A model generated the notes under the pieces. That model was not told the DNA's origin and did not search any database. It saw only the letters and a list, made by a program, of their open reading frames with translations. A DNA stretch of 64,000 nt from Takakia lepidozioides (lineage: Eukaryota; Plantae; Bryophyta), in the NCBI GenBank assembly GCA_030704615.1, contig CM060734.1, positions 17,856,001 through 17,920,000 on the forward strand. Reading direction: 5' to 3'. The position numbers were made by a program, and so were the translations under genes. Positions 1-64,000 of this stretch are shown in pieces. Positions within the stretch are counted from its first letter, which is position 1. Each line of letters begins with the position of its first letter.

Positions 1-221
1 TGCCCAAATAGTTTAAGTCACAGTGGACAGGGTCATATTTCCTATCGTAACTGCCCACATGAGTCCTTGCACACTGGCAAAGCTCCCACCAGCTGCCATG
101 TGCTCAGCCTTCAGTATGCAACAGTTCATGGCCAAAGGTGTTTGAGTAGGGCAGTATAATTGCTAGGGCCTTACCACACAACTGGCAAGGGGGACCTGAA
201 AGTTAGAAATTAGTGGACTCC

Positions 222-1725
222 AACCATATTGTCAAACACTCCCTTTTGCATCCTGGATACCCCCACATTTGGCATACATGTCCACAAGGACATTTTCAAG
301 AATGATACTTGGTAGAATCCCAGCTATCCTGATGTCAGCATAGACCTCTTTGTCCTTTTCTAGGGCTGCTACGCATTGCGAAGGCAAACAAATGTTACCT
401 AGTTGGGCTTTATCCCTTTCAACATCATTTGCTCATAGATTTCCAAAGCCTCCATCCCACAACCATGTTGGGCATATCCTGCAATCAGTGCACTCCATGA
501 CACCACATCTTGTTTAGCCATATTGTCAAACACTCCCTTTGCATCTTGGATACTCCCACATCTGGCATACATGTCCACTCGGGGATTTTCCAGAATGATA
601 TTTGGTACAATCCCAGCTTTCCTGATGTCAGCACATGGACTTTTTTGCCCTTTTCCAGGGCTGCTAGGCTTGCACACGCATTGCAAAGGCAAACAAATGT
701 TACCTGGTTGGGTTGTACCCCTTTCAACATCATTTGCTCATAGGTCTCCAAAGCCTTCATCCCACAACCATGCGACATATCCTGCAATCATTGCACTCCA
801 TGATACCACATCTTGTTTAGCCATCTTCTCAAACACTGTCTTTGCATCCTTGGCATACATGTCCACAAGGGCATTGTCCAGAATGGTATTTGGTGCAATC
901 TTAGCTTTCATGATGTCAGCATGGACCGTTTTGCCCTGTTCCAGGGCTATCAGGTAGCACACGCCTTGAGAACACCAATGAATGTGACCTGGTTGGGCTT
1001 CATCCCTCCCTGTATCATTTGCCCATACATCTCAAAGGCCTTCCTACCACAACCATGCTTGATATAGCCTAACATCATTATAGTCCACGAAAACATATTC
1101 TGTTTAGGCGTTTTGTCAAACACGCGCTATGCATCCACTACTAACGCACTTCATGTACATGTTGACAAGAGTGTTGTGTAGAAACACGTTTGGTTAGTTA
1201 CGACCAAAAGACCTGGTAAAGAATCGCACGCGCCGATCCACAAAGAGTTCTAGAGGAGTACAAATTTTGCAACAAACATTCACTGGATGTGGGAAAACTG
1301 ACCTGCAGCAAGCTTCAAGAAGAACAAGTGTTTGAGCTGGAATCAACTGCTTACAATTCTCACACCGTTCAAATCCAGCGTCTGGCTACGTGGAGTTGGA
1401 ACTAGTACCTGCTAATGACCCTCCATCACCCATATTTGAGCTAAGTCTTTGTCCAAAGCATATTAATAACCCATAGCTCTTCTTCCCAGTGAGTCAGGTC
1501 CATTAGTGCCGGGGGTAGGGTACATGCCACTCCAAAACACCACATCTCATTCAGCCACATTGTCAAACACTCCCGTTTGTTGCATTGTTGCACCACATTT
1601 GGCATACATTTCGAACAAGGCAATGTTCAGAATGACATCTGTGCAATTTCAGCTTTGACGATGTCACCTGGACCTCTTTAGCCTTTTTAAAAGCTGTTAG
1701 GTTTGCAAATGCATTGCAAAATACC
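222..1725 (-). pseudogene. Fragmented PLS-class pentatricopeptide repeat (PPR) gene
   Basis: ORFs 399-692, 485-787 and 738-962 give frameshifted PLS motifs (LVDMYARCGSIQDAKGVFDNMAKQDVVSWSALIAGYAQHG; PNQVTFVCLCNACASLAALEKGKKVH). Unrelated sequence interrupts at ~1195-1530. Confidence 0.9.
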
Positions 1726-1967
1726 TTGCGGTAGAAGACCTTAGTTCAAAACACAGGAGAAATGGAAACATACCCTTCGAGTTGGGATCATGCTGCTTGT
1801 AGCCCACCACCTTGCACACTTGTCGTTGCAATGTCTGAACTCAGTAAGCTTAAGCTTAAGTAAGCTTAAATAATTCTACTTCTCCTCATAGATATCAAGC
1901 AGGGAATAAACACCATGGCTCCATTCGTAGTACTCCCGTCGAATTATTTCCCCTTCTGTCCCATTCC

Positions 1968-2301
1968 TGGACGGGCAGCATGAATAGTTGTATTTTTAGC
2001 TTATACTCGTATGTGTATATGTATAAGATGAATATATACATATATATATGAGATATATATGATATATATGATATATATATGATATACATTATATACATTA
2101 TATACATTAAAATTTATAGATTACAATTGAATTGAATTGAGTAATGACAATTCAATTGAATTGCAAATTAGGGTTCTTTTCAAGCTGGTTTTTGCAGTTC
2201 AATTGAATTGCAAGGGCAATTCAATTGAATTGCGCACTTTTACGGGGGTGATCAAGTGAATTGCGATGCATTTCACATCAAGGCCTATTTCGAATTCCCT
2301 A
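1968..2301 (+). mobile_element. Solo TIR of the TAGGGAATTCC / 6-bp-TSD family
   Basis: Same AT tract, caattcaattgaattg palindromes and ...aggcctatttcgaattcccta terminus as the TIRs at 4810-5104 and 31388-31725. No partner TIR or TSD found in the window. Confidence 0.8.
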
Positions 2302-2672
2302 AACGAGCTGCATACAATATAACTACCCAACACAACCTCACGCATACGCGAACCTATTCATCCAAGGCATTTTATTCATGACAAATGTGGATGGAATATT
2401 CTCATTACACGTTTCTCAATTTCATTCGAAGCGTAATCGAAAGTATCGGTGCTAAGCATCAAAACCAATTGCGTAAGGCAGGGCCAACAAACAAACCACA
2501 AGGGGCCATAAAGCAGACGAACCCAGACACACAGACGGAGATAGACCCATCCATAGTGGGTGAAAACAATATTCCTTATTCCTTGCATTTGTTATTGTTG
2601 TTGGTGTAGTAAAATAGGGAAACAACCGGCGCTACGGCTCACAAACTAGGACCCTTAATTATAGTGAGAGGA

Positions 2673-2870
2673 GACAACCGAGTTCTAGCCCATTGGTAAT
2701 GGGCACATACCACCTCGGAAGTGGTTGGGGGTTCAATCCACCGATTGGTGTCACTATGGTATCCAATGTCCACCTTCATGTTGGAAGGCAGTAGCCCTTC
2801 GGAGTCAAGAAACACCGTAATTTATGCCTCCGTTGGAAGGTGTCACAGATACATAGGGAGAGGAACTAGA
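2673..2870 (+). mobile_element. tRNA-derived SINE-like element
   Basis: Head gacaaccgagttctagcccattggtaatggg...ggttcaatcc has Pol III A-box- and B-box-like motifs. A clear homologue lies on the - strand at ~60620-60796. The 3' boundary is approximate. Confidence 0.6.
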
Positions 2871-2984
2871 GGAGGTAGCCAAGTGGGTGATCTGATAGGG
2901 GCCACCCCCAAAAAGTGGCTCTTAGTTACGCCGGCTTCGGCTCGAGTCCTCTCTCTCACTTAGGTGATCTAGGTTCAAAGTGTT

Positions 2985-3207
2985 TACCTTCCAAAGGGAA
3001 GGGAGGCAGTAGTTGCAAGTAGTTCCTGGGGATGAAGAGACACCAAAATAAAACAACCTCTTTCAAATGAATGGCGCCATGAGGTGCCGAGCACGGACAT
3101 ACCCGGGGAGAAGATATTACGGCACCCAACAAAGGTAGCAGGATTTGAGCCCAGAGTCACCTGGGTGCAGTGAGCGCTCATCCAACTGACTCTCCACCGA
3201 CTGGGTT
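2985..3207 (-). mobile_element. Degenerate SINE-like element
   Basis: The - strand head agtcagttggatgagcg...gggctcaaatcc is A/B-box-like. The body shares a ggtgtctcttca...actactgcct...ggaaggt module with the other SINE-like copies. Confidence 0.35.
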
Positions 3208-3639
3208 ATTATTATTATTTTCATAACCTGAAAATATTTATTATTGGAGCTCAGTGGCTACATGTGACTGGAATGAAAAACAAACTTATTTATTACTCAT
3301 AAAATATGAGAGGGCGTTGTTTCGAATGGCGGACTTTTAGTACCGTACGGTCACGATGTAGATAAGTTGATGAAAAACAATTAGAAACATTAAAAAGGGA
3401 AAAAGAGAAAAGATAAACACCGGGTGAGCCCTAATTAAGGAAGCAGCGACGGTGGAACTTATTGGGTGGGAGCCGGTGGGACCCAAAGAATCACAGGGGA
3501 GAGCACACAACACCGGGCGCTCTTTACTCTACGCGGAGCTGCCGCGCTGCCCGGCCGCCACGTTGCAGCACGCTGGATAAACTGCCTTGCCAACCCCACG
3601 GCTCACACCTGCCCTGCGCTCCCCCCTCGCAACCGTCCA

Positions 3640-3930
3640 GATCCGCATCGACGGCTCAAATTAGAGAAATCTCAGCCGTCCGGATCATCATCGACGGATC
3701 CGGCGTATCCGAGCCGTGTCCGTTGGCCCTCTCCAATCGACGGCATCCTTCGTCCACTCCACATCGACGGCTCTGAGTCCCAGTCATCGCAGCCGTCCAC
3801 CTACGATCTAAACGCTTTAATTTCATCTACATCCGCCGTCCATCATGATCGACGGTGCTAGAGCCATCACCTCTCTCAGCCGTCCATTCGCCACATCGAC
3901 GGACCCCGAAGGCGGAGATCGACGGCAGAT
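3640..3930. repeat. GC-rich cluster of catcgacgg / ccgtc motifs in both orientations (TE subterminal-like)
   Basis: Several copies of atcgacgg and inverted ccgtc within ~300 bp. Confidence 0.5.
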
Positions 3931-3998
3931 GGAGCAGTCCTGGTTTTCGGGGCTGCCCGTGGCAACAAGGAGTGCGTGGGCCCATGGATGGGCATGTA

Positions 3999-5104
3999 TA
4001 GGGAATTCCAAAAAGGCCTTGATCACCCCCTAAAAGTGCGCAATTCAATTGAATTGCAAGGGCAATTCAATTGAACTAGCCCTAATTTGCAATTCAATTG
4101 AATTGTCAACTCGTAATTCAATTGAATTGCTGACTACAATTCAATTGAATTGTAATCTATGATTTTTTAACTTATTTTTGTATATAATATATAATATATA
4201 TGTACATATATATATTCAAATTATATTTATACACATATAAGAGTATAAGCTAAAAATACATGTTGCCCGTCTATTCTTGCTGGCCCTCTTTCTTGTGCCC
4301 TTGAGGAAATTGTGGAGTTGTGAAGCCACCCTCAGCCTCAGCGAGAAAGAGAGAGCCAAAGACGGAGATAGATCAGCAGATTCCTGTGATTCAGTGGCAA
4401 AAGAAACATGGCTGGCTCCGAAAAAAACAGACGAAATCAAACCTTACAATTGATGAAAGGCTTCCCCTGCATCACCATGTAGTCCCCTAACACTAGTATC
4501 TGGCCCAGGACAAAGAAAACAAAAATATGGTCATCTTGAGAATTATCGATACCCTTACAAAAGTATCATGTTGAAGTTGGGATGTGTGTTCTATATAAGT
4601 TTAATATATCAAACTCTTACACGTTGATACTCTTACATTGGTATCATGTTTGGGATATGTACATAGCCATATATTGGCACCAACATCCACAAAGAGAGAC
4701 AATCCCGCTTTTACAAGCGCTTCGTGACTTCCTCTCTCTCCCTCTCTCGCTCTCCCTGAGGCTTATCTTGGGCTCAAGCCTTACCACGGGCAAAGGATTG
4801 ACAGACGGACAGCAAGAATAGATGGGCAACATGTATTTTTAGCTTATACCTGTGTATGTATATATGTATAATTTAAATATATACATATTTATTATATACA
4901 TAAGTAAGTTAAAAATTATAGATTACAATTCAATTGAATTGCCAATTCGCAATTCAATTGAATCGTGCCGACAATTCAATTGAATTGCAAATTAGGGTTA
5001 GTTCAATTGAATTGCCCTTGCAATTCAATTGAATTGCGCACTTTTAGGGGGTGATCAAGTGAATTGCAATGCATTGCACATCAAGGCCTTTTTGGAATTC
5101 CCTA
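3999..5104. mobile_element. Non-autonomous TIR element (1.1 kb) with 6-bp TSD
   Basis: Starts tagggaattcc (3999) and ends ggaattcccta (5104), with ~290-bp TIRs. TSD catgta at 3993-3998 and 5105-5110. Internal 4378-4680 is the reverse-complement homologue of 22716-23048 inside the 10-kb family member. Confidence 0.9.
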
Positions 5105-5225
5105 CATGTATCCTTCCATACATGTATGCATGGGCTTGTCGTATGCATGCCAATAACTAGCTCTGAGGTACTGCCAGGGCAAGCCTCGTCTCCTACAGGG
5201 CCTCCTATAGGGCCTCGTCTATTTT

Positions 5226-5459
5226 CCTTTTATTTTTTATTTTTTAAAATAAAGGAAACCTGGGAGCGACAGCCCACAATTCAGGCCCTTGAGGAGGGGG
5301 AGAAAATACCCCCTTTCATTTATGGGCCATGGAAGCACACAGGACGATAACATCCAGACAGAACGCCATGAACAATCCACACTCTGGGCAGGGCAGCGGG
5401 TTTGAACACGGAACCACCAAGGCGACACATTGTGCAGTTACCAGCTGAGCCCCAGCCAA
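5226..5459 (-). mobile_element. tRNA-derived SINE-like element with A-rich tail
   Basis: The - strand head tggctggggctcagctggt...gtgttcaaacccg is A/B-box-like. It ends in an aaaaataaaaaataaaa tail. Confidence 0.55.
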
Positions 5460-6304
5460 TGTGCAATCAAATTCAATAAATGTAAAATCTGAAATGATGA
5501 GAATAAATTATAATAATAGTAGATCCCGGCAACCTTTCCCGGTACTGTAATCGGCGAGCGGGCGGAGCAGGATCTGGTATAAGTAGGTGGTAGAAGCAGC
5601 TGCTGGGTTGCGGCCATCTGTCGTGGCGGGGTTGGTGGGGCTAGTTCCCGTCGTCGTCAATCGCGCTACACACACGGTTCCAGTGTCCATGGGTCATGGA
5701 TGGCCATGGATGGGGATGTCATGCCATGAATTTTGAGATCTCGCCGTCATATGTTTTGCTTGAGATATTTATTTATTTATTTTACTCTGTAAGATAAAGA
5801 TAAAGATAAATTTCTTTAACGTCCAGTGAATTTACTGAGAAATGTGAAAAACGCCCTTGGCCTTAAAAAGTTAAAAATGGGGTAGAATATTGCAGACGTA
5901 AAGTTCAAGGGTGGGGTGACGACTGACCAGTGGGTGGAGGGTGGGAAGTGAGACAAGTTATTACCACATAGAGACAGAAAGTAGGGTAGTTTAATATATG
6001 TGGGTGGAGTACATTCTGACAAGTCTCAAGTTGGGATGCTTGTTTTAGTTACCACATATAATGTCGGATAAATTTACCATAATCCTCTTCTTCTGCCAGT
6101 CAAATGTGCCTATGTATGTGGAGCGGAGGCACTCAAGAGCTCAAGAAAGGGGCGGTAATAGCCGCAAGGCGAAGTGGCTCTTAGTTAGGTCGGCTTGGTC
6201 TTTTCTCTAGCAGTGAGCTTTTCTTTACCCATGAACGAATGCTACTTCATTTCCCATCCTTTCGAACTGCATTCATCCACCTCCTTAGTAGCTAAACGGC
6301 GTGT

Positions 6305-6390
6305 GGGGATGCATGCATGCATGGACATGCGCGGGGTTTATCATGGGGTGCACGTATGGCGTTCAGGTGATGGGCGCCTGCCACGTGGGC
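6305..6390 (+). promoter_or_regulatory. RY (CATGCATG) repeats and G-box (CACGTG) upstream of TIC
   Basis: gatgcatgcatgcatg at ~6308-6323 and gccacgtggg at ~6380-6389, upstream of the long purine-rich TIC leader. Motif presence only. Confidence 0.3.
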
Positions 6391-7927
6391 AGGAGTTCGG
6401 CTGGTCAGCGGGCGGGCTGGTGGGTTGTTTTTACCCTGTCGCACTTTTACTAATTTAAACCTTCCTGACAAGTCTTCTTTACTCCTCGCCTCGCCTTACA
6501 TCTGTTCGTACACGGATCAGTGAATGCATGCATGGCATTGGAGCAGGATGGATGGAGGGATGAATGAGGATGAGCATGGAAGGTGGGTGAATCAGAGTTA
6601 CTGGGAGGTGATGATGGGATGGGGTGAGTGTGAGGGGGAGCGGCGAGAGGGGCGGGAGAAGTTACCGCAGGAAAGGTCCACAGTACGCATGGGCATGGAT
6701 GTGGGGCATGCATGGATGGGTGGGGCAGGGCGGAAGCTGCCCGGCGGAGAAGGGGCGAGGGAGGGGGGCGAGGGAGGGTGCCTCGCATCGCGCTGTGCAG
6801 TGCTCGCTCGATCGCCGCTTCCCCTCGCTCGCAGGCAGGCAGGGTGGGAGTGAGTGAGTGAGTGAGGGAGGGAGAGATGGTGGGATGTGTGCGGGGCTGC
6901 GCATTCGAGAGGGGATGATTGAGAAGGGGGGGTGTATGGGAGGGTGTAGGCAAGGTTGAAGGAGAGATTGAAAGCAGGGGGTGCTGGGGCTGATCAATTG
7001 TGGCATAGGGAGATCCGGGGAATTGCATCAGGGTCGCTTAGTTTGGAGTCGAGCTTGACAATGTCTTGGCCTCCTTGCAGTCCGTAGTCTCTCCACAAAA
7101 GTTGAGGCGTTTCCTTGCTCGCTTTGCTGAACTGTGACTCTCTTTCTTTCTCGGGCCTGCAGAAAAGTCTTCGTTTTTTGGGAATCCGGCGCTTCTTGTC
7201 AGGGTGTCACTTGGACACCCCTCCCTTTCTCTTTCCCCAGCTTGCTTGTATCATGCCTGGCTATCAGGCGTATTTGGTTCCTCGGTCTGCGACCCCTCGC
7301 TTTTGCTTGCAAATACGCTCCGCTCGAGTATCTGACTCTCTGCTTCTCTCTGCGTCCATCTTTTCTACGCTGGTCCTTCCATCCCTGTTTCTTTGATGAC
7401 ACTCGTCTATTTCTGGGGTTGTACGTACTTTTCCCTGCCCTGCAATGCCACAATTGAATGGAGCGTGGGCTGTGCTTTTGTCGAGGAATGATAACTCAGT
7501 GTACATCGAACTTCTTATTGCCTCGTCGTCCATTTCCTAACACGATTCTGTGACTTCCCTGATTTCGTGTTCGTCACTCATTGTTCCTCGCGGAACCGCA
7601 TGTGATAGAAAGCCATAATAAGTGCAGTGTATAGTCGCAGTGTATAGTCGAGTCTTTAAGACGACATACAATCTTTGCTGGTTGTGGTCAGCTCTAAAGT
7701 TCAAGTGCCGGTCTCTTCAGCTTACTTTGAGACTTCTTTCTAATTTGAAATTTTCTGCGAACTGTGCCTCGAAAATGTTTGGAGGCAGGCTCGACCATGG
7801 GATTTTCTTCAAAGGCGAATGTCGGTGCTAGATTAGTGCTGCACTGACCAGCAGAGTAGAGGGGGGCATGGTCCGTGGGAGAGTATTAGAGACAGAAGTC
7901 AAGACGGTGTCTCCATAGAGCCGTGCA

Positions 7928-10900
7928 ATGGAGAGAGGTCGTGAGGGTCGGCGCGGAGGTGGGCCGGTCTCTGCACCTCGCCGTCCTCGAACAAGTGGAT
8001 TTAAAGATGCTGCAGGTGTGGGCCTGTTTGTGACATCAGTCTTGTCGCTTTCCATCGAAATGTTGATGGCTCTTGTGTGTGGTCCGGAGAATGTATAGCT
8101 AGGTTGCCTGGTAGGTGCACAGTGTAGAAATCTGGATCTTTTGAGGGAAAATTTACAGTCTGAAATGCGTGGTGATCTGATGGACTCTGCAAAGTAAGGA
8201 TCTTCTTCTTGTGGATTCGAGCAAGATTTGTCGGTTGTTGGATCGACGCATGAGTTCTGCTGTGAAACCTGTGACACGCTTTAATTTCTGGGAGCGTCGT
8301 TGTGATCTTTGAAGCTTTTCAAACTTTCTTGTCTTAATTCAAGCATCCGCCTCAGGATTTATGTACTTGATTGTGGTTCATACATTCAGATGGTGGTTGT
8401 GGCCGTTCCATCTGATCAAGTTGCAGAATGTTCGTGCTGTTGAACTTTTAACGTCAGCATGCTTTAGACAGATGCTCGTGTTTCTACCGCCGTATGGCAC
8501 CGTGTGGGTAAATGCGATTATAGTCAGAGGCTCTGCCATACAGTCAGCTATGGGCTTGGGTCTCTGTTTGCATCCGAACAGATAAAGAAGTGACGATCTT
8601 GATTGATCCTAATTTTATGGATAATTGATCGGCTTGAAAGGATATGGCACACTGAGGGTGTGGCGGTGCTTGCAGTTGGCGAAGATGGCGACGACATGAT
8701 GGATGAAGCCCACAACCCAAGATTACGGGAAAGGCCCAAGAAGGATAGTGGCAGTCTCATATCTGGACAAATAATGTCTAGCAATGTAGTATCCAGTTCT
8801 CGCAATAAGAGGAAGCGGCAGGGGTCGCAGGAGCAGGTACAAGCTCGGAGTAGCCCTGCTGATGATTTAGAGGACACAACTGAGGAAACAGAAATGGGAG
8901 TTTCTGAAGATGACGATGATCCTCCACCACCGCCTATCCCTCGGCGACCTGGGAAACTAAGGCCACACGGGAAGGTTAGGTTCCGTTTAAGTCGATATTT
9001 CCACCTGCTTGGACATAACGTCCTATCACTTGCATTCCTACTTCCACAGTGCCTCTTGACTCATTTTGTTGGTGCTGTTGCTCAGATTATTGAGGATGGC
9101 ATCGCTGTTGACCTCCCCACTGTTCCTAGGAAGGCTCGCACAGGTATGTCTTGCCCTTGCAAGGCTTTTCTTCGTTTGGTGGTACAAGGCTCTGCAGTCA
9201 AATAAGGCATGCTAATCGAGAAATGAAGAGCATGCGGACTTCGGCCAAATGTAGTGTCTGCTAACCTTACTCCACTTACCTTTGCAGCGATTTTGAAGCG
9301 CCCCCAAGACTTGCCCCCGCCTCCATTTGTGGAGACTCCTGGTCATCAACCCACCACGGTTGTTCTTTCAACTCCGGCACCCTCCAGTACACCTTCATCT
9401 TCCTCTATTGCATCCATAAAGCCAGGAAGAAGGACGGTAAGTGTTTGGGATGCCTCTTTGGTTTTCTTTTTTCTGGTCAATTTAACCCTCTGCTTTCATG
9501 TTGACGATGCCCGATTAACTTCCAAGTTCGTGTTTGTTTGCAGAAATTAATTGGGTTGAAACCTAGGGCCTCCAAATTGCCAAAGGTAATGAAGCAATCA
9601 GTTGGGACAGAACTCCCTGTTGTGGTGTTAGCCACAGTCTCAGTAAAATCTATCTTCATTGGAGTTCGTTGTTAAGCTTTTTCTTTACCCATTCCTTAGC
9701 AATGTGCTTCAAGGATTGAGTCTGGGATGTTCTGGCAGATCTAAATTCTAATCTGATACCTTGTTACAAGGGTGAAAGACTGTTTGTTCTCTGGTGCTGC
9801 TAAGTAATTAAGTTCCTGGGAAGAAACATGTCTCAACTTGTACCCTCCACAGGCTATTGATATGGCCCTAGGTTCGGGCTAGCCTGAAGGGCTGGATGTT
9901 CCATGTGTGATGAGTCTGGTTCCTCCAGAGTAGTCAACTGGGGATGGATGCAGTTGGATGTGCAGACTTGTCTGCTATGAAGAATCAATTATGGATTTGC
10001 CTTATGGATGGTGGTTGATGTGCCTGTGGCAGGTGGCCACACCTACTGTGATATCTGAGCAAGAAGTGGAAGTAGCAGAAGCCTTGTTTGATTTGGCAAG
10101 AATGGTTACCAATCAGCCTCCTCCACTAACGAATGAATTGAAGGTGGAATGCAAACCTGAACTGAAGGCTGACCAGAAGTTAGAAGTGAAGTCAGTGGTA
10201 TCAGGTTCAGTGCCTACGACACTTCCTTCAGCACAGCCAGCTACTCCTGCTCCCTCTCCTATATCTGCAGCTACATCCACAGGAACGTCAGGGCCTGCAG
10301 GAGCAGCTTCTCCTACACCCATATCAGCTTCATCCCCGATGCTCCTCTCTTCCCCTCCACCTGGTGCACCTCCACCTTCAGCAGAGGGTATGCTTTCTCA
10401 ACCTTCACTCTATCCTGGTGAACTGATCTATTGCAACTTCCCACAGCTCTTTGCCATAAGGATCTGTGGATATTGGATCTGTGGTTTTCATGTTTTCAGA
10501 GACATGCCACAAACCTCACCCAGAGGGAGACGGAGAGAAGATTCCGGCTATAAATAAGAGCCACTTCACCAAAAACTGCTACTGTCCCCTGTTGGGGGTG
10601 GGCTCTATGAATGTTGACCCACTTGACCCACTTCAATATCTCATTGCATGTGAAGGATGGACCCCCCTACAAGTCATGTCTTCCTAGTTGGTCTTTGAGC
10701 AGGGTACATTCATATTTTCTTGCTCTTGTTTGGCAGCACCCAAGAGAAAAAGGCCCCGAGTTAGAACTCGTCCAGAGGAAGGAGCTGCTCAGGTGCGGCC
10801 AACTGCAAGCCTGTTTTCCAGTACTTCTGCAGCAACTATACCCCAGTCTAGAGGGGTTGAACTAAATGCAAATCATCCAGCAGGCACAGAGAGAGGTCCT

Positions 10901-13900
10901 GTAAAAACTGAGGCTAGTGTCACTGCACCCACTTGGTCTGTGCTCGGACCCACTGCAATGACACCTGCTAGTAGTTCTAATGTGGGGCCTTCTAGTACTG
11001 CCATTTCTCAGCCATTGCCTGCACCGCCGCTATGGCACAATCATCCGCTGGAGACCAAACCATCCACATGTGAAAAGAATGTTAGCAGAGCAGAGGTGAC
11101 CTGTTCTACTTCCTTTGATAAGAATTCCAGTTGTGCTCCGGTCCTGGAGAGAAGACCTATGCCTGCCAGCTTATCAGGGCCAACTGTAGGTAGTCGAGAG
11201 GTGGAGGGAGTCATCAACAGTGACTGTCCAATTGACTCACCAACAACAAAGTTGGAACTTGGGAAAAGGTATTTAACTGGTTTTCTGCATCCCCATGGTT
11301 GCTAATGATGCTTGCTTCTACGTACTATTTCTGTGAGGATGTGACGCAAATGTGTGCTGCTGCAAATTACTTATGGAGGATCAAGGGCATTCCAATTAAG
11401 ATTTGGTGTGGTGGGCTAGCTAACAGTGAAACTTCTATTTCAGGTCCTCCCAGCCTGCACCTGCTAGTGATAATGGTCGGGTCAACAAATTTGATATTGA
11501 TTTGATGGTAAGTTGTGCTGGAATTCTTCAGACTCTTGTTTCGCGGGTGGTTTTAGTTCTTCATTTTGGAGGTGGTGTTTTTCTGGACTTGAGAAATTTT
11601 TTATACTCCCAGGCTCCCCCATTCAAGGCGATGCCGACTTTGATTGGTGAGAGGAATGGTGATGTTGCCGGAGCTTCTGTCAAAGAAGTACAAGAAAAAG
11701 CACAGGTAATTACAATTTCACCCTTCTACGACATGTCACTGTGGTATTCGTATCCTGCCATGTTTCACTGAAGTCAGTTGATTTGTTCCAAATGTGCTAT
11801 TGGTTTTTTTGGTTCTTGTATGTCATTGACCATATGTCATCTTGTCTTGATGCAGGTGGATCTATGTAGTACTCTCACAGCTGAAAGTGCTTGGATGGTG
11901 AGGGAGAAGGAAAGGGAGAGGGAGGAAAAGGAGAGGGAGGAGGAGAGAGAAGAGAAGGAAAGGGAGAGAGAAAAGGATCGGAAGCGAGAACGGGAGCAAC
12001 ACCAGAGGGAAAGGGAAAGAGAGAGGCAGAAGGAGAGAGACACTCAGAGAGAAGTTTCTATTGAGAGAGAAAGAGAAAAGGAAAGAGAGAGAGTGGATAT
12101 GACTAACGCACCTCCCCAGAGGCCAAGCAAAAGCGTTAAGACAGACTCAAGGGTTCTAAAAGCAGAAAGAATTGGTGAGTTCTGATTGCCCATCTGGATT
12201 GTAGGTGATCCTCCATGACAATGATTTTTAAGAACTTAGTGATTAATCATTGGTTTACAGGTGAGCCTTCTACTACCAATGAAGCAGTTGTGCATGAATT
12301 TAGTGACCAGATGCAGCGTGTCAGGATAAGGTTCTTTGTTTGAGCTGGAGAAACTTATTTCTGTGTGATTCTTGGCTGGTGTGCTGTGTTGGCTACAGCA
12401 ACTTCAGCAGCATCATCTGTTTTGGCTTCAGCACCTCCTTCTGTCACTAGTGCTACTAATGGTGGGGCTAGCAGTGTGTCAGCTCTACCTAATTCAGTCG
12501 GAATGACTGGTTGGCTGCCTTCAATGGGGTATGTATCAGGCGATTCGTAGCTTCAATTGTACTGCAGCCTATTTTGCTGGCAGTTTGCAAAGTTGTTCCA
12601 CATGTCATCACATATTGGTTGACTTGTACATCTACACAATTGCAGGTACTATCCAGCAGCGGCTGCCGCGGCGGCGGCTGCAGCAGCTGCTTGGCCTGCT
12701 TCTGTCACTGGTGCTTCACAAGGAGATGACAACATTCCATCTGTGCAGGTAACTAGGGCGGCGTGTCTTTAAGCAGGAAAGATTGTACATAGTAAGTTGC
12801 TCAGGAGTTTATGTGGAGGCTCTTTGTTGTTGCCAAGTAGACGGTGTGTAGTGTGCAGACTACAGCTTGTATTTCTGGTTTGGCCTCACAAAAACCAAGA
12901 GTTTTTGTGTCCACACCTTCAACCTCTTATTCACTTGGATAACTGTAATATGGAAGGCCCTCAGTTTTGACAAGAAATTTGTGCTGATGCAGCTGTCTCC
13001 TTACATAATACCGCCCCGACAAGCATTTAAGCGCTGTGCATATCATGTGTTCATTGCACGTTTCATTGATGCCCAGCAACAGATGAATCGCCATTCTCTA
13101 TTGGCTGCTGCATTTGGGGGCTCTGCTGGTCTCTTTGGAGGGAAGCCATACAATCTTAACATGCGACTGCCCCCTGCAGAGTCTCCGTTTGGTAGTGGTG
13201 GGGGTTCTTTAGGGGGTGGTGTGACCTGCCCTCCTGCTACTAGCTCTGCCACAGCTGGTGCTGCAGGACTAGGAGTTGGTGAGCTGGGCCTAGGTGCTGT
13301 GGCACAACAGCAACAACCTGCAGCACCGCAGCAGGCAACACATTCCCTCCCGGTATGGATGGCAGTGCACATTTGTGTACTATGGTGTGTGCACAGAAGT
13401 GGACCTTCTCCTTGTCATGTAGTCGTGTGTACGGTCTTACCTTTCATTGTGATAGCAATTGCATATTTTGAGAGATGTTTTACTGTGGGTATGGGACCAC
13501 TTCAGTTGAGTGATGTATGGGGGCTTTACATGCAGGCTGGACCAACATTTGGGTTCCATGGGCCACAGGCAGGCACAGCTGCGACAGCTAGTGGTGGGTA
13601 CAGTGCCGGAGCTGTGAATACTGTAGGTGGTGGGAATATAGGGGTGCCATCTGGAGCTGCAATGCTTGGTGGTAGCTCAGTTTCAGGATCCAGCACAGCT
13701 ATGGTAGGGGCTTCTGGTTCAGTAGCTGGGGCTGGGGCTGCACCTAGCAACGGGGTTGTTGCAAGTGCTGCTGCAGCACAGTATATGCAAGCAATTATGC
13801 AAACACAAGGCTACCCTTATCAGTATCCACCTCCCCACTTTGGACCATCGACTTTCAATGGTCTTCCCTCACACATGGGAGCCCAGCAGGTCAGAATACT

Positions 13901-16900
13901 TGAGTGCTTTGGTTGTTGTGCCTTTTGAATCAGATGTGGTGGCCCTTAGCTTTTAGTGTATCATACTCCTCTCTTCAACCTGTTTGCTTACTTTGGAAAC
14001 ATCTTCATGTCTGCGCAACATACGGATAGTACTATGGTTGAATGTTATTGGTGTGGTCACCTGTTGGTTTTCTGTGCTTCCTGGTGTGCAGTTTTTTGCC
14101 AATGGTGGTCAGTTCTTTGCACATCACTTGGTCCCACCTTCCCAACACCAGGCTGGTCAACAAGTGTCAAGTGTTGCCAACAGTGGACCTACACCTCCAC
14201 AAAAGCACCAGCAGCAACAAGGAGCTCGTAGCTTCCCGCCTGCAGGATCTCCACAGCAGCAGCAGCAACCCCCACCGCAATCCCCATCCCATTCTCAACA
14301 GCATCATGCATCTTCGCCACAGTTGCATCGCCAATCTGACAGAGATGCCCCCAGTGGAGGGGATGTCTCAACAGCTGAGAGCAAATTCCCTCTGTTGCAC
14401 CGAACACTGTATAGCCAAGCATCTCCAATGACTTCTGTGGCAACTATGAGCCCCCCACCAGCTTCAGTGCTTGGAGCAGGGGTGCAAACTTCACCCGGGC
14501 ATCCTCAAGACTTCAGTTTAATTACAACTTTGGGGAAACAAGCTAAGCAGCGGGAGCAGCAACATGCTTCTGGCCTGCTTCAATCTCACCAAACTCCTAT
14601 ACAGTTGCAGCACCAGCAAGCTGCTGCATTGCATCATACTGCAGGATCTGCATTGCAGATGAGTTTGAAAGGACTTGATACACAGGCCTCTCAGGCTTTT
14701 TCTGCCATGTCAATGGCTGCAATGAATAGAGGTTCAGTTGGTCCTGGACCCTTGGGGCTTGCTCCAGTGGCTGCAGTAATGGCACCTCAGGGTCATGCTG
14801 TGCTGCAGAGCATGGGTGATTCTGGAAGGGGTCTTCCCCCCCAACCTCCACACCACCTGTCAGGCTCAATGCCTTCCCACCCCACTCTTCTCCAGCACCA
14901 GCATCAACAAATTCAGCAGCAGCAACAGCAGCAACGGCAGCGATCTGTACAGATGCAAAGAGGGGCTTCCACTGCTGTTGAGGATGGACGAACCCTGGTT
15001 GATGGTAATAATTATTCAAACCACAGCAGCCGTGGGAGGGACCGAGAGCCTGTTGAGGAAAGGAAGTTGACTGCAAAGCGGGCATTGGGTCCATCTTCCC
15101 CATTGTCCAGAGGAGACTTAGATAATTCTCCAACAGGGGGTGGTGGAGGCATTCCCTCTTCCCGCAATGTAGGGCCTACATTGAGCCTCATGGCTGCCAC
15201 AAGTGCAACCTTGTCCTCTCGCCCAAGTGGACATCCTCCAGCGAATGCACTAAATGCCCCACAAACAAATCAAGCACCAAAGCAGGCAATGGCACGTACA
15301 AAAGGCATGTCGGGTTCCATTACAGCAGCCTCGCCTCCCTCAAATCAGTCATCTTTGTCTTCCTTTCCAGACCGGGGTCCCCCAGTATCAGCTTCGTTGA
15401 CTGGCAAGGTTCCTGGGCCTGGGTTGGCTCTACCAGGGCATAGTGTTATACCCACTAGCCAGAGTGGAAGGCCAAGTCAAGTACCGCAGCACTCCCAATT
15501 CAAGCTTTCACAGAGGACATCAATGGGACCAATGGCCACAGCTCCAGGAACTGCCCCACAAGCTGTGCTTGCTGCAGCCATGGCAAAGTCGCAGAATCAG
15601 CAACAGCCACGTGCCCAGCAAGTGGCACCCAACACAGGTTCAGCATCTCGGATGAGTTCAGGTCCCCCGTCTTCAGGTCCCATTCTGCTGCCCCCCCTTC
15701 CACCAGTTTCTAAACCATCTGGATCTGGTACATCTAAGTCAGTTGCTTCTGGCAAGTCTTCCTTCTCTATCCAGAAGACAACAGGTGCTGCTGGCAAGAG
15801 GTTATCCTCACCTTCTGCATCCCAGCATGTCTCCTCTGTTTTGGGTCCTACTCCCCAGAATAATATGTCAGGTAAGTCACTGCAACAGCAGCAAAGTCAA
15901 AACCAACATCAAATGCAGCAACAGCAGGTGTCTCAGCAGCCAACCCCTTCACAGCAACAGCAATACCAACAGCAGCAGCAAGCACAGCTTCACAAGCAGT
16001 CATTGCCTCAGCAGCAGCAACTGCAAATGCGTCAGCAAATCTTTCAGCACCAGCAGTTGCAGCTTTTTCAGCAGCATCAGCAACAACAGCTGCCCCCGCA
16101 GTCGCAGCAGCCTGGGGTTGTGCTACATCAACAACCATCACAACAGCAGCAACAACAGTCTTCTCCACAATTGCTGCAACAGCAGAGCCCTCCCTCATCA
16201 CAGGCACAGCAGCAGCAACACACCACCACTCACCAACAGCAGACACTGCAGCATTTGCAACAGCATCATCAGCAGCAGCAGCCTCCACTGCCACCTTCCT
16301 CGTTCTCGGGCTCTCTTCCAAGTGGGGGTCTGTCGCTTGGGCCCACCGCTCTTACGCTGGGACCTGGCAACAATGGAACCACAGGTAACTCTGGTCGAGG
16401 CACTAGCTCAGACAGCATAGGGGGATCACCAAACTCAAATGCAAGACCGGGTCAGCCTTTGAAACTGTCGGAAAATGCAGAAATGTCTATGCCTGTCTCT
16501 GGCTTACAGAGGGGCAACAGCACAGGCCCTGCCTTCTTGCATTCTCAGTTTGGTTCATCCCAAATGCCGTCAGCCCAACAGCAGTCGAGCAGCCCTCGCA
16601 ACAACAATGCTCCATCGCCTTACTCACAGTCTGGTGCCAACTTGGTAGCTGGGAAGTCAAGTGATTCAAAGTCTTTGCCTGGTTAGTGAGCACATCCATG
16701 ATGAGTCAGAAGTTCGTGACCCTTTTGTGCTGAATGTCTACTACTACTCTCGTCTGTGCAAGTTTTTAAAATTTTATTTACACCTATTTCTGCACATCAC
16801 TATCTTTTAATTGAAAGAGACATATGTAGAAGGGTTGCTTTCGCAGTCAAACTGATTCTTTGTGGTCTCATTAGGTTTGAAAATTTCAAGCCTGGTGCTG

Positions 16901-17428
16901 TGAAATGTGATATCTGAGTATAGCCTAAAAAATACAAGTGAAATATCTTATCCCTGTTGGGGGTGGGTTTCTGCAGATGGCAACAGTCGGGAACAATTCA
17001 ATGGCATGCGGTCGACGCTTCCTAGATTACCCTCATCCACAGTTGCCTCCTCTCTGGCCTTGCAGCCTCCATCCCTTCGTCCCCAAGTAACCTGCCTGCC
17101 GCCAGGTAAACCAAATGGTGGACCGTTTACAGGCAACAGTTATGGAGAGAGTGTGCCACCTCGAAGTGGATTGCTGCTATCGGTGGTCCCCGCCTCTGCG
17201 GCAAACACTTCACAGAATGGTCCAGTCAGTAGTAATTCAAATACACACATTGCATCAGAGGGGCACCCTGGTTTGTTTGTAGGAACTTTGGCATCAAATC
17301 ATCAAGGAGGATTACATCCAAGTCAACTGCACCCACCCTCATCACAGTCGGTGGCTACTACTGTTGCTTCCACTGGACCCTCAGCATTGCTTGGTCAGCA
17401 GCCGACGACAAGTGTTGTACAACCGTAG
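7928..17428 (+). CDS. TIC: TIME FOR COFFEE (TIC)-like circadian clock-associated nuclear protein, ~16 exons
   Basis: Spliced reading starts MERGREGRRGG (exon 7928-8015), then exons 8676-8974, 9086-9143, 9288-9436, 9544-9585 and 10033-10387 with matching phases. It carries the TIC blocks RLRER, VPRKAR, EVEVAEALFDLARM, APKRKRPR, KFDIDLM and KRCAYHVFIARFI, an RE-repeat and a long Q/S/P-rich exon. Stop at 17426-17428. Later exon boundaries were not all verified. Confidence 0.9.
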
Positions 17429-19714
17429 TTCGATTGCCCGAGGGAGGCCTAGCCTTGCTTGCAAATCTACGTGACAATTCTCTCATTTATCCCCTGGAAC
17501 CATGAACATCGCTTACCAGCACAGAAGAGACGATCTCAATGTCCTGGCTAAGACTTATGAAATTATTTTAGGCACTAAACTGTGCATTGGTGTTAATCAA
17601 TTTTCCATCCGACTAATGTTCTGAGACTTTGATAGTTGCATCTTTCTAGAGCAGCCATCTCTTCCGTGTAATTGTCCAGCGATGAGAGGGGTCTTCTGGA
17701 TTCGTCAGTACCCTCGGGAGGACTTCACGCTTGAACCATGCATGTAAGCTGACTCTTGCCTTTTGATAACTTTTCCATGTCTTGATTTTTTCAATGCTCT
17801 TTCTCAAGTCCAGAGCGAGATAAGCTACGTCAGTGGGCACTCATTTACAGTGGAAGATTGGATGGGTGGAAGATGCCCATGTTGCTCTTCCATCTGATTT
17901 TTTGTGAGCCCTGAAATGTACTGTTGCTTGACTTAAAAAGATCAATGGATTTGTCTAGAGGACTCGTAGCTGTCCTTGCATATTGGTGGTGAGAAACTGA
18001 AACTACCAGCAGATGTTTCCTTTCTATGTGAAGGACAAGTCCTGGATCCACTGGAAGTTGCTGTTGTCACTTGTTTAGAAAGCATGTGACATGGGATGTT
18101 GTGTGCTGAAATAAAGGTAAATACTTCTAATACAGAGAAAAATTGCAAGGACTGTGTATGGTAGATTTGAAAATGTTTGCTATGGTGGCAGGTATTTACC
18201 ATGGCTACAAGTTGGACCCAGTTGTAGGGTGTGCTGAAAGATGGTTGTGGAGTCAGCACATACACTGTTGCAGCTGTGGGAGTGTGAGCGGACAGAAGGT
18301 TATGGCTGCTGGACTTTACTGGGCGTGAGCCACTGCAATCATCAATCCTGTGGTTGGTTTTCTCGTCTTAAAGTTCCGATACACTTGGTCAGAGTTGTAG
18401 GGCCGGAGGACGGAATTGGAAATTTTGTGAGATGTTTGGCAATGAGATGTGGAGGAGTCATGAGCTCTAAAGGCCCAGGCATTGGCAATTTGACCTGGCT
18501 TCACAGGGGTGAAGAGCTTACACTAAGTTAGGCCTATGCATAACATTGGATTCCAGAACTTTGGAGGTTAATGTCATGGGGTAATTGAAATGTTTCCTAA
18601 TGTCATTGCACCCGTGACTTGGGGGTGGTACTCCGCCTGGTATTGAACAAATCTTTTACCTTGGCTGTGGTGTATCTCTGTATCTCTGTGGACTTGTGAA
18701 ATTGTGCATCCAGGGACTGAGAAGCCCTCACTAGTGCATCTTTTGGATAAGTCATGCCTGGAAATATCTGTAATGAGGTTCTTGTTTCTTAATGTGTATG
18801 CATGGGTGAAGTATCATTCACACAACATTATTGAAGAAGCCACATAGTAGCTCTAACTGACTACAGAGATTGGTTCACCCTTCATCACTTCCGAGCAGAT
18901 AATAGTGTGGCCACCAAAGCTGGACATGTCTGGGAGTTCTTCTAAATGGCTAAAGGCTGTATGTGCAGAGATGGTCTATATAAGTAGTCTTGATAGTGGG
19001 TGAAAATGTACTTGGAGAACAGGATGACAACTTGACTCTCTTCACGCTCAACTAAACCAGCAGAAATCTTGCCATGATCTCCTTAGGGCGTCCTTCCATG
19101 TGGTCAAACCCAACCAAAAGATGATGTCATGACCGGGTTTTGAACGTTTGTCAGGCACTTCTATGTGCAAAATCCGGATCCAAACCCTATCTCGGGTCCG
19201 ATCTCCCAACGTTGGGACGATCTTTGACTTTCACTTGCTATAGGAGGTTGGTTTTGGGCGATCACCTGCCGAGCAGGTCTCTTTTCTTGTGTGTGAAGCA
19301 CACAAGGAAGGAGATGGAAACACAACCGGCTGGTCATGGGAGATGGAAAGACCCGTCGCCAAGTCAACGGTCGAGCCATTGGTCAAACCCATTCCAGCGA
19401 TGATGTCATTGGAAGGGGTCGGGTCTACATGGAAACATGCTCTTAGAAGGTTTGTGGCCTGCATCCTTGCACCATGATGCACTATCCGGTTCTTCCTCTG
19501 GACACAATTGCGGTCTTCATCTATTGCACTACATGGGTAGATAGATAAGCACTTCGTGATATGGATGCTACACTTACTGCATGCCTGTGTAACCAAAAGG
19601 GTCTGGTGGATGTCCCTTAGGAGCTCCAAAGTCACAAAACAAATTCCAATTTTGATTGATTCACAACTTGCTTACCATTTCTTACCATTGACCGATCAAT
19701 ATGTGGTTTACAAA

Positions 19715-20490
19715 CAGTGTTGGGCGGTTATTTGATTATAGAGAGAACAGTCGGTTCCGGTTAGGAGTGACATAGTCATGGGAAACCCTCCGGTGGGGGG
19801 GGGGGGGGGGGTTGGGTTTTTTTCCCTCTAAAGAACCTCCAGTTACGGGTATTTGACAACCTGAAATGTTAGGTTATGAGGCGGGGCGGGTTTACATCTT
19901 GTCAACAGGGATATAACGCAAAGAGATAACCTGCCCCTTCCCACACGAGGCGGTTCTGAATTAGCAAATTCTAACGATTTAATAATAATAAATTAACTAA
20001 GAAAAATCATTCCTTGCTCAGCAATTGACAATATTGCTTCAAGAGTGTTAGTTCTATACTATGTGAAGATATTTGCACTTCAAGGGTACCTTTAAACCTT
20101 AAATGAAGTAGATTAGGATGGTATTGTTTAATGGATCACGAGACATGAAACATGCGGTTTATTAAGGCCCTGTAAAAAAGAACTGGAGCAATAGATAAGA
20201 GAATGAACTTATGGCCTGGGCTTGAAGTAAGGACAAACAAATTATCCCTCGTGGCCGGAAATTGTGGAGCCGGGCCGGCGGTTATGGGAAAGTCTGGTTT
20301 CAAGGAGATAATCTACACCTGCCTACTGAAGGCGGGTCGGACCCCGTCATGTTACTAGGAAATCCTAAGGTTCAGGGTATCGAGCGGGGGTGGGTCTTTC
20401 AAAATTTCACCTCCGCTGGATATATATTTTTATATCCGGTCAAATATCCGGTGGGGGTTTGGTGTAGGATTAAATACCCACCCAACACTG
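19715..20490. mobile_element. Non-autonomous hAT element / MITE
   Basis: TIR cagtgttggg(c/t)gg at 19715 and cccaacactg ending at 20490. Perfect 8-bp TSD tttacaaa at 19707-19714 and 20491-20498. Confidence 0.9.
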
Positions 20491-20584
20491 TTTACAAAGT
20501 CATCGCGTTCGAGAAGGCGAATGTTGGCTCGCACTTCTTGTTACCCGCACTTCTTGTTGCCCCTTCATCGTTGGGGGATTGGTG

Positions 20585-21120
20585 TAGTGTGAGCACAAAT
20601 AAAACGCCGTGTGAGCAGGATCCAAAGTTATGGGGGTGATATGTATGCCAGCGGAAATATATATACTACACATTGGGGCTTTATGTTGTCTAAATAAAAA
20701 TTTAAAAATACAGAAGGAGCTTGAAAGGGAAAAACCTAAAAATTAAAATTAAAATAAAAACCCAATTTTGCCAATCCAAGTTTCTCTGGCAAAAACCCAA
20801 GATGCGATTGCGTTTCACTGGCGAAATCCATTTTTGGGGTGGTTCTTGGGGATGTTCTACACACAATGTTTTACCAAATGCCACATTGTTTACGTTCGCG
20901 GACCTTTGAGTTCTGGTAGATATATTTGTGGGTCTTTGTGTTCACGTGAGTTAAGCTCTGGATGATTAATTTCATAAGTTTTTTTTGCGTGAGCACGGTT
21001 TTTAGATAGTTTCGTATTTTTTTCACGTGAGCACATTTTGGTTTCGCTATCGCATAATTTCCGGCTTCTTGGGGAATATACGGAATATGCCTCTGTGCTC
21101 GCGTGAGCCTGCTCATGCTG
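20585..21120 (+). repeat. ~540-bp dispersed repeat, inverted partner of 32190-32765
   Basis: Colinear diverged similarity (gagcacaaa...gcaggatc...gttatgggggtgatatgtatg...gaaggagcttga...cctttgagttctggtaga...ggaatatacggaatatgcc) to the reverse complement of 32190-32765. Confidence 0.75.
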
Positions 21121-21434
21121 GCATATTACACTACAATGGTCATATCATATTTTATAACAGTCCAGCTCAGCGAATTAGAGTCCCAACTGTGCACAATAGA
21201 GAAGGTAGATGAAGGATTCTAAGACAGATAAGAATAGAGTTTCTTTAGAGTAGCTTCTAGAAACATAATTTGAATCTATGCGCGTATTTTTGCTAGCATC
21301 CTCAAATGCCTATAACTACTCTGATGAGCACTGCACTCAAGTTTATTCCATTGGAATAGACTTGTCTTCTACGTGCAATTTTAGCTTCTGTGCATGAGTT
21401 TTGTACCGTGTTTGTGAGTCAATTTTTGCTACAA

Positions 21435-21710
21435 CTAAAACGAATCGACTATTCCTTTCAGCGTCATATTATCATAAATCTCTACATCAGCCCTAACACA
21501 TTCATGCTGAGCATATCCTGCTATCATTCCAGTCCATAGAATCACATTTCGCTCAACCATGTTGTCAAAGAATTGTGCATCCTTCGTGCTTCTGCATTTC
21601 GCTTGCATGTGGGAAATGGCACTATCCAGAATAATATCTGGTGCACTTTCATCTTTGAATATGACATCAGCATAGACCTTTTCCCCCTTTCCAAAACTTT
21701 GGGTGCACAT
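21435..21710 (-). pseudogene. Degenerate PPR fragment
   Basis: FDNMVERNVILWTGMIAGYAQH and MQAKCRS motifs. Confidence 0.75.
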
Positions 21711-22408
21711 GGCACATGTACTGAGAACGCAACATAACCTGTAACTAAATGCAAAGACGCCTAGGGAATTCCAAATAGGCCTTGATGTGAAATGCAGCGC
21801 AATTCACTTGATCAGATGCCAATTCAATTGAACTAACCCTAATTTGCAATTCAATTGAATTGCTGACTGCAATTCAATTGAATTGTAATCTATAATTTTT
21901 AACGCAGTTTTGTATATAATATATATAATATATTATCATGTGTATGTATATGTATATGTATCGTATACACATATACATACGAGAGTATAAGATGAATATA
22001 CATGCTGGCCCGTCTATTCCTGCTGCCCGTCCATCCTTTGCTTGTGGTAAGGCCTAAGTCACGACATGAGTCGCGTACCCTAAAGGAGAGATATATACTA
22101 GAGAGAGAGGGAGAGGGGAAAGGGAGAGAGAAATGAAGTGATGAAGGGTTTTTAGGGCAGAGGTGCCCTAAAAGTGAAAGGATCAAATCAGTTGGAGGAC
22201 GAGAAATAACGAGAGAAGAATGCAACAACAAGTTTAGGGTTGAGCGGTGGTGGAGCGGTGGTGGCGCTATGTATGATGGAAGCCTTCTTGGATCACCAAA
22301 TGACAAGATCTGCCCATGAGTAAGCACATTCCCATATTGGCATGAGTTTCCCCAATCATTGATAAAGATATCATTTTAGCTAAAGCTGTAGTTCTTGTGT
22401 ACGTGCAG

Positions 22409-22506
22409 GTGACTCATGAGTTTTGAGGAGAGAACTTTAGGGGTAGTAGAGTGGGTTACCAAACGCTCCTCAACACATACACTGAAAGAAAGAGCTTGAT
22501 CACATG
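22409..22506 (+). pseudogene. XYLA: Captured xylose isomerase exon
   Basis: AG/GT-bounded exon translating [21 protein letters not shown]...LDHM, similar to plant xylose isomerase [27 protein letters not shown].RELDH. Contains a stop and indels. Confidence 0.75.
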
Positions 22507-23290
22507 GTTTGTCTTCAACCTGCCCACACTGTGTACTGTGGTTTGCTAATACATTTTAGGATAGCCTGCGCACCAACGACCCTGAGAAATTTTTGTGTAT
22601 CAATCTCTTCTGAGGATGAGTTTGACTGGTGGGTGTTGCTTACAATCTAAATATGTTAGCATGTTTCATCTGCACCTTGAGACACTAACCAATTTCATAC
22701 TGCCAAGCCCTTATAGTGCCAATATATGGCTATGTACATATACCAAACATGATACCACTGTAAGAGTATCAACGTCTAAGAGTTGATATATTAAACTCTC
22801 TATCGAACACACAGCCCAATTGCAACATGATACCTTTGCAAGGGTATCGAAACAAGATTATTGGAGATAATTCTCGAAATGAACATGTCTTTTGTTTTCT
22901 CTGGGGTTGTGTCATGGGGGCCAGATACTAGTGCCAGGGGAGTACATGATGATGCAGGGGAAGCCATTCATCAATTGTGAGGTTTGAAATTGTTTGTTTC
23001 TTTCAGAGGTAGCCATATATCTTTTGCCAGTGAATCAGAGGAAGCTGAAGCACTTCTGAGTAAGCCATCTGTCTCCCAAAGGGTCCCCCAAAAAATGAGA
23101 TGGAGCTAGCCCTGGCATGCACATCAAACCCATTTAGCTCACAAGCAGTTTAAGGAGGTTTGCATAAAAATTTAGCCAAGGTTTGAGGGCTTTGCCTCAT
23201 TCCAACAACAGTATTTACCAAAGCACATAACGTGCTTGTAATAACACTCGGGCTGCATGTGGGGTTCATGTGATGCTGAATGGAAGTTGA

Positions 23291-23434
23291 GGAATTTGAA
23301 AGGCTGGAGTGGGAATCGAGAGCATGAATGCTGAGTTCTACAATAGTGATGAGATTATGGTTGTAGTGCAATGTTGTAGTGGGTTTGTTATTGGCAGCCC
23401 AACACTTGCAAGCCACATACCCACTCCTATGAAG
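23291..23434 (+). pseudogene. Captured flavodiiron protein (FLV) flavodoxin-domain exon
   Basis: GI*KAGVGIESMNAEFYNSDEIMVVVQCCSGFVIGSPTLASHIPTPMK followed by a GT donor. Matches the FLV pattern GITKAGV.VES.N.E...GF.IGSPTLGGH.PT. Confidence 0.75.
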
Positions 23435-24157
23435 GTGTGACTGGTGATCTAATGACCAGTCACTTAGTCAAACCAGCGATACGCAGGCAGTGGGTAGAGT
23501 GGTGGATGAGCAGTACATGGAGAGAGGTGTGCACATGGAAGATCAATGTCAAGTCCATATCAGCCCCTATGCCAAGTTATATTGCTTCCCCTTGTGCTCA
23601 ATACCTCTACATTCTTTTGTACTGGAACCGCAGATTGATTGAAAAGCACATGGACAACGGTCTGCACAGGAAGATCACTACCAAGTCCATATTAGCCCAT
23701 ACGCAAGTGACCACTTGTAGCAGACCTCTAACCTGCTTCATGACTGGTGATTCCGTTGTTCCTCAGATGTGGGAATCATGCAGAACATAATTCATCAACT
23801 AAGTTCTTTAAATCTTCCTCTTTGTTGCGGGATACTCAGATTGCAAACAACACGAGCAAAATGAAAACACGGGGCTATGAAAAGAAGGAAGCAGATCGGA
23901 TGGTCGTCCAGGACTATATTCAAATTCCAAAAGTTGCAAGAAATGGAAAACAACAAAATGCAGGTCAACTTCTCATGTATCCAGGCATTACTCAATCACT
24001 GAGATTTAAATTAACTTAAGTCTGCAATATGACTGGTTACTCAAAATTTGGTTCTCAGTGTGAGTAAAATTGATTAAATTGATGCCCCTAAACCGAAACT
24101 CCAGGTCAAATAGATATAAGAGCTGGTTGAAGGCACTATGTACTGGCCTAAAACCAA

Positions 24158-24278
24158 CCACATAGTCACAAAGGTCTAGATCGGCCACATCCTGAAGCAT
24201 CGACTGCCTGTTTCGCAGCTGTTGAATGGCTTCTAGTGGGTTTGGCACAATCACGTCTGGATACTTCTGCTTAAAATC
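24158..24278 (-). pseudogene. ITPK: Captured inositol-tetrakisphosphate 1-kinase (ITPK) exon
   Basis: After an AG acceptor it reads DFKQKYPDVIVPNPLEAIQQLRNRQSMLQDVADLDLCD, matching plant ITPK DY.QKHPEV.VLDPP.AIQ.L.NRQSMLQDVADL.L.D. Confidence 0.8.
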
Positions 24279-24717
24279 CTACAAATGCACAAGCACCAGA
24301 TCAGCAACATGGCCAAAGAGTAAGTGAATTGGACTCCCAATGTACCCATTTACATGCTTAATCCTAAAGCAGTCACTGTATCCACAGCCTCAAAATATGT
24401 ACATAGCCTCGGCCTACAACTTTTATGTTGTATGCACCCATTTAGCAAAGGTTCCTGGGAGCTATACTTGAGGCTAGGAAAACCACCCGGCGCCTACACA
24501 ACCTGCAAACCACATTCCTCTTGGTAGGACAATAGCGACATAGCCTCCCTACAATGGAGTAGTGTAGTCCGTATCTTTGTACCATTATTTGGGCACTTTT
24601 CTTAGGCAACTAGAATGTCAAAAAGAGAGTAAGAAGAAACACACAAACAAGTCTCAGAATTTTCTCCATACTTACAAGGTGAAGGTAGCCAAAAAAGAGG
24701 CCCTGATTCGATTTGTT

Positions 24718-26345
24718 CTACATTCCTTCCTCTTCATCACCATCATGCTCCTCCTCCTCCTCCTCCTCCTCATCTGCATCGTCGTCATCTGTTTCTTCCT
24801 CCTCTCCCTCATCTCCTCCATCATTGTTTGTCCCTTCTTCATCCTCCGTGTTTGCATTGTCGTCATTGTCTAGTTGCTTGTCTACACAACATGGAAACAA
24901 AGTACACATCTTAGAGTCCAATTGGCATGTTGAATAGAAACATAGCATGAAATATTTGACAAGTGAACACTCACACTTTTCACTTTTCTTGTAGCGCTTG
25001 GTCGCTAAAGCACACGCTTTCGCACGAAGGGGATCCACGAATCTCCACTTCTCCATCTCTGCATTGACGTACGTCTTGACAAACTCTGCCTTTGTCAATG
25101 TGAACACCAACGATCTACAAAATATTTAGTCACAAGGGTTAGTTTGAAATCGCACTGATTGGTGAACACATGTACGATACAAACAAGAAGTATGCAAAGG
25201 CAGAATAATACCTTTGTTTGCAGCTTTCTTCCTCATGGTAGGTTAGCAAGCTGTTGGCCACCTCTTTTCGCAACTTGCGACGAGGCATCTTCCAGTAATC
25301 CTTGCCATCCCTATAGATTCTTTTCATCCGTGCCAAGTCTTGCTTGTAACCCCTAATCGGTTTGTACTGAGCAAGTTTGTTCCTCACCCACTTACCAGTC
25401 GCATTCGCACCCACGATATCATCCAAGGTCTTAGCTGATAAATCGCCCCTTCCCCATTTGGGAATCCCGAAGTGGTCGTACACATCTTCATCGAACAATG
25501 TTGCCAACAATGGTGCTCGCTTGCTCTTGCTTTCCATGGCCATAGAACCACCTTGTGCCATTTCCCACAGTCGCTCCGCTTTCAATTTGGTTCTGTAACG
25601 CGCCTTGTTCTCATACACCCTCTTTCTCTTATCTGCATCCCCATAGATCTTCATGTTCGTTCTATGGTAATTTTGTGTTCTCTTCTTCCCATCCGTAGGG
25701 CGACCAGGCTTACCTGGAAGGAGGCGAGGACCTCCACACTTTACCACAAGGTGGTTTTGGAAGTTGTGTTTGTCCTTCCAACCCATGGAAGGTCCTTCGC
25801 CGCAGATCAAACAAAACCAATGTCCATTCTCCCGTTTGTAGTGCACCCCCTCTTGTGCAAACGAACCACCTAAATAACATAGATAGTGGATGTGTGAAAT
25901 TAGGCATACCAGGGTTTTAGAAATGGAGATTCACCTACATGATGATACCTTTGTAAAGATATTTGTCTCTAGGCATCTATTATACTTCTGTGTTTAGCAC
26001 TACACATATCCTGCACATAATGCACATACCTCTGTACAGAAAAGACACCTTTTAATACCTCTGTGGAAGTAAAGACGTTGCATACAATCCAAGCAATAAA
26101 AGAATGAAAATGTACTTGAAACTAGGAATCCCCTAGGAGTCCCAAGAGTTGTAAATAAGCATGAACTTACTTCCTTGCCCTCCTAGCACTCCTTGCCCTC
26201 CTCCTGTATGCGCCGGCTCTGTCGAGGTAATAGGAGTTGGTACGACGTCACTGTTTGCTACAACAGACACAACGCAAGATGAAGGGGCTTCATGACGTCT
26301 TGACTTCACTTTGATACGCTTCCCTGTTATGTTGGATCTTCCCAT
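24718..26345 (-). CDS. Intact 4-exon gene, ~378 aa: BED-like C2HC zinc finger, basic region and acidic tail (TE accessory protein?)
   Basis: Exons 26345-26171, 25869-25212, 25114-24975 and 24881-24718 join through GT-AG introns with matching phases (1,2,1), 1137 nt in total with no internal stop. Motifs WFCLIC-x16-HLVVKC and KPGRP, with a D/E-rich C-terminus. Confidence 0.65.
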
Positions 26346-26599
26346 GTTTAGATACCTTCCTATCTCCTGGAAAAAACAATGTTGTTTGAAAAGCTCGGTG
26401 CTCCGAGCTCGTAGCACTGGACCCCTATTCTTATCTTCACAAAAAGACAATGTTGTTATAGGGCAGAGAACACACCCTGAAGTTGTCTACTGCTGCCTGC
26501 AAGCTCTTCAGATGTGGCTCTATTTTTAGCAGATTGGCCAGCAACCTAATATTGCGGAGACAATAAACACTCAACAGTCACACTGACCATCACCCTAAA

Positions 26600-29500
26600 C
26601 TTAATTCCAAGCATTACAGACCAGCCATGACACAAACAGTAACCCCTTCACTCCAATTGTTCTTAATGTGTTTTGCTCACAGACTAGTTTACCAGTTAGG
26701 GCCTTCTTGCTCACATTTTCAAAGAATACAAGCACTGCAAACACATGTTGCTGGCTAGCAAGGTTCAAGTCACACCCTTCCAATGGAAATGACAGCAGAA
26801 ACAAAATGAAGCCAACCAACTCCCTAAACTCATTTCCTAACATTGTTAACCTTGCTGAACACCACATCTGAAATAAGCATGTCTCAGATTGATTTAGATA
26901 TGTACCTTGTCACGAGTGGTGCATGTAGCTTCCCTGTACCCACAGTAAACCCTGACTATTGTTACAATTTGCACAAAAGCTTGTCAAGTAACTTTCACAC
27001 CTACTCTTATCCTTGAGGTCATCCAAGATGTCCTCCCCCATGTCACAGACTGGAAACAAGTTCAGGGAAGTTTTCTGCCTAACTTCATTTTCATCAGACA
27101 ATCTCATGGCAACAGACATGGCTGAGGACACAAGAGCCTCTAAGTCAGACTTATCCAGCAGGGTCAAGCCTTGCGGATACAGGTCGAGGTCCTTGAGGAT
27201 CTCTTGTACTCTCTTCTGCCAGGACTTAGCCTGTTTGACAGGGCGGTCCTGTTTCCAAGATATAGAGTCGATTAATTTAGGATATCTGGTGTTGGGCATA
27301 TGTTGCAGCAGCTGACCCCACCATCTGACCTTGAATTCATGTCGTCGGGAGCTGAAGGACGGAATGCCAAACTCACCCCGAACAGCCACATTGGCTGTTT
27401 TGGAGCATGCTGACATACACTCCTTAACCACCCCCACTTGAATGGATTCTAGAGACTTAGCCTGGTTGGAGTTATCAACCCATATAGCAGATCCGTACTC
27501 CAAGGCAGGTCTAATAACGCGACAAAGCATGGTTTTCTTAACCTCAGAGTTGACCCCTCTGCAGTGGAAAAATTTAGTGAGCCCCAGTGCTTTGCCCTTG
27601 CCAGTTTGAACAACTTTCCGGATATGTGCATCCCAATTACAATTGGAGGAGAACTCAACGCCCAGGTAAGTGTAGGAAGGGAGGACCGGGATCTCTTGGC
27701 TACCCCACTGCCACTTAAGATCACTTCCTCCCTCTCCTCTGTCGTTGAATGCTACCACTGCACATTTGCTGACATTAGCCTCTAGCCCCCAAAGATCAAA
27801 GTATGTCTTCGCGCAATCAATCAACTCCTGGAGATTGGTTGGAGTCTCCCCTATGCCTGCGAAGTCATCCGCAAACATAAGGTTGGTATGGTGGTATCAC
27901 CCACCCTTAACCCAAATCCCTCACTTTCCACATCCTCGAGGAGTTGATTGATGAAAACATTGAAGAGCAGAGGGGAGAGAGTACATCCTTGAGCTACACC
28001 TTGGTCTAAGTCAAAGAAGTTGGACTTCTATCCGTTAACAGTGACACAGCTTTTGGTGTGAGCATACAAGTTGTGGACAAGTCTCCACATCTTTCCCTTG
28101 ATCCCACAAGACCAGAGGCGGACCATAGGGCCATCTCTCCACACTGTGTCATAATCCTTTTTTGACATCCAGGAAAAAGACATAAGTGGGTTTTCCCTCC
28201 TTTTTCCTTCCCTGGATAATCTGGCTTAGAGTGAAGATATGATCCACACAGCCCCTGTTTCGCGCCGAAAGCCAGCTTGGCCTTCGTGGAAACAACCTCT
28301 AGACTCCAATCAATCACCGAGACGAGTACTTATAAATAAGCAAAATGTCTTGCCAACAACTTTGAGGAGCGTGATGGCCACGGTAGTTCCCCCAGTTATA
28401 TTCTCTGTCACCCTTCTTGTATAGTTGACATGACCCCCCTGTCGCCAGCGAAAGGGGATCAGTTCAGTCTTCCAGAGAAGGTTAAAGAGAGAAATAGGGC
28501 CTCTACATGGGATCGCCACCGTGCTTGATAAGCTCGTTGACAATACCCATCTGGTCCAGGAGCTTATTACCTCCATTTATATGTTCAATTGCTAATCGAC
28601 AATCTCAGAAGAAGTAATGGGAGCATTATAAGCCATTGAAATATACTCCAGTTTCATCAGGGCTGTTTTGAATCATAGGAACAGTTTTTTCCAACTGTGT
28701 CCCTCCCATTCAGCAGAAGACCCCTCACTGTTATACCTAGAAGTTCTGCCAAGGATACTGTAGTGAGTTTCAAAGGTTTTTGACAATGTCACCGATGAAG
28801 TCACCACTGCACCTTTAGTAGTCTTCAGCGCTTGTACTTGCTGACCGTTTTTCGGTTTGTACAAACGTTGAAGGGCCAAGCAGAATTTCTTGGTCATTAC
28901 CACCATGGTGGTTTGAGTTTATTTCACTGTATAACTTGTCCCAGTATAATTTTTTCTGAGACCTAACAAGCTGATTGATATCTTTTACGGAGCTGGTAGT
29001 ACCTCGCCCACAATTCTCTCTTGTGGTTTCCAATTGCAGCACTGTTTGTAGAGGGCTCGTTCTCAGCTATCTTGAGTTTAATCTCATTAGTCCACCAATT
29101 AACAGCTCTACGCTACACCGCAATTAGTTTCCTCCCAATGATCTTGTCAGCCACGGAGGAAACGAACTCTCCCCAAGATTCCACTGCTCTTTTTCGACTT
29201 CATTTATTGCGTTAACAGAGCGTGACTGAATTCTTGGAGCGATTGGGACAAAATGAGGAAGAGCCTCTTGCAAGGGCTGGACGTACTCAGCCTTGACCTC
29301 CTCATTGTGGAATTTTTCTATGCGCCCACTTCCGAATCCGAAACGTTTTCACAGATCTCTTGGTGGTGGGAAAACACCTTTTGATGTCAGTCCGAACCAG
29401 CAAGTGGTCAGAGGTACCAATATCAGTTCTGTCGATCAACACATCGCACACTGGGGGAAACAAATTTTTGTCCATTATGATATAGTCCCAATGGACAACG

Positions 29501-29900
29501 TTCCCCAGTTTGGGGTTTCTCACGAGTCCACTGGCACTTGGTCCACCTCTTGTCCTGTTATTCAACGGTCAAAGCTGAAGTTCTTCTAGACAGTTATTAA
29601 TTAATCGTCTGCCATTAGAATTCAGCCTCGTCCTCACCAAAAGGTCCAATGATATCGTCCTGATGGATTCCTTTGCCACACCCAGGCATTGAAGTCCCCC
29701 CCAATAGTACCCCCACCTGACCTTGGCAATTAACGAAGCACAGTCCAGCTTCAAAACTTGTGAGGCCTTGTCTGTGTCAGCACACAGGGTCCCCTCTGTG
29801 GGCATGTAAACAACCAACGGACAAAGAGGTCCAGCAGAGTACTCATGCCGCCCTTCAAATTCAGTTTTAGAGCCAGATACTATGCTCGTACCTCAAAACC
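26600..29900 (-). mobile_element. Degenerate LINE (non-LTR retrotransposon) ORF2: endonuclease and RT
   Basis: Endonuclease remnants (VVYMP, NSNGRRL, DYII, SDH) at 29300-29820. RT fragments at 28000-28570 and ORF 26910-27878 (FADD, YTYLGVEF, VIRPALEYGSAIW). Many frameshifts. Confidence 0.9.
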
Positions 29901-30607
29901 CTTGTTGATAATTTCATTTCACAATTGTCAAACAAGAAATCACGACGAACTTCTTTGAGATTGAATTGATGCGGGACTCTATTAGAAGCACTTTTTTTTG
30001 GTCATTGCAACTTCAACGTACCCCTGTTATCAAGTCTCTCGAGATGGTACCATTAACCATGAAATCCAAGCCAAGATAGAGCATGTAGTTTTAAAGGACA
30101 CACACATCCGTCCATCCTGGGATTCACCCAAAACTACACATGAAGCCCCTAGATTTGGCATAAGTAAACCACTTGTGAGGGATCACCCTGGGAGTGTTGA
30201 TGTTGATAGGAGCTAAATTTTTGAATTGTTTTCGCAGGCCATAAGTTTAAGCATAGGACCAACCCGAGCCCAAGTGCCTGAGTATGCTAGACAGAGCATA
30301 CGACTGCCCAATTTGGGCGGAGGAGCTGCCCCCAAGCGATAGGAGTCCGCTTGTTACCATTCAGAGATCACATCTCCAGGGAGTTGCAGGAATGGCCCGT
30401 GTAGGCATATTCTAAAGAGGGAAAGGCCCCAAGCTTTCCAACTAAATCCATGCACTACCTTAACCTGAAGCATAACGCTTAAGGTCGAAACAAACAAGGA
30501 CACGAGGTCAGAAGGCCGACATTTAGTGACAGAGACATTAATGTACTCCCCGTTTCAAGTTCCACCCAATGTCAATAGGCTTCCTAGAGGACAGGGAGAA
30601 ACACGAG

Positions 30608-30608
<1 letters not shown>

Positions 30609-30675
<67 letters not shown>

Positions 30676-30705
30676 CGAGAAGAATAGAGAGAGAGAGAGA
30701 GAGAG
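30609..30705. repeat. (GA)n microsatellite
   Basis: Near-perfect GA dinucleotide run of ~95 bp. Confidence 0.95.
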
Positions 30706-31128
30706 GAATGAAATGAAATAGGGTCTGGGTTGTGTTGTTTGTTTCTTTTCTGCCTTGGCACCTAAGGTGATATTAGTTGTCCTCCGCATACATATCCAGC
30801 ACACCAGAAAGAGAAGAAAGCTCTTTGAACTTACTTGAAGCATCTTGTATTTCCGAGGGTGCAGCATCATTCATACTCGGGATGGACACGGTTGCCTTAC
30901 CAAATGTGTCAGCTCTGCTGCTGCCTCTTCCTTGGCCTCTTCCTGTCCACCCAACCATGACACGTACATGAAAAACTCACTTGACATTTCTATCCCACTC
31001 TTCTTATTGAGTAAACCAGAAACAATAGACATCATGTAGCCAAGTGCTACGCGATGAACAGCTGTAGAATCTAACAAGCGAGGACTGGGATAAAAACAGA
31101 GATAAGAATGCGTACGTTGCCAATCCAT

Positions 31129-31372
31129 CTGTAGGTATACTAAACAGGGCAACTACCTCATAACGATACCTCAACCTGCATATAGGCTGATTTGACCAGG
31201 TTTCTTTGTAAGTCATGCGCTATACCTCTGGTGGTATACTAAACAGGGCTACTGTCTCATGACGATACCTCCGCATAAATATAGATTAATTTGGCCAACT
31301 TTTCTTGTAAAATGAAATACTATACCTCTGTAGATATATCAAACAGGGCTACAACCTAATGACGATACCTCG
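31129..31372. repeat. ~99-bp degenerate tandem repeat, 2.5 copies, just inside the right TIR
   Basis: ctg.aggtatactaaacagggc...acgatacctc recurs at ~31129, ~31228 and ~31328. Confidence 0.8.
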
Positions 31373-31858
31373 ACTAGTATATATGTGTAGTATATATCTC
31401 TCCTTTAGGGTACGCGACTCATGTCGTGACTTAGGCCTTACTACAAGCAAAGGATGGACGGGCAGCAGGAATAGACGGGCCAGCATGTATATTCATCTTA
31501 TACTCTCGTATGTATATGTGTATACGATACATATACATATACATATACATGATAATATATTACATATATTATATACAAAACTGCGTTAAAAATTATAGAT
31601 TACAATTCAATTGAATTGCAAATTAGGGTTAGTTCAATTGAATTGGCATCGCAATTCAATTGAATTGGCATATGATCAAGTGAATTGCGCTGCATTTCAC
31701 ATCAAGGCCTATTTGGAATTCCCTAGACGCCTGCTCACACGCTACCCAACCTCCATCGTTGCATATGAATGGTAGCGTGCCGAGTTGAGTGAGTGCGCAA
31801 AGAGCTCAAGTTGATGTTGACATGAAAGCACGAACTGCTTATACAAAGTTTACTCTCC

Positions 31859-32046
31859 TAGGGAATAGCAAAAAGACAATGATTAGTAATGCATTACAAA
31901 TCAATTGGGTACGGATTCTCTCCTAGTCTTGGCGCTGGGTCATCCCATTAAGGTGTTTTTGGTAGTTCAATTGAATTGTGCATGTTGGGTATGTGACCAA
32001 TTGAATTGTAACGCACTACAAATCCCTACGTCTTTGGTATTCCCTG
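31859..32046. mobile_element. Small MITE related to the TAGGGAAT family
   Basis: Termini tagggaatagcaaaaagac ... gtctttggtattccctg with internal caattgaattg motifs. The flanking duplication is imperfect (ctctcc/ccctcc). Confidence 0.5.
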
Positions 32047-32189
32047 ACCCTCCACTTACCTAGTAGGAAGGTACGAAAGAAGAAGGGAAGGATGACACTC
32101 CCTAATGAAGCGTAAATTATGGTGTGTCTCTTCATCGCCTACTGACAACTACTGCCTTCTTTTGTTGGAGGTTGAGTAGCGTGTGAGCA

Positions 32190-32765
32190 TGCTCACGTTG
32201 GCGTGAGCCTGCTTATGCGAGCAGATAGGCATATTCCGTATATTCCCTAAAAATCCTAAAAATATGCCATAGCAAAAACAAACGGCGCTCACGCGAAAAA
32301 TTTACGAAATTATCATGAAAACTTCACACGACAAAACCTACGAAACTAGTTGTCTAAAGTTGAACTCACGTGAGCACAAACAACCACAAATATTTCTACC
32401 AGAACTCAAAGGTCAGCAAACTTAAACAATGTGGCATTAAAAACCATGAATTTTTACAAACATATGTGTACAACACCACTAGGACGATCTTTTATCTACA
32501 AGGATATAGGCTCACAATGACAAACTATAACTTTGAAACATAGACCCAAAATCAGGTTTCGTCAGCGAAATTGGATTTTTTTTTCTTTTAAGTTTTTTCC
32601 CTCTCAAGCTCCTTCTATATGTTTAAAATTATATTTACACACCATGTAGACCCTATTAACGCAGAAAGACCCTATGTCCATCTATTATATGTGTTTCCGC
32701 TGCCATACATATCACCCCCATAACCGTAGATCCTGCTTACGTGATTTTTTTTGTGCTCATGGCAT
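32190..32765 (-). repeat. Inverted copy of the 20585-21120 repeat
   Basis: See 20585-21120. Confidence 0.75.
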
Positions 32766-32887
32766 ACCAATCCCTTTGTTGTTCACCTAGGTTATGTGTA
32801 GGGTAAGCCTCCAAGTGGAGGGGATTACCGAAATGACCCCACCACGACGAGGTGGTAGCCGAGTTTTGGGGGGGAACGCTGTAATGG

Positions 32888-33012
32888 CACTGGCCAGCCT
32901 GGCAGGTAGATTATAGGAGCTGTAACTCACTGGCCAGCCTGGCCGGTAGATTATAGGATCGTGTAACTCACTGGCCAGCCTTGAGCGTAGATTCACAGGT
33001 TTAAGTCACTGG
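32888..33012. repeat. 40-41-bp tandem repeat x3
   Basis: Unit cactggccagcctggc.ggtagattatagga..tgtaact repeated head to tail. Confidence 0.85.
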
Positions 33013-33333
33013 TTTCCTTTGAGGGAAAAAGCTGAAAGTTCTTTACGCACAGGCAAGGCACAAACTCCCAACGACACTGGGCTAATAACCTGCTCTAGTT
33101 CTCCACAGTAGCATCCATCCATCCAGGTGTTTTCCTTGAGAGAAAGGGAGGAGGATTGTGTGAGGGCGATACCCACAATCAGGATTTGTGAATAAGGAGA
33201 GGGATCCTACTTGGTGGGTTGTCGCCTGGTGCAACCCTGTTTATGCAGCAAGATGCTCTGTTCCTTACGAAGCCTTTCTTTGTAGTATGTTTGTGATACA
33301 ATATGTGTCTACGTCTTACGTTCTAACAAGAAA

Positions 33334-34150
33334 TTGGAGGCCTGCAGGATGGCGGGATGGAATCCGCCACAGTTGTGTATTGTACGTGAGTCTGTTGCAA
33401 GGGGCACTAACACTTCCCCTGTAATCACCACAATTGAAAGGGGATCAAGAGAGGGAATGAACAGGGACATTTGGGGCACTTGTGGGTATGCGAGGACATT
33501 GTGTCTGACAGGACGCCGGAAAGAGGCTCTGCACATTTTGAACCAACTTGGCATTCAGGCAGACTCCAAAACTTATGTCTGTCTCTTGCAGGAGTGCATC
33601 AATATGAAGGACCTCGCAGAAGGAAAGCAGGTGCACGCCCACATTGTCCAAAGTGGATTCAAACCAAACATCTTTGTACTCGACACCCTTGTCAACATGT
33701 ACTCGAAGTGCAGGAGTATTGTGGATGCCCACGAAGTGTTTGATAGTATGTCTGAACGAGATGCATTTACGTGGACTACAATGATCCAAGGATATGCAAA
33801 GCATGGGTATGGTTTGCAGGCTTTCAAGACCTATGAGCATATGCAACGGGAAGATGTGATTCCTAACAGGGTCACATTCATTTGTGTCCTCAATGCATGT
33901 GCCAGCCTGGGAGCCCTGGACAAGGGCAGAGGGGTCCATGCCGATATAGTGAAATCTGGAATTCCGCCCGATATCAAACTTGGGACTGCCCTTTGTGACA
34001 TGTATGCAAAATGTGGGAGCTTGAAGAATGCGAGTCAGGTCTTCAACAAATGGTCTCATGGAATGCCATGATTGCAGGATATGCTCAACATGGGCGTGGT
34101 AGGGAGGCTTTTGAAATCTATGAGCACATGCAATGGGAAGGAGTGATGCC
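33334..34150 (+). pseudogene. 5' part of a PLS-class PPR gene, frameshifted and truncated
   Basis: The 245-aa ORF has a typical N-terminus and L/S/P motifs. A deletion-frameshift occurs at ~34050 and the next frame continues VSWNAMIAGYAQHGRGREAFEIYEHMQWEGVMP. Repetitive sequence begins abruptly at ~34152. Confidence 0.9.
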
Positions 34151-34151
34151 T

Positions 34152-34600
34152 ATTTCTGTTTTTCCACTCTAAAAAACCCCTAGAGCGGCTCTAAAGGATT
34201 CTTAGAGCGAATATAAATAGCAATTTAGCTATTTATGTTTTCCCGCTGTATGAAATCCTTAGAGTGGCTTAGAGCGGCTCTAAGGATCCTTAGAACAAAC
34301 GTAAATAGCAATTTAGCTTGTTCTATTTTCCTTACATTGGCTCTAAAGCTATTAAGGGATTGTTAGAATAAATGTAAAAAATATGTTAAGGTTTATCTTC
34401 TTCGTCATGGTTGACCGATTTGTTTTCCCGCTCTATGAAATCCTTAGAGCGGCTTAGAACGCTATAAGGGATCCTTACAACGAACGTAAATAGCAATTTA
34501 GTTTTTTTTATTTTTTCCAATTTAAGAGATCCTTACATTGGCTCTAAGGGATCATTAGAATAAATGTAAAAAATATGTTAGGGTTTTTCTTCTTGGTCTT
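34152..34600. repeat. TE-like subterminal repeat array truncating the PPR gene
   Basis: Repeated agagcggct..., gatccttagaa and gtaaatagcaatttag modules. Confidence 0.65.
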
Positions 34601-35828
34601 CTTCCCCTTCAATAATTCAACTATTAACAATATAGTTATTTGGTTAAAAATAATGTGATTTTTTGGCTAAAATATATTAGGGTTTAGCCAGAACTTGTCG
34701 ACGTGGCCTTCTGTCTTGCCGAGAAACAAAAACTTGGCACTAGCTAGCATCCTAAAGAAGCTTCACTAGCGCACGAGCCTCGTCCACAAGCCGAAGAACT
34801 CCTGGTCGAAGCTCTACCTACACAAATAGGGCTTATTCAAACTCCAGAGTTCAAAACTCCTGATGTCCTCGTATTTCTCTGTTTTCCAATCCTGCACAAG
34901 CATAGGGAATGCCCCACAATTTGGCAATGGAGGACAGACTGCGGTATGAGGGTGTTTTCTATGAACTTTTATTAGTGTGGTGAGTGGGACAAGAGATGAA
35001 AATTCGGCATGGACATCAGTAGTTGTATACTATCAATGCTTTAGGAGCCTCACAAGGCTTACTATCCCCATTGTATCATTGACCCAATATCCATACAGTA
35101 AATTGGGTGCAATGTCTGGCAGAAAAATGTGCCAGCACGAGAAGCAATTTGAGCAGCCCGGGGGAGTCACTCCCTATCACTTGTATAGGGCAGGTGAGAT
35201 ACATGGGTATTTTGTAGGGGGATATTACTTTTACTTTGGGTATTTTTTAGTACCCTATAATTAGTAATATGGTGATTTTTTGGCATGCTATTTTAATTAT
35301 TTTAATTATTTTTATTTTATTTTTTTAAAGGGATGAGAGGCCCTGAAAATTTATTAAAAAGGGAAAAAAATTAAACCCTTACAAGTGCCATGAGGCTTAA
35401 CACACGGAGGCCGTGTTGGAGATTCCAACGATCAGACAACAGGGTAGAAAATAGACCTGGTTACGCATGCAGGCCTTGTAGAGCCATCTATTATTGGTTG
35501 CAAGATTTGCCATAGCGCAGAGAGCTAATGTGCGATTAGTTCATAGCTTCGAAAGGACTCCGAGAGAGAGGTGGCCCAGTGTAGATGGAACCGGACGGAA
35601 CGACGAACACTAAGGACACAGGCCAGAATGGCCAAGGAGCGAAACTCTAAAGATATCTATCTGAGGAAGATCAACTTAGATTTAGATCCCCTCTTTATGT
35701 GCTTCCAGTTAATATCTCTCGAGTACAGATCAGGGGAGGCCGATTATAATTTTTTGTTTCAAACAAATATTAGGCAACCTATATTAATAATACAATAAAA
35801 GATTTTTTTTATAAGACAAATGAGTTTA

Positions 35829-36130
35829 TTATTTGGTTGAAATAAATTCATTTAAAGCATTCGCATCATCCGCATTCAAAGTATAAACGTTTTGCGCTCT
35901 ATCGAAAGTCATAGTGACTGAACTAATAATTGAATCTACATCTGCCCACTTGTTGTCGGTATGATCATATTTGAATTTAAATTGTCCTCTAGATTTTGAG
36001 AAGTAGTTTAATAACACCATAACTGGTGTGGTTGGTCTATTTAGGAGATCGATAGGCTGTCGCGATATCCCCCACATGCTCCTTGCCTTCCTTCTCATTT
36101 TTTGAATCCTACCTAGCCATTATTTTTGTA
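35829..36130 (-). pseudogene. AT-rich ORF remnant, possibly the C-terminus of a transposon protein
   Basis: 89-aa protein-like ORF in AT-rich flanks. No motif firmly recognised. Confidence 0.25.
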
Positions 36131-37627
36131 AGTATTAAGTTTTCCCCTAAGAGCATGTATATATTTTTGGAATTTTTCATAGATATTTATTTCAACCCCA
36201 TATTAGTTTAAAAAAAATTAAAATCAGTCATTATTTTAGACTCTATATTAATTTAAACTCACTGATCACAATATAATGTACCTTTTATTACTTTAATTTT
36301 TTTAAAAAAAAATTATCTTTTGTGAATAAATTGCACCCTATATTTTTTTGCACGTCGGTTGGAAATTTTTGGAAGTGACCTCCCCGTGTTGAGCAGTAAG
36401 GACATAGCAAATCAAATGGAACATTGATGCAACATAGGTCGGCAACAAGTGCAGGCTAGAAGGATTAAGAAACAATCCTATCCCTAATTTGCAGCCTCGC
36501 ATTTGTGTGATAAACAGGCCATCAATCCCTAAAACTAGAAACACACCTGGTGTAGGCTATCAGTGCTCCCAAAGGGGGAAGTTAGAGGTGAACTTTTCCC
36601 CCAGAAGCAGGATCTGTAAGCAAGCCGTTATGTGAAAATGCCTGAGAAATTTCTAAATTGCAGGCGTGCCATCTTTCACACCCCCAGACTTTTTGTCTCC
36701 ATCCAGTGCATCCAAATTGGATGTAGCCTTGTCATTGCCCTAGAACTGACTCTATTTTGGTCTGCATGAATGACGACACATATAGTCTGTCGCGTCTTTC
36801 ATGCAAACGGATAGTTAGCTCAAGTTGTCCGCCCAAAATATGTTACCTCTTGCATGCATGCAATCATAGTCTACAAACAATGTTGATATGAGACTACATA
36901 TATCAACAAACCCATCCATATGCTCACCTTGGCCTCCTCAATCAAACCGTTCTTTGCAGGGCACACAGGCTGTGAGAGTGACGAGCTATCAAGGTAATCA
37001 TCAAGTACATCGGCTCTAGAACTTAGATTTTCAAGCAAGCTCTGAAGAGCTAAAACATGGCACGATCGTGTCTTGTCGTACAGTTTCTCCCCCGGTTCCC
37101 CCTGCTTCGAACTCTCTCTCTCTGGCGGTTTCATGCTCTCTGCGCAATCGAATTGAAACATCTGGTGTTTTATTGTGTTGCATGAACAATCTATGGTAGT
37201 GTGGGTCCGCGCTTGCACCCTTTTGACAGCAATTTACCTTAAACGTAGACGCCTCCTCTTGTCCTTCTGTGTTTGCGTTTCACTTTGCGTTTGTGGGTCT
37301 CCCTTTAGATTGTGTCTCTCAAAAGTTGTTTGAATTTCATTTCTAACAAATATTTTCATGTGTATAGCTGTGCTGGTATTTTTCATAGCCTTCTCTTCCA
37401 TGCACAAGCGCTCTACATGGCCATGAAGTGCATTTACCCAAAGATTTCATCTAAGAGTAGGGCTGGTGGGGGTAGCATTCTGGCAGATGTTTGCTTACTA
37501 CAGTTTGACTAGAAGTGAAGTAAGATGTTGCTCATGACAAGTGATTCTATTTTATGCAGCATGTTAAGTGCTCAGACTCTTACTGAGGTTAGTACAATAC
37601 TATATGGTGGTGGGATATTGGGTACAG

Positions 37628-38665
37628 GTGAGACATTTGGACACAACAGATAAGAGTGAGCTACATAAGCTGCAACTTCCGAAAGATGAGCAAGGTAAGT
37701 ATTGAAAGAGTTGCCGTGCATGCATCTGATGTATGTTGTGTTTATGTTTTTGCTTTGTTTTCCTCAGGCTTTCTTTCAGCCACTGCCTGACCATTTTAAT
37801 GTTATTATAGTTGTCGCATGTTGTATTGACCATTCTTCTCGTTTATCATCTTCAGGCCTTACAACAGACTTCGTCTTGATGCCCAGCCAAATGATCATGC
37901 CAAACCAACAACTGTAGAATAACCCACTCACCCACTCAGAGTAGTCAGAGTAAATGAAGAAATGAGTTTCTTACTGGCATTATGACATTTTTCTGGGGCT
38001 TCACCCAGGGGAGCTCTCAAGTGCTGATGAGAAAAAGTACAAGGCTTTGAAGAGGGCAACGGAGAGGGAGATTGCTCAGAGTGCAGATGTGATCTGCGGT
38101 ACATGTGTGGGTGCAGGCGACCCCCGACTTGCCAACTTCCGGTTCCGTCAGGTTTGCACGTGGCCCACTGTTTTGAAGTTCTAGTTGTGGTTCCATGCAT
38201 GCTTGTGTTGGCTCATGCAAGATGTGCATCTGGATATCCTCTGAAGGATCAGGTAGTTTCATTTCTTGAGATGGGAGTAGAAATTACACCATGACAAAGT
38301 AAGTATACCACTGTGTGCCAGTTGCGACTCTTATTCTTTGTCTGCAATGAAGGATTCCTATATTGATCTGAAGTATCAGGTATTTGGCAAATCTAGAGTA
38401 CCTTAAAGGTTTAGTATTTGTTCTGAAGTGAGTATAGCTGTAAACAGTGCCAAACTTCCAAGTGTTAATGTTTATTCATGAGTCATATATAGTCTATTAT
38501 TTCGTTACTTGCTTCAATAGAATGTCAGTAGAACCATGAAATTGCTTAAAGTATGTGGAGAAGTGAATTTTGTATTTGCTTGTTGCTTTGCAGGTGTTAA
38601 TCGACGAGTCGACTCAAGCAACAGAGCCAGAGTGTCTGATTCCATTAGTGCTAGGGGCTAAGCAG
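37628..38665 (+). pseudogene. UPF1: UPF1 RNA helicase gene fragment (3 exons with introns)
   Basis: Exons 37628-37694, 38009-38151 and 38594-38665 splice to [94 protein letters not shown]. The rest of UPF1 is absent. Confidence 0.92.
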
Positions 38666-38944
38666 GTACATGACCTTCAGCTCATTTGAATGTCTTTTAT
38701 TTATTCTAAAGCTGTGTTGTACCAAATATGATTGGTGCATAGGCTCAGACAATGGTATGGAGGGTGGTTGCAGGTGATGGGTATGGTGACATGCTAGGGT
38801 TGGCAGCACTTTGGGATGGTCACAGTCAGGTCGTTAATTTGGGAACCCCAGATTTATGCAGAGATCAAGTCAGATTTAGGTATTGTGTATTGGCAATCTA
38901 GATTGACTACGGCTCATTTGAGACCATTGTTGGACTGCATGCAG

Positions 38945-39786
38945 AACCTTTCCAAGGTAAACCTTTGGCCTGTACTAGCTGCAGAAAGTTTGAAAGCTCT
39001 CCAGGGTGGGCTTGGTGCAATCTCTCTTGGAGGTCGGCTTTTGCTTCATCGAATCTTTGAGGTTCGTGCTTGGGTTCGTTATAAGTGTGATGTATTGCTC
39101 CAGGACAGGGTGCATAAGCAGGCAAAACGGTGATTTGGAGGCCCTAATGAGACTCTCTCTGGGGCTTGTAGTGAGAGTCTGAAATCTGGTAACTGATTCG
39201 ATTTTTGGAGCAATTATGAGCAGACAGTGAAGATGAGTGATGGGATTGTAAGCATAATACCAATAATGATATGCCAATCCTCTCAGTAGATACTTGCTGG
39301 TAGTTGAATATCTCAAAGATTACTAGATGGTGAATCTTACCCAGCTGCTTTTTGTATGATTGAACGGTATAGGTTGTGGCTGATTCAAGGAGCTCAGAGG
39401 CATTTGTTGCACTTTGCCTCCTGACAGTTACAGGCACATCCCTTTTGACGCAAAAGCTGGGCTTCAGTGACACGGTATGTCCCCACTGTCATCTTAGGTT
39501 TGGAACATTGAGGGATGTAGTGAATGTGCATTGAGCGTGGCCTAGGCTCCTTTTAGTGTAACTCGGGAGACCAAAAGAAACAGAGAGGCGAGAAGTTAGA
39601 TTTTGATACAACCAATGGGACTCAAGTTTGTGGTTACATGTTCTGATGCAGCTGGGAGCATTTCTAGCTGGCTCTTTGTTAGCTGAGACGAATTATCGGA
39701 CACAAGTGGAAGTTGACATACGGCCTTTTCGAGGGCTTTTGCTGGGTCTCTTTTTCGTCACCACTGGAACTTCTATTGACCTTCAG
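38945..39786 (+). pseudogene. KEA3: KEA3-like K+/H+ antiporter gene fragment (3 exons)
   Basis: Exons 38945-39061, 39373-39474 and 39652-39786 read [104 protein letters not shown]. Confidence 0.9.
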
Positions 39787-39859
39787 GTTCACTTCAACTA
39801 CACTTATCCTGATTGCTTTGTCATTGCAAGCTCAGATTCTCTCTCTCTATCTCCTCCTT

Positions 39860-40660
39860 TAGAGGAAAGGGGGATTGCAAATGCATGTTGTGTGGGCAAC
39901 CTGAAGACAATATTCGTTTTCTGATTCATTGTCCTGGGTACTCTCACCAGAGAGATGCCCTCTTCAAATCCATCAAGAGATTTGTGCCTGTACCTCTGTT
40001 TACAAACTTTGAAAATCTAGAGGCTGAGCCAAAAGCCCAGGCCCTTTTGGGGCCTACTTATTGGGCAAATGACAAGCATCAGATTGATACTTGCGTGGAG
40101 GGATTTCTAGAGGATATCTGGAAAACTTGGATCAATTGTCTGTTCCAAGGTAAGTCATACTACTGGGGTCAGCCCCTGACAAAGATAGTTTCTGTCCCTT
40201 TGTGTTCCACTCAAATTGGGCGCAGGGTCATGGCCACAAGGCTACGACACTCATGAGTACATCCTCTATCTCCACCTTATGGGGATGCTTTCGGTGCTCA
40301 AAGAGAGAATGTCACTGTGCTCTAGAATAGCTAACGTGGCTGTTGGGGCAAGTTTGGCGTACTGTCTTTGATCTGTCTACGTCATGAGGTCAAGGTCAGA
40401 TGGTGGGGTCAGTTTAATTGCATTTCTCATATAAGATGATTGACTCTATTTCTTGGAAGCAAGACCGTCCTGTTAAACTAAACTAAAGGCCAGCCCTGTT
40501 GGGGTCTAATTGCTGGACATCTCACACACAACAGATTGATGCTTGTGTGAAGGGCTTTCTAGAGGAAATCTGGAAGCCCTAACTAATTGTTTATATCAAG
40601 GTAAGTCCACCACTGGAGTGAGCCCCTCACAAAGGTAGTGTCCGTTCGTCTTTCTGCTTT
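39860..40660 (+). mobile_element. 5'-truncated LINE 3' ends (ORF2 C-terminal CCHC finger), two copies
   Basis: [20 protein letters not shown]...FLEDIW motif. A second copy lies at ~40520-40660. The same tail (gggcgcagggtc.atggccacaaggct..catgagtac) recurs at ~53400-53440. Confidence 0.7.
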
Positions 40661-40932
40661 GGCCCTCAGGGCCCTACGTGGATGTTATGAAGTTTCTTAT
40701 CTCTTTCATATTCTAGTGTAAAGATCCTTCATTCCTGGTGCTGCTACTCCCTTGGATTTGAGTAGCTGCGCACCATAGATTTGCTGCCTATTTCTCAAGA
40801 GTCTGGCACTACCACTAGTCATAAACAACAATTGATCTGATCTGATCTTATATGTATCTTATTATCTACCAAAGTAGTATTTTTTTAGTAATACTCACTT
40901 TGACAATTTATTGTATGGGTTAGGTACAAACA

Positions 40933-41155
40933 ATGGCGGACAAGCTCTCAACCTATCCCATCAATGAAATTAAGGTCGATGTGAATGTCGACGAGGGTGT
41001 CGATCATGAGGAGGCGACCTCAGACACATTGTCAACTCAGATCAAGACAACGGAAGATGAATTTTATGCGGTGTACGAGCACAATTCCCACCATATTCTC
41101 CAACTAAAAACAACCTGGAAACGGACTCCAAACCCGGGAGTTTGTTACAACAGTT
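40933..41155 (+). pseudogene. 5' half of an ORF interrupted by the Gypsy insertion
   Basis: The ORF runs into the agtt TSD. Removing the element rejoins it in frame to 59867 (...CYNS|LWNTTHNTEELH...). Confidence 0.6.
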
Positions 41156-41676
41156 TGTCGTGCACCTAAGCATCGTGCCACAACATACATCGTTGTCCAA
41201 CCACACTTCCTAGCATATAGTCCTAGAAAGTCACGTCATAATGATACGAAAATGGTGAAAAGATGAGAAACCACTCTATCACGTTATATAAGTCAAGTCA
41301 ATGGAACCTTTGTTAAAGGACTCCACCATACAGACTTCACCTATTCTCCATCTTAAGTACTAGAGCTATGGCGACGAGAGAGGCCTCGGGAGGCTCGACT
41401 AGAAGAAGACGAGCATGCTTACGTCTCACGTGGAGATAAATTCTCCATGTTTCAAGTGAGGTTCGTCACCTCACTTGGCACATGGAACCAAATGAAGTCC
41501 CAATGTCAACAAAATACAAATATAAATGTATAATGTCCTAATTAGTTAGAAATAATTATTTCTAACTAATCACAAATAAAACCATGACAGCTGTTGTGTA
41601 CCTAAGCATCGTGCCACAACATACATCGTTGTCCAACCACACTTCCTAGCATATAGTCCTAGAAAGCCACGCCACA
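41156..41676 (-). repeat. 3' LTR region: U (41676-41592) - gc - X (41589-41242) - t - U' (41240-41156)
   Basis: The 85-bp U unit is duplicated. The 348-bp X unit matches 59515-59862, roughly 90% by eye and mostly transitions. Confidence 0.9.
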
Positions 41677-41933
41677 ATCGCCCCCCTAGCTGGTGATTAG
41701 GTCCCTCTAACACCGGATAGTTTACAAGTATCTACCCCAATAAGATCATCGCTTGGTCTTCAATTGCACAAGTCCCAACACCTGAAGTCGATAAATCAAG
41801 AGGCCGGGTGCAAACGTAGCCCCATCGTTAGTCGTCTTCATACAATCCATGATCTTCAGTTGAGTATCCGTGGCATTGAAGCTCTACTAGCTAGACCATG
41901 GGTCACTTGTCCGCCTCATCATTGTCATGCCCA

Positions 41934-43500
41934 CTACCTCTGTCCAAGGCATCGTGGACACAACCATTATCCGATAGGAACCTCCTCAAGTGGCGGTATC
42001 AAGCATCCCATGTGCCACCCCCTTAAGCATTTGTCACACACCAACATGGTTGCGGCGCCACCAGCATGCCCACATAGCATGCAACGCAAACCTGCAGGTA
42101 CCACTGCAAGGTTGGGATCTATTCTCCCATCCACATATGGAAGGTGACATGACGCACAATTGCGCACATGGTCCTTCCATACCATGCCATCTCGACCCTC
42201 CAGAATCAATACTCCTGAAGGCAACACCTCCCCGACCCTTAGAATCACACGTCCTGCTATGACATCCAAGGTCGTAGGCGCTGTCTGCTGCAGATACACA
42301 TAGTCCCCAGGGTGGAAACGCCGAACACTTGGCCGATATCCCCCTCCACGTATAGTGGCGTACCTCAATGTGTCTCGGTGTTGGGCAATAGCAAGGTTCT
42401 CAAAAGCCATAGGCATGACTCTCTTGAACAACTCTGCCCGTTGGGCACATGTTTGTGTCCACACATCCGGATCATCAAGGTTGAGAACTATTGCAGCCTC
42501 CCTGCGAATAGATGCAGGCAAATCCGGCTCTAGGCCGAAGAGAAGAAAGTAAGGTGAGAAGGAGGCAAGTGAAGCTTGTTTGCTGAACCTATAGTCCATA
42601 GCTAGCCAAGGCAGTTGAAGGTTCCAATCTCCCAGGTGTCTCTTCTGCAAACCGTACTTGCGCAAACCTCTCTTGACTGTCTGAACAACTCTCTCCGCCA
42701 AGCCATCAGCCTCAGGATGATCCCGAGAAGTAGTGCGGTGATCTATCAAGGCTTGGTCACACAAAGCCTGAAACTCCCCCAATAACTCTCTCCCCTGGTC
42801 CGTGAGTACCTCGGCTGGAGCACCAAAATGGCTAAGCACTCGATCTAAGAATGCATACGCAGTCCCCTCACTTGCCTTGTCAGGCAATGCCACCAGTTCA
42901 ATCCATTTGGAGAAGTGTTCCACCATCACCAGCATATACTTGTTGTGGCGAATCGTCAATGGCAATGGGCCTGCGAAGTCAAGACTCCAACGATAGCCCA
43001 AACCCATAATGGGTAAATGATGCAATCGTGGAGTAGTGGCGTTGAAAGAAGCCCGCACTCTATCACACACCATACACCTTGCCACTAACTGTTGCACATC
43101 CATGTGCATGCCCCGCCACCAATACTGCCCTTGCAGCAAACTATGAGTGCGCCGCATCCCAAAATGTCCCAACTCCTCATGGGCATAGCGTACCAATCGC
43201 GCTCGTTGTGTTGGATGAGGCACAATCCTCAAGGCTCACTCGTCCATCCTCCCATACCCGGAGTAGATGAGTCCCTTCTCACTTGAACCTCTTGGCTCGT
43301 TGTAGGACCTGATCTCTCTCCTTAGTAGTCACACTAGCTGCTGTCTCTCCGGTATGAAGGTATGCCAACACTGCTGCATCTTCATGCACATCCTTAGCAC
43401 CAGCAAACTCCTCACTAGTCTCTGGATCATCATGCACGCTATCTACATGACCAATCGCATGGGATGGACCAGCTTGAGCTCCCATTGCTAGAATGCACAA
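41934..43500 (-). pseudogene. Gypsy integrase (HHCC + DDE) with C-terminal PHD finger
   Basis: AHEELGHFG...CMVC (HHCC), WSLDFAG, VLTDQG, DGLAERVV (D,D,E), GPY/F-like region, then CMLC...CDKC..WH..C..PPLEEVPIG*WLCPRC. A 7-bp frameshifting insertion lies at ~43230-43240. Confidence 0.92.
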
Positions 43501-43515
43501 AAAGACCGATGCATG

Positions 43516-45000
43516 TCATCCTTGCACCATCTCCTCATCCGTCTCACCATGCCACCGAGCTCCAGTATCATCGTGCTCGCTCGTGTATGGATTACGACTC
43601 AATCCATCTGCATCCCGATTGACAATACCGGCTCGATGCACCACCTGGAAGTCGTACTCTTGAAGCATAAGTGCCCACCGTACAAGCTTCCCTGTAAGCT
43701 TGTCTGACTCCATCAACCACTTCAATGGTTGGTGATCCGTGACAAGGGTGAAGAGATTGTCATAGAGGTAGCATCTGAAATGTGTCACTGCCCATACTGC
43801 AGCTAGACACTCCCCTTCATATGAACTATACTTCGCCTCGGCATCATTGTTCGAGCGGCTAGCATATGCCACTACGAACTTCCATCCCTCATCATCCACC
43901 TGTGTGAGCACTGCTCCAATCCCCAGCATACTCCAATCCGTATGTAGCTGGAAAGACCGCCCCCGAATAGGCCGCCTCAGAATAGGTACAGAAGTCAATC
44001 GAGCCTTGAGTTTCTCAAATGCTTCCTCCTGCTCCTCCTCCCATTGCCACTCCTGACCCACCTTGGTCAACTTGGTAAGAGCCTTTGCAATGCTGCTAAA
44101 TCCCTTGACAAACCGTCGATAGTAGTTTGTCAATCCCATGAAAGCACAAATTCTGCTCACATCCATGGGGCGTGGAATGCATGCAATGGCTTCCACCTTT
44201 GTCTGTTGAACACCCAATCCTCTAGGGTATATCATGTGGCCCAGATACTCAATCTGATTGTGGAAGAACTTGCACTTTCCGGGGTGCAGTTTCAACCCGT
44301 GCGCTCTCAAGCGCTCAAACACCACCTGAATGTGTCTCTCATGCTCCTCAACCGTAGCACTAAAGACAATGATGTCATCAATATAGCACCGGGCAAAGTT
44401 TAGCCCCGCGAGAATCCTATCTATGACTCTCTGAAACTCTGCAGGAGCATTCTTCAACCCAAATGGTAAGAACCGCCATTGGTACAAACAATCCTTCTCA
44501 TGTTGGTCAATCCCCTAGAATGTTGTCTTTTGCTTGTCAGCCTCTTTGATTGGCAACTGGTGGTAACCGGATCGCAAGTCCAATGTGCTAAACACCTTTG
44601 CATGCCCAATGGCATCAAAGATCTCCTCTGGAGTTGGCATGGCATATCTATCGGACTTAGTTTGACGGTTCACAGGACGATAGTCCCCACACATCCTTCT
44701 TTCTGTCCAATTGCCATAGATATCCTTCTTAGTTGGCATCACCGTTGCCGAGGCATACTCCCCGCCTGACAAGTCCACCAATCCAGCTTCGAACAACTCC
44801 ATAGTCCGTGACTGGATCAATGACCTCTCCATGTCACTATACCGGTAGGGCCTTCGAAAGATTGGCGTGTCACTTGCCAAATCAATACGAAACTCCTGAC
44901 CTTTCAAACTCCTCAAATCCTTCAAACTGAAGGCAAAGCAATTTCTATAAGCCCTTAGAATTTGCTGGATCCTCCGTCTCTCTCCTCCGGTGACTGTAGA
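43516..45000 (-). pseudogene. Gypsy reverse transcriptase and RNase H
   Basis: RMCGDYRPVN, LDLRSGYHQ, LPFGLKNAP, YIDD, LHTDWS, YEGECLA and TDHQPL motifs. One in-frame stop (44515). Confidence 0.97.
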
Positions 45001-45318
45001 TCCAACATCTGGTTCCCAATTGTCCTCAGTGACTGCAACCTTGGGTACACCAGGCTTGGAGGTAGGAGACGAATCCTTTGGTTGCTAGATAGCAACCTCT
45101 TGGGCCTTGTCCGCCCAATCTGACTGTGGCGTAGCCTCCACTTGCTCCGCCATAGCCACCTTGAGAACATCCTCCGCGCAAGAAACATCCTCAACCTCTT
45201 CAAAAACCTTGGTCACCTTGGCCTCCAACTGATCCTCAGTCCATGGCTCTCCCCACTCCTCATACTGCTGCTTGAGAGATCCAATGACTCTCTCTTTGCG
45301 CATCTCATCCCACATCTG

Positions 45319-46425
45319 TCATGGGTGTTTGCAACCCATGATCCTGTGCTCGCCCCCACTCACTGCCTCAACCGTCCCGGTTGGCAAGGAGGATGCACCA
45401 TCCAATGGGAGTACAGAAGTAGCAATCAATGCTTGCAATCTCCGTTGCTCAGCCATGCACAAGCCAATTATCCATGTCAAGCAATTTAGATCTATTGCTT
45501 GACCCAACACTTGGCGGTGTGATGCCTCTGACAGAGCTGGCATATCTGTAGTACCGGTGGCAAATCCCATTGCCCACTCTCGCTCATCCGCATTGGGCTC
45601 CATCAATTGTTGTAGCACACTGTCCCAAATCAATCCAGGACCATTGTCTCGAAAAGCATGAGACGAGGGAAAACTCATGAGCGTAGGCAAAGCCGAACGT
45701 GGCTGCCCCACTCGATTGACCCCTGCTAGAGGTGGACGGTCATCATGTCGCACCCTCTGTGGTTGTCTCCCTTGGTCCAAAATGCCCTCAACCGTGAGAT
45801 TGGGTGGCCGATGAATGGAATAATATGCTCTCTTGAGCAGCTCTGGTGGTGCAAGATTGGTCCACCACAATCGAGGTCGATGCGCGCGTGATCCCACCGC
45901 TGCCTCATCCAATAGCACCGCCGATCCAATCCAAGACCGCACCTGATGCACACTGGCCATAACCCTGGCCCGAGAATCCCCCATAAGAGGAACATTCTCC
46001 AAGATATAGCCTAGAGGTTGCACTTGCCTCGTCTGCAAGTCCCGCAACACTCGCAACATCTCCCAAAACAAATGCGTTCGTGCATCATGCAAGCCATTCC
46101 CATGACCTGCGGGAGAGTGTCCTTGGCAAGGCCATTCGGTTATCACCAAGTCAATGGAACCATGTCGCTGCAAATCATCCGCCCCCAGCAAGGTAATGTC
46201 TGCTGGCAAGGCCTTTTGATACCCTTGAACTGCTGAGAGAGGCAACAACTCAGGATACCGGTGTGTGAGCAAGGCAATGTGGCGCATAAAAATACGCCGA
46301 GCAATCTCATCCTTCTCCACATATAAATACTTGCGTACTTTAATCCCTGCTTGCAACACTCCTGCAAGCCCTCTGCTCATGCCTCCAAACATATCTAGCA
46401 AACAAATCCCTGAGTCAGGTGGTTG
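45319..46425 (-). CDS. C5 DNA cytosine methyltransferase domain (DNMT3/DRM-like) within the Gypsy polyprotein
   Basis: Motifs in canonical order: I LLDMFGGM, II YVEKD, IV DLVITEWPCQGHS, VI YILENV, VIII AHRPRLWWTN, IX ERE.AMGF..G.T, X RQVLGQ. In the same frame as protease and RT. Confidence 0.93.
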   Translation of the reverse strand, partial: QPPDSGICLLDMFGGMSRGLAGVLQAGIKVRKYLYVEKDEIARRIFMRHIALLTHRYPELLPLSAVQGYQKALPADITLLGADDLQRHGSIDLVITEWPCQGHSPAGHGNGLHDARTHLFWEMLRVLRDLQTRQVQPLGYILENVPLMGDSRARVMASVHQVRSWIGSAVLLDEAAVGSRAHRPRLWWTNLAPPELLKRAYYSIHRPPNLTVEGILDQGRQPQRVRHDDRPPLAGVNRVGQPRSALPTLMSFPSSHAFRDNGPGLIWDSVLQQLMEPNADEREWAMGFATGTTDMPALSEASHRQVLGQAIDLNCLTWIIGLCMAEQRRLQALIATSVLPLDGASSLPTGTVEAVSGGEHRIMGCKHP

Positions 46426-47736
46426 TCAGGTAATGGGCACTGTGTCCAAAAGAGCTAACTCAGGAGGTCCAGGTGATGTCACTGAACTCCCCTCATTCAC
46501 CAATGGAAAGGCCTCCCGCCATGCTTGGTGCACACACTCGTCTGCTACTCGATGCAAATTCCCAACCGTACCCCACAGTGGAATATGCACAGGCACATGA
46601 GGAAGCAAATCAGCCTTGTATGCCAATTGTTTGTCCTCATCAGGTGATGGCCTATCATCTGCATGGCTATTGCCCTCCAAAAGCTCACCACCCCAAGTCA
46701 CCACCCCTGAGAATGCAGCCAATGTGGGCATCATGTTCCTATGATCCACCGCTACATTCCCAATAAACCGCACTGGGAGCAGTACACGTCGGCCATCTCC
46801 TGCCTGCCATTCCGGCCTGTAGGATGTCGTTTCCTCCCAAAAGTCCAAAGTAAAGCCCATGGGGTATAACACGGCCCCACCAACAAGCACATCATAAGAC
46901 TTCACGTCCGTAACAATGGCTTTAGCTCTCATGACTGAGCCGTCTGTAGGATGGTCCGGCTGCAATCGAATGAAGAGCTCATGGAGTATAATCCCTCGTG
47001 TCTTCTCTGAACTGCCCAAAGATGTTTGAATTTGGAAAGGACAATGCTCCAAATCCGCCTCTGTAAGGCCTAAGCCTGCAATTGCTGCTCTTCCCAACAT
47101 CAATGGCTGTGCTCCCGAGTCCAACAAGACCCGCAGTGGCCTATACCTCTTCCCGGCTAGGCCACCCAACTGAAACACACCATCCTGATTGTTCACCAGG
47201 ACTACCCCAGGAGTCACCATACTACGCTCAATGGCTGGTCTAGCTGACAACTCCTGCAACCTTGCAGCTGCCGCTTGCCATGGTGCAGCTGTGGCTGTCT
47301 TCACCCTTGAGTCCATGACATCCATACACTGCACATTATCCGCTATCCCTGCAGATAGTACCGATGCATCACCACTCTCACAGAGTCTAGCTGCTAGTCT
47401 AAACACATCAGCTGGCCGAATCCCCGACATTGCAATGGTCATCGCAGAAAACAATGGAGCTTGGCAAACCGCCGTAGCCGCCCCCAACAATGTACTGGCT
47501 GCACCCTGCTTTGCAGCACCACCCACTGGCATTTCCCGAGCCACACCAACTCTCTCCACTGGTATTCGTGGCTCTACCTCTGACACACTTGGGTAAGCGG
47601 GTACCATCGATGGCGTAGTTGGCACTGTCTCAGCCAATGTGAAAGACTGTGGAAGCCTTGTCTGTCGACTTGCTTCCCTTTTTTGTGGATCAAAATCCAC
47701 ATCTGCTCCTCTTGGCTGAGGAGCACGCGTTGCTGC
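46426..47736 (-). pseudogene. Gypsy aspartic protease region
   Basis: VLLDSGAQ catalytic motif and YDVLVGGAVL. Same frame as Gag and DNMT. Confidence 0.88.
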
Positions 47737-49010
47737 TCAAGTGACAGCAGCTGCAGAGTCCACATGCAATAGTCCAGCAAGTGCGGCTCCACACATGAAG
47801 CCCATACCAATCTGGTCTTCCCTAGGCATAGGAGGTTGTGCAGGTGGGGCTTGAACCTCAGGCCTTGGAGCTGACGCCACATTAGTAGTGGCCATGGCAG
47901 CAAGACGTTGCTCTAGTTGGGCAAGCCTATCTACCATGCCTTGGTCATGACCTTGACCTTGACCTTGTGCTCGTTGGTTTTGGTTACGACCTCCACCGCG
48001 ACCTCTGTCTCCTCTACCTCTCTGGACTACATTGCCTCGTCCTCGGCCACCATTGTTCTCTTGGAACTGGCCTGGCCATAGCTCAGGATGCAAGTCATAA
48101 CAATGGGCCTCTTCATGCCCATACTTGCCACAATGCCCACACTGTAGTTGTGTAGGCTGTGCCTGTGCCGGCCCTTTGCCTCTCTTCGGGCAATCTCTCT
48201 TAACATGGGGTCCTCCACAATCCCAACATGTCACACCCGACTGTTGTTGGCCTGAGAATGAAGGAAGTGACCTCTGCAATTGAGATCCTCTCTGTCCTTC
48301 CCTGGGCTTCGCCTGAGCCCCCTTGTTGCCTTGAGCACGTTGGGGTAGTGGTTGTTGTTGGCTAGGAGCCCCACTTCGTTGTGTCTCCTTACCAAACCCC
48401 ACCATGACCACTCGCTCCTCCACCATATTGAGCTCTATCCACTCTGCCAACAAAAACACGTTTGTTAAGGTGGGTTGGTCTACTTGTAGGAGAGTTGCAT
48501 CCCGCACCCTTCTCCTTAGCTCCTTGTCCAATATCCCATACCAAAATTGGACTGCTTGAGCTTCCGTAACCCTTTGGGTTACATTTATCAATCGCCTCAT
48601 GTGCGTATAAGCCTCCCTCAAACTCTCAGTAGGCTTGCGCTGGAACTCTTGCAAGCTCCGCAATTTCTCCGTCCTTATCCCCTGATAGTTTCTCCTCAAC
48701 TCCTCGAAGAACTCCGCAACTGGGTTAAAGGCAGGCACGGGTGCTGGTGCTGCAGCAGGAGCTTGAGTGGATTTCCCAGCTCCATCTTTACTTGTCCCAC
48801 TACTAGTGTTTGCAGTTGGGGATGTTGGTGTAGCTGCTGGCCTTGAAGGTGCTGAAACAACCCCTTCCACGCCATAAAAGGCGTAAATAGTTGTGGATTG
48901 CGCATCTGCTGCAAATCACACCAACTATCAAACTCCTGTATGAAATCATCAAGCTCGATGGTGCCCACAGCTCCCGAGTACCAACGTGGTCCCTTGGTAG
49001 CTCCATACAT
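47737..49010 (-). pseudogene. Gypsy Gag with two CCHC zinc knuckles
   Basis: Retrotrans_gag-like helical region (LQEFQRKPTESLREAY...QFWYGILDKELRRRV) and knuckles CWDCGGPHVKRDC and CGHCGKYGHEEAHC. Frameshift/deletion near 48850. Confidence 0.88.
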
Positions 49011-49945
49011 TTCCTCAATCGTATCCCACAACAATGGAACGGAAATGGCTTGCACCCTCGGCGAGAATCCTCCTAACTCTGAGTCTGAACCTTCCAGAAG
49101 ACACTGAAGGTGAAGGTGGCCTAAACCGTATACCTCGTGTTGTATACCCACTAGTATCGCTAGTGCTCGTACCGGCACTCTCATCAGCAACTGGTGGCAC
49201 CTCCGTGATGAAAACTCACACTCAAACCGGCTATCAGCTTGTCTCTAATCCCTGGGGGGTGCACTCTTTATAAAATGTCCGTATCACGTGCGTTCGCCGC
49301 CTAAAGAAAAACCCCCTATATACGGGTCCTTGGATCATTTATACCCCCTCTGTACATACATTTTGAAGATTATAAAACCCCCTCCTGTAAATATATAGAA
49401 ATTTTTAATTTTTAAAAAGTACCGCCTTCTGTATGTATATTTTCTTTTTCAATAATTAAAAAATACCCTCAAATATGTATATGTATGTTTTTATATTATA
49501 TCAAGTTTATTCATTTAAAAATAGAATAAAATCTAATAAATTAGTTTAAAAAAATCTGTTTGCTCTCGATAAAACTTGCTGTGGAATCTCACTTTATACA
49601 ATAATCAGATGCAGAGAGGAAAGAGACATTGTCAATGCCCGATGTGCAAGAGGCCTGAAGAAAGTTTCTACTTTCTGATATACAGTCCTGGGTATTTTCA
49701 TCAGAGAGTGACCCTCTTGAAGACCATCAAGACCTAGTCACTGCACCTCTGTTCATCAACTAGGACAGTTTATGAACTTGTTCTACAGTTTCAACCTTCG
49801 CAAGGTCCAATTATGTTCAAAACCTACTGTTGAGAATTCCTCTCCAAAAAGAGATTTCGTGCGCCTTTGCTGCCACTGTTGGAGTCCAACCTGACTCGCA
49901 GCTGACAGAGTTCAATACATTCAATTAGGTGACAAGCATTTCATT

Positions 49946-50209
49946 TCACCAATACTTCCCACAAGAACAAACGCCATTTTGGAAGTGGTGAAAGCGGTTT
50001 GCATCCCGTACAGCAATCTCTTGCTTAGCTATCTTTGAGATGAATTTGGTGGCTGTGTGGCAATCACCACACATCCGAAGATTCCTGATGATCCTCAAAG
50101 ACATCCCAGAGGGTGTGTTGATAAGCCCAAAAACAATGGCGAGCTTCTCATTGTGGTGTCAAAGAGACGATTTTTTAAGCTCTTCCGCAACATCATGCAA
50201 TGCAAAGCG
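49946..50209 (-). pseudogene. DYW cytidine-deaminase domain fragment (missed by the ORF track)
   Basis: [85 protein letters not shown], containing HxE, CxxC and a terminal xYW. Confidence 0.92.
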
Positions 50210-53200
50210 GGCTTCACCCCTTCGCACATCATTTGCTCATAGGTCTCCAAAGCCTCCATCCCGCGCCCTTGCTGTGCATATCCTGCAATCATCGCACTCC
50301 ACAACAGCACATCTCGTTCAGCCATACTGTTGAACACTCCCTTCATACATGTCCACGAGGGTATTGTTCAGAATGCCATTTGATACAATTGCAAATCTGA
50401 CAATGTCGCCATGGACCTCTTTGCCCTTTTCCAAAGCTGACAGGCTTGCACACACATTGCAAATGTACACAAACGTGATGTGGTCGGGCTTCACCTCTTC
50501 CCCCATCTTTTGATCATAGGTCTCCAAAGCCTCCATACCACGTCGTTGTTGTGCATACCCTGCAAGCACCGCACTCCACGACACGACACCTCGTTCAGCC
50601 ATGGAAACTCCCTTCCCATCCTTAATGCACCCACATTTGGCATACATGTCCACCAGGGGAGTGTTCAGAATGACATCTGGTACAATTCCAGCTTTGACAA
50701 TGTCACCATGGACCTCTTTCCCTTTTTCCAGAGCTCGCAGGCTTGGACACGCATTGCATCCTGCCAACATTATATTCCACGTGATCAAAGATCGTTGAGG
50801 CATTCTGTTGAACACTTGGTGAACATTAATGATGCTCCCGCACATAACATACATGTTGACAAGGGTGTTGAGTAGAAAAACATTGTGGACTCCCTCTCTT
50901 GATCCTCTTTCAGAAGCTGTGGTCATGGTTGAGGTGCCTGATTTTATCAACTGTGCCGCTGCAGCTGCTGCCTTTAGTTGACCATCTACCCATGCAGGTT
51001 TCTTGTAGCTACTGACCCCCACATGGAATCAAGGTAATCTGGAGCTTGAAGTCCAGCCCTCTTGGATGAATTTGGACCCACACTCTATCCATGCTCATTC
51101 AGGGAAAAATAGGGAAAAACTTTGATAATAGGGAAAAACAGGCTGAAATGTGTTGAAGAAAGTACCTTCATTAGCAGCGTCTTGTTCTATCAAATGCACT
51201 GCTGCCGCTGCTGTTTCTAGTTGACTATGTACCCACGCAGCTTTCTTGTAGCTATTGATCCGCAGGGAATCAGAAGTAATCTTGTGTTTAAAATCGACCT
51301 CTTGGATGAATCGTGTTCCTCGACACCACCTCGTTCAGCCATAGTGTTGAACACTCCCTCCGCATCCTCAATGCTCCCACAATGGCATACATGTCCACAA
51401 GGGTATTGTTCATAATCACATCCGGTACAATTCCAGCTTTGGTGATGCAACCATGCACCTCTTTGCCCTTTTCCATGGCTGCAGGCTTGCACACGCACTG
51501 CAAAGCACACAAACATGATGTGGTCGAGCTTCACCATTTCCCCCATCATCTACTTTCAGGTCTCCAAAGCCCCATCTCGCGCTCCTGCTCTGCACACCCT
51601 GCAAGCATCGCATTCCACGACACCACATCTCATTCAGCCATAGTGTTGAATACTCCCTTGGCATCCTCAATGCTCCCACATTTGGCATATATGGCCACCA
51701 AAGCAATGTTCAGGATGACATCTGGTACAATTACAGATTTGATGATGTCACCAGGGATCTCTTTGCCCTTTTCCAGGGCTGCCAGACGCACTGCAAACGC
51801 ACACAAACGTTATGTGGGCGGTTTCACCCCTTCCCCCATTATTTGCTCATAGGTCTCCAAAGCCTCCATCCCGCACCCCTGCTGTGCATACCCTGCAGAC
51901 ATCACAATCCACGACACCACATCTCGTTCAGCCATAGTGTTCAGAATGACAGGTAATCTGATAGGCATTCACCTTTTTGCATTCACTTTTTTGCCTCGGT
52001 TGTCCCACCATTGACTGGGGTCAGAAAAGTATTCATTCCACAGCTTCTCCTCATCTCTGTTACCTCTTTTAGGATACTTTCATGTTGTCAGTTGGGAGTA
52101 TCATGTCAAAGTCACTCCAAACTATCAAAGATTCACTCAACCAGCTAACTTGCAGAATTCAATATGGATATTTAGGGCCGATTCTGATAAGAGGGAAAAA
52201 CAGGGTGAAATGTGTTGAAGAAGGTGCCTTCATTAGCAACGCTTGATTTTATCAATTGTGCCGCTGCTGCTGCAGCTTCCACTTGACCATCTATCCATGC
52301 AGGTTTTTTGTAGGTAATCATAGGTAATCTGGAAAACGGCTCCTGGCAAATCACCTTCATCTTCCCAAACAATCTTCTCAGCTCAGCATGGATTTCCTTA
52401 ATTCTGGGATGCAACTTGTCATCTACAATGAAGGTGTGCACCTTGTTGCAAACCTCAATGCAGCAGCGACCTGGCTCCTTTTCAACCCCTCTGACCTTCA
52501 TCATTCTTCTCACCTTTACAGTATCAACCCACATGCCAGCTACAGCATAGATGTTTGATAGTAACATAAGTCGCGGCATCCTGTTCATTCCACTTGAGGA
52601 TAGATGTTGCCGCACGTTCAGGTCCACTGCCTCATCCAGTTGTCCCGCACGTCCAAGAAGGTCCACCATGCAGCCAAAGTGCTATACTGCCGGAGTGACA
52701 CCATGATCTTGAATCAGGGAATCGAAGTAGCGTCTTCCTTCATTCAGAAGGCCAGTGTGGCTGCATGCAGAGAGAACACAAACTGCTCCAAGCCGTTCTT
52801 TTGCATTCCTTCAAATAGTTGCAGGACCTCCCTATGACAACCATGCTGTGCATATCCTGCGATCATTGCATTCCACGACACCACATCTCATTCAGCCACA
52901 TTGTCGAACACTCCATTTGCATCCTCCATGCACCCACATTTGGCATACATGTCCACCAGGGCAGTGTGTATGATCACATTTGGTACAATTCCAGCTCTGA
53001 CGATGTCGACATGCACCTCTTTGCCCTTTTCCAGGGCTGCCAGGCTTGCACACGCACTGCAAACGCACACAAACGTGATGTGGTCGGGCTTCACCCCGTC
53101 GCACATCATTTGCTCATAGGTCTCCAAAGCCTCCATCCCACGTCCCTGCTGTGCATACCCTGCAAGCACCGCACTCCACGACACCACACCTCGTTCAACC

Positions 53201-53995
53201 ATAGTGTCGAACACTCCCTTTGACTTTGTAAAAGAAGATAGGTCCCTTTGATGGGGCATGGATTGAAGTGGTTTCGCAGTCCTACTTGTTGTTTCCTCCT
53301 CGCCATGTCCATCTTCTGCTTTGGGGCGGGGTCTAGGGTTGGCAAGGTTTTAGCAACCAGTGTCATGACTCTCTCTCTCCTCCTCTTTGTTCTGCCTAAT
53401 CTGGGTGCAGGGTCTATGGCCACAAGGCTATCATGAGTACTTTCTTCCTCACACACACCTCTCCATGTTCCGCCCCAACTGGGCACAGACTGGGTAAATG
53501 GCCACAATGCAATGGCAAACTTCGTATGAGTACATTTTTCTCTCTCTACTCTTGGCAATAGACTGAAATTGAAATGCAGGTCGGGGAGTGTACCTTTGAA
53601 CAAACAAACAGATGCAGAGATGAGAGGTAGCCTGTCAATGCCCGACGTGCGGGAAGCCTGAAGACTTAACATTTTCTGATACATTTCCGGTGTACACTCC
53701 CATCTGAGAGCGACCCTCTTCACTTACATCAAGAACAGATCCTTGCACGGCAGTTCGCCAAGATGCACCCACATTTTGCAAACATGTCCACCAGGGTATT
53801 GTTTAGAATGACAGCTGGTACAATTCCAGCTCTGAAGATGTCGCCATGGACCTCTTTCCCCTTTTCCAGAGCTGCCAAGGTAGTGTTTAGAATGACATTT
53901 GGTACAATTCCAGCTTTGACGCTATCCCCATGCACCTTTTTGCCCTTCTCTAGGGCTGCTAGGCTTGCACGACGCCACATCTTGTTCAGCCATCT
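50210..53995 (-). pseudogene. Shuffled PLS-PPR and E/E+ domain fragments
   Basis: Multiple frameshifted PLS motifs. E/E+ region at 52172-52669 (MVDLLGRAGQLDEA...LLSNIYA...KEPG..IEV.NKVHTF..DDKLHP). A YKKPAW.DGQ..AAAAA.LI block occurs three times. Confidence 0.9.
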
Positions 53996-54959
53996 TCGCG
54001 GAAGGGAAGGCGAACGCGGGAGAGGAGATAAGAGGAGGAGAGGGAAAAGAGAAAGCCGTGGGAGGGAAGAGGAGAAAGATCGCGGGGAGAGAGAAAAAAA
54101 AAAAACCAAACAAAATGAATTGATCCCGTGGTGCATCGCAGCATAATCGTCGTTCTTACCACTACACTACCCTTGAAAACTCAACAACCCCCTCCTGTAA
54201 TATTATATTTAAGGTGTTTTAAACCCCCCTTTGTATGTATAATGTTGTACATGGGAGGGTTTAAAATACCCCCTCCTGTGCACGCACGTGGCTGGTACAT
54301 TTAATGAGGAGTGCACCCCCCAGGCTCTAATCCCCCTTTCCACGAGGTAACCGGGTAGAGAACCTGTTGCAGCTTATGGTTTGGAATACTAGGTTCATAT
54401 TCTGAACCTGCATCTACACCTGCATCCACCGCCGGCACTCCTATGGTCTGCTGGTCATCAACCCAGCCTCACCATAAGAGAAACAATGATGGTCTGCTGG
54501 TCATTACCCCAGCCTCACCACCGACAGCACGCTCTAGGATTGGCCGGCCACAATATTTCCGGCACAACCACCTATAAAAGCAAGCGCCCAAACCAAACTA
54601 GCATGGCGCACAGTCAAGCATGCATGTGTGGGAGGAGGATCCAAACACAGGAAACTCAAACAACAACACATCCCACAACTTAAATCCATCGATCTCCTTG
54701 CGGCTTCAATAAACCTGCAAGATGGCCTAGTCTCTATCCAAACCAGCTCTGCCTCCGCTTACGGAAAAGCTTTGGCCTACAAGAATGATGGAAGACTATA
54801 GAGAATGGAAGCTAAAGCAATCTCTAAGCCCAGAATGCTCTCATCCCATTATTCCCCCTATCTTCACACTCACTCTTGCTCAAGCAAAAGATAAGACTAT
54901 CCTTAAAGAACCTCTCAAATAACTCTCAAGAACCCTCAAATTATTGCCATGAACTTCTG

Positions 54960-56060
54960 AAATCTGCCCTCAATCAGCCCCTAACATAGACCCACCGAGG
55001 TTCAAGAAGTTCGCAAACTCTAAACAATCCACCAAAAGGGCCTAGGCGCCCGCCAATTAGTGGCCTCCACGGTCTCCAACCAGCCCCCACAATGGCTCCA
55101 CAAGCCTGCCCAATATGGCCTCCAAGAGTCCTCCAAACAGCCCTTAAGAAGCTCCTCAAATCTGCCAAGTATTGGCCTCCAAGGACCTCCAATAGCCCTT
55201 AAGAAGCTCCTCAAATTTGCCAAGTATTTGCCCCCAAGGACCTCCAATAGTCCCCCAAAGAGCTCTTAGAAAACTCCATAAGCCTGCCCAATATGGGCAT
55301 CCAAGGACCTCCAATCGTCCTCCAAACAACCCCAAGCAGGCTCCACAAGCCTGCAAGATATTGGCTTCAATAGACCCCAAATAGTCCTCAAACAGGCCCC
55401 AATACCTGTAAGATATTGGCCTCAATAGATCCCAAATAGTCCTCAAAGCAGGCCCCAGAAGGCTCCAAAAATATCCATAGTCAGTCGATTTTTCATCCAT
55501 CACTGACCAAATTTCATCCCAAACCGCGATTTCTCATCTGCAGGACCGATACTTCATCCGCCGCGATAGTTCATCCGTCGGTGTAATATTTCATCCGCTG
55601 GTGCGGTTTCATCCGTCGCCGTGATTTTTCATCCGATGGCACGATAGTTAATCCGCTGCCACGATTTCATCCGCTGACGCAGTATCATCCGTCGCCGTGA
55701 TTTTTCATTCGATAGCGCAATAGTTCATCCACTGCCATGATTTCATCCGCTGACGCAGTCTCATCCGTCGCCACGATTTTTTATCCGATAGCGCGATAGT
55801 TCATCCGCTGATGAGATTTCATCCTCTGGCGCAGTTTCATTCATTGCAACCGATTCTCATCCAGGAGTGCCGATTTTCATCCACTGGCTCAATAGTTCAT
55901 CCGATTGGACAATGGTGGTGCTCCAAACTCAGGGGCAATGTTCCCATGCGTTCCTATGCGTTCCCACGAGTTCCCAAGGAGTTCCCAAACGTTCTCACGC
56001 GTTCCCTTGAGTTCCCAAAGAGTTCACATACGTTCCCAAGCGTTCCCACGCGTTCCCAAG
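54960..56060. repeat. Degenerate tandem arrays (~56-bp unit, ttcatccg motif array, ttccca motif array)
   Basis: Repeated aagaagctcctcaaat.tgccaagtatt units (~55140-55260), many ttcatcc(g) copies at 55490-55905, and ttccca(a/c)g at 55940-56060. Resembles CACTA subterminal repeats. Confidence 0.75.
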
Positions 56061-56084
56061 TGCACAAAGGGTCAACTGACAAAG

Positions 56085-56696
56085 ATTCTTTGTTGCTTGA
56101 GTGTAGATTACTTGTTGAGCGCACGGAGGTCTCTGAAGGAGGGGAGGGTGCCGTTTCAAAGAATGATAGAACCAATGCTTTAATGAGGGCTAATAGCTCA
56201 GCCAAAATTGAAGCTGCCAAGGTCAAGAAAGAGAGAATAGTTGCAGGTCTTCCTCCCACGGTGATTTTGACGAACCTCAAAGGAGCCCCGTATGGTCAGA
56301 CCCGGAATGTATGGCACGCTGCCCTTAAAGGACAGGCTTATCGCAAGCTAGATTGTTCCCTTGCCATCAACAACCAACCTGATGAAGTTGTATACGAAAT
56401 TAGAGATCACCTGGCTAAGCTATTTTCATATACGCCGCACGAGTTAAAAGACTTCCACCTAAAACAAACAATTGGCAGAATAATGAAGAGCCAGCGTTAT
56501 GAAGCACACACTGCGTGGTTGGGTGGTAAGGGGAAACCCATTACTGTATCTGACGAGGTATGGAACAAGCTTGTAAGTTACTGGCAGACAGAGGTGTTCC
56601 ACAAAGTGTCGGGCAACATGAAGAAGGCAAATGGTGTAATTCTGAATCCTACCAAGACTGGCCGTGGTGGGAAGGCAATGGTGGAAGCACGCTTGG
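56085..56696 (+). CDS. CACTA (En/Spm) TnpA-like protein fragment (Transposase_24-type)
   Basis: IGRIMKSQRYEAH...KPITVSDEVWNKLVSYWQTEVFHKVSGNMKKAN...TKTGRGG motif typical of Ptta/En/Spm ORF2 proteins. GT donor at ~56696. No CACTA termini found. Confidence 0.75.
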
Positions 56697-57616
56697 TAAG
56701 TGGCATCATCACGACTCTGTATTTTGTTCCTCATTGAATTGCTATGTGTATATAGTCAGCCCTCACATTGCTTACTGACTTGTGGCATGGGTTTGTTTGT
56801 GGCATGGATTAATTTGTAGGAAACACTATCAGGGTGCCTTCCTACATTATATGAAATTCAAGAGGGTTCAGTGTCACGGTTGTCAGCTGGGAGTGACAGG
56901 CGGGTAAGTGTGTTTTCCACGTTTGCTAGAGTGGTTGCTGCATCATAGGTTGCTAGGGTTTTTTTCACGGCTTTTGGCCTGGGTTTTCTTTCCAATGGTT
57001 GTTCATGCTAGGTTTTTTGGGTTTGATTCATACTTGGGCAAGTTTTCATGGATTGGCAGGAGGGAAGTCTCGCATATTCTACAATAGTTGGCAGGATGGA
57101 TGGCTTGGACAAACTGGTGGAATCACAAGGACGTGACATGGCAGAATTAAAATTACAGATGCAGAGTATAATTGAGTACCAGAAAGCCATTGTGACGAGA
57201 TTGGGGATTAATCTACCAGGCGCAGGACCAGTGATATCTACGATGGATACGTCTGCTGTGACAGTATCAAAATGTTTGGAATCCCAATTTCAGACGGTAA
57301 CTGGTGCTCACTCTAAGCCCTTATGTCTTCCTGTCACTGATGATCTTTTGAATTTGACCGAGCAGCAGCAGGATACAGGGAAGGCCAGCTGTGAGGTACA
57401 CGTGGAAATTCAGCCCTTGCCACGTACAAAGGCAGTAGCAGTCCAGGGGGCAATGGTGACAGAGCGGCCGGGCACACCGATTCTGGTATGCAGGTATGTG
57501 GGAGTTTAGATGGGGAGGAAGATGCAGACGGGGACAAAACAAACAAGCAGGTTGCTTTAATTTCTCCTGCTCACATGTTGAAGCCAAATGTCAGTTTACT
57601 TCCTGGACCAACGAGG

Positions 57617-58130
57617 AAGCATTTACTAATTCTGGACTTAAATGGTCTGTTGTGAATCTTTTCATTCTGCTAATGGGCCTGCATCCCTTCCCAAAGGTTT
57701 TGTGGGGAAGATGTGTGGCAAGAAGATGGTAGTTTTGAGACCACGCTGTTATGACTTTTTGCAAAAGTGTTTTGAACACTTTGAGGTGGCGGTGTGGTCT
57801 TGTTGCCAAGCTCGCAACTTCTTCCCAATGGTGGACTATATTTTTGCAGCCCACACTAACCTGGTTTTCCAGTGGGATGCCCTTCACTGTGACGAGGATC
57901 CAGTCCTCCCATGCCGTAAGGGGTCTGATTCAAAGCCATTATATTTCAAGCCATTATATTATGAGGACACTGTTCTTGTTGATGACACACCAAGAAAGGC
58001 GGCAAACAATCCTCCCTTCAGTAGGATTTTTCCAGAGCCATGGAAGGTGCAACCAGATTCACCAACTGATGAGTATCTAACAGAGGTGTTGTGGTCTTTC
58101 TTGTGGAAGGCATCGAAAAGCTGCCAGTAT
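57617..58130 (+). pseudogene. FCP1/NIF-type HAD phosphatase-like domain
   Basis: KHLLILDLNGLL* then VLRPRCYDFLQKCFEHFEVAVWSC...FQWD..HC...YFKPL...TVLVDDTPRKA.NNP. Confidence 0.8.
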
Positions 58131-59514
58131 TCCCAAGTTTTTGGAGTCTCAGCCTGTTTTCGGACAATAACCATACAACACTGCTACTGTGAAGGTACAA
58201 ACATTCTGACAGTGCTCCAGAGGCTACATTTTTGTGGGTTCATTCATTGCATTGCTTTCCTGGATGCTTCTCCTCGGTTGCTTGATTAATGCTAGGTTTT
58301 CTTTGCAGCTTTTCATGTTGGTTTTTTTTGTTTGATTCATACTTGGATTTTGTTTCTATTCACTATTCCTGTTTGCTCATTGCTTTCCTGGTTGATCTCT
58401 GGTCTGTGACACAGGAACTTGTGACAAATAAAGGTGATATTGTCGACAAGCCGGTACAGACGAGGGGCAAGAGTGTCAAGCCGGCGAGTAGCCCCCCAAA
58501 AGAGGTCTCACCACCACTAGAGACTGCAAATGGAGTAAGTCCAGGCCGTTGTCTTGTCTGTTATATTTTTTCCAACCTTGGGGCTCTCTTTAACTCGCAA
58601 ATGTTGAGTGTCCTAGTCATGTGTATGTCATGGGTTTTCACATCATGTTCTTATAACAATTTCTAAAGCATCTAGATGTTGATGGAAAGTTGATTTCAAC
58701 CTCTTCAATTTCAGCCCTATGGTATGAGTAACGAACTCCACTATGCGAGGCATCACATCATGGAGGTTAGTGACACCCATGACGTACTTGGCAATTGTTT
58801 TCTTTGCTGTGAAAGACAGCTGCTTGGTCATATACTCGGGGGGAAGAGTGTAAGTTAGACAGGCAGTGTTTGTTACTGGGGGAGCAAGCAAAAGAGGAGC
58901 TGAGGTATATAGCTTTTATGGGGGAGAATGTGGGCATATGTAGTTGTGACATAGCATGGAGTGGGGACAAGGTAGTTCTATCCTATTGAGCTTTCTATGG
59001 CATACCCTCTTCTAGCTATCGCATGCACTCATAGTGTTTCCTTCTTTGGTCATAATGCACCTCTTAGAGCTCCCAATCCAGCCCTGCACTTGTCACTTCC
59101 ATAGACATGCTCTTCCCAAGCTTGGGATTGAAATCCCAACTCAAAGCATGCTCTACAAATACACTATTCTGCCCCAAAAAGAAATCAAACTACCTCCACT
59201 CATAGCTCTCCTAGCTTGAAGTTGAAGACTCCCACAAGCTGAAACCATGTTCCACACATGCACCGCTTGCTTCCTTAACACCCGAGCTCTTCTTGAACTC
59301 CTCAAACACTGCAACACTTGCAGAACAAAAGCTTCTTCACAAGCTCTCAAACTTTTCAATGGGGCTCTCCTTGAATACATAAACACCACAAGGTTTTCTT
59401 CTTGCAAACCCTGCAACATTGTAACTTAAGAGCTATCTACCAAGCTCTCTTCCACACACAAGTGCTAACTATGCTAACACCTTGCACTCATAGATGTAAG
59501 CAGGTCTCTTCTAG

Positions 59515-59862
59515 TGATACTGAAATGGTGAAAAGAGGAGAAACCACTCTATCACGTTATATAAGTCAAGCCAATGGCACCTTTGCTAAAGGACTCCACC
59601 ATACAGACCTCACCCACTCTCCATCTCAAGTAGTAGAGCTATGGCGGAGAGAGAGGCCTCGGGAGGCTCAACTAGAAGAAGACGAGTCTGCCTACGTCTC
59701 ACGTAGAGATAACCTCCCCATGTCCCAAGTGAGGTTCGCCACCTCACTTGGCACATGGAACCAAATGAAGTCCCAATGCCAACAAAATACAAATATAAAT
59801 GTATAATGTCTTAATTAGTTAGAAATAACTATTTCTAACTAATCACAAATAAAACCATGACA
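59515..59862 (-). repeat. 5' LTR segment X (348 bp) of the Gypsy element
   Basis: Same length as, and colinear with, 41242-41589. Lacks the U segment. Confidence 0.92.
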
Positions 59863-59866
59863 AGTT

Positions 59867-60418
59867 TATGGAACACCACTCATAACACTGAAGAGTTGCA
59901 TTATTCATCGGTAACTGCCTTTATCCAAATTTGGGGGAAGAGGGTTATTACGGCCGATTTTCATATTCTCAGACATTTGAAACGTCCAAGATTACGGTTA
60001 ATATTGAGACAGTAAATTTCTAGATGATTATCTAGATAGGGTCAACGAATGGTCAACATATTGGCAGACAATTTGTCAGGATTTTGAGTGGCAATCTGCT
60101 AGTGGCCTGCCCTTTAAGATAAACGTTCTTAAACCTACTGATCCAGCACAGCCCAGTGGATCTCGTTCTGCAAAAAAAACAAAGACATTAAACCATCCAT
60201 TCAACACCGTGTCATACCTTGATGCGAAGAACGCCGTCATCAATGGAACCGACATTAAGTTTGGAGATTTGATCGTAGTGAAATGTCATGTTCGCTACTA
60301 GCGGAATCACTCAAAGAAAATCCACGACATCGTTTTCCATCTTTTGGCAGTCAAACAACTGATGGCAATCGTCACCGGTTCAACGTCCGAAGAATGGCAC
60401 AAAGACATCGTATTTTAA
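59867..60418 (+). pseudogene. 3' half of the interrupted ORF; possible OB-fold ssDNA-binding protein
   Basis: With frameshifts it reads ...GNCLYPNLGEEGYYGRFS...YLDAKNAVINGTDIKFGDLIVVKCHVRY*RNHSKKIHDIVFHLLAVKQL...EEWHKDIVF*. The beta-strand pattern is reminiscent of gp2.5/RPA-like OB folds, judged by eye. Confidence 0.4.
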
Positions 60419-60619
60419 AAACGATCAGTTTTAACTCTTTAGCATCAATAGTGTCTACAAACAAACATTTGATAAAGCCCCTTGTGACATGATATTTTCA
60501 AACAATTTTGTATATTTGTAAATATTTTATAAGTTTTTATTCCCTTACATTCCTTCTCCACCTTTTGGTTGGTTCCCTCCACTTTTGACGCGTCCCTTGT
60601 AGAAGCTTGCTGGTTGAAA

Positions 60620-60796
60620 GACAAAGTATGACGCCTTCCGAAGGAAGCGTAATTTATGGTGTCTCTTCACCCGGAAGGGCTATTGCCTTCCAGCTGAAAG
60701 GTGGACACCTTCATGACACACCAGACCGTGGTTTGAACCCACAACCACATCCAACGTGGTATGTGCCCATTACCACTGGGCTACATGCTGGTTGTC
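60620..60796 (-). mobile_element. tRNA-derived SINE-like element (same family as 2673-2870)
   Basis: The reverse complement gacaaccagcatgtagcccagtggtaatgggcacataccac...gggttcaaaccac aligns with 2673-2850. Confidence 0.65.
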
Positions 60797-61857
60797 GATA
60801 CTTCGTAGTGACGGTCGGCCACTTGATATGACGATAAGATTGCCCTCTACTGTGATCAGTATTCAAATCTCCAGTCCGTTGGATTAGCAACCTCTTCACA
60901 TACCTACTTAGTTGATGGATTTTGTGGAAATGATTAGCATACTATATATATTATGACTGCCGGCATCTACAAGAGCAAAGCCCGACATTTCAAGCAAGAA
61001 TGACAAGGTTCATTCCTGATTCAAGCTTGACAAAGCAAGCAGTGGGGCAGCCTTCATACCAGGTAGACTCAATTTTTTTCCATGCCACATCTTTGATTAC
61101 TTTTGTACTGAGATAGACATGGATGGTCATAATGATCATGTCTAAATTATATTGTAATGAAGTTTCAAGTGTACACTATCTCTGGACAATTTCCAATGTG
61201 TATCGCAAAAGACACCCACCCATTTTCAAAAGCTTTTCAACATGGCATTCCCTGTATGAATTGGGGAGATTGATTACTAGACATGTGCACTGTCCAAGTT
61301 GGAGTACCTTGTCCCTAACTCGTGCTAGATACACACAACACCCTTCTTTTCCAACCAAACACTCCACTTTGGTTAAATTCACACAGAATACAAGGTGATT
61401 GAAGGAGCTTGATCTATTGATCGCAAAGATTAGAAGTTGCACTAGCAACACTGTATTCGTTAAAAGTGGACAATGGCTTGTCCACTTTTATTGTAGGAGA
61501 ATTGAAATGGCGTATCTTCAATAAGAGGTCATAGCCGAATGATGACATGATATTTGTTTGTGTCGACTTTGGCTGAAAGATTTTTTTTTCATTTGCAATG
61601 GAATCGTTGATGATAGTTTTGAGTTTACATCAATACCTTATAACTAAGGTGCGAAGAGTTTTGTCATCACGGGCATGAAACATTGCAAATTTTAAATCTT
61701 TCAATATTTGAGGGTCTTTTATCCATACATCAGACATTTATCTACATGATTATAATATAATATATACATATATTGCAAATATATATTTATGAAAATCATA
61801 AGGGAGAAACATCCATAAAAGTAGATCATAATGCACCCAGGAATTCCCAACCATCTT

Positions 61858-63305
61858 TTATTTCATATATGGCATATTTGGTTTCCATCCTTTCTGTGGA
61901 ACAACATTTGGGATATCCTTCATCCACTTATCATACTCTTCATCACTAAAAAGTCTCCATTTCATTCTTGCCTGCGTCCCATATCGTTCTATTTCTGAGT
62001 CAGTCACATGAACATTAAACTCTGAGTGAAAACGACGTCCATTATGAGTATACGAAAATCCATCAATTGGGTTGAGCACCACCGGTTCTCCAAAAATGTT
62101 GGCCCCTTCAACACATCCCGGTATATAGCCAGGATCAGACTCAACCAAGTGGTCATGTTGCTCATGTACTGCCTTTGAGTTTGGAACCATGTCTCCTGTG
62201 CCCTGGCTGCTAAAATACTCCTCTGAAGTAACAGATTCATAGTAGAAATTGTTCTTTGTATCACCTTGAACCACCTTGCGAAAACGTCGTTGATCATCTG
62301 TATACCAATATCCATCTTCAACCTCGTATAAGGGATCAACCAATGGGGAAGTGCGTCCCAAATACTCCCTCCCAGCTTCCACTTGTGAATCAGATGTCAT
62401 CTCTGTAACGCCCAATGTAACTGTTGGATGTGTTGCAGACGGCTCTTCGAATAACCGAACTTGTTGTCTGATCCCATCTAGTGAATGTCGACGTACTTCA
62501 ACAGCCTGCAGTGGACTTTCTTCATCATGTGTTATAGATACTTGTCTGCATGACTGTTCTGGTGTATTATCGACATGTGTTTCAACTCCACATACTTGTA
62601 CACTAGGTGTGTTTGGAGCTCCCAAGGTGCTTTCTACATGCACATCATTGTGCATGTCATCTTTATGTCGTTTAGTACTTGTGGCCGCTTGTTCCGGTGA
62701 AACGGACATTCTATGCTTGCGGGACTGCTCCATACGTGGTAATTCTAGTGATGGAGACCCCATTGACTGACCCATATCATCAAGTCCAAGTACACTGGAA
62801 GTGTCTTCATCAGACCCAGTACTGGAGTCGTTCTTTTCGTCATCTATATCTCTGGAGTCCTCGTTTTTTTCAGAACCCTGCTCTTCACTTTCATCCCATT
62901 CCTCTATCACCTCTTCGATATCGTCATCTGGAATGTCCAATGCCTCACCTATCCTCTCATACCATGATTTCACATGTTCACGTAAATTGTGAAGAGTAGA
63001 TGCCCATCTGAATGCTTGAATGGACGACATCCTGCATTTGTTTGTTTTGCGAATGTGTACACACCTTGACGACATTTTGCAGCGCCCACATCCAGGTAAC
63101 CCTTCAGTGCTTCAAGTGTTGTTGGTGTGTCTGGATATTTTTTTTCTGCTGCCGGCAATAGAAACAAGATGTTCCAATACTCCAAACTACCCAGTCCCAG
63201 TAGAGGGTTGGGTTCTCCTCTGATGCTGTTGTATGCCTCCGCTGGGGAATCTTGACTCCATTGACTCCTTGTGCTGAGATTTAAAGAATCCAGGGGCCAT
63301 GACAA
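61858..63305 (-). CDS. Hypothetical acidic protein, frameshifted, probably TE-associated
   Basis: 405-aa D/E/S-rich ORF plus an overlapping upstream 111-aa ORF in another frame. No domain recognised. Confidence 0.4.
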
Positions 63306-64000
63306 GAGGGAAATTTAACTGAAGACAAGGAACCCTGATACTAAACTCCCACCCAAGGACTATGACTTAGTCAGTGGCGACCTTAGCTGGCGGCAATGGA
63401 GATTACAGAAAGAGGAAAAGTGTTGGACGCCCTGATCAACCCTGCGATTAGTGCTTAAACAGGAGGGGGGGATTAGGGGTTAGTGGAAGAGAAAGGCGAA
63501 AGAGGGAGCCGAGGTACTGGGAGAAGCGGGAAGCGCTGATGAGAGGCGGTCTATTAATTAGAGGCGGCTCCGGTACGTCCAGCTGGGGGTGTTGAATGAT
63601 TAGAAGAGATAAAAGAGGGAGAAAGCCTTGGGGATGAACTATGGTGAACGTACATAGAACATATCAAAGTGTAGCTTGTTTGACGGAGAAACAGGATGAA
63701 GGGTAATGTTGCCATAGATCAAGAGCAACGATGAGAGAAATTTGTGCCAACTCGAAGGTGGAAGATGATACGACCGTTGGTGGCCGTGGGGCTCCGCCAT
63801 CGCTCCCCCCGCTCGAGCTCCTCTCAATATTTTCAAGGGTATTGGAAGTCAATTAATTTGAGTGAAAGGGCCTCCGTCCCCTCTCTTTAAAAAATAAAAT
63901 AAAAATAGTTTGGCTGACTGACGAAGTTCATTTTCGAACTTTTTTTCGGATGGGTATCTCATGCAAGGGAAGTGAGTGTAGAAGTAGTGGATGGGTTGTG

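Follow-up and report, generated by a model that had tools for sequence, protein, structure and literature searches.

The window, the whole stretch of 64,000 nucleotides of Takakia lepidozioides analysed here, contains a land-plant Ty3/Gypsy retrotransposon with the domain order gag-PR-DNMT3-like-RT-RH-INT-PHD: a DNMT3-like cytosine methyltransferase lies between the protease (PR) and the reverse transcriptase (RT), and the integrase (INT), which follows RNase H (RH), ends in a PHD finger. Having weighed the evidence presented below, we favour, with a probability of roughly 55%, the reading that the integrase with its finger would tether integration to nucleosomes lacking H3K4me3, and that the methyltransferase would methylate the cDNA of the element within the particle. 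The family is old, widespread and partly described, and the locus in the window is a dead copy of it. What is added here is the extent of the clade, the finding that PHD and DNMT can be separated, and a predicted leaky stop codon between them.

The order gag-PR-RT-RH-INT is found on the minus strand, to which all coordinates of the element refer. Gag (47740..49019, with a frameshift near 48850) carries two zinc-knuckle-like motifs, and the aspartic protease (46837..47181) has the motif LLDSGA at 47127. The DNMT3-like C5 cytosine methyltransferase (45322..46425) has the motifs WPC, ENV and HRxR and, in this copy, a stop at each end. An in-frame amber stop followed by CAA CCA (45079..45087), a predicted readthrough context of the TMV type, lies between it and the reverse transcriptase and RNase H (43519..45084, YIDD at 44385). 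This last region contains a premature stop at 44517, and a further stop and a frameshift come ahead of the integrase. The integrase ORF (41970..43235) comprises an HHCC zinc domain, a DDE core (SLDFAGP, LTDQG, GLAER), a GPY/F-like region and the start of the PHD finger. In all, the coding part has several stops and two frameshifts: the copy is inactive and decayed.

Three repeats stand at the 3' end: B1 (41592..41678, 87 bp), which immediately follows a purine-rich tract; A2 (41239..41589, 351 bp), which starts with TGTCATG; and B2 (41156..41242), 94% identical to B1, which forms the end of the element. A second copy of A, labeled A1 (59512..59862) and 92% identical to A2, marks the likely 5' end, and the whole is a DIRS-like A..B-A-B layout. 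The 87-bp duplication was considered as a target-site duplication and rejected: it is the B repeat of the family. Of 57 longer relatives, 15 show an end of the form B-x-B; L074 and L077 have the A..B-A-B layout in full. The published element KnitGypsy-Dnmt3 (de Mendoza 2018, PMC5890265, cited like the other papers below for the accessible part of its text) also has a DIRS-like repeat structure. By its description it shares with the element of the window the Ty3/Gypsy domain set, a polyprotein whose DNMT3-like domain is not rearranged, and the A..B-A-B layout; the latter element differs from it in its land-plant host.

A nested element of 5,082 bp (49243..54324) accounts for part of the long 5' leader; it has a 10-bp target duplication and 43-bp terminal inverted repeats, contains pieces of PPR/E/DYW pseudogenes (Pfam) and is Pack-MULE-like. 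The joint 49242>54325, without this insertion, occurs in three contigs of run X1 and one contig of run X5. The PPR genes were rejected as cargo of the retrotransposon, since they belong to a later nested insertion missing from other copies. Also in the leader, the interval 55000-58290 holds on the plus strand tandem repeats, a weak Transposase_24 match and a NIF phosphatase-like ORF; it is probably another nested insertion, CACTA-like. Outside the element, an exon of a K+/H+ antiporter was observed at 39630-39790 on the plus strand, covering positions 226-282 of the 375 of the Na_H_Exchanger profile. No further antiporter exons were found among the 40 of 61 frames scanned, and the element may lie inside an intron of that gene. 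Together with the PPR-DYW pieces, the exon suggests a land plant as host. The window contains no tRNA genes. Long, highly similar inverted repeats at 21755-22100, 31388-31732 and 2000-5100 form a foldback/MITE-like family of CAATTCAATTGAATTG units.

A preliminary description of this DNA had proposed that the integrase ends, after the GPY/F-like region and in place of a chromodomain, in a C4HC3 PHD finger with one premature stop and with no cage Trp two residues before its His. All of this was borne out. The finger (41949..42083) reads CMLC-x11-CDKC-x4-H-x2-C...PPLEEVPIG*WLCPRC on the minus strand, has all eight zinc ligands within 42083-41949, and shares the frame of Integrase_H2C2, rve and the GPY/F-like region (ORF 43235-41970). 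The part ahead of the stop scores 25.3 bits against a Pfam cut-off of 24 (PF00628, E 1.5e-5), and the chromodomain by which chromoviruses are recognized has no Pfam match at E<=0.1 on the integrase of the element. The residue two before the His is Gly. The stop is a TAA at 41969-41967, the following in-frame stop being at 41936-41934. Position 41969 carries another letter than the window in 114,159 of 116,147 of the summed contig depth of run X1 (54 contigs) and in 179 of 179 of the depth of run X5: since the contigs of other copies differ at this position, the stop is private to the copy in the window. For the finger of L017, an intact relative, AlphaFold2 predicts the expected two short strands, with pLDDT 76-85 over the PHD core.

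Searched against the sequences of the PDB, the finger gives 61 matches at E<=0.01, and all 60 that are listed are PHD-containing chromatin proteins. The nearest structures are the PHD pairs of KMT2C/D, KDM5A/B PHD1, Lid, WSTF, ATXR5, DPF2/3, KAT6, AIRE, BHC80, UHRF1 and CHD4, which place the finger in the non-cage class; fingers of ING, BPTF and TAF3 are absent from the 60 matches listed in either PDB search. Aligned with KDM5B, whose residue roles (A1 pocket, D328, D308) are those of PMC4225485, the finger of the window keeps the A1-pocket residues L325, P347, G349 and W351 and the R2-binding D328. It lacks equivalents of D308, the K4 acid, and of E321, and reads PAGLR-C ahead of the first Cys. 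Among 72 distinct fingers of the clade, Asp follows Cys3 in 64, a K4-type acid is present at Cys1-2 to Cys1-5 in 36, and the cage Trp occurs in one; a second R2 acid (Asp or Glu, after Cys4) is likewise found in one, and is absent from the window.

The missing K4 acid is not fatal to a reading of unmethylated K4, since the close match ATXR5 recognizes K4me0 by means of backbone carbonyls, with no side-chain acid (PMC5499861). In the accessible descriptions, KDM5A/B PHD1, ATXR5, AIRE PHD1, BHC80 and UHRF1 share with the finger of the window the C4HC3 pattern, the Asp after Cys3, the A1 pocket and the lack of a cage Trp; the finger departs from these readers of unmodified H3 in that Cys1-4 is not acidic, the second R2 Asp is missing and an integrase is fused to it. 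Judging from its residues, it likely binds the unmodified start of H3, and a preference for H3K4me0 is likely too, strict selectivity for K4me0 being less sure. The non-cage class and the A1/R2 pocket suit the earlier view that the finger is an H3K4me0 reader, but two of the expected contacts, the K4 acid and the second R2 Asp, are missing.

The same residues bear on two other readings. In the first, the finger would act as a general nucleosome tether in the manner of UHRF1, reading H3A1 and H3R2 and largely ignoring methylation of K4, with no real targeting to H3K4me0. The K4 acid missing from the window and from half of the clade suits this reading, and so does the R2 Asp kept in 64 of 72 fingers; the UHRF1 PHD is itself among the PDB matches, and its affinity falls only 3-fold with K4me3 (PMC3214078). 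We regard it as unlikely, however: the UHRF1 mode depends on a second Asp and on an additional zinc finger (PMC3214078), neither of which is present here, ATXR5 manages to exclude K4 methylation with no acidic side chain (PMC5499861), and both KDM5 PHD1 and ATXR5 outscore UHRF1 in the PDB searches. In the second, which we hold to be very improbable, the finger would read no histone and bind instead a host chromatin factor, its own integrase or DNA. The PHD pairs of KMT2C/D bind non-H3 proteins, and double-PHD fragments of KMT2C/D lead both PDB searches; loop 1 is, moreover, acid-poor in the subclade of the window. Yet the residues that are retained are those of the H3A1/R2 pocket, and most of the 60 listed PDB matches are named readers of the H3 tail.

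The joint distribution of PHD and DNMT was counted in relatives retrieved with the integrase core alone: an earlier count of 37 out of 38 with PHD was biased by a query that included the finger, and the core-only counts are used in its place. In a representative set made of the best 150 sequences at 50% identity, 120 are informative, and 117 of these have the PHD; three lack it despite ample room, and the 30 others end too early. DNMT is present in 63 of the 117 PHD-bearing representatives (61 between RH and INT, two ahead of RT), absent from both slots in two and from the RH-INT slot only in six; 46 are too short. Consequently, where DNMT status is clear, 63 of 65 PHD-bearing representatives have the enzyme. 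We also considered 87 loci together with the window, the 80 metagenome loci among them being the best of 480 confirmed matches: 77 have the PHD, two lack it (L037 and L060, both broken within GPY/F and not clean losses) and nine are cut. The 77 divide into 28 with DNMT, four without (as evidence of DNMT loss, the decayed L002 and L033 are weak) and 45 uninformative.

The named close relatives are proteins of Marchantia, Calypogeia, Sphagnum and Coleochaete, and a distant one is a protein of Scenedesmus, a member with a three-module make-up of PHD, DNMT3 and a DAM-like domain. An amino-methyltransferase-like domain after the PHD (DP[WF]xGxG, with [TS]SP[WP]F in some) was observed in algal-type relatives: where at least 400 aa follow INT, 54 of 62 PHD-bearing representatives have this tail, which is absent from the branch of the window. 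Several algal-type relatives (P0029, P0020, P0227, P0037, L085 and others) also have a weak Tudor-like match beyond the PHD. GTDB yields nine matches, seven of them close, in bins labelled bacteria or archaea; L081-L087 are intact eukaryotic retrotransposon contigs in GTDB genomes labelled cyanobacterium, Mollicutes, Halorubrum and others, and the GTDB matches, these included, are likely eukaryotic contamination of the bins. IMG/VR holds no close locus and one distant PHD-less Gypsy. As a separate observation, genes for histone H3 were noted in 38 contigs of viral collections (L091-L128), many of which come from giant-virus bins; the H3 tails are near-canonical, and some carry insertions after K27.

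A tree of RT-RH-INT with 74 rows gathers all PHD elements into a single clade, the three Gypsy outgroups being PHD-less, and is broadly matched by the DNMT tree (Spearman 0.66 over 49 shared tips, the pairs not being independent). On the evidence of these trees, the pairing of PHD and DNMT is ancestral, and their co-occurrence is traced to one ancestral element. It is in this sense that the two domains are, as had been anticipated, non-independent across the clade.

The preliminary description had gone further, to a reader-writer pair, comparing the finger with the ADD domain of DNMT3. Spelled out, such coupling would mean that the finger brings DNMT to H3K4me0 nucleosomes, either within a readthrough product left uncleaved or by being held together with it in the pre-integration complex, and that the enzyme methylates there the insertion and its flanks. 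The long co-retention of PHD and DNMT also fits such coupling. The counts given above (63 representatives against two, 28 loci against four) and the agreement of the trees speak for coupling, as does the nearest structure of the enzyme, DNMT3A. The best case for it comes from the algal-type branch: there DNMT directly precedes INT-PHD in one ORF (61 of the 63 representatives with both domains), a disposition that would allow a DNMT-INT-PHD product. However, a co-occurrence that stems from a single ancestor is not independent evidence. In ADD-DNMT3 the reader is next to the catalytic domain, whereas in the branch of the window RT-RH-INT, some 1,100 codons and a conserved amber stop intervene; and across the clade DNMT is found in two different slots, the PHD always on INT.

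The losses point in the same direction. The rows without DNMT require four changes on the tree, three of which strong branches make unavoidable (44 of 74 rows), and their monophyly is rejected with p-AU 9e-9, in a test on 42 rows that left out the decayed L033 and in which the group was named after the first tree. The dN/dS of the PHD is 0.043 for L083/L086, a pair of a DNMT-less lineage in which the upstream slot of L083 is out of view, and about 0.045-0.05 in DNMT-bearing pairs, dS being near saturation. There was more than one loss of DNMT, the PHD being retained under purifying selection. Conversely, P0246 has a DNMT with its catalytic motifs and no PHD. There are losses both ways, and PHD and DNMT are therefore separable. 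Because of the conserved stop, the intact DNMT-less lineages with a constrained PHD, and the PHD-less DNMT of P0246, a unit of the ADD type is disfavoured: this part of the preliminary description was not upheld, and we consider coupling in general quite improbable.

The amber stop was at first a candidate for decay, which was rejected since both its place and its context are conserved. In the window, TAG CAA CCA at 45087-45079 stands between DNMT and RT, in the same frame, and in the intact loci L017, L019 and L081 gag-PR-DNMT and RT-RH-INT-PHD lie in one frame with a single stop between them. A stop is present at this place in 20 of the 29 loci with DNMT before RT: the window, L017, L019, L081, L044, L035 and 14 near copies of one family, four tree lineages being represented. 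The nine loci without it belong to a second land-plant subclade, and the frame is also open in P0081. The motif CARYY follows the stop in 18 of these 20 junctions, near copies included, versus 11 of 712 background in-frame stops; for the exact CARYYA the numbers are 6 of 20 versus 0 of 712. The signal UAG-CAR-YYA is that of TMV readthrough, which reaches 6-10% in transgenic Arabidopsis (PMC2754532). Since the window has no Met codon between the stop and the start of RT, the predicted readthrough would be the simplest route to ORF2. The amber stop accounts for the form in which proteins of this branch appear in databases, as either gag-PR-DNMT or RT-RH-INT-PHD. In KnitGypsy-Dnmt3 the authors place DNMT in the ORF of RT (PMC5890265); here the two share a frame, interrupted by the amber stop in those 20 of 29 loci. 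No mention of a leaky stop in these elements was found in the accessible literature, where figures and bioRxiv supplements could hold one.

A more ambitious account joins the stop to coupling. Throughout a green-lineage Gypsy clade that extends from chlorophytes to land plants, the PHD integrase would dock on H3K4me0 and bring along the DNMT3-like enzyme to methylate the insertion, as a mobile and independently assembled counterpart of ADD-DNMT3A; a TMV-type leaky stop would set the ratio of reader to writer in land plants, and the amino-methyltransferase-like domain would be a third module in the algal branch. This account seems to us decidedly doubtful.

The methyltransferase itself (46425-45322) matches PF00145 with E 1.1e-9, and its best PDB matches are DNMT3A/3B. 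Among 78 DNMT domains, the catalytic Cys is present in 75, EN in 76/74 and RxR in 76/76. For streptophyte Gypsy-DNMT3, PMC5890265 describes conserved catalytic residues under purifying selection, and puts forward methylation of cDNA as a role of retrotransposon DNMTs. In the elements studied here, the enzyme probably acts on the element's own DNA, separately from the PHD.

Parts of this picture have been published. Streptophyte Gypsy-DNMT3 elements are also named in bioRxiv 10.64898/2026.05.21.726589 and PMC12344493, and the accessible text of PMC6338049 describes land plants, with tracheophytes as example, as lacking methylase-encoding transposons. The text and searchable supplements of PMC5890265 contain no mention of a PHD, although its Fig. 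4c may show one, and the elements are not mentioned in the examined text of the REXdb paper and of the Marchantia methylome paper. PHD fingers on retrotransposons are called widespread in PMC6673714, PMC8557442, PMC9940879 and bioRxiv 2021.11.30.470311. Chlamydomonas provides two points of comparison, neither of which is listed with a DNMT in the text at hand, unlike the clade of the window. The first, REM1, is reportedly a PHD-bearing Gypsy retrotransposon. The second, Gypsy-7a_cRei, likewise has a PHD as accessory domain of its Gypsy polyprotein, proposed to steer insertion, and shows a 2.6-fold intergenic bias (PMC9940879). The EpiLTRs of Cymbomonas and Euglena (bioRxiv 10.64898/2026.05.21.726589) also unite a histone reader and DNA methyltransferases in one LTR element, but with a chromodomain, a DAM and an enzyme sister to DNMT4; the clade of the window has a PHD and a DNMT3-like enzyme, to which the algal-type branch adds a separate amino-methyltransferase-like tail. 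No text describing PHD and DNMT3 in one Gypsy element was found in the accessible literature; figures, bioRxiv supplements or the REM1 paper could hold it.

We return to the reading that we prefer, separate roles for finger and enzyme. The finger would be a targeting module because it occupies the site held by the chromodomain in targeting integrases (PMC6673714, PMC9940879): chromoviruses likewise carry a histone-reader module after GPY/F at the C-terminus of the integrase (PMC6317226, PMC6673714), here replaced by a PHD with a different predicted mark. The finger would grip H3A1 and H3R2, disfavouring K4 methylation only moderately, and the integrase that it tips would steer the integration complex away from H3K4me3 promoters. 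ORF1 encodes gag-PR-DNMT, and ORF2, which encodes RT-RH-INT-PHD, would be reached by leaky readthrough, such that DNMT is made and packaged at the levels of Gag, in excess of INT-PHD. After cleavage of the polyprotein by the protease, DNMT would meet the cDNA within the particle, with no guidance from the PHD.

In the accessible literature, PHD fingers on transposon proteins are proposed as targeting devices, and tests of this proposal were not found there. The clade offers natural lineages without DNMT and without PHD, together with two positions for DNMT, and it has copies in Marchantia, a genetic model for which chromatin maps exist; the role of DNMT and targeting by the PHD both become directly testable. 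The conserved leaky stop predicts that as much methylase is made as Gag, and this suggests that the enzyme acts within the particle.
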